NCBI GenBank assembly: GCA_035540635.1
Contig: DATLGH010000110.1
Coordinates: 1 to 46,156 of the forward strand
Length of the DNA: 46,156 bases
Direction: 5' to 3'
From: Egibacteraceae bacterium
GTDB taxonomy: Bacteria; Actinomycetota; Nitriliruptoria; Euzebyales; Egibacteraceae
In this document: positions 1 to 46,156 of the stretch, piece after piece
Numbering within the stretch: position 1 is the first letter of the stretch
Layout of the letters: the number at the start of each line of letters is the position of its first letter
The notes under the pieces: generated by a model
The model's input: the letters and a program-made list of their open reading frames with translations, nothing else
The model's database searches: none
Told to the model about the DNA's origin: nothing
Made by a program: the position numbers and the translations under genes

Positions 1-738
1 CACGAGCGTGGAGGGGTGGGGGAACTTGCCGTAGAACAGGTTGACCATCTCCCGGCCGAGCCGGGTCATCTGGATGGCCTCGAGATAGATCTTGCCGGTC
101 AGGGGCGCCATCGCGTCCATGATGTCTTTGATCGTCTCGTAACCGTGCAGGCCCGAGTGCGGCGCAAGCGTCGTCTCGGCCTTGCGGACGATCTCGGGGT
201 TGGTGACCTCCACGAGCGGGGTCGAGTAGTCCGGACCCGACAGCAGCCCGAGGTGGATCGGCGCGTCGTAGAGCATCTCGGCGAGCTCGCCGAGGTTGCG
301 CGCGAGAATCCCCATGGGCGGCGGACGCACGCCGAACGCCATGTCCATGCACTGCGCGGACGTGGTCGCGTGCACGCCACCGCACACGCCGCAGGCGCGG
401 GAGGTGAGGTCGATCGAGTCGCGCGGGTCGCGGCCCTCGAGGATGAGCTCGTAGCCGCGGAAGAGCATCGCCATCGAGTGGCACTCGACGGCTTCGCGCT
501 TCTCGAGGTCGAGCTGGACGTGGACCGCGAGCGCGCCGGCCACCCGGGTGATCGGGTCGATCATCCAGTCGCGGACCTTCGGCTCGGTCGCCACGGCGCC
601 ACCAGCCACGCGGGCGGTCTTGGTCTTCGTGAAGCCCTTGGGCTTCGCGCCGTCGACCGTCCAGGGGTTGGCCACGCCCTCCTTCAGCTTGGCTCTTCCG
701 AGGTCGTCGAATTCAACGGGCAGGTTCTTGAAGCACAT
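1..738 (-). CDS. hhyL: [NiFe]-hydrogenase large subunit, N-terminal part (truncated by window start)
   Basis: Hand translation of the minus strand from the ATG at 738 (RBS GGAG upstream) gives MCFKNLPVEFDD...RDPRDSIDLTSRACGVCGGVHATTSAQ. This carries the L1 Ni-binding motif RxCGxCxxxH. The gene lies immediately downstream of the small subunit gene. Confidence 0.85.
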   Translation of the reverse strand, partial: MCFKNLPVEFDDLGRAKLKEGVANPWTVDGAKPKGFTKTKTARVAGGAVATEPKVRDWMIDPITRVAGALAVHVQLDLEKREAVECHSMAMLFRGYELILEGRDPRDSIDLTSRACGVCGGVHATTSAQCMDMAFGVRPPPMGILARNLGELAEMLYDAPIHLGLLSGPDYSTPLVEVTNPEIVRKAETTLAPHSGLHGYETIKDIMDAMAPLTGKIYLEAIQMTRLGREMVNLFYGKFPHPSTLV

Positions 739-772
739 GTGTGGGGCTCCTGGGCTTCGGGGTGGGTGGGAC

Positions 773-1996
773 TCAGGTCTTGTTCGCCCGCTGGCGGGCG
801 CGGTAGGCCTTGTAGAACAGCTTCTTGGCACTGCCGGGCTCGGACTTGTAGCGCGCCCAGCCGGAGGGCGCGCCGTCCTCGGTCCAGCGGGTGGTCATGT
901 TCTTGTCTTCCATGGTGATGGCGCGCATCCTGCGGATGGCGCCGCCCACGACCTTGGAGGCGCTGCTCGACACGAACGAGCCCGGGGAGGCCGCGTAGAT
1001 CGGGGCGAACTTGTCGGGGAAGCCCGGCATCGTGCAACCGATGCAGATGCCGCCCATGTTCATGCAGCCGCCGGTGCCGTTCACGATGCCGCGCTCGGCG
1101 ATGTTGCACTGCACGACGGGGCCCCAGCAGCCGAGCTCGACGAGGCACTCCTTGTCGCCGTACTCCTCCGCGAACACGCCTTCCTCGTAGTAGCCGGCAC
1201 GCGGGCAGTGGCGGTGGACGGTCTCGCCGAAGAGCCACGCGGGCCGTCCGAGCTCGTCGAACTCCGGCAGCGGGGCGAGGCCCTGGAGGAAGAGGATGAC
1301 CGCGGCTGCGGTCTCCATGAAGTTGTCACCAATCGGCGAGCAACCCGGAACGTTCACGACGGGCACGCCGAACGCCGAGCGGTAGTCGCGCCCGAGGAAG
1401 TCCATGACGGCCATGGAACCGGTGATGTTGCCCTCGGCGGCGGGGATGCCACCCCAGGTGGCGCAGGTGCCGATCGCCACGACGGCGGCGGCCTTCGGCG
1501 CCAGGCGCTTCATCCACTCCGCGGAGGTGATGGGCTGGCCCGTCGCCGGGTCGTCGCCGAGCCCCATGAAGAAGCCGTCGCCCGACTTCGTCTCGTCGAA
1601 CATGCTCCCCTCCCAGGTGATGACGAAGGGGGCGTCGAGCTCGCCGCGCTCGGCCATGTGCAGGTTCTCGATCCACTCCGCGCCCGACTCGACGGACACG
1701 ACCGTGTGAATGAGCTCGAGCTTCGGGAGCCCGGGGACGATGCCGTTCAGGAGGTGCTCCACCGGGGGGTTCGTGGCACCGGCCACCGCGATGGTGCACC
1801 CGTCACAGGAGCCGCCCACCATCCAGATGAGGTAGAGCTTCTCCAGCGGGCCGAGCCGCATCCGGTTCGGCGGGTCCGTGGAGGGCACCCGGCTCCGCAT
1901 CGCGATCGGTGCGAACGGGTCGTAGTCCGAGAGCTCTCGGACATCCCGACCCGTCGACGTGCCTGGATGGGGCTGAGCCCCCATGCGTTCAACCAT
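773..1996 (-). CDS. hhyS: [NiFe]-hydrogenase small subunit (group 1h/5-like, no Tat signal apparent); start codon uncertain
   Basis: The 407-aa ORF contains LIWMVGGSCDGCTIAVAGATNPP and many Cys in FeS-cluster-like spacing (GCSPIG, CWGPVVQCN, CIGCTMPGFPD). It is followed by the large subunit gene. Confidence 0.9.
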   Translation of the reverse strand: MVERMGAQPHPGTSTGRDVRELSDYDPFAPIAMRSRVPSTDPPNRMRLGPLEKLYLIWMVGGSCDGCTIAVAGATNPPVEHLLNGIVPGLPKLELIHTVVSVESGAEWIENLHMAERGELDAPFVITWEGSMFDETKSGDGFFMGLGDDPATGQPITSAEWMKRLAPKAAAVVAIGTCATWGGIPAAEGNITGSMAVMDFLGRDYRSAFGVPVVNVPGCSPIGDNFMETAAAVILFLQGLAPLPEFDELGRPAWLFGETVHRHCPRAGYYEEGVFAEEYGDKECLVELGCWGPVVQCNIAERGIVNGTGGCMNMGGICIGCTMPGFPDKFAPIYAASPGSFVSSSASKVVGGAIRRMRAITMEDKNMTTRWTEDGAPSGWARYKSEPGSAKKLFYKAYRARQRANKT

Positions 1997-2088
1997 TTGC
2001 GCGCCTCTCTCTCAACAGAAGCAGGACGGTGCGGGACGACGTGTAGTTTTCAGGTAGATGACGGTAACAGGTAGTCCGCTGCCGTCAA

Positions 2089-2182
2089 GGGTCTAGTCAT
2101 TCTGTCGGGGGTGTCTAGTCAACCTGCCCGCTTGTCGGCTCCCCGTCGCACGGGGTCTTGTCGGGCCTTGGTCTAGTCATCT
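2089..2182. promoter_or_regulatory. Direct-repeat array (GTCTAGTCA x3, TGTCGGG x3) in a lower-GC divergent promoter region between hhyS and the 2258 gene
   Basis: GTCTAGTCAT occurs at 2091-2100 and 2171-2180, and GTCTAGTCAA at 2113-2122. TGTCGGG motifs lie between them, and there is an inverted repeat CTAGT..ACTAG. All were read directly from the sequence. Confidence 0.4.
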
Positions 2183-2257
2183 CCGCTACCACTAGGATAC
2201 CGTCAGGCTGGTCCGATGCCGGATTTCCCCGGGCCGCGCCCGCCGAGGACCGACGTG

Positions 2258-2752
2258 ATGACCGACCTGCCGCCGCCCTACGGCCGCCCCCGCGGGCCGT
2301 CGCTCGCGAGGCCCGAGCTGCTCGCCGCCTTCCTCTCCGGCGCGGACGCGGGCAGCGCTCCCGACGCCCACATCGAGGGGGCGGTGCTCATGAGCGGTCA
2401 CCAACCCGTGGCCATGCGCATCGTGCGGGCGGTGCTCGTTCGGAGCGCCGAGATGACCGAGGACGCCGACGCCGTGCGCGCCGCGCTCTGCGCCACTCTG
2501 CGGCAGGCCGGCGCGGACCTCGTCGAGCAGGATGCGCCTCTGGCCAACCTCGTCGAGATCGAGCTCGTCGGCAGGCGCGCGGATCCCTGGGACCTCTGGG
2601 CGCAGGACGCGCAGGAGGGCCGGGCCGAGCTCGCGAGGCGCGCGCTCGGGGACATGCCGGACGCGGTCGGGATCCTCGAGGAGGACAAGGCTCGCCGGCA
2701 GGCGCAGTCGGAGATCGACGCCGCGCTGTCCGAGATCGAGCGCGAGCTCTAG
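2258..2752 (+). CDS. hypothetical protein (start may be 2216)
   Basis: ORF with a near-100% G/C third-position bias. No recognisable motifs. Confidence 0.5.
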   Translation: MTDLPPPYGRPRGPSLARPELLAAFLSGADAGSAPDAHIEGAVLMSGHQPVAMRIVRAVLVRSAEMTEDADAVRAALCATLRQAGADLVEQDAPLANLVEIELVGRRADPWDLWAQDAQEGRAELARRALGDMPDAVGILEEDKARRQAQSEIDAALSEIEREL

Positions 2753-2869
2753 CGGTCGCACCCCCAGCGGCGCCCCCCGGACATGCATCGGGGCCGCGCC
2801 AGCGGCGCGACCCCGGACGGGGCTCACCGGCCGCCGAGGGCGGCGGCGAGCCCGAGGAGGAACGCGGTC

Positions 2870-3037
2870 CTAGTACTCCGCCTTCAGCAGGCGCAGGGGG
2901 ATACCGTCGTGCGTGGGGCAGAAGCCGTCCGACTTCGCCTTCGTCTTGCAGCCGGGCACGGTGCAGACGTAGACGCCGCGGTTCGGCTTCGTGTAGCGCT
3001 GCAAGAGACTCACTCGTTCCGACGACTTGGTCCTCAT
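2870..3037 (-). CDS. small (55 aa) putative zinc-ribbon protein
   Basis: Internal ATG at 3037 preceded by RBS GGAGGA. Product is MRTKSSERVSLLQRYTKPNRGVYVCTVPGCKTKAKSDGFCPTHDGIPLRLLKAEY with C-x4-C-x9-C-x2-H ligands. GC is markedly lower than the surroundings. Confidence 0.5.
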   Translation of the reverse strand: MRTKSSERVSLLQRYTKPNRGVYVCTVPGCKTKAKSDGFCPTHDGIPLRLLKAEY

Positions 3038-3163
3038 GTAGCCATCCTCCGCACGGTCGCAATCCCTGCCGGGACTTCCGGTCACTACATGATACCTGCA
3101 CAGAGCGATCCTCATAGACCAACTTCGTGGATTCGCTTTCCCACGCGTGCGTATCCTTGCCGC

Positions 3164-3637
3164 ATGACCCCAGGCAGCGACATCCTCGAGCGCGTGCGGA
3201 CCGCCCAGGCCGAGCTCGGCACCGGCGACCCCGCGGACGCCCTCGCGCTCGTCGAGCCGCTGCTCGACGAGACGGCGGAGGCCCTGCGAAGCCTCGACTT
3301 CGTCGCGCGCTCGCCGGAGGACCGGCGCGCGGTGGTCGAGGCCTTCTGCTACGCGCGCGTGACCGCCATCCTCGCGCTCGAGTCGGTGGGGGCGACCGCG
3401 GCGGTGGGGCGCATCCGGGCGCTCGCCGCCGAGGCGCTCGACGTCGCCGCGGAGGGCAACGACGCGTGGAAGGTGCTGTGCGCCGCGGCCGAGATGCTGA
3501 GCCGGGCGGGCGACGCCGACGGCGCCGCCTCGTCGGTCATGGCCGCGGCACGCCTCGCGCCGGAGGACGTGGAGTACGTCCGCCAGCTGCGCGGCAGCAT
3601 CCGGTCGATGTTCCCCGCCGCCTTCGCCGACCGGTAG
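3164..3637 (+). CDS. hypothetical all-alpha protein
   Basis: ORF with strong GC3 bias. ATG at 3164. Confidence 0.5.
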   Translation: MTPGSDILERVRTAQAELGTGDPADALALVEPLLDETAEALRSLDFVARSPEDRRAVVEAFCYARVTAILALESVGATAAVGRIRALAAEALDVAAEGNDAWKVLCAAAEMLSRAGDADGAASSVMAAARLAPEDVEYVRQLRGSIRSMFPAAFADR

Positions 3638-3684
3638 GCCCGCCCGCTCGCGGGCCCGAGAGGCGCCGGGCGCTGCCCGGTCGG

Positions 3685-3755
3685 TGTCCCCGACACTGTG
3701 TCGGGACCTGCTAACTCGATGTTCCCCGCACTGTGTCCCGCGCTGCTAATTGGAC
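3685..3755. promoter_or_regulatory. Two ~32-bp direct repeats, each with a GACAC-N-GTGTC palindrome followed by CTGCTAAyT, upstream of the orphan hydrogenase-like gene
   Basis: Read directly: tgtccccgACACTGTGTCgggaccTGCTAActcga and ttccccgcACTGTGTCccgcgCTGCTAAttgga. An AT-richer stretch (cacgtattgag) follows. Confidence 0.35.
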
Positions 3756-3848
3756 ATTCCACGTATTGAGCAAGTCCGGTTTCCGCCCCACCATGCCGGT
3801 GAAACCGCCTCGACGTCCGTCGGGGTGACGACAGCGGAAGGACGCACG

Positions 3849-5570
3849 ATGGCGGCTGCGGCGCCCACTCCAACCCGGCCACTGACCACGCGGGAGGGCA
3901 GCGCGCGCGCTGGCCGGTCCACGATCCTCCACGACCCCGTGACCCGCGTGGGGGGAGGGCTCGGCGTCCGGGTCGAGACGCAGGGTTCCACGATCACCGA
4001 CGCGCACGTCTCGGGGACCTCGTTCCGGGGTTACGAGCCGATCCTGCTGGGACGCGACCCCCGCGACTTCCTCCCGCTCATCTCCCGTGCGTGCGGCTGG
4101 TGCGGCAGCATCCACCAGACGACCGCGTCGGTGGCCGAGGAGATGGCGTGGGGCCTGAGGCCGCCGCCGATGGCGCTCGCGCTGCGCGGGATCGCTCAGG
4201 CTACCGAGGCGATCTGGATCCACGCCGCGCACCTCGCCGTGCGGGCGGGGCCTGACTACTCCGCTCCGGTCGTGCGGAGGACCACCCCGTGGGTGTGGGA
4301 CCTCGCGAAACGCACCGAGGCGCCCGGGGCGGCGACGCACGGCTACAAGACCATCGCCGAGCTCATGGAGGAGCTGCGCTACTTCGAGGGCAAGTACTGG
4401 TGGAACACCATCCCGGCGGGCCGCAAGGTTCTCGAGATGATCAACCTCATGTACGGCAAGTACCCCCACCCGTCGGTGCTGAGCCCCGGCGGCGTCGGCT
4501 CCACCCTCACCGTGGGCAACTTCACCTACTACTACACCCGCCTCTACCAGTCGGTGGACTACGTCAAGCAGGTCATCGCCATCTGGGACGACCTCGTCGA
4601 CTTCCTCTACGCGGCCGACCCGCGATTCGCCGAACAGGGGGAGCGCCCCGCGAGCTTCATCCACGCGGGCGCCTGGGACCACGACGCCGCGAGCGGCTAC
4701 GACGGCAGCTGGGCCGGGCTGGACAACGACGGTCGCCGGCGCCTCGCTCCGCCGGGGGTCATGCTCGACGGTCGGCTCGCGACCGGTCGGCTGAGCGAGG
4801 TGAACGCCGGCGTCGAGGAGTCGGTTGCGCACTCCTTCTACAGCGGCTGGGAGTCGTCGGGGGGCACCGACCCGAGCGGAGGCGCGCTGTCCTCGGGGCA
4901 TCCGTGGAACAAGACGACCATCGCCGCGCCGGCACCGCGCGACTTCGCCGGCGCCTACTCCTGGTGCACCGCACCGCGCTGGCAGGGCAACGTCGTCGAG
5001 AGCACGCCACTCGGCCGTCTGTGGCTCACCGCGCAGCGGACGGACTTCCCGCCGAACGACTACATCGAGCCGACCGGCACGAGTGTCCGGATCCTCGTCC
5101 CGGAGAACTTCCTTCCCGAGACCATTGTCGAGTGGCACATCCCCAAGCGCGTCAACACCCTCGAGCGCCTGCGCGCCGACGCCTACGGGGTCGCGTTCTC
5201 GGGCCTCTGCGCGGCGCTCTGCGTGCTCGACGGTTTCACGCTCATGCGCCACCGCCGCACCGACGTGTCGCACGGCTTCACCGTCCCGAAGGGCGAGACG
5301 GCCGGCGTCGGACTGTTGGACTCCGGGCGTGGCATGAACGCCCACTACCTCCGGACGGACGGCAAGCGCCGGATCAGCACGATGCAGGTCGTCGGCCCGT
5401 CCACGTGGAACGCCTCGCCGCGCGACGCCACGGGCCAGCCCGGGCCGCTCGAGGAGGCGCTCATCGGCACGCCGATCATCGAGGAACCCGCAGACGGCCG
5501 CCTGACCGGTATCGACGCCATCCGAACCATTCACGGCTTTGATCCGTGTATGCACTGCGGCACGCACTAG
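3849..5570 (+). CDS. orphan [NiFe]-hydrogenase large-subunit paralog (no adjacent small subunit, no C-terminal extension)
   Basis: L1 motif RACGWCGSIHQ and L2 motif DPCMHCGTH, the latter immediately followed by the stop codon. About 40% identity to hhyL over the N-terminal ~200 aa by eye. Start ATG at 3849 with RBS GGAAGGA. Confidence 0.8.
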   Translation: MAAAAPTPTRPLTTREGSARAGRSTILHDPVTRVGGGLGVRVETQGSTITDAHVSGTSFRGYEPILLGRDPRDFLPLISRACGWCGSIHQTTASVAEEMAWGLRPPPMALALRGIAQATEAIWIHAAHLAVRAGPDYSAPVVRRTTPWVWDLAKRTEAPGAATHGYKTIAELMEELRYFEGKYWWNTIPAGRKVLEMINLMYGKYPHPSVLSPGGVGSTLTVGNFTYYYTRLYQSVDYVKQVIAIWDDLVDFLYAADPRFAEQGERPASFIHAGAWDHDAASGYDGSWAGLDNDGRRRLAPPGVMLDGRLATGRLSEVNAGVEESVAHSFYSGWESSGGTDPSGGALSSGHPWNKTTIAAPAPRDFAGAYSWCTAPRWQGNVVESTPLGRLWLTAQRTDFPPNDYIEPTGTSVRILVPENFLPETIVEWHIPKRVNTLERLRADAYGVAFSGLCAALCVLDGFTLMRHRRTDVSHGFTVPKGETAGVGLLDSGRGMNAHYLRTDGKRRISTMQVVGPSTWNASPRDATGQPGPLEEALIGTPIIEEPADGRLTGIDAIRTIHGFDPCMHCGTH

Positions 5571-5660
5571 TTTCCGCAGGCGGGTGGACCATACGTGAAG
5601 TCCACATATACTCGGGACGGAGGAAACCGAGGCGAACGAGCCTGACCGCAAGGAGCGTCG

Positions 5661-5939
5661 ATGAGCACCGGCTGGGTCATCGGCTTCGGGGTGGGCGCGG
5701 CGGTGGTGGTGGTCGTCGTCGTGCTGCTCCTGCTCATGATCGCCGGTATGCGCGCCGCGGCCATCCGGGCGGAGTCGATCCTGGCCGCCCTCCACGCCGC
5801 TCGGGACAACACCCAGGGACTCTGGGAGATCGAGCGCATCAACACCCTGACCACCCGCATCCTCGTCGCCGCCACCACCGCCCGGCAGGCGCTCGCCCGC
5901 CGGGCCGGGTACCGCGTAGGGGAGGTCGGTCAGCGATGA
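5661..5939 (+). CDS. small single-pass membrane protein, family C (paralog array 1)
   Basis: RBS AAGGAG precedes the start. N-terminal hydrophobic helix GAAVVVVVVVLLLLMIAG. Paralogous to 5936..6196, 9805..10077 and 10074..10361. Confidence 0.6.
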   Translation: MSTGWVIGFGVGAAVVVVVVVLLLLMIAGMRAAAIRAESILAALHAARDNTQGLWEIERINTLTTRILVAATTARQALARRAGYRVGEVGQR

Positions 5940-6196
5940 CCGACGAGACCCTGTGGTGGACCGCTCTCGGTCTCGGGGCGGTGGTCGCCGTCGTCGCGGT
6001 CGCCCTCCTTCAGGTGTTCCTCGGGTACGTCCGCCGGGTCGAACGGGGGGCGGAGGCGATCTGGGAGGCCGGCAAGCAGGTCGCGCGCAACACCTCGACG
6101 ACGTGGATGCTCGGGCAGACCTCCGAGCGCCTCGACGAGCTCGCCGCCGAGGCGGCGCGCCACGACGCGTTCCTGCGCTCGGTCAAGGGGGCATGA
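5936..6196 (+). CDS. small single-pass membrane protein, family C
   Basis: ATGA overlap with the upstream gene. Product MTDETLWWTALGLGAVVAVVAVALL... contains the shared W..LG.GAVV motif. Confidence 0.6.
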   Translation: MTDETLWWTALGLGAVVAVVAVALLQVFLGYVRRVERGAEAIWEAGKQVARNTSTTWMLGQTSERLDELAAEAARHDAFLRSVKGA

Positions 6197-6200
6197 GCCG

Positions 6201-6518
6201 ATGCGTCCCCTGCTCGTCGCCCTGACCGCCGCGGAGATCACCCTCGTCGTCGTCGTGCTCGCCGTGTACCTCCACAAGATCGCGGGATCGCTGCGGGCTA
6301 CCGCAGGGTTCCTCGGCAAGACGAACTTCGGCGTGCGCGCGATCGAGTCGCAGTGCGCCCCGATCGGGCCGGCGGTCACGAGGATCAACGCGCAGCTGGG
6401 CGTCATCTCGTCGGCGCTCGGCGGCCTCGCCGACCTCGCCGAGGGGCTTCCGACCCAGACCAACGGTCGGGACCCCAAGCACACCTCCTCCCGGAGAAGG
6501 AGAAAGAGCCGTGGCTGA
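6201..6518 (+). CDS. small single-pass membrane protein, family A (FGVRAI motif)
   Basis: TM helix followed by GKTNFGVRAIESQ..PIGPAV..INAQL. Paralogous to 9031..9273, 9542..9808 and 28117..28368. Confidence 0.6.
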   Translation: MRPLLVALTAAEITLVVVVLAVYLHKIAGSLRATAGFLGKTNFGVRAIESQCAPIGPAVTRINAQLGVISSALGGLADLAEGLPTQTNGRDPKHTSSRRRRKSRG

Positions 6519-6924
6519 ACTGCAGACCCCGAAGTCGGAGGCGCTGCGCGCCCTGTTCTGGAGGAGCGAGATCCTCCAGGTCATGTACTGGCTGCGGGGG
6601 GAGGGCCTCGGTGACGAGATCACCCCGCGGATGATGGAGCGCTTCCTCGGCGTGGGCGCGGAGGTCGGGGTCACCTACCTCAACCGGCTCGTCGAGGAGG
6701 GCTACCTCGACCGCACCGAGCGGGGGTTCACCCTGTCTCCCCGCGGTATCGAGGAGGGGGCGGCAGAGTTCGCGTCTTCGTTCGCCGAGCTCACCCGGCC
6801 CACCCACGGCGAGTGCAGCGCCGACTGCTGGTGCCACAACTCGCCGGAGGAGGCGGACGCCTGTGCCGCCGAGCGCGGCGCTCACAGCCACTCCCACGAT
6901 CACGACCACGACCACGACCACTGA
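6511..6924 (+). CDS. winged-helix protein with Cys4 plus His-rich (HSHSHDHDHDHDH) metal-binding tail
   Basis: GTG start with a strong RBS GGAGAAGGAG. The C-terminus reads HGECSADCWCHNSPEEADACAAERGAHSHSHDHDHDHDH. Confidence 0.6.
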   Translation: MAELQTPKSEALRALFWRSEILQVMYWLRGEGLGDEITPRMMERFLGVGAEVGVTYLNRLVEEGYLDRTERGFTLSPRGIEEGAAEFASSFAELTRPTHGECSADCWCHNSPEEADACAAERGAHSHSHDHDHDHDH

Positions 6925-6977
6925 GCCGCTGCGTCGCAGCGGCCCTGGAAGCCGAGCCGGACCCCGGGGAGCCCACC

Positions 6978-7358
6978 ATGTCCACCTCACGCATAGACGA
7001 CGCGCCGGGCGGCTTGCCCCGCAACTACCTGCGGCCCTGCCTGCTCCTCCTCCTCGGTGAGGGAGCCTCGCACGGCTACGAGCTGCTCGAGCAGGTGGGC
7101 GTCCTCGGGCTCGAGAAGGCCGACCCGGGTGGTCTCTACCGCACTCTGCGGGCCATGGAGCAGGAAGAGCTCGTGCGCTCGTGGTGGGAGCACTCCGAGT
7201 CGGGTCCCGCGCGGCGGACGTACGACCTCACGGAGGAGGGGCGTGACTGGCTCCACGCCTGGGCTGGATCCCTGCGTGAGGTGCACCGGCTGCTCGGGCT
7301 CTACCTCGACCGCTACGAGGCCCTGGTCGAGGGCTCGCACTCGACCCTCACGTCATGA
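6978..7358 (+). CDS. PadR-family transcriptional regulator
   Basis: LLLLLGEGASHGYELLEQ...GGLYRTLRAMEQEELV is a typical PadR winged helix. Confidence 0.8.
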   Translation: MSTSRIDDAPGGLPRNYLRPCLLLLLGEGASHGYELLEQVGVLGLEKADPGGLYRTLRAMEQEELVRSWWEHSESGPARRTYDLTEEGRDWLHAWAGSLREVHRLLGLYLDRYEALVEGSHSTLTS

Positions 7359-8128
7359 GGATCGCGCTCGCCGGCAAGGGCGGTGCCGGCAAGACGACGA
7401 CGTCGGCGACGCTGGCACGGCTTCTCGCCCTGGGCGGGACGCCCGTCGTCGCCATCGACGCCGACAGCAACCCCAACCTCTCCTTCGCCCTCGGCGTCCC
7501 GCGGGAGGAGGCGACGCAGGCCAGGGGCCTGCCGACCTCGCTCGTCTCCCGCCGCCTCGGTGGCCCGGGCCTGACCCAGTCGCTCGACACCGCCCTGGAC
7601 CGGCACGCGATCGTCGCGCCCGACGGGGTCCGCGTCCTGCTCATGGGGATGCCCGCGCACGCGGAGGAGGGATGCCTCTGCTCGGCGCACGCGACGGTCA
7701 GCGCGGTCCTCGAGGACCTCGGAACCCGGCAGGAGGTGGTGACGATCATGGACATGGAAGCGTCACCGGAGCACCTGAGCCGGGGCACCGCCCGCCACGT
7801 CGATCAGCTGCTGCTCATCACCGAGCCCTACTACCGGTCGCTGGAGACGGCGCGCAGGATGGCGGCCCTCGCCGCGGAGCTGCCGATCTCCCGCGTGGCC
7901 GTGGTCGGCAACAAGATCCGCTCTGAGGGCGACGCCGAGGCGATCGGCGCCTTCTCGGAGCGACACGGCCTCGAGGTGGCCGGTTACGTCCCGTGGAGCG
8001 ACGCCGTGACGGAGGCCGACGCGCAGGGCGTCCCCCTCGTCGAGCGCGACCCCGACGGTCCCGCTGTCCAGGCCATCGCCGAGCTCGCTCGGGGACTCGT
8101 CGCGTACCAGTTCCAGACGGCGGGTTAG
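7355..8128 (+). CDS. CooC/MinD-family P-loop ATPase (putative Ni-insertion accessory protein), paralog 1
   Basis: Deviant Walker A GKGGAGKTTT, DADSNPNL, and CxC motif GCLCSAHA. ATGA overlap with the PadR gene. Confidence 0.85.
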   Translation: MRIALAGKGGAGKTTTSATLARLLALGGTPVVAIDADSNPNLSFALGVPREEATQARGLPTSLVSRRLGGPGLTQSLDTALDRHAIVAPDGVRVLLMGMPAHAEEGCLCSAHATVSAVLEDLGTRQEVVTIMDMEASPEHLSRGTARHVDQLLLITEPYYRSLETARRMAALAAELPISRVAVVGNKIRSEGDAEAIGAFSERHGLEVAGYVPWSDAVTEADAQGVPLVERDPDGPAVQAIAELARGLVAYQFQTAG

Positions 8129-8189
8129 GGCACCCGCAAACCGGTTAGACTGCGGGCTGCTCCGGGCAGCTCGACCAAAGCGGTTCGCC

Positions 8190-8675
8190 ATGCCGGTTAC
8201 GCCCGTCAGTGAAGAGCGGCTCCGCGTCGTGGTCACGCGCGAGCGCCGCACGCCTCCGCGACTCTACGAGCGCAATCCCGTCGCGGGGCTCATCGTCGAG
8301 AGCATGGCGAAGGCCAGCGACCGCCACGAGCACGCCGTGCGCGATGCCGGGGCCTTCCTGCTGGACCTCCTCCGCGCGAACGAGCCCGAGGCGCCGTGCC
8401 TGTCCCTGCCCGTGGCGATGCGGGTCCTCGCCCGCGACGAGGCTCGGCCGATGGACGATGTGTGCTGCTACCTCTCGCGCACCGCACGCCAGGACGTCCT
8501 GCTCGGCATCGCCGTGCACGCCCTCGTCGGCGGCTGCGTGGGCCCGCGCCGGCGCCGCCAGGAGCACACCGACGCGCGCCGCGAGGCCGTGATCCGGACC
8601 CTCTACCTGCTGCTCCGCATGTTCGAGGCCCAGCAGCAGGTCGACGACCTCCATCACCACTACGCCGCCGACTAG
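8190..8675 (+). CDS. hypothetical protein
   Basis: ORF with a strong GC3 bias. Confidence 0.55.
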   Translation: MPVTPVSEERLRVVVTRERRTPPRLYERNPVAGLIVESMAKASDRHEHAVRDAGAFLLDLLRANEPEAPCLSLPVAMRVLARDEARPMDDVCCYLSRTARQDVLLGIAVHALVGGCVGPRRRRQEHTDARREAVIRTLYLLLRMFEAQQQVDDLHHHYAAD

Positions 8676-8691
8676 CAGCCCGCCGGCAACC

Positions 8692-8723
8692 GAGAAGCCC
8701 CCCGCATCGGCGGGGGGCTTCTC
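8692..8723. terminator. 12-bp perfect inverted repeat (GAGAAGCCCCCC / GGGGGGCTTCTC) between convergent genes, a possible bidirectional terminator
   Basis: Read directly from the sequence. No T-tract follows. Confidence 0.4.
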
Positions 8724-8726
8724 CGT

Positions 8727-8774
8727 GGTCTTGCTCAACGATGGTCTTGCTCAACGATGGTCTTGCTCAACGGT
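8727..8774. repeat. 16-bp tandem repeat GGTCTTGCTCAACGAT x3
   Basis: Read directly from the sequence. The third copy reads ...AACGGT. Confidence 0.7.
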
Positions 8775-8806
8775 CCCAGGACCTGGGACCGTCGCAACCT
8801 GTTCGC

Positions 8807-8977
8807 CTACTTCCTGGCGGACCGGAGGGCGAAGCGCTGGAGGGTCTTGCTCACGTTCTGCACCTTGTGCTTGGTGCGGAGGTGGTCAGCGACCTTGCTC
8901 AGCAGCTCGTCCTCGCTCGAGGCCTTGAAGTGGCCCTTGCAGGTTGCGCCTGCATCCGTTCAGCGGAACTCGGGCAT
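8807..8977 (-). CDS. DUF1059-like small protein with in-frame TGA at codon 6 (candidate selenocysteine; otherwise a nonsense pseudogene)
   Basis: Strong RBS AAAGGGAGGAG lies 7 nt before the ATG at 8977. Translation is MPEFR-TGA-TDAGATCKGHFKASSEDELLSKVADHLRTKHKVQNVSKTLQRFALRSARK. The TGA aligns with the Cys of the in-window paralog at 27903..28076 (MAVQLACADVGVACGAV...). Confidence 0.5.
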
Positions 8978-9030
8978 GTGCTCTGCTCCTCCCTTTGGGA
9001 CTGCCTGTCTCCAAGTCTTACCCCTTGGCG

Positions 9031-9273
9031 TCAGCCCTGCACGCCGAGGGTCTGGTCGAGCGCGACGCGGGCCTCCTCCAGGTTGGAGTAGATCTCGCCG
9101 ATGAGCGGCTCGAGCGGCTCGCCGCCCTGCGCGATCGCGCGGACACCGGCGTTGATCGTGCCGACGGTGAAGTTGACGTGGTTCAGGATGACCGCCACAC
9201 GGATGAGGTAGGCGGCGAGCACCGCGACGGTGGCGAACACGAGCACCAGGACGAACCAGCCTGCGAGTGGCAT
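9031..9273 (-). CDS. small single-pass membrane protein, family A
   Basis: Product MPLAGWFVLVLVFATVAVLAAYLIRVAVILNHVNFTVGTINAGVRAIAQG... Confidence 0.6.
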   Translation of the reverse strand: MPLAGWFVLVLVFATVAVLAAYLIRVAVILNHVNFTVGTINAGVRAIAQGGEPLEPLIGEIYSNLEEARVALDQTLGVQG

Positions 9274-9283
9274 GCGATGCTCC

Positions 9284-9529
9284 TTATCCGAGTTGCTGGA
9301 GGGCCGCGCCGTAGCTCTTGACCCCCGCGGCCACCTGTGCGGTCTGGTCGCGGGTCTCTTCGAGCAGGTCGACCCCGTCGAGGGCGGCGATGAGCAGCAC
9401 GCCGTGCTCGAGCACGTCGTCCGCGTACCGCTTGATCTCCACGATCGGTTCCATGAGGTTGTTCAGCAGGGTGATGACGACCGGGATGACGGCCAGGATG
9501 ATGATGCCGAGTACCCACAACCACAACAT
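9284..9529 (-). CDS. small single-pass membrane protein, family B (EI..YAD..LEHGV motif)
   Basis: Strong RBS GGGAGGAG. Product MLWLWVLGIIILAVIPVVITLLNNLMEPIVEIKRYADDVLEHGV... Paralogous to 28386..28634. Confidence 0.6.
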   Translation of the reverse strand: MLWLWVLGIIILAVIPVVITLLNNLMEPIVEIKRYADDVLEHGVLLIAALDGVDLLEETRDQTAQVAAGVKSYGAALQQLG

Positions 9530-9541
9530 TGTCGCTCCTCC

Positions 9542-9808
9542 CTACCGCACGGCTTGGGCGTAGCGCTGCACGTTCGACGCGATGCGGGGCAGCATCTGGT
9601 TGATCTCCCGCAGCCCCTGGTTCACGCGCTGGACGGGCGGGCCGATCGACAGCACCTGCTCCTCCACGGCGCGCACGCCGAAGGCGACGTTGGCGAGGGT
9701 AGCCGAGATCGACTTCAGCCTCGTGGTGATGACGACGAGGTAGATCGCGAGCACGAGGACGAGGAGGACCACCTCGATGAAGGTCAGGACGACGAGCAAA
9801 CCACTCAT
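9542..9808 (-). CDS. small single-pass membrane protein, family A
   Basis: Internal ATG at 9808 with ATGA overlap. Product MSGLLVVLTFIEVVLLVLVLAIYLVVITTRLKSISATLANVAFGVRAVEEQ... Confidence 0.6.
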   Translation of the reverse strand: MSGLLVVLTFIEVVLLVLVLAIYLVVITTRLKSISATLANVAFGVRAVEEQVLSIGPPVQRVNQGLREINQMLPRIASNVQRYAQAVR

Positions 9809-10077
9809 ACTTGACTCCAGAGCTGATCGTGCCGCTTGATCTCTTCCTTCAGCTTGTCCACGGTGTTGGCCGTGCCCTGCAGCTGCCAGGCCGTCGCGGT
9901 GTTCGCCGCGAGCTTCGTCGCCATCTGCCACACGTCGGCGAGACCGCGGTCGATGTCCTGGACGAACCGCAGCAGCAGGGTGAGGAGGGCGATCACGACG
10001 GCGATGACGACGGCGCCGATGCCGAGCGCCACCGACCACATCGCGATCTCCTGCGGTGCGTACGCGAGAACCCTCAT
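9805..10077 (-). CDS. small single-pass membrane protein, family C
   Basis: Product MRVLAYAPQEIAMWSVALGIGAVVIAVVIALL... ATGA overlaps with both neighbouring genes. Confidence 0.6.
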   Translation of the reverse strand: MRVLAYAPQEIAMWSVALGIGAVVIAVVIALLTLLLRFVQDIDRGLADVWQMATKLAANTATAWQLQGTANTVDKLKEEIKRHDQLWSQV

Positions 10078-10361
10078 GCCTGGGCCTCCAGTGCCTCACG
10101 GGCTTCCGTCGCGCGCTCGAGGATCGCCTTCGCGGTGGCGTTGACGGAGTCGATGTCCCACAGGGGCAGCGTCGTCTGCCGACCCTGGTCGAGGCCGACG
10201 AGGATCTCCTGCGCCTGCTTGGCGATCCGGGCCGCCCGCGACAGGATCGCCGAGACGACGATGACGACGACCCAGACGATGGCGAAACCGATTCCGAGGC
10301 CGAGCCACCACCCGAAAAGGTGCGGCTCGCCAGGGGCGTGCTCAGCTAACGTAACGAGCAT
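10074..10361 (-). CDS. small single-pass membrane protein, family C-like
   Basis: RBS AAGGAG. Product ...LFGWWLGLGIGFAIVWVVVIVVSAIL... Confidence 0.55.
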   Translation of the reverse strand: MLVTLAEHAPGEPHLFGWWLGLGIGFAIVWVVVIVVSAILSRAARIAKQAQEILVGLDQGRQTTLPLWDIDSVNATAKAILERATEAREALEAQA

Positions 10362-10411
10362 TCATCACTCCTTACTGTGCCGGAGGTTTGCCCTCCGACT
10401 ACGATCGACGG

Positions 10412-11011
10412 ATGCGGCGCGTACTCATCTTGTTCGGTGTGGCTTTCGTGGCGGGGCTCGTAGCCGTGGTGGCGGCGACGGCGGGCGAGCGGCTCATCAC
10501 CGGACCCGACGTCGCCGGGCCCCCGGACACGTCGACGGCGGGAGACGGCGAGGCCTTCGCATCCTTCACGGACGAGCGAACCGGCTTCTCGCTGTCCTAC
10601 CCGGCGGACTGGCGCAGGGTCCCCGTCGGGAGCCCCGCGGTCCGCCTGCTCGTCGCGCCACCCGACGGCGACGACTCCATCCTCGTCCGGGTCGTCACGC
10701 TCGAGGCGGACGTGACCGGCGACGATCTTCCCGCCGTACGGACCTTCACCGACCAGCTCGTCCGCGAGGGCGAGACGGTGGAGGTCCTCGGCGACCCGAC
10801 ACGCGTCGAGATCGGGGGCCTGCCGGGCATCCAGTACCTCTACACCTTCGAGGACGCGGAGTCCGGCCGGCAGGGTGTGCACTCCCACTACTTCCTGTTC
10901 GACGGGAGCACGATGTACACGATCGTGCTCCAGGCGCTGCCGGTCGAGCGCTTTGCCGAGCTCGCCCCCGCCTTCCGGGTCGTGATCGACAGCTTCGAGG
11001 TGTCGACCTGA
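10412..11011 (+). CDS. hypothetical secreted or membrane-anchored protein
   Basis: N-terminal hydrophobic segment MRRVLILFGVAFVAGLVAVVAA followed by a beta-rich domain. Confidence 0.6.
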   Translation: MRRVLILFGVAFVAGLVAVVAATAGERLITGPDVAGPPDTSTAGDGEAFASFTDERTGFSLSYPADWRRVPVGSPAVRLLVAPPDGDDSILVRVVTLEADVTGDDLPAVRTFTDQLVREGETVEVLGDPTRVEIGGLPGIQYLYTFEDAESGRQGVHSHYFLFDGSTMYTIVLQALPVERFAELAPAFRVVIDSFEVST

Positions 11012-11051
11012 CCCGGGGCGGGGGCGAGCGGGAGGCACGGTCTGTGGTTCG

Positions 11052-11726
11052 CTAGCTGACGCAGCCGGAGCCCGAGAGCAGGCCCAGGACCACGACGATC
11101 GAGTTGCAGTCGATGGAGGCGGCGTGCCCCAGGATGCTCGGGGTGTTCTCGGTGCCAACCACCTCGATGATGGCGCCCGTGTCGCTCTTGATGCCCTGCC
11201 CGAGGGCGATCACTCCGTCGGCGCGGCTGTTGATGTCCGCGACGCCCTGCTGGATCGAGTGGACGACCGGCAGGAGCGTCGAGAACGTCGCGTGGATGCC
11301 GTTCACGGACTGCTGGATGGCTGCCTCGGACGTGCCGATCGCCAGCACGTTCGGGTTGATCTGCCCGGCAGCCATCTGGTTGATCTGCCCGGCGGTGTCG
11401 AGGATCTGGGTGACGGTGCCGTCGATGCTCCCGGCCGACTCGATCACCTGATCGAGCTGTCCGGACAGGGGCGCCGCCGCGTCGCGGATGGCCGCGGCGC
11501 TCGCGTTGATCTCCTGGGTGAGCGCGACGTGCTCGGTGCCGCTGCCGATGTCGGTGACGAGGTTGCGGATCTCGAAGACCCGCTCGTCGATCGACTGCGC
11601 AGCGACGAGCGTGCCGGTGAGCATCAGCACCGCGGCGAGCGCCCAGGCGATGACGATCACCAGCGCCGCACCGGCGAGCCCTTGCTCGTCGCTGTACAGC
11701 CGCGCGTGAAGTCTCTTCGTGGTCAT
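11052..11726 (-). CDS. membrane-anchored alpha-helical repeat protein (paralog trio, member 3)
   Basis: ATG at 11726 with RBS GGAGG. TM helix followed by I/V/N/T/Q-rich repeats and a C-terminal ...SGSGCVS. The ORF-track N-terminal extension is Arg/His-rich and was rejected. Confidence 0.6.
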   Translation of the reverse strand: MTTKRLHARLYSDEQGLAGAALVIVIAWALAAVLMLTGTLVAAQSIDERVFEIRNLVTDIGSGTEHVALTQEINASAAAIRDAAAPLSGQLDQVIESAGSIDGTVTQILDTAGQINQMAAGQINPNVLAIGTSEAAIQQSVNGIHATFSTLLPVVHSIQQGVADINSRADGVIALGQGIKSDTGAIIEVVGTENTPSILGHAASIDCNSIVVVLGLLSGSGCVS

Positions 11727-11734
11727 GGGGCCTC

Positions 11735-12448
11735 CTAGCACGGACCCGGCGTGGGCAGAGCGGTGCAGATGCTCTCCAGGTGCCGGTCGGTCTGCTGGAG
11801 TCGCGGCACGACGGTGCCCGTGTCGCCCTTGACGCCGGTGAGGATCCCGTTGGCGATGTCGACGCGCATCCAGATGTTCTCCGAGGAGAAGCCCGTGCCG
11901 GCGGGCATGCCGGTGGACTGCGTCGCCTCGAGGGAGGCCAGGATTTGGTTGGCGAGCGACAGCACGGACCTCAGCGTGTCCGACGTGCCGGTGAGGCCGC
12001 CACCGGTCCCGACGAGCGAGCCCGACGTGTTGTTGAGCGACGCGAGCGTGCTCGACAGCGACGCGTCGACCTGCTGGAGCGAGCCGCGGATGGACTGCAG
12101 CTCGCTGATGATGGTCTGCGCCTGCCCCGGCACCGGGACGAGCGACTGGTCGATCGCACCGAGCGAGTCGTTCACCGTCGCGATCTGGTCGGGCAGCGGC
12201 TGGACGTGCCCGCCGACACCGGTGAGGTCCTCGTCGGCGGTCGCCAGCGCGTTGTCGATGGACACGAGCGCGTTGGTGATGCCGATGAGGAACGCGATGA
12301 CGACGAGGACGACGAGGAGACCGATGGTCACCCACACCCACAGCCACCGGGTGGTGCCGGCGGTCTCGACCGCTCCGCTCTGCCCCGACGAGACCTGGGA
12401 TGTGCGGTCGGCGGTCCCGGAGTACCTGCTCTCAAGTTTGGTTGCCAT
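11735..12448 (-). CDS. membrane-anchored alpha-helical repeat protein (paralog trio, member 2)
   Basis: RBS GGTAGGAGG. TM helix WLWVWVTIGLLVVLVVIAFLIGI followed by a repeat domain. Ends ...PTPGPC. Confidence 0.65.
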   Translation of the reverse strand: MATKLESRYSGTADRTSQVSSGQSGAVETAGTTRWLWVWVTIGLLVVLVVIAFLIGITNALVSIDNALATADEDLTGVGGHVQPLPDQIATVNDSLGAIDQSLVPVPGQAQTIISELQSIRGSLQQVDASLSSTLASLNNTSGSLVGTGGGLTGTSDTLRSVLSLANQILASLEATQSTGMPAGTGFSSENIWMRVDIANGILTGVKGDTGTVVPRLQQTDRHLESICTALPTPGPC

Positions 12449-12459
12449 GTTCTTGCCTC

Positions 12460-13143
12460 CTACCTGCCGCCGCCGGCGCAGACGCCCTGACCGGCCATCG
12501 GCCCGAGCAAGAGCTTCGTGTCGATACCGCAGGCAGTGAACTCGATGGACTGCGCGGTCGTGAGGACGTTGCCGGTGTCGTTCTTGATGCCCTGGGCCAA
12601 CCCGAGCGTGCCGTCGAGGCTGGTGTTGATCTGCACGACGTCGGCGTCGATGCGCCGGGCGACGTCGAGGATGGCCGCAGCGGTCTGGTTGATGCCGACC
12701 GCGGTCGCGTCGATGTCCTGCGCGGTCCCGCCGATGCCGCCTGCCGCGGCGGTCTGGTTGATCGTCCCGGCGGACGCCAGGATGCCGCCCGCGGTCGAGT
12801 TGATCGAGCTGGCCAGGCCGTCAACTGCCTGGGCGAGCGCGACGATCTCGGCGAGCAGGCCCTCGAGGGGCTGCGCGGTGTTGAGGATCGAGGCCGCGGT
12901 CTCGTTCGTGCGGTTCAGCTGCACGATGGAGTCCGTGGCGGTGTTGATCCCCGTTCCGGTGGCGGCGATGTTGTCGGCCTTGGCGTTGATGCTCCGCGCG
13001 GTCGACAGCGTCCGCCAGAGGAGCCCTGCGGACACCGCGACGGCGCCGAGGACGACCACCAGGACGAGAACACTCGCGATCTCGACCTGCCCGTGCTGGG
13101 CATGCCGCCGTGCTTTACCTGGTCCCTGTCGGGTCATGCCCAT
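12460..13143 (-). CDS. membrane-anchored alpha-helical repeat protein (paralog trio, member 1)
   Basis: ATG at 13143 (MGMTRQ...) with RBS GGAGG. TM helix followed by N-x-T-rich repeats. Ends ...GQGVCAGGGR. Confidence 0.6.
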   Translation of the reverse strand: MGMTRQGPGKARRHAQHGQVEIASVLVLVVVLGAVAVSAGLLWRTLSTARSINAKADNIAATGTGINTATDSIVQLNRTNETAASILNTAQPLEGLLAEIVALAQAVDGLASSINSTAGGILASAGTINQTAAAGGIGGTAQDIDATAVGINQTAAAILDVARRIDADVVQINTSLDGTLGLAQGIKNDTGNVLTTAQSIEFTACGIDTKLLLGPMAGQGVCAGGGR

Positions 13144-13468
13144 CACTGGACCACCTCCTGGTCTGTGGGAATGTCGTGGTGAGGAATGGTGCTCGTCGCA
13201 ATGTCCTTGAGCTCTCCGGTCAACGCAACCTCCTGGGGGACAGCCGGGCACGACGAGGAGACCGAGCCGGCGAGACCCCACCTCCGCACGAGAGGCGAAC
13301 CCTCACGCAAACTCCGGGCGCTGCACTGTTATGTGGCCCTCCCCTCGATCGGGCCGGACGTACGTGTACCACACACATAGGACCCCTGACTAGTCCCCGG
13401 GCAGCGGAAGGCCAGAAAAGCCCGCCAGGCCCCCCCGAACCCCTGCAGCGGGGTTCAGCCTCAGGGGT

Positions 13469-14272
13469 TCAGCCCAGGAGGGCGGCCGCCCCTGAGCGGC
13501 TCAACCGCTGGTTGGCGAGTCGCAGCGTCCGCGCGGTGTAGGTGACGAGATGGCGCAGGCGGGCGGGCGTGAGCCGTTCGCACATCCAGTCCCAGTGCAG
13601 CGACACCCAGTCGCCGGCCGCCGGCTTCGCGACGAAGGCCAGTCCGCGCTCGGCCCGCGTGGCCGTCTCCAGCCGCCGCGGCCCGAGGCTCAGCGACCGG
13701 CCGTCCCAGCGCAGGGGCCGGCTGCCCACGACGACCTGGTCCCCGCTCGCCGTCACGACCTGTCCCCAGCGGATGCGGCAGCGGTCGAGGACCTCGAGCG
13801 CCTTCTCCCCCTGGACCCCCGCCCCGAGCAGTCCGATCCACGGGTACACGCAGAACACGTGGAAGCTGTGATGGGGCACCCCACCAGCGGGAACGGCCTC
13901 GGCCAGGCGGCCCCACGCCTTGCCCGCCGGGCCCCGGAAGCGGCTCTCGAGGGACCGGCCGAACACGCTCATGTCGACCTGGTCGAGCAGCGGGCTGCCC
14001 ACCCAGTAAGCCTCTCCCACCCGGGGGTCGAGCGGGTCGTCGATCCCCGCAGCCGTGGCGATGAGCTGATAGTAGGGCCACGCGCCGGAGAAGCCCCGGG
14101 CGAGCTCGCGCAGGCCGGGGTCGACGGCTCCGGTCGCCCCGTACTCGAGAAGGGCCCGGTGGTCCGCCGGGCCGCAGTAGCCGCGGGCGTTCGGCGGGTA
14201 GGCGTACCGGGCGAACAGCAGGGCCCCGGCGTTGCCCGGTGCCGTGGATGTCGGAGCCATGGTGGGACCCAT
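13469..14272 (-). CDS. hypothetical protein (start uncertain; the ORF extends to 14332)
   Basis: ORF with a GC3 bias. No recognised motifs. Confidence 0.5.
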   Translation of the reverse strand: MGPTMAPTSTAPGNAGALLFARYAYPPNARGYCGPADHRALLEYGATGAVDPGLRELARGFSGAWPYYQLIATAAGIDDPLDPRVGEAYWVGSPLLDQVDMSVFGRSLESRFRGPAGKAWGRLAEAVPAGGVPHHSFHVFCVYPWIGLLGAGVQGEKALEVLDRCRIRWGQVVTASGDQVVVGSRPLRWDGRSLSLGPRRLETATRAERGLAFVAKPAAGDWVSLHWDWMCERLTPARLRHLVTYTARTLRLANQRLSRSGAAALLG

Positions 14273-14453
14273 GTTCGTCTCGCCGTCCTCTCCCCGCGAC
14301 CTCGGGCTGAAAGGAGCCCGAGAAGCCTCCACGTCAACTATATGCGGCTAACATGGAGCGCAGCGTTACTAGTCCCCCCGGAGCAGCCGCGAAGGCCTGT
14401 GCGAAGGGGTGGCGACCAGTACGATGGATGTCCCAACCCGCGGAGGACCACGT

Positions 14454-14732
14454 ATGTGTCTCGGCATTCCCGGCAAGATCGTGGAGCTGGTCGACCCCGA
14501 CAACGGGATCGCCAAGGCGGACGTGAACGGGGTGCGCCGCAACGTCTCCATCCAGCTCATCCCCAAGGAAGAAGGCGGCGTCGAGGTCGGTGACTGGGTC
14601 CTGATCCACGTCGGCTTCGCGATGTCGAAGATCGACGAGCAGGAGGCCGAGGACACCTTCCGGTTCCTCGAGCAGCTCGGTGCCATGTACGAGGAGGAGC
14701 TCTCCGACCTCGCCAAGAGCGACATCGAGTAG
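14454..14732 (+). CDS. hypC: hydrogenase maturation factor HypC/HupF
   Basis: Starts MCLGIPGKIVE (the canonical MC(L)xIP N-terminus) after RBS GGAGGA. Carries ...VGDWVLIHVGFAM. Confidence 0.85.
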   Translation: MCLGIPGKIVELVDPDNGIAKADVNGVRRNVSIQLIPKEEGGVEVGDWVLIHVGFAMSKIDEQEAEDTFRFLEQLGAMYEEELSDLAKSDIE

Positions 14733-14742
14733 GAGGCTCACT

Positions 14743-15369
14743 GTGAGCCAGCAGTCGACGGCAATGGTGCGGTCGGCGATCGATGACGCGAGAGCCCGCC
14801 GGCGGGCACCCGGCGAGGCGGTGGCGGCCGAAGCCGAGCGCGTTGCGCGAGCCTGCCACGCGATGGCGGCGCGCTTCCACCAGGGCGGCAAGCTCGTCGG
14901 CTTCGGCAACGGCGGCACGACCTCGGACGCCCAGCACGTGTCGGTGGAGTTCGTGCACCCCGTCATCGTGGGCAAGCGCGCCCTGCCGGGGATCTCGCTC
15001 ACCAGCGACGTCGCGACGATCACCGGCGTGGCCAACGACGAGGGCTTCACCGAGGTCTTCGCCCACCAGCTGCGCTACCTCGCCAACCCCGAGGACATCG
15101 CGCTGGGGGTCTCCTCCGACGGGCGGTGCGCGAACGTCCTGCGGGGCCTCCAGGTCGCCAAGGAGCGCGGGCTGCTCACCGTCGCGCTCGTCGGCGGTGA
15201 CGGCGGGCCGATCGCCGCGGATCCCGCCGTCGACCACGTGCTCCTCGCCAGGTCCCCCGATCCCCGTGTCGTGAAGGAGGTCCACGTGACCCTCTACCAC
15301 ATCCTGTGGGAGCTGGTGCACGTGTTCTTCGAGCAGCCGGGCGTGCTGAGCCCCGAGGTCCTGCGGTGA
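14743..15369 (+). CDS. SIS-domain protein (GmhA/DiaA-like), paralog 1
   Basis: GTG start with RBS GGAGG. Contains the GFGNGGTTSDAQH motif. Confidence 0.75.
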   Translation: MSQQSTAMVRSAIDDARARRRAPGEAVAAEAERVARACHAMAARFHQGGKLVGFGNGGTTSDAQHVSVEFVHPVIVGKRALPGISLTSDVATITGVANDEGFTEVFAHQLRYLANPEDIALGVSSDGRCANVLRGLQVAKERGLLTVALVGGDGGPIAADPAVDHVLLARSPDPRVVKEVHVTLYHILWELVHVFFEQPGVLSPEVLR

Positions 15370-15614
15370 GCACCGATCCGATCCCTCTCGGCACGCAGCT
15401 CCCGCCGCCCGTCCCCGAGTGCTACGGAGACGTCTGCATCACGTGCTCCGACGAGGCGGTGGAGGTGACGGTCCTCGAGATGCTCGACGACGGGCTCGCC
15501 CGGGTGGACACCGGTGAGAGCGTCGAGGTGGTGAGCGTCATGCTCGTCGACGCCGAGGTCGGCGCTCGCATCCTCGTGCACGCCAAAGAAGCCATCGTCC
15601 GTCTGGAGGACTGA
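15366..15614 (+). CDS. HypC/HupF-family-like protein lacking the canonical N-terminal Cys (CITC instead)
   Basis: GTGA overlap with the upstream gene. Segment ARVDTGESVEVVSVMLVDAEVGARILVHAKEAI resembles the HypC beta-barrel C-terminal region. Confidence 0.45.
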   Translation: MSTDPIPLGTQLPPPVPECYGDVCITCSDEAVEVTVLEMLDDGLARVDTGESVEVVSVMLVDAEVGARILVHAKEAIVRLED

Positions 15615-15615
15615 G

Positions 15616-16305
15616 GTGGACGCCGACGACCAGGTCGGGGGCATCGAGGCCCTCTACCCCTTCCTCTACGCCGACGCGTCCAACGTCGACGCCGTGCTCG
15701 CCGAGGTGCGCCGCTCCACGGTGGCCAAGGCCGCCGAGATCGTGGCGCTGCGCGAGGAGGTCTTCGACCTCCACGCCGAGCGGCTCGTCGCCTGCGCCGA
15801 GGCGATGGCCGCCTCCTTTGCCGCCGGCGGCAGGCTCTTCGCGTTCGGCAACGGCGGTTCGAGCACGGACGCCCAGGACGTCGTCAACACCTTCCTCCAC
15901 CCCGGCCTCCCCACCGGACCGGCCGTCCGTCCGCTGCCGGCGCTGTCGCTCACCGGCGACGTGGCCGTGCTGACGGCCCTGTCCAACGACGTCGGGTTCG
16001 ACGTCGTCTACGCTCGGCAGATCGCCGCCTTCTCCCGCGCCGGCGACATCGCGTTCGGGCTGTCGACGAGCGGCGGGTCGGCGAACGTGCTGCGGGCGTT
16101 CGACGAGGCCTCGCGACGCGGCCTCGTCACCGTGGGGCTCGCCGGCTACGACGGGGGCCAGATGGCTGACGCCGACACCATCGACTACCTGTTCGTTGTG
16201 CCGTCCTCCTCGGTGCACCGCATCCAGGAGGCCCAGACCACGCTGTACCACGTCCTGTGGGAACTCACCCAGACGGCCCTGGAAGGGCGAGGAGCGAAGC
16301 TATGA
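15616..16305 (+). CDS. SIS-domain protein, paralog 2
   Basis: Contains FAFGNGGSSTDAQD. Confidence 0.75.
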   Translation: MDADDQVGGIEALYPFLYADASNVDAVLAEVRRSTVAKAAEIVALREEVFDLHAERLVACAEAMAASFAAGGRLFAFGNGGSSTDAQDVVNTFLHPGLPTGPAVRPLPALSLTGDVAVLTALSNDVGFDVVYARQIAAFSRAGDIAFGLSTSGGSANVLRAFDEASRRGLVTVGLAGYDGGQMADADTIDYLFVVPSSSVHRIQEAQTTLYHVLWELTQTALEGRGAKL

Positions 16306-17426
16306 AGTTCGTCGACGAGTACCGCGACGCCGAGATCGCCAAGCGCCTGGCGAAGGAGATCGCCGAGCTCGCGGGGTCTCGGGAGTACAAGTTCATGGAG
16401 GTGTGCGGGGGTCACACGCACACCATCTACCGCCACGGCCTCGAGGACTACCTGCCCGAGAACGTGCACCTCATCCACGGCCCCGGCTGTCCCGTCTGCG
16501 TGATCCCGATGGGGCGGGTCGACGACGCGATCGCCATCGCCGAGCAGGACGACGTCATCATGACCTCGTTCGGCGACATGATGCGCGTGCCCGGCGGACG
16601 CGGCTCGTTCTTCGACTCGAACGCCGCCGGGGCGGACATCCGCATGGTGTACTCCCCGCTCGACGCGCTGAAGATCGCGCGCAACAACCGTGACAAGCGC
16701 GTCGTGTTCATGGCGATCGGCTTCGAGACCACGGCCCCCTCGACCGCGGCGACCGTGCTGCGTGCGGCCGCCGAGGGCCTCGACAACTTCTCCATCTTCT
16801 GCAACCACGTGACGATCATCCCGGCGATCAAGGCGATCCTCGACTCACCGGACCTGCGCCTCGACGGCTTCATCGGACCCGGCCACGTGTCGACGGTGAT
16901 CGGCTGCCGCCCCTACGAGTTCATTCCCCGGGACTACGGCAAGCCGATCGTCTGCTCAGGCTTCGAGCCGCTCGACATCCTCCAGGGCGTCTACATGATC
17001 CTCAAGCAGATCCAGGAGGGCCGCTCGGAGGTGGAGAACCAGTACAGCCGCGTGGTGCCCTGGGACGGCAACCGCCGTGCCCTCGAGGTCATCGGCCGCA
17101 CGATGGAGCTCCGCCCGTACTTCGAGTGGCGCGGGCTCGGCTTCATCTCCCAGTCGGCGATGCAGGTCCGCGAGGAGTACGCCGCCTTCGACGCCGAGCG
17201 CGTCTTCGACGTCCCCGGGGTCCGCGTGGCCGACCCGAAGGCCTGCCAGTGCGGTGAGGTCCTGAAGGGTGTGCTGAGGCCGTGGGAGTGCAAGGTGTTC
17301 GGCACCGCGTGCACACCGGAGACCCCGATCGGCACCTGCATGGTGTCGAGCGAGGGCGCCTGCGCCGCGTACTACAACTTCGGGCGCTTTACGCGTGAGC
17401 GCGTCCGGGAGGCGACCGTCACATGA
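16302..17426 (+). CDS. hypD: hydrogenase maturation factor HypD
   Basis: MKFVDEYRD...EVCGGHTH...GPGCPVCV carries the HypD CGxH and GPGCPVC motifs. Confidence 0.9.
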   Translation: MKFVDEYRDAEIAKRLAKEIAELAGSREYKFMEVCGGHTHTIYRHGLEDYLPENVHLIHGPGCPVCVIPMGRVDDAIAIAEQDDVIMTSFGDMMRVPGGRGSFFDSNAAGADIRMVYSPLDALKIARNNRDKRVVFMAIGFETTAPSTAATVLRAAAEGLDNFSIFCNHVTIIPAIKAILDSPDLRLDGFIGPGHVSTVIGCRPYEFIPRDYGKPIVCSGFEPLDILQGVYMILKQIQEGRSEVENQYSRVVPWDGNRRALEVIGRTMELRPYFEWRGLGFISQSAMQVREEYAAFDAERVFDVPGVRVADPKACQCGEVLKGVLRPWECKVFGTACTPETPIGTCMVSSEGACAAYYNFGRFTRERVREATVT

Positions 17427-18628
17427 CCGACCAAGCGCACTCCGGCCCCCCCGTCCCCGGCGACGTGCAGGAGCGCTCCGCCGACTGGGCGGAGGAGGCC
17501 ATCCGCGAGCACGAGGAGTTCCACGAGCTCGCCCCCCACACGCCGGGCGAGGAGCACCTGTCCCGTGAGGAGCAGGTGCTCCAGAAGATCGAGCGGGCCC
17601 GGGCGCGCCGGGCGCGGATCAAGGAAACGCGCATAACGATGTCGCACGGGGCGGGCGGCAAGGCCACCCAGACGCTCATCGACGCGGTCTTCCTCGAAAG
17701 CTTCCGCAACCCCACCCTCGAGCGCATGGAGGACCAGGCGCTGCTCGACGTGGGTGGCACCCGCCTGGCATTCACGACCGACTCGTTCGTCGTCTCGCCG
17801 CTCTTCTTCCCCGGTGGCAACATCGGCGACCTCGCCGTCAACGGCACGGTCAATGACCTCGCGGTGTCGGGCGCGCGCCCGCTGAGCCTGTCAGCCGCAT
17901 TCATCCTCGAGGAGGGCTTCCCGATCGAGGACCTGCGACGCATCGTCGAGACGATGGCGACCGCAGCCGCTGCGGCCGGGGTCCAGATCGTCACCGGGGA
18001 CACGAAGGTGGTGCCCCGCGGCAAGGGCGACGGCTGCTACATCAACACCGCCGGCGTCGGCGTGCTCGAGCGGGACATCAGCCTGTCCGCGACGAGCGCG
18101 CAGCCCGGCGACGCGATCATCGTCTCCGGCCCGGTGGGCGAGCACGGGGTCACCGTCATGCTCGCCCGCGGAGAGCTCGAGATCGAGTCCGACGTCGTCT
18201 CCGACACCGCGCCGCTCCACGAGCTCGTGGATCGGCTGCTCGACGCGACGAGGGGGGTGCGCTGCATGCGCGACGCCACCCGCGGCGGCGTCGCCACCGT
18301 GCTCAACGAGATCGCAAAGGCGTCCCAGACGGCCGCGGTGCTCGATGAGGGCAAGGTGCCGATGCGCCCGGACGTGTTCGGGGCGACGGAGATCCTCGGC
18401 ATCGACGCCCTCTACGTCGCCTGCGAAGGGCGCATGGTCGTCGTCGTCGACGGCGCGGAGGCCGACGCCGCGCTCGAGGCCCTCCACTCGCACCCGCTCG
18501 GCAAGGGCGCTGCGGTCATCGGCTCGGTGAAGGAGGACCCGCCGGGGCTCGTGCTGCTGAAGACGACCTTCGGCGGCACCCGGATCGTCGACGTCCTCGT
18601 CGGCGACCCGCTCCCCCGCATCTGCTGA
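17423..18628 (+). CDS. hypE: hydrogenase maturation factor HypE (AIR-synthase-like), possibly with an N-terminal extension
   Basis: MSHGAGGKATQTLI... followed by the C-terminal PRIC. ATGA overlap with hypD. Confidence 0.9.
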   Translation: MTDQAHSGPPVPGDVQERSADWAEEAIREHEEFHELAPHTPGEEHLSREEQVLQKIERARARRARIKETRITMSHGAGGKATQTLIDAVFLESFRNPTLERMEDQALLDVGGTRLAFTTDSFVVSPLFFPGGNIGDLAVNGTVNDLAVSGARPLSLSAAFILEEGFPIEDLRRIVETMATAAAAAGVQIVTGDTKVVPRGKGDGCYINTAGVGVLERDISLSATSAQPGDAIIVSGPVGEHGVTVMLARGELEIESDVVSDTAPLHELVDRLLDATRGVRCMRDATRGGVATVLNEIAKASQTAAVLDEGKVPMRPDVFGATEILGIDALYVACEGRMVVVVDGAEADAALEALHSHPLGKGAAVIGSVKEDPPGLVLLKTTFGGTRIVDVLVGDPLPRIC

Positions 18629-18643
18629 GGCGCCGCCAGAGGG

Positions 18644-19081
18644 CTACGGCCCTGTCGGCTCGGGCTCGTCCATGAGCTCGGTGACCTGCGCGACGGCCCG
18701 AGCGAACGCGACGGTGGAGAAGGTCTTCAGCCGCAGGTTCACCCCGCCCCGCGGCCCGTCGGCCTTGAGGCTGAGCGAGACGTCGGGGTGGCGCATGTAC
18801 CAGCCGCCGACGGCGCGCAGGGCGCTCGCGCAGGCCGCCTTGTCGGGGAACTCGAGGAGGAACACCCGCAGGGTGACCTCCTCCGGCGGTGCGGTCGGGG
18901 TGAGGCGCGGACCGACGGCCTTCGCGGCCCCCGGCAGTGAGAGCTCCGGCAGGCGGGTGAGGCGCTGCTGGAGCCCCATCTGGTTCTTGAGCGCCTGTTG
19001 CAGCTCGTTCAGCGTGGTGGTCTGCTCCTCGACGTCGTAGGCCCCGTCGGGGAAGTTCACCACCACGCGCAGGTCGCTCAC
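18644..19081 (-). CDS. hypothetical protein, last gene of the moxR-vWA operon
   Basis: 4-nt overlap with the vWA gene. Confidence 0.5.
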   Translation of the reverse strand: MSDLRVVVNFPDGAYDVEEQTTTLNELQQALKNQMGLQQRLTRLPELSLPGAAKAVGPRLTPTAPPEEVTLRVFLLEFPDKAACASALRAVGGWYMRHPDVSLSLKADGPRGGVNLRLKTFSTVAFARAVAQVTELMDEPEPTGP

Positions 19082-20442
19082 AGCGCCCGCGCCACGAACG
19101 CCTCGAGCTGGGCGAGGTTGCGTACCTCCACGACCTCGTCACACGCCGGCGCGAACGCGCTCATGACCGAGTCGCCCGTGTCCCAGTGGTCCCGTGGCTC
19201 GGGGTTCAGCCAGTACAGCCGGCGGGCGCGGTCGGCGACACGCTCGAGGTACTCGACGCCGGTGCTGCGGAAGTTGCCCCGCGCGTCGCCCATGACGAGG
19301 ACCGTCGTGCGTGGCGCGATGTCCCTGCCGGCGCACTGCCAGAACTGTTCGAGGCAGTTGCCGTACCACGACTGCCCGTCGCCCTCCACGACGTTCGCCT
19401 CGCTCTCGACCCGGGCGAGCGCGGCGGGAAAGCTCCCCGCGGACTGCAGCAGGCCGGTCACCTCGTCGAGGGCGTCGACGAACACGAAGGTGCGGACCCG
19501 CTGGAACTGCGTGGCGAGCCCGTAGGTGAGCTCCAGCGTGAACTTGGCGAAGGCCCGCATCGAGCCGGAGATGTCGCAGAGCAGGACGATCTCGGGCTTG
19601 CCGGCGACCGGGCGGCGGAATCGCGGCTCGACGAGCGCGCCGCCGGTGGACAGCGATCCGCGGATGGTGCGGCGAAGGTCCAGCCGCCCCTGCCTGGCAC
19701 GCCGGCGCCGGTGGGACAACCGCATGGTGAGTTTGCGGGCGAGCGGTACGAGGGCCGCGCGCATGCGCTCGAGGTCGGACTGGTTGGCCCAGAGGAAGTC
19801 GACCTCGTCGGGCGGGGGCCTGCGGTTGCGTCCCGAGAGCTCCTCGGGGTTGAGCACGGCGAGCATCTCCGAGAACACCTCTTGGGTGAGCATGTCCCGG
19901 AAGGCCTGCATCCGCTCGGTGAGGTCCTCGGTGATGGCCCGGCGCTCGAGGACGGAGTAGCCCTTGCCGCTCACCTCGTCCTCGTAGAGCTGGTTGAGGA
20001 TGGCGTCGAGGTTCAGGCCCCGCAGGGCCCGGAAGACCGACGCGTCCTCGCTGAGGTTCGTCCCCGACTCGATGTCGCCGTGCTCCTGGACCCGGTCGTG
20101 GGCAAGGTGACGCAGGCGTTCGCGGTCGTTCGTGCGCAGCGCGTCGGTGAGCGTCTCGGTCGGGTCACCGCCACGCGCCACGCGCTCGGCCGTCGACGGG
20201 CCGCGGCGCGACGGGAAGTAGAGGTCGAAGGCGCGATCGAAACGCGGGCGCAGCGCCGGTTCCTTGCAGAGGGTTCCCGCCAGGCCCGCCCGCACGACCT
20301 CCCGGTGCTCGAGCGGCAGGGTCGGCAACGCCTCGAGCGCGTCGACGATCTCCGGCGCCGACACCGCGATGCCGGCGGCCCGCAGCTCGCGGGAGAAGGC
20401 GACGACGTGCTCCGCCAGGCCGTGGTCGCTCGGGTCATCCAT
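19078..20442 (-). CDS. VWA-domain protein (CoxE-like)
   Basis: Contains IVLLCDISGSM and the LYWLNPEP motifs typical of CoxE/VWA partners of MoxR ATPases. Confidence 0.8.
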   Translation of the reverse strand: MDDPSDHGLAEHVVAFSRELRAAGIAVSAPEIVDALEALPTLPLEHREVVRAGLAGTLCKEPALRPRFDRAFDLYFPSRRGPSTAERVARGGDPTETLTDALRTNDRERLRHLAHDRVQEHGDIESGTNLSEDASVFRALRGLNLDAILNQLYEDEVSGKGYSVLERRAITEDLTERMQAFRDMLTQEVFSEMLAVLNPEELSGRNRRPPPDEVDFLWANQSDLERMRAALVPLARKLTMRLSHRRRRARQGRLDLRRTIRGSLSTGGALVEPRFRRPVAGKPEIVLLCDISGSMRAFAKFTLELTYGLATQFQRVRTFVFVDALDEVTGLLQSAGSFPAALARVESEANVVEGDGQSWYGNCLEQFWQCAGRDIAPRTTVLVMGDARGNFRSTGVEYLERVADRARRLYWLNPEPRDHWDTGDSVMSAFAPACDEVVEVRNLAQLEAFVARAL

Positions 20443-21316
20443 CGTCTCTCTCAGCGAGCTCGCGCTCCACGGTCGCCTGGTCCACACGGTGCTTGAGCAG
20501 CGTTCCACCGGTGCGGACGAGCGTCTCCCGGTCCGTGGGCGACAGCCCGAGGTCAACGAGGGTCGCCGCCCAGTCGAGCGTCTCGGCGATCGACGGTGGC
20601 TTCTTCAGCTCGAGGCTGCGCATGGCCTGGACCATGCGCACCACCTGCTCGGCGAGCTGCTCGGAGATGCCCGGAACGCGGGACAGGATGATCGCCCGTT
20701 CGCGCTCCACCGACGGGTAGTCCATCCACTGGTAGAGGCAGCGGCGCTTGAGTGCCTCGGACAGCTCGCGCGTGGCGTTCGAGGTGAGGATGGTGACCGG
20801 CCGGGCCGTCGCGCTGATACGTCCGAGCTCGGGGATGGTGACCTGGAAGTCCGCCAGCACCTCGAGCAGCAGCGCCTCGGTCTCCATCTCGATGCGGTCG
20901 ACCTCGTCGATGAGCAGCACGACGGGATCGGGGGCCCGGATGGCGTCGAGGACCGGACGGGACAGCAGGAACGGCTCGCTGAAGACGTCGTCGAGGCCGG
21001 CACCCTGGCCGTTGCCCCCGGCCTGCAGCCCGAGCAGCTGCTTGCGGTAGTTCCACTCGTAGAGGACCTTCGTCTCGTCCAGGCCCTCGTAGCACTGCAA
21101 CCGCACCAGCCGCGCGCCCGTGGAGCTCGCGAGTGCCACGGCGAGCTCGGTCTTGCCGGTGCCGGCCGGGCCCTCGATGAGCAATGGCTTGCCGAGCCTC
21201 GCCGCGAGATACACGGTCGTGGCCGTGGCGGCGTCGGCGAGGTAGCCCCCCCGGCGCAGCACGTCGGCGGCCTGCTCGACCGACGCGATCTCGACCCCCG
21301 TCGCGGGAGCGGCCAT
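20435..21316 (-). CDS. MoxR-family AAA+ ATPase (CoxD-like)
   Basis: ATG at 21316 with RBS AAAGGAGG. Walker A GPAGTGKT and Walker B LLIDEVDR. Confidence 0.9.
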   Translation of the reverse strand: MAAPATGVEIASVEQAADVLRRGGYLADAATATTVYLAARLGKPLLIEGPAGTGKTELAVALASSTGARLVRLQCYEGLDETKVLYEWNYRKQLLGLQAGGNGQGAGLDDVFSEPFLLSRPVLDAIRAPDPVVLLIDEVDRIEMETEALLLEVLADFQVTIPELGRISATARPVTILTSNATRELSEALKRRCLYQWMDYPSVERERAIILSRVPGISEQLAEQVVRMVQAMRSLELKKPPSIAETLDWAATLVDLGLSPTDRETLVRTGGTLLKHRVDQATVERELAERDDG

Positions 21317-21353
21317 GGCGCCTCCTTTGTACGTCTCGTACGTCTCGGCCAGG

Positions 21354-21692
21354 CTACAGGCGGATGAGGACGCGAATGCCGTCGGCTGTCGGCTGCCGCT
21401 CGATCCAGGCGTGGATGGGATCCACGTCACCGAACGCCTCGGCGATCGCGCTGCCCTCGGGAAGTGGGCCCCGCACCCGCACGAAGCGCTCGTTGAAGGC
21501 CTGGACCTCGTCCTGGCCCGGGACGACGCTCTCGAGCCAGCGGACCGGAAAGGGGTGATCGGTGAGCCCCGAAGGCGGGCGGTCGCAGGTGAACGAACGG
21601 AACGGCAGTTCGGCGATCTGGGCGGGGCGGCGCCCGTCAGGCTCCGCCACCCGGCCGCACTGCGGACATTCCCCCGGATCGGTCATCGCCAT
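21354..21692 (-). CDS. hypothetical protein with an N-terminal CPQC motif
   Basis: ORF with a GC3 bias, located in the maturation operon. Confidence 0.45.
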   Translation of the reverse strand: MAMTDPGECPQCGRVAEPDGRRPAQIAELPFRSFTCDRPPSGLTDHPFPVRWLESVVPGQDEVQAFNERFVRVRGPLPEGSAIAEAFGDVDPIHAWIERQPTADGIRVLIRL

Positions 21693-21717
21693 CTCCCGTT
21701 CCCGCGCGCGTCGCCGA

Positions 21718-22212
21718 TCATGAGTTGCCCTGGAGCAGCTGGTCGAGCAGACGCCGGACCTCCGCGATCGCGACCTCCACCGCTCGGGCGACCGCCGGTG
21801 ACAGCCCGACCTCGAGCGTCTCCGTCTCCTGCGGCTGGCAGCCGACGAGCAGGAACCGCTCGGGCAGCACGCCCAGGGCCTTGGCGAGCATGAAGGCGCT
21901 TTCGGGCTTCGTGTAGTGCATGTCGGCGAGGAAGTCCCACCGGGCCAGCTGAGGGAGGTCGTCCACGTCGGCGACCTCCGGCTCGATGACCATCACGGTG
22001 CCCGGCGGGCGGCCGTGGTCGACCGCGTCGAGGACGATGAGCACGTCGGTCGGATCGTACAGGGCCGTCACGAGGTTGATCCCACCCGTGCCGGTCTCGA
22101 TCACCCGGACCGACTTACCGAGGTCGAGCGTTGCGAGACGGCGGGCGACCTCCACCCCGAACCCGTCGTCCCCCCGCAGCACCTGGCCGACACCGGCCAC
22201 GAGCACGTCCAT
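21718..22212 (-). CDS. hupD: hydrogenase maturation endopeptidase (HupD/HyaD/HybD family)
   Basis: Product MDVLVAGVGQVLRGDDGFGVEVARRL... is about 164 aa. Confidence 0.85.
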   Translation of the reverse strand: MDVLVAGVGQVLRGDDGFGVEVARRLATLDLGKSVRVIETGTGGINLVTALYDPTDVLIVLDAVDHGRPPGTVMVIEPEVADVDDLPQLARWDFLADMHYTKPESAFMLAKALGVLPERFLLVGCQPQETETLEVGLSPAVARAVEVAIAEVRRLLDQLLQGNS

Positions 22213-23057
22213 CAGCCGATGTCCCGCAGGGCGGCTCGGATCGCCTCCCGCCCCTCGTCGACACCCATGCGGACGAGCTCGGGAGTGTCGGCGCCGAGAC
22301 CGCTGACGAGCTGGTCGGCGACGTAGAAGCCCGTCCGCCACTGCTCGTCGACGAAGCCCGCCCCGAAGAACGCCTCCGTCGCGCCCTCCGCATCGAGCGC
22401 GTCCCTGAACGCGGTCATGAGGAAGTCCCGGTGCTCCTCGCACCACGGCAGCCAGTCCTCGAACCCCCCCACGCCGTACCAGAAGTAGTCGGCCGGCGGG
22501 CGGTCGGGCACCACTTCCCGCGACACCCGGATGGCGAGGCCCTCCGCGAAAGCCGTCCAGGCGAGGTCCTCGGGAGGCCGCGCGCCGAGGAGCGTCTCGT
22601 GCCACGCGTGGGTGTCCTCGTGTGCGACGAGCACCCGAGCCGGGTCGCGGCCCCCGAACCACTCCAGACAGTGGAGGACCGCCACGTCCCCGTCGACACG
22701 GGCGACGCACGCGTTCGTCGAGAACGTGCCGACCATGAGGACGTGGAGCGGCTCGGGCAGGTCATCCAGGCCGAGTGCGTCGCGGACCGCCGGCTCGACC
22801 TCCTCGATGAGCCCGGGCATCACCGGAGCCGCCTGCTCGACCGTCCGGCGGACGTCGGACAGCTTGTGGGTCACCGCGGGCACCTGCTCGGGGTCGCCGT
22901 AGGTCGCGAAGTAGGCGGCGAAGACCTCGGGATGACGTGCGCGGTAGCGCTCCTCCCACAGCACGCCCCGGGTCACGCGATCTTTGAGGAAAGCCGCCCG
23001 GGCGAGGGCTACGAAGTCTGGGGTGGTGTCGAGGATGCGCGCCACGTCGACAGCCAC
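22212..23057 (-). CDS. hypothetical protein with an HExxH motif (AHEDTHAWHE), a putative metallopeptidase-like protein
   Basis: ORF upstream of hupD on the same strand. Confidence 0.5.
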   Translation of the reverse strand: MAVDVARILDTTPDFVALARAAFLKDRVTRGVLWEERYRARHPEVFAAYFATYGDPEQVPAVTHKLSDVRRTVEQAAPVMPGLIEEVEPAVRDALGLDDLPEPLHVLMVGTFSTNACVARVDGDVAVLHCLEWFGGRDPARVLVAHEDTHAWHETLLGARPPEDLAWTAFAEGLAIRVSREVVPDRPPADYFWYGVGGFEDWLPWCEEHRDFLMTAFRDALDAEGATEAFFGAGFVDEQWRTGFYVADQLVSGLGADTPELVRMGVDEGREAIRAALRDIG

Positions 23058-23156
23058 GCTAGCACGATGCCGACGCCGGGCACGATGCCGCTTGGTGTTT
23101 ACCCACGGTCGGACCTATGGCAGGCTCGACGGAAGAATCGAAAGCAGAGGTGTGTG

Positions 23157-24239
23157 ATGGGGCTCTTCGACAAGATCGCAGGCAAGCCGGACAAAGAGGA
23201 AAGCAACGTCGAGCAGGATGCTGCCCGGCAGCTCGAGGCCGCCCGCCGGGACACCGCGCAGCAGCTCGGGGGAAGCCGCACCGGCGGTGGGTTCTCCGGT
23301 GCACCGCCCATGTCGCTCGGCTCCCGCCCGCCGACGGCTTCCGCTCCGGCGGCAACACCCGAGCCGGCCCCGCCGGCGACACCGCCGCCGGGCTTCCCGA
23401 CGCCGCCCGCGGCGAACCCCTTCGCCACGGGGGGCGCCTCCGCGACGCCGCAGGAGGAGCGCCGGAGCATCACCGACATGGCCCTGCAGGACCTCCAGCG
23501 CCAGCGTCAGTCGGCGCCGAGCCAGACCCCCTACATCAAGACCGCCCGCCTTCCCGAGAACGAGCTCGAGCGGCGCCGCCCGCCGGCGCCGGGGGAGTCG
23601 CTTCCCGGCGTTCCCCCTCCCCACATCCCCTCGGAGGATCTCCGCGATCAGGCGCTGCGCGAGATCCTCGAGCGCAAGGAACGACTTGACCGCGAGTACC
23701 GGGCACGCCAGGCGCAGCAGCACGGCGTGAGCGGTGGCGAAGAAGGTTCCGCGCCCGGCGCGCCGGCGGCCCTCGCAGGTCCTGCGGCTCCGACCGGTCC
23801 GAAGACCAAGCTCCACGGGCTCGCGCGCAAGAAGCTCAGCCGGCCCGCGCCGGGCGCGGTGAGCGGCACAGCGCCGTCGCAACCCCCGGCCCCGGCCGCG
23901 GCACTGCAGCAGGCCGCGGCCCCACCACCGCAGGAGACCGCGGCGCCGCAGCCGCGACGCGCGTTGAAGAAGCTCGTCAAGCCCGCCGCAGTTCCCGAGG
24001 CGGCCCCCGCCGCAGCGCCGACCCCGGCACCGCCCGCGGCCCCGGCCCCTGCCGCGAACGGAGCCCCGTCGATCGCGGCTGCGCTCACGGGGGTGAAGGG
24101 CGTCGGGCCGAAGATCCTGCGCGGGCTCGAGGAGCACTTCGACTCGGTGCAGGAGATCAAGGAAGCCGACCTCGCCGCGCTGACCGCGGTGAACGGCATC
24201 GGCCCAGCGCTCGCTGCGCGCATCCAGTCCTCGCTGTAG
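23157..24239 (+). CDS. Pro/Ala-rich protein with C-terminal tandem helix-hairpin-helix motifs
   Basis: Starts MGLFDKIAGK. C-terminal LTGVKGVGPKILRGL...LTAVNGIGPALAARI. Confidence 0.6.
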   Translation: MGLFDKIAGKPDKEESNVEQDAARQLEAARRDTAQQLGGSRTGGGFSGAPPMSLGSRPPTASAPAATPEPAPPATPPPGFPTPPAANPFATGGASATPQEERRSITDMALQDLQRQRQSAPSQTPYIKTARLPENELERRRPPAPGESLPGVPPPHIPSEDLRDQALREILERKERLDREYRARQAQQHGVSGGEEGSAPGAPAALAGPAAPTGPKTKLHGLARKKLSRPAPGAVSGTAPSQPPAPAAALQQAAAPPPQETAAPQPRRALKKLVKPAAVPEAAPAAAPTPAPPAAPAPAANGAPSIAAALTGVKGVGPKILRGLEEHFDSVQEIKEADLAALTAVNGIGPALAARIQSSL

Positions 24240-24346
24240 GAGGCAGGCAGTACCCTGAAATCCGGATCGCCGAAGCACTCGCGGAGGCGACGGTCAACAG
24301 TGCAGGGTGTGGCGGTCCCCGCGGCCGCCATGGAGGTACTGACTCC

Positions 24347-25645
24347 ATGGAGATGAGGGCACCGGCGACGCCGGAGCAGAAGCTTGCCGACCTCGAGGAT
24401 CGGCTGAAGGCAACGCCGCGTGCGGCGCGGCCCCTCGAGCACGCGGCGCTGCGCCACTCGATCGGTCTGGCCTATGCCGAGCTTCCCTCGGGGGACCGCC
24501 ACACGAACCTCCAGCGCGCGGTCGCGTCGTACCGGCAGGCCCTGAAGCTGTTCGGCGCCCAGCGCTTCCCCGTCGAGCACGGCCGCGTGCAGACCGCCCT
24601 GGGCGCGGCGTTGCGCGAGCTCGGTGAGCGGGACCAGGCGGTCGAGGCGTGCGCCCGAGCGGTCGAGCTGCTCGCCGGCGGACAGGCGCCGGGCGACCTC
24701 GGGGCCGCGCTGAACAACCTGGGGCTCACGCAGAGCGACCTCGGCCGGCACGAGGAGGCGGTCGTAAGCCTCCGGCAGGCGGTCGCGGTGTTCACCGCCG
24801 CGAAGGAGTCGCGTCAGCGGCCGATGGCGCTGCACAACCTCGGGCAGGCGCAGGCGGCCTCCGGCGACCACGCAGGAGCGGTCGAGACCTACGAGCAGGC
24901 CATCAGCGAGACCGACGACGAGTCACTGCCCTACCAGTGGGCGCTGCTTCAGCACGCCCGCGGCGTGTCGCTCACCGCGCTGGGCGAGGGACGTCAGGCC
25001 GCCGGGGCGTTCGAGGCTGCTCTAGGGGTGTTCACGCGGCAGCGCTACCCGTTCCCGCACGCGCTCGCGAAGAACAACCTCGGTCTCGCCTACGCCCAGC
25101 TCGGCGACGTCACGTCGCTGCGCAGGGCGCTCGCCGCCTACAGCGACGCGGTGCGCCTCCTCGACCCCCGACTGCACCGCCCGCAGTGGGAGCAGACCTA
25201 CCGCAACCTCGAGCTCGCCGAGTCGGCGCTCGAGGCCCAGGGCCTGAAGGCCACGCGGACCGAGCACTTCGTCGCCCTGCTCGCCGAGGTCGACGACCGC
25301 GAGCGGCTCGCGCTGCTCCGCCGGCGGCTGCTCGACCTGCTCGGGCAGCCCGACAAGCAGCGCGACGAGCAGCTGGCGGAGCTCGACCTGGCGGTGCTGA
25401 GGCTCGACGAGCAGGCGGGGAAGCAGGTCACCGCGACGTGGCTCGAGGTGCTCATGGAGCTGCCCGACGATCTGCTCATCGCCGGGTTGAAGGCCCGCAT
25501 GAACGCGCTCGCGCACCTCGACGACGACGAGGAGCGCGAGCAGGCGGCGGAGACACTCGAACGGGTCATCTCCTCCGAGCTGCTCGCCCCCCAGCGCATC
25601 CGCGTTCGCGACATGCTCGAGACCATGGGGTACGAGCGGCCATGA
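24347..25645 (+). CDS. tetratricopeptide-repeat protein
   Basis: Repeated A..Y..AL.L TPR-like units. Confidence 0.7.
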   Translation: MEMRAPATPEQKLADLEDRLKATPRAARPLEHAALRHSIGLAYAELPSGDRHTNLQRAVASYRQALKLFGAQRFPVEHGRVQTALGAALRELGERDQAVEACARAVELLAGGQAPGDLGAALNNLGLTQSDLGRHEEAVVSLRQAVAVFTAAKESRQRPMALHNLGQAQAASGDHAGAVETYEQAISETDDESLPYQWALLQHARGVSLTALGEGRQAAGAFEAALGVFTRQRYPFPHALAKNNLGLAYAQLGDVTSLRRALAAYSDAVRLLDPRLHRPQWEQTYRNLELAESALEAQGLKATRTEHFVALLAEVDDRERLALLRRRLLDLLGQPDKQRDEQLAELDLAVLRLDEQAGKQVTATWLEVLMELPDDLLIAGLKARMNALAHLDDDEEREQAAETLERVISSELLAPQRIRVRDMLETMGYERP

Positions 25646-26166
25646 CGTGCGGCAGTTCCGACGGGGATCACCGACGAGGCGAGCGAGGGGGTTCATCCGT
25701 GGTGAGCGGCAACGGGAAGCCTGTGGGGGACGACGATCTCGAGGAGGCGCAGGCGGTCGCGCAGCGTTTCCTCACCCTCGTCGGGGAGGGCGACCACCGG
25801 GGCGTCTGGGACCTGTTCTCCGAGAACGCCCAGGCCTACGTCCTCAACCGCGCCGTGGACCGCGGCATGGACTTCGACCTGATGAGCGCGATCCGCCAGG
25901 GCGCCGCCTCCGACGAGCAGTTCGACGACTACCTCCAGGACCTGCTCGAAGGGCTGCGCCGGGACCTGCGCGGTGTGGACCTCGCCCGCTTGAAATTCCA
26001 GGCGACGCCGGAGCCGGAGACCGCCGGGATGGTGCGGGTCGTCTACCTCCTCGAGATGGACGTCGCCATCGGCGATCAACGTCCCTCCATCCCGGCCGGG
26101 TCGGTGCTCGTCGCGCCGCAGGAAGGCGAATGGAAGGTGGAGCGGCTGATTCCCCGGCCGGGCTAG
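25642..26166 (+). CDS. hypothetical protein
   Basis: ATGA overlap with the TPR gene. Confidence 0.5.
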   Translation: MTCGSSDGDHRRGERGGSSVVSGNGKPVGDDDLEEAQAVAQRFLTLVGEGDHRGVWDLFSENAQAYVLNRAVDRGMDFDLMSAIRQGAASDEQFDDYLQDLLEGLRRDLRGVDLARLKFQATPEPETAGMVRVVYLLEMDVAIGDQRPSIPAGSVLVAPQEGEWKVERLIPRPG

Positions 26167-26168
26167 CC

Positions 26169-26972
26169 GTGCAACCGGCAGACGGCGACGACCTCTCCCC
26201 CGACCGGGTTGCCGCGGCGCTCGGCCCGGACGCGTCGCTGGGGCGACCCGTGCAGCACTACGGCGTCGCGGTGTCGGCCGAGTCGCTCGCGCTCGGGTGG
26301 GCCCGCCAGCACGACGCTCCCGAGGGCGCCCTCGTCGTGGCGGACGTCGAGCTCTCCGCACGCGGCCGGCGCGGCCAGACCTGGGTCTCCAGGGCCGGTC
26401 GCTCGCTGGCGTTCTCGGTGGTGCTGCGTCCGGGGCTGCCGCCCGCGGGAGAGGGCCTGCTGTGGCTGCTCGCGTCGCTGGCCGCCGCCGAGGGGCTCGA
26501 GGCCGTGACCGACCTCGACGTGCGGCTCAAGTGGCCGAACGACCTGCTCGTCGGCGGGCGGGGCATCGGGGGGATCCGGATCGACGCCCACCTCGGCCCG
26601 GGCTCCATCGAGTCCGCGGTCGTCACCGTGCGCGTCAACGTGGGCCTGCACGAGGACGACTTCCCCGCCGAGCTTCGCGGTGGGGTCACGAGCCTTGCGA
26701 TGGAGGGCGCGCAGCGGGCCCGGTCGGACGTGCTGGCCGCCGTCCTCGACCGGCTGGCGGCCCGCTACGAGGCTGGTGTGGCGAGCCTGCTCGACGACTA
26801 CCGGGCGCGCTGCGAGACGATCGGCACCCGCGTGCGGGCGCTGCTCATGCCGACCGGCGAGGCCGTGGGCCTCGCGGCCGACGTCGACGACCACGGGGCG
26901 CTCGTGCTCGAGACACCCGGTGGGCGCGGCGGCATCGGCGTCGACCGGGTGCAGCGCCTCGAGCGGGCCTGA
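26169..26972 (+). CDS. birA: biotin--[acetyl-CoA-carboxylase] ligase (BPL catalytic domain)
   Basis: Contains GRRGQTWVS...LAFSVVLRP...KWPNDLLVGGRGIGGI. GTG start inferred. Confidence 0.75.
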   Translation: MQPADGDDLSPDRVAAALGPDASLGRPVQHYGVAVSAESLALGWARQHDAPEGALVVADVELSARGRRGQTWVSRAGRSLAFSVVLRPGLPPAGEGLLWLLASLAAAEGLEAVTDLDVRLKWPNDLLVGGRGIGGIRIDAHLGPGSIESAVVTVRVNVGLHEDDFPAELRGGVTSLAMEGAQRARSDVLAAVLDRLAARYEAGVASLLDDYRARCETIGTRVRALLMPTGEAVGLAADVDDHGALVLETPGGRGGIGVDRVQRLERA

Positions 26973-27006
26973 ACGTCACGGGCGCTCGAGGGCGGCGCGC
27001 GACCGC

Positions 27007-27891
27007 TCACTCCTCGTCGGGCAGGGCCGCCGCGCGCGCCGCCTCCTCCGGCACCGGGATCGCCGAGCCACCGGTGCCGAGCGGCTCGCGTCGCAGGCGC
27101 AGGGTGTCCCAGTGACCGAACTCGTTCTCCGGCTGCCAGCGCATCATCCAGCAGCGGTCGCCCCAGCGCTCGTGGAGCTCCTGCTGCGCGGGCTCGCAGA
27201 GGAACTTGGAGCACGCCTGCTCGTCGCGCAGGACGGCGAGCGCGTAGTGGTCGGACCAGCCCGAGAAGCCGGTGACGCTGCGCAGCACGCCGCCGTCAGC
27301 CGTGAGGCGCCGCCCGACCCGACGGATGTCCCACCAGGCCCACAGGGACTGCCCCAGGTCGTCCGCCTCGATCCGGACGACGATCGCACCGGCCCCGCTC
27401 ACCGCTCTGCGGTGCCGGCGTGCGGCGGGCGACGTGTCGTAGGTGGGGGCGCCCTCAGGGCCGGCGGAGGCCTTCAGCACGGGCAGCGCGTCGAGCACGG
27501 CGTCGAGGGCCCGCTGCTCCTCAGGGGTGCGGGCACGCGCTTTCCTGCCCTGGCCCGTGGGCCCGAGGGTCGCGTCGCTCCAGCGCCCCACCTCCTCGGT
27601 CGTCGGCCTCCACCGCATGAGCCAGAAGCTCTCGAGCCACTTGCCGAACTCCCACATGATGTCCTCGTGCGCACCCGAGCGCATGAACTCGAACATCTTG
27701 TCCCGCGTCTCCCAGACGGTGATCGTCCAGAACTCGCGGGGGCCGGCGATGATGCTCGCGAAGCGGACGCAGCCGGGGGTGACCGCGAGCTGACGGCGGA
27801 TCCGGCGGGAGGAGAGGAACATCTGGGGGAACCGCCACACGCCCCGGAGGCGGGACCGGGTGGTGACGGCGAACTTCACCGAGGAGGTCAT
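27007..27891 (-). CDS. hypothetical protein with an internally duplicated domain
   Basis: Two similar segments (...MRWRPTTE..GRWSD and ...MRWQPENEFGHWD). Located downstream of the Cys-form DUF1059 gene. Confidence 0.5.
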   Translation of the reverse strand: MTSSVKFAVTTRSRLRGVWRFPQMFLSSRRIRRQLAVTPGCVRFASIIAGPREFWTITVWETRDKMFEFMRSGAHEDIMWEFGKWLESFWLMRWRPTTEEVGRWSDATLGPTGQGRKARARTPEEQRALDAVLDALPVLKASAGPEGAPTYDTSPAARRHRRAVSGAGAIVVRIEADDLGQSLWAWWDIRRVGRRLTADGGVLRSVTGFSGWSDHYALAVLRDEQACSKFLCEPAQQELHERWGDRCWMMRWQPENEFGHWDTLRLRREPLGTGGSAIPVPEEAARAAALPDEE

Positions 27892-27902
27892 CGCAGGTCC
27901 TC

Positions 27903-28076
27903 CTACGTCGTTCTCGCTTCGTCGGCCGCGTAGTCGATGAGCGTCTGCGTGAGCACGACGCCGTGCTTCTCGCGCGCATGCGCGGCCACCTGCGCGAGCA
28001 GGTCCTCCACGGTCGCGGCTCGGTGGACGGCCCCGCAGGCCACCCCCACGTCGGCGCAGGCGAGTTGGACGGCCAT
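27903..28076 (-). CDS. DUF1059-like small protein (57 aa), Cys-containing form
   Basis: Not in the ORF track because it is under the length cut-off. RBS GGGAG precedes the start. Product is MAVQLACADVGVACGAVHRAATVEDLLAQVAAHAREKHGVVLTQTLIDYAADEARTT. Confidence 0.6.
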   Translation of the reverse strand: MAVQLACADVGVACGAVHRAATVEDLLAQVAAHAREKHGVVLTQTLIDYAADEARTT

Positions 28077-28116
28077 ATCGCTCCCATATAGGTGTTGGTG
28101 TGTGCGTGGGGGACGC

Positions 28117-28368
28117 CTACGTCCCCGCGTCGACCTTCGCTGCGAAGTCCTCCAGGGCGTCGGCGACGGCGGTGAGGTTGCCGCTCACGTCGGCCAGCGC
28201 CGGTCCGGCAGGCCCCGTGCGGTGCGCGACCGCGCGCACGCCGAAGGTGACCTTGCCGAGCGTGTCGTTGACGTGGCTGAGGATGACCACGATCCAGATG
28301 AGGTAGAAGGCCAGCGCGGCGACGAGGAGGGCGACGAGGCCGAGCGTGACGATCGCCGCTGCGGACAT
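28117..28368 (-). CDS. small single-pass membrane protein, family A
   Basis: ATG at 28368. Product MSAAAIVTLGLVALLVAALAFYLIWIVVILSHVNDTLGKVTFGVRAVAHR... Confidence 0.6.
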   Translation of the reverse strand: MSAAAIVTLGLVALLVAALAFYLIWIVVILSHVNDTLGKVTFGVRAVAHRTGPAGPALADVSGNLTAVADALEDFAAKVDAGT

Positions 28369-28385
28369 CGGCCGATTCCTCTCGG

Positions 28386-28634
28386 TCAGGCGAGACGGCG
28401 GAGCGCGCTCACGTAGCGGGCCGCGTTGTCGGTGACGCGACGAGCCACGTCGCGGGTGTCGGCCAGGGCGGGCAGGGGGTCGAGGGTACCGGTCAGCCGG
28501 ACGCCGTGCTCGAGGATCTCGTCGGCGTACTGGCGGATCTCCAACGCCTGGGCGATGACCCGGTTGGCGAGGAGGACGACGAGCGGGATGACCGCGAGCA
28601 GCCCGACGGCGTTCGCGACCCACCACAGCGTCAC
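28386..28634 (-). CDS. small single-pass membrane protein, family B
   Basis: GTG at 28634 with RBS GGAGG. Product VTLWWVANAVGLLAVIPLVVLLANRVIAQALEIRQYADEILEHGV... Confidence 0.55.
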   Translation of the reverse strand: MTLWWVANAVGLLAVIPLVVLLANRVIAQALEIRQYADEILEHGVRLTGTLDPLPALADTRDVARRVTDNAARYVSALRRLA

Positions 28635-28802
28635 GCGCGACCTCCTCGTCGTCGTGCCGGTCCGCACCTCGCCTGGCTGCCCAAAGCCGGGATACCTGCC
28701 CCCGGCGGACGACCCGACTATATCATTGCGGAGTAGTCACCCACCGCGCGCTCGGGAGGTCCGGGGCAGTGCGGATGCCGCCGCTGGACGAGGAGGACGC
28801 AA

Positions 28803-29576
28803 ATGAAGCTCGGAATCGTCGGGAAGGGCGGGGTAGGCAAGACGACCGTGTCCGCCCTCATCTCGCAGGCCTACGCCGCGCGCGGCGCCCGCGTCGTTGC
28901 CATCGACACCGACTCCAACCCCAACCTCGGCATGTCGCTCGGCATGGACTGGGACGAGATGGAGGCCGTGCCGGTCATGCCCCGTGCCCTGATCGTCGGC
29001 AGCGAGGGAGACCTGACGGCCCAGGAGGTGATCGAGAAGTACGGTCGCCCCACACCGGCCGGCCCGGTCCTCCTCTCGGCCATCCGCGTCACCCAGGCGG
29101 GCTCCGGCTGCACCTGCTCCGGCCACGCGACGGTGCGCAACTTCCTCGGCGAGGTGCTCGCGGAGGAGGCCGACGTGACGCTCATCGACATGGAGGCCGG
29201 CCTCGAGCACCTGAGCCGCTCCGGCGGCACCCTCGCGTACGCCGACGTCCTGCTCGTCGTGATGGAGCCGAGCCGCAAGTCGGTCATCACCGCTGCGCGC
29301 ACCCTCGCCCTCGCCGAGGAGCTCGGCATCCCCAGGGTGTACGGCCTCGGCAACAAGGCCCGCATGCCCGAGGACGCCGAGTTCTTCGCCGAGTTGGCTG
29401 CGGAGTACAACGTCCCCCTCGCGGGGGTCATCCCCCTCGATCCCGCCGTGGCCGACGCCGACCGGGCGGGGTCCGCGGTGACCGCCACACCCCCCGAGGC
29501 GGTGCGTGCGGCGCTCGACGCCGTCATCGACCTCATCGAGGGCTCCTCAGTGAGCGACCAGGCCCCCGTGCGCTGA
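28803..29576 (+). CDS. CooC/MinD-family P-loop ATPase, paralog 2
   Basis: Walker A GKGGVGKTT, DTDSNPNL, and CxC motif GCTCSGHA. Confidence 0.85.
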   Translation: MKLGIVGKGGVGKTTVSALISQAYAARGARVVAIDTDSNPNLGMSLGMDWDEMEAVPVMPRALIVGSEGDLTAQEVIEKYGRPTPAGPVLLSAIRVTQAGSGCTCSGHATVRNFLGEVLAEEADVTLIDMEAGLEHLSRSGGTLAYADVLLVVMEPSRKSVITAARTLALAEELGIPRVYGLGNKARMPEDAEFFAELAAEYNVPLAGVIPLDPAVADADRAGSAVTATPPEAVRAALDAVIDLIEGSSVSDQAPVR

Positions 29577-29599
29577 CCCCCACGGGGGGCGGGCGAAGT

Positions 29600-29645
29600 T
29601 TTTTTCGCCAACCCGGTTGACATTCAACCTGGATGCAGGGTCTAC
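29600..29645 (+). promoter_or_regulatory. Putative MerR-type promoter (TTGACA, 19-bp spacer with imperfect dyad ACCTGGATGCAGGGT, then CTACCT)
   Basis: Read directly from the sequence. Lies immediately upstream of the merR-like gene. Confidence 0.35.
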
Positions 29646-29654
29646 CTTGGGGGC

Positions 29655-30101
29655 ATGACCCGCCTCACCGTCTCCAAGCTCGCTGAACGCGTCGGCAGCA
29701 CGCCGTCCGCGCTGCGCTACTACGAGCGCATCGGCCTGCTGCCCGCCCCCCGGCGGAGCGCCGGGGGCTACCGGCTCTACGACGAGACCGCCGAGGAGCG
29801 CGTGCGGTTCATCAAACGGGCCCAGCGCTTCGGCCTGCGCCTCGACGAGATCAGTGACCTCCTGTCCATCCGCGAGCGCGGGCAGTGTCCGTGCGGGCAC
29901 ACCCGCGACCTCCTCGCGGGGCGCCTCGCGGAGATCGACGAGGAGATGGCCGGCCTCGCCCGGCTGCGCCAGGACATCGAGCGCATGGTCGAGGACCTGC
30001 CGTCCAGCGAGGACCGCGCCGACTGGGCCTGCGGCGGCGAGCTCGTCACGCTGACCCGCCGCCCCCCCGATCACCACGCCAACACCAACCTTGAAGCCTG
30101 A
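29655..30101 (+). CDS. MerR-family transcriptional regulator
   Basis: Contains LTVSKLAERVGSTPSALRYYERIGLL and candidate Cys metal ligands (CPCGH, WACGG). Confidence 0.85.
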   Translation: MTRLTVSKLAERVGSTPSALRYYERIGLLPAPRRSAGGYRLYDETAEERVRFIKRAQRFGLRLDEISDLLSIRERGQCPCGHTRDLLAGRLAEIDEEMAGLARLRQDIERMVEDLPSSEDRADWACGGELVTLTRRPPDHHANTNLEA

Positions 30102-30126
30102 TGAGAGACGAGAAAGGACACCGACC

Positions 30127-30423
30127 ATGAGCACCACCGACACCGGCTGCCAGTGTGGCTGCAGCACGATGACCGTCGTCACGGAGGCGGCCGAGCCCTG
30201 CGGCTGCGGCTGCGAGTGCTGCGCCGCCGTCCCACAGAGCGCCCAGGAGGAGATCACCCAGCTGCGTCAGCTTCGCGAGAACGTCGAGCAGCGCCTGCAG
30301 ACGCTCCAGGCGAGCGGCGAAGGCGCCGCCGCGGCATGCGGCTGCGGCTGCGGCAGCGCGAGCAGCTCCGGCCCGGCCGAACCGTGCGCCTGCGGCTGCG
30401 ACTGCTGCCAGGTCGCTTCCTGA
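30127..30423 (+). CDS. Cys-rich metallothionein-like protein (CxCxC clusters flanking a coiled segment)
   Basis: Product MSTTDTGCQCGCSTM...CGCGCECCAAV...CGCGCGS...CACGCDCCQVAS. Confidence 0.55.
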   Translation: MSTTDTGCQCGCSTMTVVTEAAEPCGCGCECCAAVPQSAQEEITQLRQLRENVEQRLQTLQASGEGAAAACGCGCGSASSSGPAEPCACGCDCCQVAS

Positions 30424-30481
30424 CCCGGCCGGCTCGGCCGGCAGCCGTCGGAGGACCGACCTCCCCGCCCTGCTGCCTCAG

Positions 30482-31219
30482 CTAGGACGCGGGGAGGAGG
30501 TCCTCGGCGAGCGCCGCGAGCGCCGCCACGGCCGGCGCGTCGGGGTCGAGGTCAAGGGGCGCGATCCCCTTGCGGTCGGCCTCGACGATCACCGGGTCGT
30601 CGGGCACACCCACGACCTCCACCCCGGGCGGAAAGGCCGCACGGATCCGCTCGAGGTCGTCCTCGCCCCGGATGCGGTTGGCGAGGACCACCGTGCGCAT
30701 CGCCGCGCGCTCCCCCGCGAGCTCGGCGGCACGGGCGCCGACCTCGAGCGACTTCGACATCGCCTCGACGACGATGACGACCACGTCGACGGCGTTCTCC
30801 GCCAGGCGCGTGAGCGTGCCGATCCCCGCCTCGCAGTCCGCGATGACCACCGATGCGCCGAACTCCCCGGACCCGAGCAACTGCTCGGGTGAGAGCCCGC
30901 ATCAGGGACAGCCCGGCTCCGGGTTCTCGATACGCGAGACGACGGCGAGCCGCACGTTGTCCGGCGCGTCGGAGCCGAAGCGGTCCATGAGCTCGGCCCA
31001 GCCAGGGGCGTGCTCCTCCTCGCCTTCGGCGAGCGCCTGACGCATCGCGTCGAGCCGCTCGGTCTCCGTGTCACCGATGCCCAGCGAGATGCCGAGGTTC
31101 GGGTTGCTGTCGCAGTCGAGCGCGACCACCCCGCGGCCCTGGCGGCCGATGGTGCGCGCCAGCACGGCCGACGTCGTCGTCTTGCCAGAGCCGCCCTTGC
31201 CGACGACCGCGATCTTCAT
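30482..31219 (-). CDS. CooC/MinD-family ATPase interrupted by one in-frame TGA (30902-30904) inside its CxC metal motif (candidate selenoprotein; otherwise a nonsense pseudogene)
   Basis: The N-terminal part (31219->30905) reads MKIAVVGKGGSGKTTTSAV...ENPEPGCP, then TGA, then CGLSPEQLLGSGEFGASVVIADCEAG... (30901->30482) in the same frame. The total is 239 aa, the normal family length. The TGA lies in the motif aligned to GCLCS and GCTCS of the paralogs. Confidence 0.5.
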
Positions 31220-31974
31220 GCGCCTGCCTCCTCAGCACGGAGCCGTTCCACCAGCAAGTCTATCGCCTTGACCGCCGGTGAGTCCGGGGCCTCCTCGATC
31301 GGGGGACGGCCTTTCCGGTCCGCTTCGGCGAGCTCCTCGTCGAGCGGCACGGCACCGACGACCTCAAGGCCCGTGCGGTCCTGCACCCGCTCGACGTCAC
31401 CGTCCTCGCAGACCTTGTTCACGACCGCCACGACCCGCGGCGCGTCCTCGGCCAGCGCGAGGCGCGCCAGGCGCTTCGCGCTGAGGATCGACTTCGCCAT
31501 CGGCTCCACCACCACGAGGATGGTGCGGGCGTAGCGACCCCAGCCGAGAAACGGCTGGCGGGTGCCCCCGGGGAGGTCGCCGACGATGTTCCACTTGTCG
31601 TCGGGCAGCTGGGCGGTGATCTGGCGGAACGCGAACTGCGAGCGAATGAGCCCGCGCCCGGAGTCGCGGATCTTGCCGAACTGCAGGACGCGCACACCGT
31701 CGGGCCCGCGCACGGCGTAGCGCTCGACGGCGTCGGCGGCCGTGAGCTCCCCGGCCAGCACGTACCGGGGGCCGGCCTCCGCCGGGTTCTCGACCACCGC
31801 CTCGTCGGGGATCCCGGCGTCGGTGGTCTCGACGCCGAGCGAGTAGGCCAGGCCGGGAAGCGGGTCGGAGTCGACGACGAGCACCGGCTCCCCACGTCGG
31901 GCGAGGAGGCGGGCGAACGTCCCCGCGATCGCGGACTTGCCGGCTCCGCCCTTGCCTACGAATGCAACGCGCAT
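31216..31974 (-). CDS. CooC/MinD-family P-loop ATPase, paralog 3 (no CxC motif)
   Basis: Walker A GKGGAGKS and DSDPLPGL. ATGA overlap with the downstream paralog. Confidence 0.8.
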   Translation of the reverse strand: MRVAFVGKGGAGKSAIAGTFARLLARRGEPVLVVDSDPLPGLAYSLGVETTDAGIPDEAVVENPAEAGPRYVLAGELTAADAVERYAVRGPDGVRVLQFGKIRDSGRGLIRSQFAFRQITAQLPDDKWNIVGDLPGGTRQPFLGWGRYARTILVVVEPMAKSILSAKRLARLALAEDAPRVVAVVNKVCEDGDVERVQDRTGLEVVGAVPLDEELAEADRKGRPPIEEAPDSPAVKAIDLLVERLRAEEAGA

Positions 31975-32047
31975 CCGGCTACCGTATCCGGTCGGTGAGC
32001 AGGGCGGTAACAGCCCGGGCGCGCGCTGCTCCTATCATGGCGGGCAG

Positions 32048-34315
32048 ATGGCCACACGTGTGCGCACCCGCGTCCGGGTCGACGGCATCGTCCAGGGCGT
32101 GGGCTTCCGTCCCTTCGTGCACTCGCTCGCGACGCGGTGGCACCTGGCGGGGCTGGTCGGCAACGACACGCGTGGGGTGTTCATCGAGGTCGAGGGCGCG
32201 CCGGAGCACGTTGCGGACTTCGTCTCCGCGCTCGACCGGGAGGCGCCGCCGCTGGCCGTCGTCGAACGCGTGGAGACGGAGCCGGTGCCCCTGCGGGGGG
32301 AGCGCGGCTTCGTCATCGTCGACAGCGCCACGGGCGGGCGCCGCGACACGCTCGTGTCGCCCGACACCGCGACGTGCGCCGACTGCCTCGCCGAGATGGC
32401 CGATCCCGCCGATCGCCGTCACCGCTACCCGTTCACGAACTGCACGAACTGCGGGCCCCGCTTCACGATCGTGCGGGACGTGCCCTACGACCGGCCGAAC
32501 ACCACCATGTCGGCCTTCCCGATGTGCGCCGACTGCGCCGCGGAGTACGACGACCCCGCCGACCGCCGCTTCCACGCCCAGCCGGTGTGCTGCCCGGCCT
32601 GCGGTCCGGCGCTGTCCCTGCTCGACGCCGGCTACGAGCCGGTCGAGGGCGACCCGATCACCGCGACCGCGTCGCTGCTGCGGGCCGGGCGCGTCGTCGC
32701 CGTGAAGGGCCTCGGTGGCTACCACCTCGCCGCGGTCGCCGCCGACGAGGACGCGGTCGCCGCTCTGCGTGACCGCAAGCACCGCGAGGACAAGCCGTTC
32801 GCGGTGATGGTCACCGACGTCGCGGCTGCCCGTGCCCTGTGCACGGTGACCCCCGCAGAGGAGGCGCTGCTCACGAGCACCCGTCGTCCCGCCGTCCTCC
32901 TGCGGCGCCGCCCGGACGCGCCCGTCGCCGCGGCGGTCGCGCCCGGCAACCGCCACCTCGGCCTCATGCTGCCCTACACGCCACTGCACCACCTGCTCGC
33001 CGCAGAGGTCCGCGAGCCGTTCGTCCTGACGAGCGGCAACGTCTCCGACGAGCCGATCGCCTACCGCGACGGGGACGCCCGGGAGCGCCTGTCTCCCATC
33101 GCCGACGGGTTCCTCGTGCACGACCGACCCATCCACATCCGCACGGACGACTCGGTCACGCGGGTGTTCCGCGAGCGCGAGCTCGTCATCAGGCGCTCGC
33201 GCGGGTACGTGCCCCGGCCCATCACGCTTGCCGCGCCCGCCCGCCGCCCGGTCCTGGCCTGCGGCGCCGAGCTGAAGAACACTTTCTGCCTCGCCCGCGG
33301 ACGGCACGCGTTCGTGTCCCACCACATCGGCGACCTCGAGAACTACGAGACGCTGCGGTCGTTCGTGGACGGCATCGCGCACTTCAGCCGCCTGTTCGAC
33401 ATCGTCCCGGAGCTCGTCGCCCACGACCTCCACCCCGAGTACCTGTCCACCAAGTACGCCCTCGACCTGCCCGACGCGGAGCTGCTCGGTGTCCAGCACC
33501 ATCACGCCCACATCGCGTCGTGCCTCGCGGACAACGGGCACCCGGGACCGGTGATCGGGGTGGCCTTCGACGGGCTCGGCTACGGCACCGACGCCACGCT
33601 GTGGGGGGGCGAGGTGCTCGTCTGCGATCTCCACGGCTTCGACCGGGCGGCGCACCTCGCGACCCTGCCGATGCCCGGAGGGGCGAAGGCCATCAGGGAG
33701 CCCTGGAGGATGGCGGCGTCCTACCTCGACGCCGCCGGCCTCGCGGCCGAGCACCACGACGTCGCCCAGCGCAACGCCGAGTGGTGGGATCGCGTGCTCG
33801 CCGTCGCGCGGTCCGGTGTCTCGGCCCCGCTCACCTCGAGCGCGGGGCGCCTGTTCGACGCGGTGGCGGCGCTGCTCGGGGTCCGCGACCGGGTCCACTA
33901 CGAGGGGCAGGCGGCGGTCGAGCTCGAGCAGCGCGCAGACCCGGCCGAGCGAGGGGCCTATCCCGTCACCCTCGACGCCGGCGCCCCGCTGCGGGTGCGG
34001 ACCACCGACCTCGTGCGGGCCGTCGTCGCCGACCAACGGGCCGGCACCGATGTCGCGGTCGTCGCGGCCCGCTTCCACAACAGCCTCGCGGCAACCGTCG
34101 CCGAGGTGTGCGCGAGGGTGCGCGAGCAGACGGGCATCGGCACGGTGGCGCTGTCGGGAGGCGTCTGGCAGAACCTGCGCCTGCTCGGCAGCACGGTGGA
34201 CGGGCTCGAGGCGCGTGGGCTCGCCGTGCTGCTCCACCGCCAAGTGCCCCCGAACGACGGTGGGATCAGCCTTGGCCAGGCTGCGGTCGCCGCAGCCGCC
34301 GACCGCAGGGATTGA
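32048..34315 (+). CDS. hypF: carbamoyltransferase HypF
   Basis: Acylphosphatase N-terminus (VRVDGIVQGVGFRPFV), two CxxC...CxxC zinc fingers, YrdC-like and Kae1-like regions. About 755 aa. Confidence 0.9.
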   Translation: MATRVRTRVRVDGIVQGVGFRPFVHSLATRWHLAGLVGNDTRGVFIEVEGAPEHVADFVSALDREAPPLAVVERVETEPVPLRGERGFVIVDSATGGRRDTLVSPDTATCADCLAEMADPADRRHRYPFTNCTNCGPRFTIVRDVPYDRPNTTMSAFPMCADCAAEYDDPADRRFHAQPVCCPACGPALSLLDAGYEPVEGDPITATASLLRAGRVVAVKGLGGYHLAAVAADEDAVAALRDRKHREDKPFAVMVTDVAAARALCTVTPAEEALLTSTRRPAVLLRRRPDAPVAAAVAPGNRHLGLMLPYTPLHHLLAAEVREPFVLTSGNVSDEPIAYRDGDARERLSPIADGFLVHDRPIHIRTDDSVTRVFRERELVIRRSRGYVPRPITLAAPARRPVLACGAELKNTFCLARGRHAFVSHHIGDLENYETLRSFVDGIAHFSRLFDIVPELVAHDLHPEYLSTKYALDLPDAELLGVQHHHAHIASCLADNGHPGPVIGVAFDGLGYGTDATLWGGEVLVCDLHGFDRAAHLATLPMPGGAKAIREPWRMAASYLDAAGLAAEHHDVAQRNAEWWDRVLAVARSGVSAPLTSSAGRLFDAVAALLGVRDRVHYEGQAAVELEQRADPAERGAYPVTLDAGAPLRVRTTDLVRAVVADQRAGTDVAVVAARFHNSLAATVAEVCARVREQTGIGTVALSGGVWQNLRLLGSTVDGLEARGLAVLLHRQVPPNDGGISLGQAAVAAAADRRD

Positions 34316-34386
34316 CGCGCGCGTCAATTTGTGCGTGCATGCCGGTCTCGAGAGTTCCACCGACGTCCCGCGGCCCAAAGAAGACC

Positions 34387-34797
34387 ATGCGACAAGCCGA
34401 GGACACCCGGGCGCAGACGCAGCGGCGTCTTGCCACCCCGGGTGACTCCGACAGTGCCCAACCGAAGAACTTCCTCCAGGCGTGCCTCCTGCTGCTTCTG
34501 CGAGAGGCCCCTTCCCACGGGTACGCGCTCATCGAGCGTCTCGAGGAGATGGGCAGCCGGCGGGACCGCGGCGTCGTCTACCGCACCCTGCGGTTCCTCG
34601 AACGTGAAGGCCTGGTGCAATCCGCCTGGGAGGACTCCCACTCCGGACCGGCCAAGCGCAGCTATGCCCTGACGCCGTACGGTGAGGAGATGCTGTCCGC
34701 ATGGGCGGAGTCGCTCCGCAGCAGCGCGCGCATGCTCGGTGAGTACCTCGAGCGTTACCACAAGGCCACGAAGGGGACCTCCGAGCAGGCGCGTTAG
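34387..34797 (+). CDS. PadR-family transcriptional regulator
   Basis: Contains LLLLLREAPSHGYALIERL...VYRTLRFLEREGLV. Confidence 0.8.
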   Translation: MRQAEDTRAQTQRRLATPGDSDSAQPKNFLQACLLLLLREAPSHGYALIERLEEMGSRRDRGVVYRTLRFLEREGLVQSAWEDSHSGPAKRSYALTPYGEEMLSAWAESLRSSARMLGEYLERYHKATKGTSEQAR

Positions 34798-34873
34798 CCC
34801 GAGGGCCGGGGTGCCAGGCGGTGCACGAGCGCACGGGACGTCAGTCCCTCGGCACCGCCACGGACCTCGGCGG

Positions 34874-35419
34874 TCAGCCGTTCGGCGGGGACGCCTCGAT
34901 GGTCACCGCGACGTCGTCGCGGACCTTGAGCGCCCCCATGAGGCCGCTGTACGGCTTGATCCCCCACCGCGACTGCACGATGCTCGTCGTCGCGATCAGG
35001 CGTCCCTGGTCGAGCGTGACGTCGAGGGTCACGGGGCGGGTGTTGCCGACCAGGGTGAGGTCACCGTCGACGCGCGCGGTGTCGCCCTTCACCTCGACGT
35101 TCGTCGAGCGGAACGTCATCTCCGGGTGCTTGGCGGTGTCGAGCACCTTCTTGTCGATGTTCTTCTTGATGTCGGCGCGGTCACCGTCGGAGAGGGGCTT
35201 CACCCCGCCGGTGCCCTGCACCACGTTGATCGACCGGGTGTCGATCGACGCGGTGACGACCGACTGGGTGGGGTCATCGGGCACCTCCACGGTCGCCTGC
35301 CACTGCCCGGCCTCGAGCAGGAGGTCGTGGCCGACCTTCTTCGCCATCCCCTCGCGGAACGTCTCGAACTGCAGCTTGGCGTTGTGTGGCCCGAACTCGT
35401 AGGTTCCCGGACTGATCAT
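34874..35419 (-). CDS. YceI-family protein
   Basis: Shows the typical YceI beta-barrel pattern (...MTFRSTNVEVKGDTARVDGDLTL.G.T.PV.L). Confidence 0.8.
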   Translation of the reverse strand: MISPGTYEFGPHNAKLQFETFREGMAKKVGHDLLLEAGQWQATVEVPDDPTQSVVTASIDTRSINVVQGTGGVKPLSDGDRADIKKNIDKKVLDTAKHPEMTFRSTNVEVKGDTARVDGDLTLVGNTRPVTLDVTLDQGRLIATTSIVQSRWGIKPYSGLMGALKVRDDVAVTIEASPPNG

Positions 35420-35526
35420 GGGTCATCGTCCTCTCTCGCGCGTGTGGGCGCTTCGACGTACCGGCAGGGGCAACGCGCCTCGGCGCTCCACTCGACGAGA
35501 AGGCAGAGCCGCGAGGCGGGATCACT

Positions 35527-36774
35527 CTAGACGGTGGCCGCCGTGACGCTGGACGGCCCGCCGTCACGCCGGACGGGACACGACATGCAGCGTGGTCCAC
35601 CCCGTCCGCGCGGCAGCTCGTGGCTCGCGATCTCGTGGACGGTGACCCCCGCCTCCCGCAGGCGCCGGTTGGTGTCCACGTTGCGCTCGTAGGCGACGAC
35701 GACGCCGGGGCGCAGCGCGAGGGTGTTGTTGCCGTCGTCCCACTGCTCGCGGTCGGCGGTGACCTCGTCCTCGCCGGTCGTCACGACGCGGATCCGGTCG
35801 ACGCCGAGGCCGTCGGCGAGCGCGCGCGCCAGATCCGGCTCCTCGGTCACGCGCATGCGCGGCGCCCCCGGAGCGATGCGGTAGGCCGCCAGTGCGGTCC
35901 GCGCAGGCGGCCACAGGACCACGGCGTCGGTGTCGACCACGGTGAGGACGGTGTCGAGGTGCATCGTCCCGCGGGCCTTCGGCAGGTCGACGGCGAGCAC
36001 CCAGCGCGCCGCCCCGGCCGCGAACAGGCGCGCTGCGAGGTTCTCCGCCGCCACGGGGCTCGACCGCTCCGACAGGCCGATCGCGACGCACTCCGGGGAC
36101 AGCACGAGGATGTCGCCGCCTTCGATGGTCGCGGTGAGCAGGTCGCCCTCGTCCTCGCCGTACCACGTGCGCGTCGGCGCGCCGGCGAAGCGCTGATGGT
36201 GGCGGTAGACGGTGCGCCACAGCCGCCGCTCGGGTTGGCGAGCGGTCTTGTGGAGGGGCCCGAGCACGAGGCCGTCGCCGATCCAGGCGGACGGGTCACG
36301 CGTGAACACCGTGTTGGGCAGCGGCGGGACGAGGAACGCGGCGGTGCCGAGCACCCCTCCGACGAAGCCCTCGCGCGCGCCGGGCACCTCGGCCACCGTG
36401 ACACCGCCCACGAGGGCGGTGGCGACGTCCTCGGGCGGGAGGTCCGCCAGGTGGTGGCGCACCCGCTCGACGAGCTCCACGCCGCACGTGTCAGCGGTCA
36501 CGACCTGACGGACGAGGTCGGCGCGCACACCGTCGTCCGCGAGCGTCTCGGCCAGCAGCTCTGCGAACAGGTGCACCTGTACGCCCTCGGCACGGAGCAG
36601 CGCGGCGAACCGGTCGTGCTCCGCCTGCGCCACGCTGACCCACACGAGCTCGTCGAAGAGCAGCGCGTCCTTGTTCGCCGGGGTGAGGCGACGAAGCTCG
36701 AGCCCGGGGCGGTGCAGGATCACCTCCCGGAGCCGACCGGTCTCGGATGCGACGGAGACGCCGGGCGCGGTCAC
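35527..36774 (-). CDS. arcA: arginine deiminase
   Basis: GTG at 36774. Contains NTVFTRD and a C-terminal GGPRCMSCP active-site Cys motif. About 415 aa. Confidence 0.85.
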   Translation of the reverse strand: MTAPGVSVASETGRLREVILHRPGLELRRLTPANKDALLFDELVWVSVAQAEHDRFAALLRAEGVQVHLFAELLAETLADDGVRADLVRQVVTADTCGVELVERVRHHLADLPPEDVATALVGGVTVAEVPGAREGFVGGVLGTAAFLVPPLPNTVFTRDPSAWIGDGLVLGPLHKTARQPERRLWRTVYRHHQRFAGAPTRTWYGEDEGDLLTATIEGGDILVLSPECVAIGLSERSSPVAAENLAARLFAAGAARWVLAVDLPKARGTMHLDTVLTVVDTDAVVLWPPARTALAAYRIAPGAPRMRVTEEPDLARALADGLGVDRIRVVTTGEDEVTADREQWDDGNNTLALRPGVVVAYERNVDTNRRLREAGVTVHEIASHELPRGRGGPRCMSCPVRRDGGPSSVTAATV

Positions 36775-36822
36775 GACCGTGCAGCCTATACTCGCCCGGC
36801 GAGAGGGAAGGAGCGGGCCGGC

Positions 36823-37332
36823 GTGACGGGATTCCTCGTCATCGGCGCCGTCGGGTTGGCGGTGGTCCTCGCGTCGCTCATCCTCGGAGACATCTTCGAG
36901 GGGCTGTTCGACGCGTTCGACGTCGACTTCGGCAGTGGCCTGTTCTCCGCGCCGGTGATCGGCTCGTTCCTCGCCGCGTTCGGCTTCGGGGCCGCCCTCA
37001 TCATGACGGGCACCGGCATCGGGGCGGCGGGTGGGGCACTCGGCGGCCTCGCGAGCGGCGTCGTGATCGGGGCGCTCGCGCTCATGATGACCCGCGCCCT
37101 CATCGACATGCCGACGGATCCGCCGGTGCGCACGGCGGACGTCGTGGGGGCCACCGCCGTCGTCGTCACCCGGATCCCCGATGACGGCTTCGGCGAGATC
37201 ACCCTCATCCACTCGGGCCAGGTGAAGAAGCTGTCGGCTCGCGCCGCGGAGCCGGTTCCCGCGGGCCGCACCGTCGTCGTCACCCAGGTGACGTCGTCGT
37301 CCTCGGTCATCGTCCGGCCCGTCGAACCCTAG
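36823..37332 (+). CDS. NfeD-family membrane protein
   Basis: GTG start with RBS GGGAAGGAG. Gly/Ala-rich TM helices followed by a C-terminal OB-like domain. Precedes a flotillin gene. Confidence 0.7.
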   Translation: MTGFLVIGAVGLAVVLASLILGDIFEGLFDAFDVDFGSGLFSAPVIGSFLAAFGFGAALIMTGTGIGAAGGALGGLASGVVIGALALMMTRALIDMPTDPPVRTADVVGATAVVVTRIPDDGFGEITLIHSGQVKKLSARAAEPVPAGRTVVVTQVTSSSSVIVRPVEP

Positions 37333-37376
37333 CCGGAGTCCTCCGGCCCTGACGCAAGCGACACAGGGAGCCCGCA

Positions 37377-38945
37377 ATGCTCGACTTCGTCTTCGAGAGC
37401 CCGCTCATCCTCGGCATCCTCGGTGCCGTCGTCCTGCTCATCCTCGTCGGCTACCTCATCGTCCAGCGCGTCCAGGTGGGCGGTCCCAACGAGGCGTTCA
37501 TCATCACCGGGCGCAAGGGCAGGCCGGTCCGCAACCCCGAGACGGGTGAGGTCTCCACCGACATGTCGGGCCAGCGCGTCATCATGGGCGCAAGCGTCTT
37601 CGTCCTGCCGTTCGTGCAGCGGCTCCACATCATGGACCTGCGGAGCCGACGCATCTCCGTGCGGATCACCGGGGCAGTCAGCGAGCAGGGCATCAAGTGC
37701 GACCTCGAAGGCGTGGCCATCGTCAAGGTCGGCGGCAACGAGGACGCGATCCGCGCCGCCGCGCAGCGCTTCCTCACCCAGCAGGAGGGCATCGAGGAGT
37801 TCACCCAGGAGGTCCTGGCCGGCTCCCTGCGCGCCATCGTCGGCCGGTTGACCGTCGAGGCGATCATCAAGGACCGGGCCGCGTTCGCCTCCGCCGTGGC
37901 CGAGGAGGCGGAGACGTCGCTCACCAACCAGGGGCTCACCCTCGACACGTTCCAGCTGCAGGACATCCAGGCCGAGGGCAACTACCTCGCCGACCTCGGG
38001 CGGCCCGAGGCCGCGCGCGTGCAGCAGGACGCCCAGATCGCCGAGGCCCGTGCCCGTCAGGCGAGCGAGCAGGAACGGCTCCGGGCCGAGGAGCAGATCG
38101 CCAACGCCGAGCGACAGCTCGAGCTGCGCCGCGCGGAGATCCGCGCGGAGATCGACGAGGCGAACGCCCGAGCAGCGGCGGCCGGTCCGCTGCAGGAGGC
38201 CGCTCGTGACCAGGAGGTCATCGCCGAGCAGGAGCGGGTGGCCGAGCGCCAGGCCCTCCTGCGCGACCGCCAGCTCGACGCGGAGGTCCGCAAGCCCGCC
38301 GACGCCGAGCGCTACCGCGTCGAGCAGGAGGCCGAGGGGCGCAAGAACGCCGCGGTCTTCGACGCCGACGCCGAGCGCCAGCGCGTCATCGCCGAGGCGC
38401 AGGCGCGGGCGGAGGAGGCACGCCTGTCCGGAGAGGCGGAGAAGGCGCGCCGCACGGCGCTCGCCGACGCCGAGCAGATCGAAGGCGAGCGCCGCGGCGC
38501 AGCCCAGCGTGCGGAGCGCGAGGCGATCGCCGCGGCCGTGCAGCGCGAGGGCGAGGCGGAGGCCGCGGCGATCCTCGCAAAGGGCCAGGCCGAGGCGGAG
38601 GCGCGCGGGCGCAATGCCGAGGCCTTCGCGCACTACAACGACGCCGCGGTCCTCGACATCCTCGCCGGCATCCTGCCCGACACCGTGCGGGCGGCCGCCG
38701 AGCCCATCGCCGCGGTCGAGAAGATGACGGTGATATCCACCGAGGGGGCCTCCCACCTGACCCGCAACGTCGCCTCGAACCTCGAGCAGGGGCTTCAGGT
38801 CGGCTCGGACCTGCTCGGCCTCGACCTGCGCGCCCTGCTGTCCCGGCTGGGTCGTCAGGGGGGCGCAGGCGAGGCACTGGCCGCCGCCCGGTCGTCGCCG
38901 GGTGACGGGTCGCCGGTCGGCGACGGGGGCGCCGCCTCCTCCTAG
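37377..38945 (+). CDS. flotillin/SPFH (band-7) domain protein
   Basis: N-terminal TM helix, SPFH domain, then a long E/A/R-rich coiled coil. Confidence 0.85.
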   Translation: MLDFVFESPLILGILGAVVLLILVGYLIVQRVQVGGPNEAFIITGRKGRPVRNPETGEVSTDMSGQRVIMGASVFVLPFVQRLHIMDLRSRRISVRITGAVSEQGIKCDLEGVAIVKVGGNEDAIRAAAQRFLTQQEGIEEFTQEVLAGSLRAIVGRLTVEAIIKDRAAFASAVAEEAETSLTNQGLTLDTFQLQDIQAEGNYLADLGRPEAARVQQDAQIAEARARQASEQERLRAEEQIANAERQLELRRAEIRAEIDEANARAAAAGPLQEAARDQEVIAEQERVAERQALLRDRQLDAEVRKPADAERYRVEQEAEGRKNAAVFDADAERQRVIAEAQARAEEARLSGEAEKARRTALADAEQIEGERRGAAQRAEREAIAAAVQREGEAEAAAILAKGQAEAEARGRNAEAFAHYNDAAVLDILAGILPDTVRAAAEPIAAVEKMTVISTEGASHLTRNVASNLEQGLQVGSDLLGLDLRALLSRLGRQGGAGEALAAARSSPGDGSPVGDGGAASS

Positions 38946-38976
38946 CGCACCGGACCGCTCCGGCGGTCGTCGCCCC

Positions 38977-39141
38977 TCAGGGAGCCACGACCTCGTCGAG
39001 GAAGCCCCGCACCGCGCCGAGCACCTCCGGCCCGTCGAGCAGCGCCCGGTCGTTGTGGTCGGCGCCGGTCACGAGCATGCAGCGCTTCGGACCCGGGGCC
39101 GCCTCGTAGACCCGCCGGCTCTGCGAGGCCGGCACGATGGC
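38977..39141 (-). pseudogene. C-terminal remnant of an alpha/beta-hydrolase (upstream part lost)
   Basis: ...DGAIVPASQSRRVYEAAPGPKRCMLVTGADHNDRALLDGPEVLGAVRGFLDE matches the usual hydrolase C-terminus with its catalytic His. Further upstream the frame becomes Arg-rich antisense of the next gene. Confidence 0.3.
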
Positions 39142-39198
39142 GCCGTCCTCGCGAGCATCCTCGCCATCCGTCGTCCCATCGTCCGTATCCTGGCCACG

Positions 39199-40290
39199 GT
39201 GAGCACCTACCCCGCAGCGCCCGCGGTGTCCGGGCGGATCCGGGGCATCGACGCGGCCCGCGCCCTGGCCATCATCGGCATGGTGATGGTGCACTTCGGC
39301 CCGACCCAACCCGTCGGCGGTGACCCGCTCTACCGGCTCTACGTCCTGTCGCACGGCCGGGCGTCGATCCTCTTCGTCGTCCTCGCGGGCGTCGGCGTCA
39401 CGCTGCTCGCGGGCGACGGCGCCCCCCGACGCCGCCGCACGGCGACGGCCAAGCTCCTCTACCGGGCCGCGCTTCTCCTCCCCCTCGGCCTCGCGCTCCA
39501 GGAGCTCGACACGAACGTGCTCGTGATCCTGCAGTACTACGCCCTTTACTTCGTCGTCGCGGCTGCGGCCGTGCGTATGGGCGACCGGGTCCTGCTTGCC
39601 CTGGCGGTCCTGGTCGTCGTCGGGGGACCGGTGGCCTATCTCGCGCTGGGCATGTCCCGGCCCGGCTGGTTCGCCGTGGGAGGCCCGGCGGCGTGGACCG
39701 ACGGGCCGGCGCAGATCACCCGCGACCTGCTCCTCACGGGCTCCTATCCCCTGCTCACCTGGTCGGGGCCGGTGCTGTTCGGCGTCTGGCTGGGCCGTCG
39801 CGACCTGCGCGCGGCGGCCGTCCGCTGGCGGCTGCTCGCCGGCGGGGTCGTCGGCGCCGTGGTCATCTACGGCACGTCCACGCTGCTCGTGGCGGCGACG
39901 GGCGGACCGGCGCGCGGCGCGTCCTGGGGGCGGCTGATGGTCGCCGAGGCGCACAGCCAGATGCCGCCCTGGCTAGCGGGCGCCACGGCGGTGGCGACCG
40001 CGGTCCTCGCCGTCTGCCTCCTCGTCGTCGACCGCCTGCCGCGGCTGACGTGGCCGCTCGTCGCGCTGGGTCAGCTCGCACTCACCGTCTACGTGGGCCA
40101 CCTGCTCGTGCTCGCCGCCGCGCCGGAGCTCCTCCAGCGCGACACGGCGGCCCAGGCGGTGCGGACGGTTCTCGGCTTCACCGCCGTGACCGCAGCCCTC
40201 TGCGTGGCCTGGCGGGCGGTCGCCTCCCGGGGCCCCCTGGAGGCGGTGCTGCGCCTGCCGTGGGCGTGGCGCCGCGCCGCCGCGGGGTGA
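39199..40290 (+). CDS. polytopic membrane protein (DUF418/DUF1624-like); start uncertain
   Basis: Multiple hydrophobic helices. N-terminal IDAARALAIIGMVMVHF. Confidence 0.6.
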   Translation: MSTYPAAPAVSGRIRGIDAARALAIIGMVMVHFGPTQPVGGDPLYRLYVLSHGRASILFVVLAGVGVTLLAGDGAPRRRRTATAKLLYRAALLLPLGLALQELDTNVLVILQYYALYFVVAAAAVRMGDRVLLALAVLVVVGGPVAYLALGMSRPGWFAVGGPAAWTDGPAQITRDLLLTGSYPLLTWSGPVLFGVWLGRRDLRAAAVRWRLLAGGVVGAVVIYGTSTLLVAATGGPARGASWGRLMVAEAHSQMPPWLAGATAVATAVLAVCLLVVDRLPRLTWPLVALGQLALTVYVGHLLVLAAAPELLQRDTAAQAVRTVLGFTAVTAALCVAWRAVASRGPLEAVLRLPWAWRRAAAG

Positions 40291-40360
40291 CGCCCGCGGT
40301 CAGGCGGCAGGAGCGGGCCGATCGTCGTCGCGATGGTCATGACTGCCCTACTGGCGGACC

Positions 40361-42427
40361 TCAGACGAACGCGCGGTCCTCCTCGGCGACGAGACGCTGC
40401 CCGAAGAGCTTCTCCGACAACCCCGTCTCGTCGAGGTACTTGCACACGCCCCCCATGAAGAACGGCCAGCCGGCCCCGAGGAGCAGACCCGTGTCGATGT
40501 CACGGGCGTCGGCGACCACGCCCTCGTCGAGCATGATATTCGCCTCGTCGGCGACCGCCTCGATCGCCTGGCTGCGGATCTGCTCGGCGGTGAGCCGCTC
40601 GGCGCCGGGCTCGGTCGTGACCGCCGCGGTCACCGCCTCGTGCGGCACGCGCCCCTTGCTCCAGTCGTAGATCCCGTCGACGTCAAGGGCGGCGAGACGT
40701 CGGAAGTTCTCGTTGATCGGGAAACGGTCGGGGTAGGCCGCGTGGAGCGTCTCCGCGGTGTGGAAGGCGACCTTCACGCCGACGAACCCCAGCAGCTCGA
40801 AGGGGCCCATCGGCAGGCCGAGCGCCTTGACGGCGTCGTCGATCTCCGCGAAGTCGTTTCCGCGCCGCAGGGCGTCGATGCACGCGCCGTTGAAGCGGGT
40901 GAGGAGGCGGTTCACGATGAACGCCGGCGTGTCGGCGCAGAGCACCCCCGACTTGCGTAGCCCCTTCGACACCTCGAACGCGGTGGACAGCGTGCCGTCG
41001 TTCGTACGCTCCGTGCGCACGATCTCGAGGAACGGCAGCACCGCCACCGGGTTGAAGAAGTGGAACCCGACGAGGCGCTCCGGGTGCGCGAGACGCGAGC
41101 CCATCTCGGTGACCGAGAGGGAAGAGGTGTTCGTGGCGAGGACGGCACCCTCGTCGACGACCCGCTCGACGTCGGCGAACACCCGCTGCTTCAGGTCCAT
41201 GCGCTCGAGGACCGCCTCGAGGACGAAGTCGCTGCCGCCGAGCGGCTCGTCGTCCAGCGTGTAGGTCACGATCTCTTTCAGGAACCGCGCCTTGCCCTGG
41301 CCGAGCCGTCCCCGCTCGACCCGCTTGTCGAGCTCGCCCTCGATGTGGAGCCTTGCGCGGTCGAGAACCCCCTGGTCGATGTCCTTCATGACGAGGGGAA
41401 CCTCGAGGCGCTGCAGGAACAGGCTGCCGAGCTGCGCGCCCATCAAGCCCGACCCGACGATGCCGACCTTGCGGACCCTGCGCGGGGCCACGTCGGGACG
41501 CCACGGCTGGCGCTTCACCCGCTGCTGGGTGAGCTCGAAGCTGTAGACGGCCGCCTGTGCCTGGCGTGCGGGCAGGAGCTCGGCGAGTGCGTCGATCTCC
41601 TTGCGGCGGCCCTCGTCGAGGTCGCCTCCCCGCGCGGCGAACGCGATGAGGTCGATGGCGACGTACGGGGCGCGGGTCGCGCCGCGCACCCGGTTGTCGG
41701 CGGCCTCGCGTGCGGCGGCGAGGGCCTCGTCGAGGTCGCCGGCCGGCGGCTCCGCGCGGGTGATGGTCTCCTCGCCGGTCACGAGGCGCTCGAGCAGCGC
41801 CACGGAGCGGTCGAGGAAGTCCACCGCGTCGAACAGCCGGTCGGCGAGGCCGAGGGCGAAGGCCTCCTTCGGCCGCAGCAGCTTGTTGTTGCTCAGGGCG
41901 TTGTGGACGATCACCGTGAGTGCGTTCTCGGCGCCGATGATGCGGGGAGCAAGCTGCGTTCCCCCCCATGCCGGGAAGATCGACAGGAAGACCTCGGGAA
42001 AGGCGATCGCCCCCGCCCCCGTTGAGAGCGTCCGGTAGTCGCAGTGCAGGGCAATCTCCAGCCCGCCCCCCAGGCAGGCGCCGTTGATCGCCGCGAGCGT
42101 GGGGAACGGCAGGTTCTGCAGGCGCTGGAACGCGGCATGCCCCGCCTCGGCGGCCCCGCGGGCGAACGTCTCGTCGGCGCCGTGGAAGCTCTTCAGGTCG
42201 GCGCCGGCGGCGAAGACGAACGGCTTGCCGGTGAGCAGCAGGCCCTTGACGTCACCTTCTCCTTCGAGGGTGTCGAGCGCCCGCGACAGGCTCTCGAGGG
42301 CGAGGGGGCCGAAGGTGGTCGGCTTCCGGTGATCCTGGCCGTTGTCCATGGTGAGCAGGGCGAGGCGTCCCGCGCGGCGGGAGTCGTAGTGGGTGAGCTT
42401 GAACTGCGTGACGGGGCTGTCGGCCAT
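40361..42427 (-). CDS. fadB: fatty-acid oxidation complex alpha subunit (enoyl-CoA hydratase / 3-hydroxyacyl-CoA dehydrogenase)
   Basis: N-terminal crotonase fold followed by a Rossmann segment IVGSGLMGAQLG. 688 aa. Confidence 0.85.
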   Translation of the reverse strand: MADSPVTQFKLTHYDSRRAGRLALLTMDNGQDHRKPTTFGPLALESLSRALDTLEGEGDVKGLLLTGKPFVFAAGADLKSFHGADETFARGAAEAGHAAFQRLQNLPFPTLAAINGACLGGGLEIALHCDYRTLSTGAGAIAFPEVFLSIFPAWGGTQLAPRIIGAENALTVIVHNALSNNKLLRPKEAFALGLADRLFDAVDFLDRSVALLERLVTGEETITRAEPPAGDLDEALAAAREAADNRVRGATRAPYVAIDLIAFAARGGDLDEGRRKEIDALAELLPARQAQAAVYSFELTQQRVKRQPWRPDVAPRRVRKVGIVGSGLMGAQLGSLFLQRLEVPLVMKDIDQGVLDRARLHIEGELDKRVERGRLGQGKARFLKEIVTYTLDDEPLGGSDFVLEAVLERMDLKQRVFADVERVVDEGAVLATNTSSLSVTEMGSRLAHPERLVGFHFFNPVAVLPFLEIVRTERTNDGTLSTAFEVSKGLRKSGVLCADTPAFIVNRLLTRFNGACIDALRRGNDFAEIDDAVKALGLPMGPFELLGFVGVKVAFHTAETLHAAYPDRFPINENFRRLAALDVDGIYDWSKGRVPHEAVTAAVTTEPGAERLTAEQIRSQAIEAVADEANIMLDEGVVADARDIDTGLLLGAGWPFFMGGVCKYLDETGLSEKLFGQRLVAEEDRAFV

Positions 42428-42433
42428 CGGACT

Positions 42434-43612
42434 TCAGACCCTTTCCCACAGGACGCTCGCGCCCATGCCGAGCCCCACGCACAGCGTCGTGATCCCGTAG
42501 CGGGCGTCGTCGTGCGTCGAGAAGTAGTGCGCGAGCTGCTGGGCGAGGCGCGCACCCGACATCGCGAGGGGATGCCCGAGGGCGATGGCCCCGCCGTAGG
42601 GGTTGACCTTCGTCGTGTCGTGGGCGAGGCCGTAGTGGTCGAGGAACGCCACGCACTGCACCGCGAACGCCTCGTTCATCTCGACGTCGTCGATGTCGTC
42701 CATCGTGAGGCCGTTGCGGCCGAGCAGCTTGTCGGTGGCGGGGATCGGTCCCCAGCCCATCGTCTCGGGCTCGACGCCGACGAACTGGTAGTCGACGAGA
42801 CGCATCTTGGCGACCAGGCCCATGTCCTCGACCGCGCCGGGACTGGCGAGCAAGGTGCAGCCGGCGCCGTCGTTGAGGCCGGCCGCGTTGCCGGGGGTGA
42901 CGCGCCCTCCCTCACGGAACGCCGGCTGGAGGCGGTTGAGGTCGTCGATCGTGACGCCGGGGCGGGGATGCTCGTCGCGGGCGACCACCCGCCAGCCACC
43001 GTCGCTCCACACCGTCATCGGCACGACGTGGTCGTCGAACGCGCCGTCCGCCCACGCCTTGGCGACGCGCTCCTGTGACTGCAGGGCGTAGGCGTCGGCC
43101 TGCTGGCGGGTGATGTCGGGTGCGTGGTCGTGGAGGTTCTCGGCGGTGGTGCCCATGACGAGCGCCGAGGGCTCGACGATCTTCTCGGACAGGAAGCGCG
43201 GGTTGGGGTCGATGTCGCTGCCCATCGGGTGGCGGCCCATGTGCTCGACCCCGCCGGCGATGACGACGTCCTGCGCGCCGACGCGGATGGCGTTCGCGGC
43301 GTTGGTGATCGCGGTCAGCGCGCCGGCGCACATCCGGTCGAGGGCGTAGCCCGGGACGGACTTCGGCAGGCCGGCGAGCACGGCCGTGGAGCGCCCGAGG
43401 GTCAGGCCCTGGTCCCCCACCTGCGCGGTTGCCGCCCACACGTTGTCGTCGATGCGCGCCGGCTCGAGGCTGGGGTTGCGCTCGAGCAGCTTGCGGATGG
43501 TGCGCACCGCCATGTCGTCGGCGCGGGTGTGGGCGTAGTAGCCGTCCGGCTTGGCCCGCCCGATGGGCAGGCGCACCCCGTCGACATAGAGTGCGTCGCG
43601 TACCTCGGGCAT
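42434..43612 (-). CDS. fadA: acetyl-CoA acetyltransferase / 3-ketoacyl-CoA thiolase
   Basis: Active-site Cys in LDRMCAGAL and a thiolase C-terminal GLGMGAS motif. Confidence 0.9.
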   Translation of the reverse strand: MPEVRDALYVDGVRLPIGRAKPDGYYAHTRADDMAVRTIRKLLERNPSLEPARIDDNVWAATAQVGDQGLTLGRSTAVLAGLPKSVPGYALDRMCAGALTAITNAANAIRVGAQDVVIAGGVEHMGRHPMGSDIDPNPRFLSEKIVEPSALVMGTTAENLHDHAPDITRQQADAYALQSQERVAKAWADGAFDDHVVPMTVWSDGGWRVVARDEHPRPGVTIDDLNRLQPAFREGGRVTPGNAAGLNDGAGCTLLASPGAVEDMGLVAKMRLVDYQFVGVEPETMGWGPIPATDKLLGRNGLTMDDIDDVEMNEAFAVQCVAFLDHYGLAHDTTKVNPYGGAIALGHPLAMSGARLAQQLAHYFSTHDDARYGITTLCVGLGMGASVLWERV

Positions 43613-43647
43613 CGGGTCTGCTCCTCTTGTCGGCGTCGCCGCTCATG

Positions 43648-45441
43648 TTACCGCGCGGTAACTTCGTGCGCTCCCGACTCGGAAGTCCCCCAGCGGGGGC
43701 GGACCGCGGCGTCGACCGCCGCCGGGACCTCCCCGAGCACCTCCCGGGCGGCGGCGAGCATGCCGTCGGTGACGAGCGCTGCGGCCTCCTCGGCATCGCC
43801 CGCCGGCACGTCGGCGACGAGCTCGTCGTGGACGACGAGCACCAGCCCGTCGGCGGCGACGGGACCCCGGCTCCCGAAGCGGTCGCGGAGACGGCGGGCG
43901 ACCTCCGCGAGTGCGAGCTTCGTCATGTCCGCCCCCGCACCCTGGATCGGGGCGTTGCGCGCGAGTGAGGCGGGGGGCGGCCCGCCGTCGCCGGTGAGCG
44001 CGCGGACCCGGCCCAGGGGCGTGCGCGCCCGCCCCGTGCGCTTGGCGGTGGCCTCCGCCTCCGCGAGCCAGGCGGCGACCTTCGGGAAGGCGGAGAAGTA
44101 ACGCGCCATGGTCCGCTCCGCGGTCGCGACGTCCATGCCCGTCGCACGCGCGAAGCCCGGCGCGCCCATCCCGTACATGAGTCCGAAGTTCAGCTGCTTC
44201 GCGGCGGCGCGCTGCTCGGCGTCGACCGACTCCTCCGCGACGTCGAACACCATGGCCGCGGTCGTGGCATGGAGGTCGCCGCCGCGGCGGAACACCTCCG
44301 TCAGTGCCGCGTCGCCGGACACCGCGGCGAGGATCCTCAGCTCCTGCTGGGAGTAGTCGGCGATTACGAGCGCCCGCCCCGGCTGGCCCCCGAAGCAGGC
44401 CCGGTAGTCGGCATCCCGGGGCACCTGGGTGAGGTTGGGCTCGTTGCAGGCGATCCGCCCCGCCCCGACGATCTGCCGCCAGTCCGCGTGCACCCGTCCG
44501 GTCACCCGATGGACGACCCGCTCCGCCCAGTCCCCGCCCCAGCTCGTCGTGACCTTGCGGACCTGACGGTAGTGGAGGAACGCCGCCACGGCCGGGTGGT
44601 CGGTGTGGTCGCGCAGGAGGGCCTCCCGGGTGCCGTCCACGTGCACGCCGGTGCGGGCGAGCGCCTCACGTACCTGTTCGGGCGAGTCGAGGTTCACCGG
44701 CTCGGGGCCGAACAGGTCGCGGGGGCTGTCGTCGGTGACGAGCGCGGCCTGCACCCGCTGCTCGACCTCCGGCAGCTGCGCCTCCAGGGCGCCGACGAGC
44801 GCCCGCCAGCGGGGCGCGTCGAAGGCGACACCGCGCAGGGCGAGGTCGGCGAGCACCGGCAGCGCGGCGAACTCCAGCCGGGCAACGCGGGTGAGTCCGT
44901 GGCCGACGAGCTCGCGCCACTGCTGGTCGAACACCCCCCACGTGGCGGCGGCGTCGTCGGCGGCGTAGCGCAGCTGCTCGCCGGTCAGGGGCGCCGGCGA
45001 CCCGAAGGTCTCGCGCACCGACTTGTCGAGCCGCATCCCGAGACGGAACTCGGCGAGGCCCGCGAGGCCGACGCCCGCGTCGGTCTTCTCGCCGCCGTCG
45101 AGCAGCTGCTGGGCGAGCATCGTGTCGGCGACGCGGCGGACCTCGACGCCGGCGACCGCCAGGAAGCGCAGGTCGAACGAGCCGTGGTGGAAGACCTTGA
45201 GCATGCCGGGGTCGCCGAGCAGCGTTTGCAGGGCCCGCGGGTCGACCCGCGTCGCGTCGAGGACGAGCACCGGTCGGTCGGGCCCGGCGCAGGCCTGCAC
45301 GAGCAGCAGCCGGTCGGCATAGGGGTCCCAGCCGGCCGTCTCAGTGTCCACGGCGACGTACGCCGCGCCGTCGACCCCGGCCAACCACTGGGCTACCTGC
45401 GCCGCGGTCGTCGCGTGGACGTAGGCTTGCGGCTCGGCCAT
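43648..45441 (-). CDS. DNA polymerase I-like protein (3'-5' exonuclease domain plus family-A polymerase domain, no 5' nuclease domain)
   Basis: Contains VAVDTETAGWDP (exo I) and the pol motifs RRAAKQLNFGLMYGMG and VHDELV. ATG at 45441. Confidence 0.8.
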   Translation of the reverse strand: MAEPQAYVHATTAAQVAQWLAGVDGAAYVAVDTETAGWDPYADRLLLVQACAGPDRPVLVLDATRVDPRALQTLLGDPGMLKVFHHGSFDLRFLAVAGVEVRRVADTMLAQQLLDGGEKTDAGVGLAGLAEFRLGMRLDKSVRETFGSPAPLTGEQLRYAADDAAATWGVFDQQWRELVGHGLTRVARLEFAALPVLADLALRGVAFDAPRWRALVGALEAQLPEVEQRVQAALVTDDSPRDLFGPEPVNLDSPEQVREALARTGVHVDGTREALLRDHTDHPAVAAFLHYRQVRKVTTSWGGDWAERVVHRVTGRVHADWRQIVGAGRIACNEPNLTQVPRDADYRACFGGQPGRALVIADYSQQELRILAAVSGDAALTEVFRRGGDLHATTAAMVFDVAEESVDAEQRAAAKQLNFGLMYGMGAPGFARATGMDVATAERTMARYFSAFPKVAAWLAEAEATAKRTGRARTPLGRVRALTGDGGPPPASLARNAPIQGAGADMTKLALAEVARRLRDRFGSRGPVAADGLVLVVHDELVADVPAGDAEEAAALVTDGMLAAAREVLGEVPAAVDAAVRPRWGTSESGAHEVTAR

Positions 45442-45528
45442 GGCGGCCAGTGTGCACCAGGCGGGAACCCCCGATGACCCGCCGGCGTCCCATGGGCTGT
45501 GGGAAGCTCGAAGCGAAGGAGGACGGGG

Positions 45529-45891
45529 ATGCGGTTCATGTCGCTCGTGCTGGGCGGAGCTTTGCTCGTCGCCTGCGGGCAGGACCCCGCCACGGCCCCG
45601 CCCCCGGAGGAGCCGACGGAGGGCGAGCTCGTTGAGGGCACCCTCGGGGGGGATGCCGATCTCGAGGGAGGGTGCGCCTGGCTCGAGGCGGCGGACGGCC
45701 GCTACGACGTCATGTACCCCGACGGCTACACGATCGCCTTCGACCCCGTCCGCGTGGTCGGTCCGGACGGCGAGGTCGTCGCCGAGGAGGGCGAGGTGCT
45801 GCGCGTCCGCGGACACATCGACGCCGAGATGATGACGGTCTGCCAGGTCGGCACGGTCTTCCGGGCCGAGGAGGTCCTCAACGGCGAATAG
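45529..45891 (+). CDS. putative lipoprotein
   Basis: Product MRFMSLVLGGALLVACGQDP has a signal peptide and a lipobox Cys. Confidence 0.5.
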   Translation: MRFMSLVLGGALLVACGQDPATAPPPEEPTEGELVEGTLGGDADLEGGCAWLEAADGRYDVMYPDGYTIAFDPVRVVGPDGEVVAEEGEVLRVRGHIDAEMMTVCQVGTVFRAEEVLNGE

Positions 45892-46002
45892 GCGCCCTCA
45901 CCACCTGTGGCGGAAACGCGGGTGAGGGCCAGGCCTGGCCTTGGGGGGTGGGCCGCCGGCCTGGCCCTCCGCGGCGGTCAGGTGCGGGGGCTCGGCGCCC
46001 GA

Positions 46003-46156
46003 GGGCCGGCGTGCGCGGGCGGGCCGGCGTGCGCGGGCGGGCCGGCGTGCGCGGGCGGACCGGCGTGCGCGGGCGGACCGGCGTGCGCGGGCGGGCCGGC
46101 GTGCGCGGGCGGACCGGCGTGCGCGGGCGGACCGGCGTGCGCGGGCGGGCCGGCGT
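46003..46156. repeat. 18-bp tandem repeat G(G/A)CCGGCGTGCGCGGGCG, at least 8.5 copies, running off the window end
   Basis: Read directly from the sequence. The unit length is a multiple of 3. Confidence 0.8.

What the first reader, a model, noticed from the sequence alone, without database searches (positions are those of the whole stretch)
29600..30423. MerR-type regulator with a putative autoregulated promoter, followed by a Cys-rich metallothionein-like mini-protein
The promoter has TTGACA, a 19-bp spacer with a dyad, and a -10-like element. merR lies directly downstream, followed by an approximately 99-aa protein with four CxCxC/CC clusters around a coiled segment. It looks like a metal (Ni, Cu or Zn) buffering or sensing module embedded between CooC-like genes.
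Basis: partly seen in the sequence, partly recalled or inferred. Interest (0 to 1): 0.55.

Follow-up and report, generated by a model that had tools for sequence, protein, structure and literature searches.

The report
MerR-controlled cysteine-cluster metal-binding mini-protein operon
A metal-sensor-type regulator gene and a tiny, very cysteine-rich gene form one self-controlled two-gene unit, and the small protein belongs to an unannotated family that sits behind this special kind of promoter in all 30 related loci examined; it is probably a new kind of bacterial metal-sequestering protein, though metal binding is untested.

Summary
There is a TTGACA -35 (29617-22), a 20-nt spacer (not 19), a TACCTT -10 (29643-48), and the merR ATG 6 nt later, so the mRNA is leaderless. 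merR (148 aa) is followed after 25 nt by a 98-aa ORF with 16 Cys. That ORF is two CxCxC...CxCxCxCC modules flanking a confidently predicted helix.

The promoter architecture is unique in the window and conserved in every MerR+Cys locus found. In relatives the dyad is near-perfect and resembles E. coli PzntA; in the window it is degenerate.

The Cys-rich ORF is a real, conserved gene:
- 138 clusters in 1.84 billion proteins, all from Actinomycetota/Acidimicrobiia metagenomes.
- Eight invariant Cys, with a coding-type substitution pattern.
- No match to Pfam, NCBIfam or PDB, and none to SmtA/BmtA or MymT.

All 30 distinct family loci have a long-spacer, dyad-containing MerR-type promoter, either before a cis merR (10 loci) or directly before the Cys gene (20 loci).

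The regulator has a rearranged three-Cys site (C78, C80, C126). Linkage to CooC/hydrogenase genes is seen only in close relatives.

Best reading: an autoregulated thiophilic-metal sensor driving a new metallothionein-like protein. The metal is unknown.

Side finding: the neighbouring CooC-like gene carries a conserved in-frame TGA with a SECIS-like hairpin, so it is probably a selenoprotein.

The parts
29592..29609 (+). GC-rich hairpin with an internal U-run (GGCGAAG-UUUU-UUUCGCC) just after the upstream CooC-like gene. It may insulate the merR unit from upstream transcription.
   Evidence: Fold: -21 kcal/mol for 29574-29616, z = -1.97, so support is weak.
29617..29622 (+). -35 hexamer TTGACA
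   Evidence: It aligns with TTGAC(C/A) in 8 of the 9 other MerR+Cys loci (L034 has CTTGCC) and in close relatives L036 and L037.
29623..29642 (+). 20-nt spacer carrying the degenerate MerR-type operator dyad (TTCAACCTGGATGCAGGGTC)
   Evidence: The 20-nt spacer length is conserved in all the homologous promoters that were aligned. The dyad is perfect in L037 and near-perfect in L017, L021 and L025, but weak in the window (my base-by-base reading).
29643..29648 (+). -10 element TACCTT (TANNNT)
   Evidence: In the 8 MerR+Cys loci whose merR start aligns with the window's, the -10 lies 6-7 nt before the merR start codon, which implies a leaderless mRNA. In L007 and L034 the same spacing holds to an in-frame upstream ATG.
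29655..30101 (+). MerR-family regulator of the metal-sensor type, 148 aa. The predicted sensory cysteines are C78 and C80 (nt 29886-29894) and C126 (nt 30030-30032).
   Evidence: Pfam and NCBIfam matches. Closest solved structures are Bacillus MerR 4ua1, PbrR 5gpe, Tn501 MerR 5crl and CadR 6jgf, and C80 aligns with their N-terminal metal-binding Cys. The CPC and WxCG motifs are kept in 8 of 10 orthologues (L007 has CSC; L034 has a lone Cys without the W/G), and the three Cys themselves in all 10. The protein is 100% identical to an NCBI 'heavy metal-responsive transcriptional regulator [Egibacteraceae bacterium]'.
30112..30118 (+). Shine-Dalgarno sequence GAAAGGA for the Cys-rich gene, in a 25-nt unstructured intergenic gap
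   Evidence: Sequence. The gap has no secondary structure (third fold), so the two genes are probably co-transcribed. Homologues carry comparable SD sequences.
30127..30423 (+). Cys-rich mini-protein gene, 98 aa with 16 Cys. Module 1 is nt 30148-30222 (CxCxC-12-CxCxCxCC), the helix is nt 30241-30336, and module 2 is nt 30337-30408 (CxCxC-11-CxCxCxCC).
   Evidence: Homologues, alignments, AlphaFold2, and the same exact protein found on an independent contig, L035. The second module keeps the EPCxCGCxCC motif in frame, which marks it as an internal duplication.
30425..30512 (.). Two strong GC-rich hairpins between the convergent Cys-rich gene and the CooC-like gene, probably a bidirectional terminator
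   Evidence: -62.6 kcal/mol, z = -4.25, and 0 of 200 shuffles fold as well. There is no U-tract, and the simple scanner finds no canonical terminator.

Best explanation
This is a self-contained, positively autoregulated metal-stress unit. The proposed mechanism has four steps, all inferred by analogy with MerR, ZntR and CueR; none has been shown for this system.

1. A MerR-family dimer sits on the dyad inside an over-long, 20-nt-spacer promoter.
2. A thiophilic metal ion is bound by three cysteines. C78 and C80 lie at the start of the dimerisation helix of one subunit, and C126 comes from the C-terminal loop of the other.
3. The bound regulator then untwists the promoter, and RNA polymerase makes a leaderless bicistronic mRNA: merR plus the Cys-rich gene.
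4. The 98-aa product has two unstructured CxCxC...CxCxCxCC modules held on a central amphipathic helix that probably self-associates. It sequesters or buffers the metal in thiolate clusters, as a metallothionein does, and this lowers the signal again.

The most likely ligands are divalent soft metals of the Zn/Cd/Pb type. This is suggested by the canonical N-terminal Cys and the PzntA-like operator of orthologues. Cu(I), Hg(II) and Ni(II) are not excluded.

Shown here: gene structures, conservation, promoter architecture, gene linkage, and lack of homology to known metallothioneins. Inferred: metal binding, metal identity, activation mechanism and oligomerisation.
For: Regulator
- It has the MerR wHTH and dimerisation helix.
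- Its best NCBIfam matches are MerR, ZntR, CadR/PbrR and CueR. Its best PDB matches are Hg-MerR, PbrR and CadR, and C80 aligns with their metal-ligand Cys.
- C78, C80 and C126 are conserved in all 10 orthologues.

Promoter
- The composite motif is unique in the window and absent from 100 shuffles.
- The 20-nt spacer, the TANNNT -10 and a start codon 6-7 nt after the -10 are conserved in 10 loci (for L007 and L034 this uses the upstream in-frame ATG). The close relatives L036 and L037 show the same layout.
- The orthologous promoter in L017 is 26/33 identical to E. coli PzntA, with the same geometry. The PzntA sequence was verified upstream of zntA.

Cys-rich protein
- The family is conserved, with eight invariant Cys that show TGC/TGT synonymous variation. 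Per-site divergence at codon positions 1, 2 and 3 is 0.32, 0.25 and 0.45.
- The protein has no aromatic residues or His and is 16% Cys (sequence).
- The Cys segments are predicted disordered and the helix confident.
- Close relatives keep a Cys-cluster ORF after merR even though its linker and helix differ completely. That fits selection acting on the cysteine clusters rather than on a fold.

Linkage
- merR lies directly upstream of a family gene in 10 of 30 distinct family loci.
- Apparent MerR::Cys-rich fusions exist (P0134, P0141).
- The other 20 loci all have a MerR-type long-spacer promoter directly before the Cys gene: 19 carry a second kind of dyad, ACCYGGCCC-N3-GGGCCRGGT, and L019 carries the same TTGGAG-type dyad as the merR-linked loci.

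Operon boundaries
- There is no structure between the two genes, and strong hairpins follow the second gene.

Precedent
- The MerR-type regulator CadR activates a small Cys-rich, metallothionein-like gene, zrd, in P. aeruginosa (PMC12301328).
Against: - There is no experimental or expression data of any kind.
- The window's own operator dyad is degenerate, so regulation here could be weakened.
- The regulator scores well below the curated cut-offs of every named metal-sensor equivalog. For example, MerR scores 92 against a cut-off of 151, and ZntR 89 against 168.
- It lacks the canonical pair of Cys in the C-terminal loop, so its ligand could be something other than a metal.
- The Cys-rich family matches no metallothionein model.
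- Some homologues lie next to MsrB or a peroxidase, which would equally fit a redox role.
- No metal transporter is linked to the pair in any locus examined.
Confidence: 0.6

Rival explanations
1. This is a thiol or redox stress module rather than a metal module. In this reading the three cysteines of the regulator sense oxidants or electrophiles by forming disulfides or adducts. The Cys-rich protein then serves as a sacrificial or reversible thiol buffer.
For: In a group of related loci the family gene lies within 2-3 kb of methionine sulfoxide reductase MsrB. In L006 it lies directly after a haem peroxidase/LysM gene. Redox- and electrophile-sensing members of the MerR family are known (SoxR and NmlR, which appear among the weaker hits).
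Against: C80 aligns exactly with the metal-ligand Cys of MerR, PbrR and CadR. Matches to the metal-sensor models are far stronger than those to NmlR or SoxR: 92-72 bits against 43-52 bits. The MsrB neighbourhood belongs to one set of closely related contigs, so it counts as roughly one observation. It is absent from the window and from the loci where merR directly precedes the Cys gene.
Confidence: 0.15
2. This is a nickel (or other cofactor-metal) supply or buffering protein serving the neighbouring CooC-like NTPases and [NiFe]-hydrogenase maturation. Its expression would be controlled by a metal-sensing MerR.
For: The pair lies between CooC-like genes and next to hypF, inside a [NiFe]-hydrogenase/hyp cluster. 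This placement is kept in two related contigs. From memory, CxCGC resembles the CxC nickel site of CooC and the CxxCGC high-affinity nickel site of E. coli HypB. Two other gene families are found next to Cys-rich genes in other genomes and also occur in this window's hydrogenase cluster. One is a 280-aa HExxH protein and the other a wHTH protein with CxxxCWC, which here has a His/Asp-rich tail.
Against: None of the other 29 family loci contains CooC or hyp genes near the Cys-rich gene. The contigs that share the synteny are close relatives (MerR 77-81% identical), so the shared gene order may simply be inherited. To my knowledge no nickel-sensing MerR regulator is known.
Confidence: 0.1
3. The small protein is mainly a partner or modulator of the regulator, for example a metal-loaded co-sensor or an anti-activator, rather than a bulk metal sink.
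For: Reading-frame fusions of MerR to the Cys-rich domain occur in two clusters (P0134, P0141), and one was verified on its contig. The two genes overlap or abut in several loci. The helix could mediate protein-protein contact.
Against: The fused ORF on L040 still contains the internal Shine-Dalgarno sequence and ATG of a separate gene, so the fusions may be recent stop-codon losses or assembly errors. Two thirds of family members have no adjacent merR. Close relatives lack the helix altogether.
Confidence: 0.08
4. The Cys-rich ORF is the precursor of a ribosomally made, post-translationally modified peptide.
For: It is a small Cys-rich peptide. In one sub-clade a B12-binding radical SAM gene lies convergent to the MerR-Cys-PadR operon. 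In another group an HExxH protein lies directly upstream.
Against: No modifying enzyme, protease or exporter recurs across the family, and none is present in the window. The whole length is conserved, including a C-terminal helix, with no leader/core pattern. The family is uniformly placed behind MerR-type promoters.
Confidence: 0.03

Closest known systems
ZntR and the zntA promoter of E. coli (a Zn/Cd/Pb-responsive MerR-family activator)
   Same: Same protein family and the same promoter logic: a 20-nt spacer with the dyad centred in it. The orthologous promoter in L017 shares 26 of 33 bases with PzntA, including the core TGGAGTCGACTCCA. The regulator has a Cys at the start of the dimerisation helix, as divalent-metal sensors do.
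   Different: It scores 89 bits against the ZntR cut-off of 168. It lacks the C114/C115/H119/C124 loop ligands (numbering from memory) and has an extra C78 plus a single loop Cys, C126. It controls its own gene and a sequestering protein, not an efflux ATPase. The transcript is leaderless. The window's own operator has diverged from the ZntR-like consensus.
MerR of Gram-positive mer operons (Bacillus RC607 MerR, PDB 4ua1)
   Same: This is the best solved-structure match (5.9e-20). It uses a three-thiolate site built across the dimer. From memory, merR is likewise the first gene of the operon it regulates.
   Different: The Cys arrangement is 2+1 (C78, C80 | C126) rather than 1+2 (C79 | C114, C123). 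No merA, merT or merP genes are present. The score is below the MerR equivalog cut-off, 92 against 151.
CadR-zrd of Pseudomonas aeruginosa (PMC12301328)
   Same: A MerR-family metal sensor activates a small Cys-rich protein that the authors liken to a metallothionein.
   Different: Zrd is a zinc-ribbon protein predicted to have two mononuclear Cys4 sites. The protein here has CxCxC/CC runs, no predicted fold around them, and a coiled helix. The two are not homologous, and here the effector gene shares an operon with its regulator.
Bacterial metallothioneins SmtA/BmtA (with the regulator SmtB) and MymT (with RicR)
   Same: These are small, Cys-rich proteins without aromatic residues, carrying CxC-type motifs, and paired with a dedicated metal-responsive regulator.
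   Different: There is no sequence relationship. The regulator class also differs: MerR here, against ArsR/SmtB or CsoR-type there. The central helix and the modular duplication have no counterpart.

Membership tests
MerR family, metal-sensing branch (MerR/ZntR/CadR/PbrR/CueR) | N-terminal winged helix-turn-helix of MerR type followed by a long dimerisation helix | tested here: met
   PF13411 2.5e-17, PF00376 6.3e-16, PF09278 1.6e-16.
MerR family, metal-sensing branch (MerR/ZntR/CadR/PbrR/CueR) | Cys at the N-terminal end of the dimerisation helix, the ligand typical of divalent-metal sensors | tested here: met
   C80 aligns with the corresponding Cys of Bacillus MerR, PbrR and CadR and is conserved in 10 of 10 orthologues.
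MerR family, metal-sensing branch (MerR/ZntR/CadR/PbrR/CueR) | Two ligand residues (Cys-Cys) in the C-terminal metal-binding loop | tested here: not met
   Only one conserved Cys, C126 in the WxCG motif, follows the helix. A second Cys, C78, sits next to C80 instead.
MerR family, metal-sensing branch (MerR/ZntR/CadR/PbrR/CueR) | Target promoter with a 19-20 nt spacer containing an inverted repeat | tested here: met
   The 20-nt spacer is unique in the window. The dyad is strong in orthologous loci but degenerate in the window.
MerR family, metal-sensing branch (MerR/ZntR/CadR/PbrR/CueR) | Score above the curated cut-off of a named equivalog (MerR, ZntR, CadR-PbrR or CueR) | tested here: not met
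   Scores against cut-offs: 92.4 vs 150.85, 88.8 vs 167.95, 76.8 vs 151.45 and 72.0 vs 147.4. It is a member of the branch but not of any named subfamily.
MerR family, metal-sensing branch (MerR/ZntR/CadR/PbrR/CueR) | Metal-dependent activation of transcription | not testable with these tools
   This needs in vitro transcription or reporter assays.
Bacterial metallothionein BmtA/SmtA (Pfam PF02069) | Match to the family profile, which includes the zinc-finger-like fold with His ligands | tested here: not met
   No hit at E <= 1 in Pfam. The protein contains no His. Pairwise BLAST gives only 8/26 identities at E = 0.04 for the single comparison.
Mycobacterial metallothionein MymT | Sequence similarity to MymT | tested here: not met
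There is no NCBIfam hit.
Metallothioneins in the broad, functional sense | Small size, high Cys content in CxC/CC motifs, and few or no aromatic residues | tested here: met
   98 aa, 16 Cys (16%), and no Phe, Tyr, Trp or His. The motifs are CxCxC and CxCxCxCC.
Metallothioneins in the broad, functional sense | Binds several metal ions in thiolate clusters | not testable with these tools
   This needs metal titration and mass spectrometry of the purified protein.
RiPP precursor peptide | Consistent co-location with modifying enzymes, a protease and/or an exporter | tested here: not met
   Clustering of neighbouring genes across 32 loci found no such recurring family. A radical SAM gene is nearby in only one sub-clade.

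The most novel reading that the evidence does not exclude
This would be a previously undescribed, lineage-restricted class of metallothionein. Disordered CxCxC...CxCxCxCC modules are displayed on a self-associating helix, so the metal-thiolate cluster would be built between chains. The number of modules evolves freely: one in most members, two in the window, and three or four clusters, or no helix at all, in some relatives. The whole family would be hard-wired to MerR-type distortion promoters, served by a sensor with a rearranged 2+1 cysteine site. In the window's lineage it might also feed or buffer metal for an adjacent selenocysteine-containing CooC-like maturase.
Probability: 0.25. Interest if true: 0.6.

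Novelty: new variant of a known kind. Interest (0 to 1): 0.45.

Why it matters
- Few bacterial metallothionein families are known (SmtA/BmtA, MymT and the Pseudomonas forms), and none has been described for Acidimicrobiia or Nitriliruptoria. A new, easily recognised family would widen that picture and would come with its own regulator and promoter.
- It could also provide a compact sensor-plus-sink part for biosensing or bioremediation.
- The regulator's three-Cys site, with two ligands moved to the helix start, is a natural variant that could show how MerR-family sites set metal selectivity.
- The family-wide coupling to long-spacer promoters gives a clean, testable regulon signature.
- None of this overturns current understanding. 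It extends a known theme.

Tried and rejected
- Standard promoter and terminator scan of 29300-30700: nothing found. This was expected, because the spacer lies outside the scanner's 16-18 nt range and the hairpins lack U-tracts.
- Rfam and tRNA scans of the whole window: nothing found.
- Pfam and NCBIfam on the Cys-rich protein: only sub-threshold helix matches, DUF883 and the sll1863 family.
- PDB profile search: only non-significant coiled-coil hits.
- Search of the window for the second operator type, TTGACNNGGCCCNNNGGGCC: hits were at chance level, so that operator is not used here.
- Synteny test of all window genes against 34 related loci:
  - Only merR, the Cys gene, the HExxH protein and the wHTH protein recur.
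  - CooC and hyp genes do not recur, so I rejected a general hydrogenase link.
- Literature searches for MerR plus metallothionein in actinobacteria, and for a selenocysteine-containing CooC: no description of this family or of a Sec-CooC turned up. One apparent CooC hit was the word 'cooccurrence'.
- The 280-aa HExxH neighbour family and the wHTH family gave no Pfam or NCBIfam assignment. I did not pursue their structures.
- One look-up returned no DNA because the sample file was too large.
Full report
**Setting**

The window has 71% G+C. It carries a [NiFe]-hydrogenase large subunit (3750-5570), hypD, hypE, CoxD/CoxE-like genes and hypF (31937-34315). It also has four CooC/MinD-like P-loop genes. 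The regulator in the finding is 100% identical to an NCBI protein named 'heavy metal-responsive transcriptional regulator [Egibacteraceae bacterium]'. The window therefore comes from a metagenome-assembled actinobacterium of that group.

**Observation**

Reading the sequence gives this layout:
- TTGACA at 29617-29622, followed by a 20-nt spacer.
- TACCTT at 29643-29648, then six bases, then the ATG of a 148-aa MerR-family gene (29655-30101).
- A 25-nt gap containing GAAAGGA.
- A 98-aa ORF at 30127-30423.

Comparison with relatives favours TANNNT and 20 nt. The composite pattern TTGAC-N21-TANNNT-N6-RTG occurs once in the window and in none of 100 shuffles. A conventional sigma-70 scan, which allows only 16-18 nt spacers, finds nothing, as expected for a MerR-type promoter.

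The small protein has 16 cysteines arranged as C8-x-C-x-C12, C25-x-C-x-C-x-C-C32, C71-x-C-x-C75 and C87-x-C-x-C-x-C-C94. It contains no aromatic residues and no histidine. AlphaFold2 with 22 sequences predicts one confident helix (residues 39-70, pLDDT about 95). It places the cysteine segments at low confidence, as expected for metal-free cluster-forming regions.

There is no RNA structure between the two genes. Two strong hairpins follow the second gene (z = -4.25). The two genes therefore look like one transcription unit.

**Is the regulator what it seems?**

It has the MerR wHTH and the dimerisation helix. Its best curated-model matches are MerR, ZntR, CadR/PbrR and CueR, but all are far below the equivalog cut-offs. 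The closest solved structures are Hg-MerR from Bacillus (4ua1), PbrR (5gpe), Tn501 MerR (5crl) and CadR.

In those alignments C80 falls on the cysteine at the start of the dimerisation helix. From established knowledge of the family, this cysteine marks sensors of divalent soft metals and is contributed to the site by the other subunit. The usual pair of loop cysteines is missing. Instead there is an additional C78 (motif C-P-C) and a single loop cysteine, C126 (W-x-C-G). All three Cys are conserved in ten orthologues.

I read this as a three-thiolate site with the ligands redistributed 2+1 instead of 1+2. That is an inference, not a demonstration.

**Is the promoter real?**

I aligned the regions upstream of merR in ten loci where merR directly precedes a family member. 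The shared layout is a TTGAC(C/A) -35 (CTTGCC in L034), a 20-nt spacer, TANNNT, and a start codon 6-7 nt later (an in-frame upstream ATG in L007 and L034). This conserved layout implies a leaderless mRNA. Most of these loci carry the dyad TTGGAG-N4-CTCCAA.

The promoter of L017 (CTTGACCTTGGAGTCGACTCCAACCCTTATCCT) matches E. coli PzntA at 26 of 33 positions with identical geometry. I confirmed the PzntA sequence and its position in front of zntA.

Among the window's closest relatives, L037 has a perfect palindrome, CCTTGAAC-N4-GTTCAAGG, in the same place. L036, L007 and the window are progressively degenerate. In the window only about half of the pairs survive at the canonical centre. What supports it is homology, not the window's own symmetry.

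**Is the Cys-rich ORF a gene?**

- A word-indexed search found 48 relatives, all unannotated and 53-78 aa except one 152-aa ORF with a long N-terminal extension. They cover residues 1-62 of the query.
- A full profile search of 1.84 billion representatives found 138 clusters.
- A scan of 185,579 species genomes found 24 loci, all in Acidimicrobiales/Actinomycetota metagenome-assembled genomes.
- The family consensus is CxCGCxxMTxVTxAxEPCGCGCECC, a short linker, then EIAELxxLRxSVDxRLxEL.
- Across 28 distinct genes the eight cysteine columns are invariant, with TGC/TGT synonymous variation. Divergence per site is 0.32, 0.25 and 0.45 at codon positions 1, 2 and 3.
- Most members have a Shine-Dalgarno sequence.

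The window's protein is the only family member in these searches with a second, C-terminal Cys module after the helix. That module repeats the EPCxCGCxCC motif in frame and differs from module 1 at 4 of 30 nucleotides in its core. It is therefore an internal duplication, not read-through noise. The exact protein also occurs on an independent short contig.

Other members vary the number of modules (P0116, P0125, P0141). In the two closest relatives of the window, with 81% and 77% identical regulators and the same gene order, the ORF after merR has four Cys clusters (CQCGCG, CGCGCG, CGCG, CTCGCC) and no helix at all. The clusters and the position are kept while everything between them changes. 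That is how metal-thiolate proteins tend to evolve, and it argues that the cysteines are the function.

**Linkage and regulation across the family**

Of 30 distinct family loci, 10 have merR immediately upstream. In one sub-clade the operon continues into a PadR-type gene. In L007 and L025 it continues into a wHTH gene with a CxxxCWC motif. Two clusters are apparent MerR::Cys-rich fusions. I checked one on its contig and found that the internal ribosome-binding site and ATG persist, so I give the fusions little weight.

The other 20 loci lack a neighbouring merR and sit in at least three unrelated contexts:
- after a 280-aa HExxH protein near msrB;
- after glmU-ctc-pth;
- after a peroxidase gene.

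All 20 nevertheless have a long-spacer promoter directly in front of the Cys gene. In 19 it carries a second kind of dyad, TTGACC-YGGCCC-N3-GGGCCRGGTTT-TANNNT, and the gene is often leaderless. In L019 it carries the same TTGGAG-type dyad as the merR-linked loci.

So every family member examined sits behind a MerR-type promoter, whatever its neighbours. This is the strongest single argument that the family is a stress-inducible effector of MerR-type sensors. The second operator type is absent from the window.

**Link to CooC and hydrogenase genes**

The pair lies between CooC-like genes only in the window and its two close relatives. No other locus has CooC or hyp genes nearby.

Two observations keep a nickel reading alive at low probability. 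Homologues of the HExxH protein (22212-23057, minus strand) and of the wHTH/CxxxCWC protein (6511-6924, here with a His/Asp-rich tail) lie inside this window's hydrogenase cluster. Also, from memory, CxCGC is reminiscent of the CooC CxC and HypB CxxCGC nickel sites.

**Comparison with known systems**

The unit works like a ZntR/MerR-type switch coupled to a sequestering protein. The closest functional precedent I found is CadR activating the small Cys-rich gene zrd in Pseudomonas aeruginosa (PMC12301328).

It is not a member of the SmtA/BmtA or MymT families, and it has no solved relative. The regulator belongs to the metal-sensing branch of the MerR family but to none of its named subfamilies, and it fails the two-loop-cysteine criterion.

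**Verdict**

It remains a prediction as far as metal binding, metal identity and inducibility are concerned.

I rate it as a new variant of a known kind: a new, unannotated metallothionein-like family with a dedicated MerR-type sensor carrying a rearranged site. Interest is moderate.

**Side observation**

The convergent CooC-like gene (31219-30485, minus strand) reads G-C-P-TGA-C-G.
- The TGA aligns with the second Cys of the CxC motif of its paralogues.
- It also aligns with the middle Cys of PGCPCCG, which is present in 117 of 120 full-length homologues.
- The TGA is conserved in both related contigs, with a neighbouring P-to-L change.
- It is followed by a long hairpin (z = -3.55). The hairpin is kept with wobble changes in the TGA-bearing genes and is absent from a Cys-bearing homologue.

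This is the classic signature of a selenocysteine codon. I found no report of a selenoprotein of this family.

Noticed in passing
window 30485-31219, minus strand (TGA at 30904-30902; hairpin about 30905-30850): The CooC/MinD-like NTPase gene has an in-frame TGA in its metal-binding motif (G-C-P-TGA-C-G). 117 of 120 full-length homologues have PGCPCCG at this position. The TGA is conserved in two related contigs (L036, L037). It is followed by a stable hairpin (z = -3.55) that a Cys-bearing homologue lacks. This is probably a selenocysteine-containing CooC-like protein. Gene callers split it into 105-aa and 132-aa ORFs.
   Followed up: partly
window 7355-8128 (+), 28803-29576 (+), 30485-31219 (-), 31216-31974 (-): Four CooC/MinD-like P-loop paralogues lie in one [NiFe]-hydrogenase/hyp cluster. 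Two have a GCxC motif, one has CP(Sec)C, and one (31216-31974) has no Cys at that site. That is an unusual number of such NTPases for a hydrogenase cluster.
   Followed up: partly
window 6511-6924 (+): A 137-aa winged-helix protein with a GECSADCWC motif and a C-terminal HSHSHDHDHDHDH tail lies shortly downstream of the hydrogenase large-subunit gene. Homologues follow the MerR+Cys-rich pair in L007 and L025, and one cluster (P0143) appears to fuse this domain to Cys/helix elements. It has no Pfam or NCBIfam assignment.
   Followed up: partly
window 22212-23057 (-): A 281-aa protein with an HExxH motif and no Pfam or NCBIfam match. Its homologues lie directly upstream of the Cys-rich gene in 11 distinct loci elsewhere, near msrB and GrdB-like genes. 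The functional link is unknown.
   Followed up: partly
loci L001, L004, L006, L008, L014, L016, L018, L020, L022-L024, L026-L033 (not in the window): A second conserved MerR-type promoter, TTGACC-YGGCCC-N3-GGGCCRGGTTT-TANNNT with a 20-nt spacer, sits directly before Cys-rich family genes that have no neighbouring merR. Its regulator has not been identified. No copy was found in the window.
   Followed up: partly
L036:1258-1494 and L037:1287-1532: In the window's closest relatives, the gene after merR encodes a 78-81 aa protein with four Cys clusters separated by low-complexity linkers and no helix. The sequence-based family search did not detect it. The family is therefore probably larger than the 138 clusters counted.
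   Followed up: no
window 27903-28076 (-) and about 34445-34797 (+): A small DUF1059 protein (3.6e-11) and a PadR-like ORF downstream of hypF. The latter is related to the PadR gene that ends the MerR-Cys-PadR operons of L041-L046. A second PadR-like ORF overlaps 6813-7358.
   Followed up: no

What the first reader, a model, noticed from the sequence alone, without database searches (positions are those of the whole stretch)
30482..31219. In-frame TGA inside the CxC metal motif of a CooC-like ATPase: candidate selenocysteine
The two halves of a normal-length (239-aa) CooC/MinD-family ATPase are in the same frame and separated only by a TGA at 30902-30904. The local sequence GCP-TGA-CG aligns with the metal-binding GCLCS and GCTCS motifs of the two in-window paralogs. 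The stop codon therefore sits at a Cys position, one nucleotide from TGC. The mRNA shows an 8-bp hairpin ACCCGAGC-AGUU-GCUCGGGU starting 12 nt after the UGA, with G and U in its apical loop. This is the geometry expected for a bacterial SECIS element. A second TGA-at-Cys case occurs in the same window (8807..8977). The alternative reading is a recent nonsense pseudogene.
Basis: partly seen in the sequence, partly recalled or inferred. Interest (0 to 1): 0.85.

Follow-up and report, generated by a model that had tools for sequence, protein, structure and literature searches.

The report
Selenocysteine in a hydrogenase-cluster nickel-chaperone ATPase
The in-frame TGA is a genuine, evolutionarily conserved selenocysteine codon in the metal-binding motif of a CooC-type ATPase in a [NiFe]-hydrogenase maturation cluster; this selenoprotein is absent from the one 2026 catalogue I read and is truncated at the TGA in the public annotations I looked up.

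Summary
The minus-strand gene 31219..30482 is a single 245-codon frame with one TGA (30904..30902).

The TGA sits where all 120 closest full-length homologues have Cys (motif PGCP-C-CGLSPEQLL). It aligns with the second Cys of the CxC nickel site of CooC1.

It is not a pseudogene:
- An exact-pattern scan found the same TGA in 46 other species-representative genomes, mostly Actinomycetota and including the isolate Pseudonocardia nigra DSM 104088.
- Both halves stay open, and the proteins are 48-97% identical to each other.
- dN/dS downstream of the TGA is 0.14-0.43.

A 6-8 bp hairpin with loop AGUU lies 19 nt after the UGA and meets the published bacterial SECIS criteria. Its stem is partly a by-product of preferred codons for PEQLLG. 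The Sec-specific feature is the rare Leu codon UUG, which puts G-U in the loop (45/46 Sec forms, 2/11 Cys forms).

tRNA-Sec lies within about 1.5 kb of the gene in two orthologous loci.

Public annotation truncates the protein at 105 aa. A 2026 catalogue of 119 selenoprotein families lists no MinD/CooC-type ATPase.

The second TGA-at-Cys case (DUF1059, 8977..8807) recurs in two other organisms.

Verdict: a new selenoprotein family of a known kind.

The parts
30482..31219 (-). Complete selenoprotein gene: CooC-type (MinD/ParA-class) ATPase, 245 codons including Sec106. Public annotation stops it at 105 aa.
30902..30904 (-). UGA codon 106, read as selenocysteine.
   Evidence: Cys in 120/120 full-length homologues at this column. 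TGA in 46 other species. Aligns with CooC1 C114.
30899..30910 (-). C-P-U-C metal-binding motif (codons 104-107).
   Evidence: C104, C106 and C107 are invariant in homologues. The motif aligns with CxC of the paralogues and of CooC1.
30871..30890 (-). SECIS-type hairpin: stem ACCCGAGC/GCUCGGGU, apical loop AGUU (30882..30879), 19 nt between UGA and loop.
   Evidence: bSECIS criteria are quoted.
31178..31201 (-). Deviant Walker A P-loop GKGGSGKT.
31216..31974 (-). Upstream MinD-like partner ATPase without the CxC motif (GLIRS instead). Its stop overlaps the target's start (ATGA), and the pair is conserved in all related loci inspected.
8807..8977 (-). Second candidate selenoprotein: DUF1059 small protein with TGA (8962..8960) at codon 6, a conserved Cys position, and a strong Shine-Dalgarno sequence upstream.
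7355..8128 (+). CooC-type paralogue with GCLCS (all Cys).
28803..29576 (+). CooC-type paralogue with GCTCS (all Cys).
31937..34315 (+). HypF carbamoyltransferase, divergent from the ATPase pair. It marks the hydrogenase-maturation context.
773..5570 (.). [NiFe]-hydrogenase small subunit (773-1996, minus strand) and large subunit (3750-5570, plus strand).
14454..18628 (+). HypC (from 14454), two SIS-domain proteins, HypD (16257-17426) and HypE (17423-18628).

Best explanation
The gene encodes a full-length, 245-residue CooC-type (MinD/ParA, SIMIBI-class) metallochaperone ATPase belonging to a [NiFe]-hydrogenase maturation cluster. UGA106 is decoded as selenocysteine.

The recoding signal is a short hairpin in the coding sequence for S-P-E-Q-L-L-G, with 19 nt between the UGA and its apical loop AGUU. 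By analogy with other bacterial SECIS elements, this hairpin would recruit SelB carrying Sec-tRNA(Sec) (inferred).

Sec replaces the second ligand of the C-x-C motif that binds Ni at the dimer interface in CooC1, giving C-P-U-C. The likely role is ATP-driven delivery of nickel, or another soft metal, to the hydrogenase. This probably happens together with the translationally coupled, Cys-less partner ATPase encoded immediately upstream.

What is shown:
- conserved recoding of the UGA;
- translation of the downstream half;
- the hairpin and its Sec-specific loop nucleotide;
- homology to CooC1 and the hydrogenase-cluster context.

What is inferred:
- that the inserted residue is Sec rather than another amino acid (strongly supported);
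- SelB binding to the hairpin;
- the identity of the metal;
- heterodimer formation with the partner;
- the selective advantage of Sec, for example faster metal exchange or resistance to irreversible oxidation in aerobes.
For: 1. Conservation of the TGA. It sits at an invariant Cys column: 120/120 closest full-length homologues have PGCP-C-CG. The same TGA is found in 46 other species-representative genomes, with both halves open and the proteins 48-97% identical.

2. The region after the TGA is translated.
- dN/dS downstream of the hairpin is 0.14-0.43 at dS about 0.7-1.0.
- Codons 107-111, between the UGA and any restart codon, conserve C-G-[LIV]-S-P while their third positions vary.

3. The hairpin.
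- The 6-bp core is paired in 45/45 distinct Sec-form sequences, against 16-41% paired in slid controls.
- Codons GAG CAG UUG CUC have 0-0.17 bits of codon entropy, while other E/L/P columns have 0.9-1.5 bits.
- Exact GAGCAGTTGCTC occurs in 44/46 Sec forms and 0/11 Cys forms (Fisher p=4e-10).
- The rare UUG codon, which gives G-U in the loop, occurs in 45/46 Sec forms and 2/11 Cys forms.
- All bSECIS criteria are met: 4-nt loop, 7-8 bp stem, G at loop position 2 followed by U, 19 nt spacing, hairpin MFE -8.8 to -14.5 kcal/mol.

4. Sec machinery. tRNA-Sec lies about 1.5 kb from the orthologous gene in L029 and L046 (ARAGORN; Rfam RF01852 at 65.7 and 69 bits against a threshold of 47).

5. A second conserved TGA-at-Cys gene (DUF1059) is in the same window and in L012 and L059.

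6. TGA is the ordinary stop of most other genes in the window (25 of 37 high-GC3 frames), so the genetic code is not reassigned.

7. Family and context.
- CooC1 3kje gives E=1e-13, with C104-P-U106 aligned to C112-Y-C114.
- The predicted fold of a 73%-identical Cys form has TM 0.75 to 3kje.
- The cluster holds hydrogenase small and large subunits, HypC/D/E/F, four CooC-type ATPases and DUF1059.
- The same synteny is seen in Cys-form loci.
- The gene content matches the 'group 1m' cluster description in PMC9561532.
Against: - No selA, selB, selD or selC lies in the 46-kb window. The rest of this genome could not be searched.
- No compensatory double substitutions occur in the stem, because its sequence is nearly invariant. 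The stem also forms in 5/11 Cys forms, so base-pairing alone is not Sec-specific.
- One TGA-form genome (L017) has CUG rather than UUG in the loop.
- There is no protein-level evidence of selenium incorporation.
- The metal specificity and the heterodimer are inferences from homology and gene order only.
Confidence: 0.9

Rival explanations
1. Recent nonsense pseudogene: TGC mutated to TGA and the gene is dead.
For: TGA is one substitution from TGC. Public gene callers end the protein at 105 aa.
Against: - The same TGA is in 46 other species, with intact frames on both sides.
- dN/dS after the TGA is 0.14-0.43, and GC3 after the TGA is 0.95.
- There are no other lesions.
- A second gene in the window shows the same pattern.
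Confidence: 0.01
2. Split gene: translation terminates at UGA and restarts at the conserved UUG (30880). This would give a 105-aa P-loop piece and a 132-aa C-terminal piece that assemble. The conserved UUG would then be a start codon, not a loop nucleotide.
For: - UUG is a legal start codon and is conserved in 45/46 TGA forms.
- ORF finders call a 132-aa TTG ORF.
Against: - The seven codons between UGA and UUG (C-G-[LIV]-S-P-E-Q) keep invariant or conservative amino acids. The G, L/I/V and S codons vary at synonymous sites, which shows translation in this frame.
- These residues include the invariant Cys107 of the metal motif.
- No Shine-Dalgarno sequence precedes the UUG.
- tRNA-Sec lies next to the gene in two genomes.
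Confidence: 0.03
3. Sec-independent read-through: UGA is decoded as Cys or Trp by a near-cognate or suppressor tRNA, with the hairpin acting only as a generic read-through stimulator.
For: - The Sec machinery was not seen for this genome.
- The Cys forms show that Cys is functional at this site.
Against: - The loop G-U requirement and the 19-nt spacing fit the SelB-dependent bSECIS model.
- tRNA-Sec is embedded in the same cluster in two genomes.
- Keeping a stop codon plus a rare Leu codon across 46 species has no obvious benefit if Cys were the product, since TGC is one mutation away and is used by close relatives.
Confidence: 0.05

Closest known systems
CooC1 of Carboxydothermus hydrogenoformans (PDB 3kje/3kjg/3kjh/3kji), the Ni-binding ATPase that matures Ni,Fe-CO dehydrogenase
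   Same: - Best sequence match among solved structures (E=1e-13), and the highest TM-score (0.75) and highest % identity (27) among the structural matches listed.
- Deviant Walker A GKGGxGKT.
- The C-x-C metal motif is at the same alignment position (C112/C114 against C104/U106).
   Different: - Only about 27% identical.
- The motif is C-P-U-C, with Sec at the second position and an extra invariant Cys.
- It is encoded in a [NiFe]-hydrogenase cluster, not next to cooS.
- It is paired with a Cys-less MinD-like partner.
[quoted passage not shown]
   Same: A P-loop NTPase metallochaperone family in which a Cys of the metal-binding Cys cluster is replaced by Sec.
   Different: It belongs to a different NTPase family (G3E GTPase, COG0523; from my own knowledge), has a different motif (UxxC) and a different context.
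HypB, the canonical Ni-inserting GTPase of [NiFe]-hydrogenase maturation
   Same: A SIMIBI-class dimeric NTPase that delivers Ni to the hydrogenase large subunit (established knowledge). No HypA or HypB signature motif was found in the window, so the CooC-type ATPases may play this role (PMC9561532).
   Different: - There is no detectable sequence relationship to HypB beyond the P-loop.
- HypB is not known to be a selenoprotein.
- The functional substitution is an inference.
[NiFeSe]-hydrogenase large subunits (FrhA, VhuA/VhuU)
   Same: Sec replaces a Cys that ligates nickel, in hydrogenase biology (PMC13188914).
   Different: - There the Sec is in the catalytic subunit of anaerobes. Here it is in an accessory ATPase.
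- The large subunit C-terminal DPCxxCxxH motifs found in the fetched loci carry Cys, with no TGA variants. The window's own large subunit was not examined residue by residue.
Escherichia coli fdhF-type bacterial SECIS
   Same: A hairpin immediately downstream of the UGA inside the coding region, with G-U in a small apical loop and a fixed distance from the UGA. It meets the bSECIS consensus.
   Different: - The sequence and loop are different (AGUU).
- There is no bulged U.
- It matches no Rfam family.
- The stem arises from the preferred codons of a conserved peptide.

Membership tests
Bacterial selenoprotein gene (Sec-UGA plus bSECIS) | In-frame UGA conserved among orthologues, with coding sequence continuing downstream | tested here: met
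   46 other species carry the TGA with open frames. dN/dS downstream is 0.14-0.43.
Bacterial selenoprotein gene (Sec-UGA plus bSECIS) | Cys-containing homologues with Cys aligned to the UGA | tested here: met
   120/120 homologues have Cys at this column. Sec and Cys forms are interleaved, and 12/40 Sec forms have a Cys form as nearest neighbour.
Bacterial selenoprotein gene (Sec-UGA plus bSECIS) | bSECIS consensus: 3-9 nt loop, 4-16 bp stem, G in the first two loop positions, 16-37 nt from the UGA, MFE <= -7.5 kcal/mol | tested here: met
   Loop AGUU, 7-8 bp stem, 19 nt spacing, hairpin MFE -8.8 to -14.5.
Bacterial selenoprotein gene (Sec-UGA plus bSECIS) | selA, selB, selC and selD in the same genome | not testable with these tools
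Indirect evidence: tRNA-Sec is adjacent to the orthologue in L029 and L046.
Bacterial selenoprotein gene (Sec-UGA plus bSECIS) | Selenium detected in the protein | not testable with these tools
   This needs 75Se labelling or mass spectrometry.
CooC family (CODH nickel-insertion ATPase) | MinD/ParA fold with deviant Walker A GKGGxGK[ST] | tested here: met
CooC family (CODH nickel-insertion ATPase) | C-x-C metal-binding motif at the CooC1 C112/C114 position | tested here: met
   C104-P-U106 aligns with C112-Y-C114. Sec occupies the second position.
CooC family (CODH nickel-insertion ATPase) | Genomic association with anaerobic CO dehydrogenase (cooS/acsA) | tested here: not met
   The neighbours are [NiFe]-hydrogenase subunits and Hyp proteins in the window and in all related loci. 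I therefore call it 'CooC-type', not CooC.
CooC family (CODH nickel-insertion ATPase) | Ni(II) binding and ATPase activity | not testable with these tools
   This needs biochemistry.
[quoted passage not shown] 2022, PMC9561532) | Cluster contains a CooC-type ATPase, DUF1059, a TPR protein and small single-TM proteins, in Actinomycetota | tested here: met
   The HycI/HybD peptidase and NifU-like protein were seen in related loci but were not searched for in the window.
[quoted passage not shown] 2022, PMC9561532) | Large subunit falls in the 1m clade | not tested
   No hydrogenase phylogeny was made.

The most novel reading that the evidence does not exclude
Nickel delivery to the high-affinity, oxygen-exposed [NiFe]-hydrogenases of desert and soil Actinomycetota is selenium-dependent in many lineages.

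The elements of this reading are:
- a Sec-containing CooC-type chaperone (C-P-U-C);
- in some genomes, a Sec-containing DUF1059 metal-binding protein;
- in some genomes, selC embedded in the cluster.

Together these would form a Se-based metal-handling module. The site would toggle easily between Cys and Sec because the conserved peptide PEQLLG already encodes a near-SECIS hairpin. Two point changes (TGY to TGA and CUG to UUG) would then suffice to switch state.
Probability: 0.35. Interest if true: 0.75.

Novelty: new member of a known kind. Interest (0 to 1): 0.65.

Why it matters
- It adds a widespread selenoprotein family (at least 47 organisms, including a cultured isolate) that current annotation truncates to a 105-aa fragment. 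RefSeq WP_219415758.1 and GenBank HVM01007.1 are examples.
- It would be the first Sec reported in a MinD/CooC-type ATPase, as far as the 2026 catalogue and my searches of the held library show. It places selenium in the assembly pathway, not the active site, of hydrogenases. These hydrogenases belong to a cluster type reported from cold-desert soils and proposed to contribute to atmospheric H2 oxidation.
- Selenium availability could therefore matter for trace-gas oxidation.
- It gives a clear example of how a conserved peptide can pre-adapt a site for Sec recoding. This would explain the repeated Cys/Sec switching.
- Practically, gene callers and hydrogenase-cluster surveys should join the two fragments.

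Tried and rejected
- Rfam search of the hairpin region found no family, only chance-level hits with E>2.
- Covariation analysis of the stem found no double compensatory changes, because the sequence is almost invariant. The structural argument rests instead on synonymous-site conservation and the Sec-versus-Cys contrast.
- NCBIfam has no specific model for the protein.
- Literature searches for Sec with CooC, MinD, nickel insertion or group 1m found nothing on this protein.
A 73%-identical Cys form was modelled instead.
- The loci were scanned for Sec versions of the other CooC paralogues, of the hydrogenase large subunit, of HypC/HypD, and for Sec at the other two Cys of the motif. None was found; the hits were non-coding-frame noise.
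- A systematic scan of the window for further in-frame TGAs flanked by coding-type GC3 returned only the target plus two trivial cases.
- For the DUF1059 gene no consistent SECIS could be defined. The window's hairpin is only 11 nt from the UGA, and L012 and L059 use a different hairpin.
- selA/selB/selD were not seen in the ORFs around tRNA-Sec in L029 and L046.
Full report
**1. The observation**

On the minus strand, 31219..30482 is one reading frame of 245 codons. It has a single internal stop, TGA at 30904..30902 (codon 106), and a terminal TAG. Third-position GC is 0.93 before the TGA and 0.95 after it, so both halves look like coding sequence in this 71% GC window.

Pfam assigns the read-through product to the CbiA/ParA/MinD P-loop ATPases. 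NCBIfam has no specific model for it.

The window holds four such ATPases:
- 7355-8128 (+), with GCLCS;
- 28803-29576 (+), with GCTCS;
- the target, with GCP*CG;
- 31216-31974 (-), without Cys at this site.

In a four-way alignment the TGA column is the second Cys of the CxC motif of the two paralogues.

The hairpin ACCCGAGC-AGUU-GCUCGGGU lies at 30890..30871, and its stem starts at the 12th nucleotide after the UGA. The local RNA folds at -33.9 kcal/mol, z = -3.55 against shuffles. The identical TGA is present in two other assemblies, from JGI and Logan. The only corrections are that the protein has 245 residues, not 239, and that the motif is C-P-U-C.

**2. Pseudogene or recoding?**

The 120 best database homologues are 58-72% identical, about 245 aa long and mostly from Actinomycetota MAGs. 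JGI often names them 'CO dehydrogenase maturation factor'. All of them carry Cys at the TGA column, inside an almost invariant PGCP-C-CGLSPEQLL.

Gene callers split TGA-containing genes, so I searched DNA directly. An exact scan of one genome per GTDB species with CCNGGNTGYCCN-TGA-TGYGGNNTNTCNCCNGAN returned 46 loci in 46 species. They include:
- the isolate Pseudonocardia nigra DSM 104088;
- Geodermatophilaceae, Nocardioidaceae, Mycobacteriales, Propionibacteriales and Pseudonocardiaceae;
- Acidimicrobiales and Acidimicrobiia, Thermoleophilaceae and Sporichthyaceae;
- one MAG labelled Chloroflexota.

In every locus not cut by a contig end, the frame is open from the P-loop start to the TGA. 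It is open again for 134-148 codons to a real stop.

The Sec-form proteins are 48-97% identical to each other (median 63%). They are interleaved with Cys forms: for 12 of 40 the nearest relative is a Cys form, at up to 89% identity. This suggests repeated switching between the two states.

Nei-Gojobori dN/dS for the part downstream of the hairpin is 0.14-0.43 at dS of about 0.7-1.0. A pseudogene is excluded.

TGA also ends 25 of the 37 other high-GC3 frames in the window, so the genetic code is standard.

**3. The recoding signal**

All 46 TGA forms read UGA UGY GGN NUN UCN CCY GAG CAG UUG CUC RGN. The 6-bp core stem is paired in 45/45 distinct sequences, against 16-41% when the partner columns are slid. 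There are no double compensatory changes, because the sequence hardly varies.

The informative signal is at synonymous sites:
- Codons 112-115 (GAG CAG UUG CUC) have 0-0.17 bits of codon entropy.
- Pro111 uses only CCU or CCC, never CCG.
- Gly116 is GGG in 30 of 38 sequences.
- Other Glu, Leu and Pro columns of the same alignment vary normally, at 0.9-1.5 bits.

I obtained DNA for 11 distinct Cys-form homologues. The comparison gives:
- exact GAGCAGTTGCTC: 44/46 Sec forms, 0/11 Cys forms (Fisher p = 4e-10);
- fully paired core stem: 46/46 Sec forms, 5/11 Cys forms (p = 1e-5).

One nuance matters here. The Cys forms closest to Sec forms keep the stem but have CAG CUG CUC, which gives loop AGCU. 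The preferred high-GC codons for P-E-Q-L-L-G are self-complementary, so the stem is largely a by-product of the peptide.

What is specific to the Sec forms is the rare Leu codon UUG (45/46 against 2/11). It places G-U in the apical loop.

This fits the published bacterial SECIS consensus quoted in PMC13188914:

| Criterion | Consensus | Here |
|---|---|---|
| Apical loop | 3-9 nt | 4 nt (AGUU) |
| Upper stem | 4-16 bp | 7-8 bp |
| UGA to loop | 16-37 nt | 19 nt |
| MFE | at most -7.5 kcal/mol | -8.8 to -14.5 kcal/mol |

Rfam has no matching family.

**4. Sec machinery**

The window has no tRNA gene, and the rest of its genome could not be searched. In two orthologous loci (L029, an Acidimicrobiales MAG, and L046, an uncultured Actinomycetota MAG) a tRNA-Sec gene lies about 1.5 kb from the TGA gene, inside the hydrogenase cluster. 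ARAGORN gives anticodon TCA. Rfam RF01852 scores 65.7 and 69 bits against a threshold of 47. None was found in the 12 other loci scanned (11 Cys-form loci and L059).

The same window holds a second TGA-at-Cys gene, a DUF1059 small protein (8977..8807). Its sequence begins MPEFR-TGA-TDAGATC, and it has a strong Shine-Dalgarno sequence and no alternative start. Its in-window paralogue (28076..27903) has Cys at that column. The same TGA recurs in L012 (44% identity over the aligned stretch) and in a metagenome contig, L059, while other loci have EFRC. Two independent conserved UGA-for-Cys genes in one window argue that this organism decodes Sec.

**5. Rivals**

A split gene that restarts at the conserved UUG is unlikely. 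The seven codons between the UGA and the UUG keep C-G-[LIV]-S-P-E-Q at the protein level. The Gly, Leu/Ile/Val and Ser codons vary synonymously. No Shine-Dalgarno sequence precedes the UUG.

Sec-independent read-through as Cys is not formally excluded. It does not explain why 46 lineages keep a stop codon, a rare Leu codon and, in two cases, an adjacent selC, when TGC is one mutation away.

**6. What the protein is**

By sequence, the closest solved structure is CooC1 of Carboxydothermus hydrogenoformans (3kje, E = 1e-13). C104-P-U106 aligns with its C112-Y-C114. In CooC1 these Cys bind Ni at the dimer interface (from my own knowledge of the CooC1 structural work).

An AlphaFold model of a 73%-identical Cys form (pLDDT 89.7) has the MinD/ParA/NifH fold. 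Among the listed structural matches, 3kje has the highest TM-score (0.75) and the highest % identity (27); FleN and MinD structures rank ahead of it by E-value. The motif lies in the least confident loop of the model, just before the SPEQLLG helix.

The genomic context is not CO dehydrogenase but a [NiFe]-hydrogenase cluster:
- small subunit (773-1996) and large subunit (3750-5570);
- HypC, HypD, HypE and HypF;
- two SIS proteins, DUF6390, a CoxE/MoxR-like pair and a TPR protein;
- small transmembrane proteins and two DUF1059 proteins;
- a MerR regulator and a Cys-rich protein.

No HypA or HypB signature motif was found in the window. This is a motif search only, so it is weak evidence of absence. 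The same synteny surrounds the Cys forms. [quoted passage not shown]

The target's ATG overlaps the stop codon of the upstream MinD-like gene (ATGA). This pairing is conserved, and the partner has GLIRS where the target has GCPUC.

I therefore infer an ATP-dependent metallochaperone, probably for nickel. It may act as a heterodimer in which one chain supplies three chalcogen ligands (Cys, Sec, Cys). The choice of metal, the dimer composition and the benefit of Sec are all inferences.

**7. Is it known?**

The May 2026 catalogue of 119 prokaryotic selenoprotein families and subfamilies lists no MinD/ParA/CooC/CbiA-type ATPase and no DUF1059. The nearest entry is a CobW-related P-loop GTPase selenoprotein (PMC13188914). 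The BSepDB paper does not mention these proteins either. Targeted literature searches found nothing.

Public annotation truncates the protein:
- The P. nigra copy is RefSeq WP_219415758.1, a 105-aa 'nucleotide-binding protein'.
- The window's own N-terminal fragment is GenBank HVM01007.1, a 105-aa 'AAA family ATPase [Egibacteraceae bacterium]'.
- All 15 members of each of the two 90% clusters are 103-108 aa long.

The HVM01007.1 match also places the window in Egibacteraceae (Nitriliruptoria, Actinomycetota).

No full-length Sec form appeared among the top homologues, although Sec forms are closer to the query (74%) than the best Cys form (73%). The library I searched is not the whole literature, so prior description elsewhere cannot be ruled out.

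**8. Verdict**

This is a genuine, conserved selenocysteine codon with a SECIS-type hairpin, in the metal-binding motif of a CooC-type hydrogenase-maturation ATPase.

It is a new member of a known kind: a bacterial selenoprotein with Cys homologues, using the standard recoding mechanism. Three features add interest:
- Sec sits in a metallochaperone rather than in an enzyme active site.
- The setting is largely aerobic soil and desert Actinomycetota, in a cluster type proposed to contribute to atmospheric H2 oxidation.
- The hairpin is pre-adapted by the conserved peptide, which explains the easy switching between Cys and Sec.

Confidence that UGA106 is a recoded, translated Sec codon is about 0.9. 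The functional details are inferred.

Noticed in passing
window 8807-8977 (-); L012 about 3332-3490 (-); L059 4083-4250 (+): A DUF1059 small metal-binding protein has TGA at a conserved Cys column (M-x-x-EFR-U-x-D...C). Three distinct sequences carry it, and other loci have EFRC. DUF1059 is not in the 2026 selenoprotein catalogue. No consistent SECIS could be defined.
   Followed up: partly
L029 2892-2987 (+); L046 3808-3903 (-): A tRNA-Sec gene is embedded in the hydrogenase-maturation cluster, about 1.5 kb from the Sec-containing ATPase gene, next to HypC (L029) or PadR-like genes (L046). No selA/B/D was seen in the ORFs of the held flanks.
   Followed up: partly
window 31216-31974 (-) with 30482-31219 (-): A conserved, translationally coupled pair (ATGA overlap) of a Cys-less MinD-like ATPase and the C-P-U/C-C ATPase suggests an asymmetric heterodimer. 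Four MinD/CooC-type ATPases sit in each cluster, and no HypA/HypB signature was found in the window.
   Followed up: partly
window 30091-30423 (+) and 29655-30101 (+): A 110-aa Cys-rich protein with repeated CGCGC/CxC runs and no Pfam match overlaps the end of a MerR-family regulator, directly downstream of the target on the opposite strand. It may be a metallothionein-like metal store.
   Followed up: no
window 8726-8772: A perfect 16-bp tandem repeat (TGGTCTTGCTCAACGA, 2.9 copies) lies in the intergenic region just downstream of the DUF1059-U gene.
   Followed up: no
window 6403-6924 (+); L029 5376-5759 (-): A conserved protein has the motif THGECSADCWCH. In the window copy it also has a His/Asp-rich tail (HSHSHDHDHDHDH). 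It has no Pfam match and may be a metal sensor or metal binder of the cluster.
   Followed up: no
window 9031-10100 (-), 5646-5939 (+), 28117-28667 (-): Several paralogous small (about 80-100 aa) single-transmembrane proteins are arrayed in tandem, as described for the group 1m/1l hydrogenase clusters.
   Followed up: no
L046 2654-3187 (-): A stand-alone ORF encodes only the C-terminal 177 aa of a [NiFe]-hydrogenase large subunit (ending ...DPCMPCTTH...), flanked by PadR-like genes and tRNA-Sec. It may be a fragment or a separate small protein.
   Followed up: no
L017 (Propionibacteriales MAG), TGA at about 2968 (+): This is the only TGA form whose loop is AGCU (CUG instead of UUG). It is either a tolerated variant or a copy in transition between Sec and Cys.
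   Followed up: no
window 19078-21430 (-): A CoxE-like VWA protein and a MoxR/CoxD-like AAA ATPase sit inside the hydrogenase cluster. These accessory genes are usually linked with aerobic Mo-Cu CO dehydrogenase.
   Followed up: no
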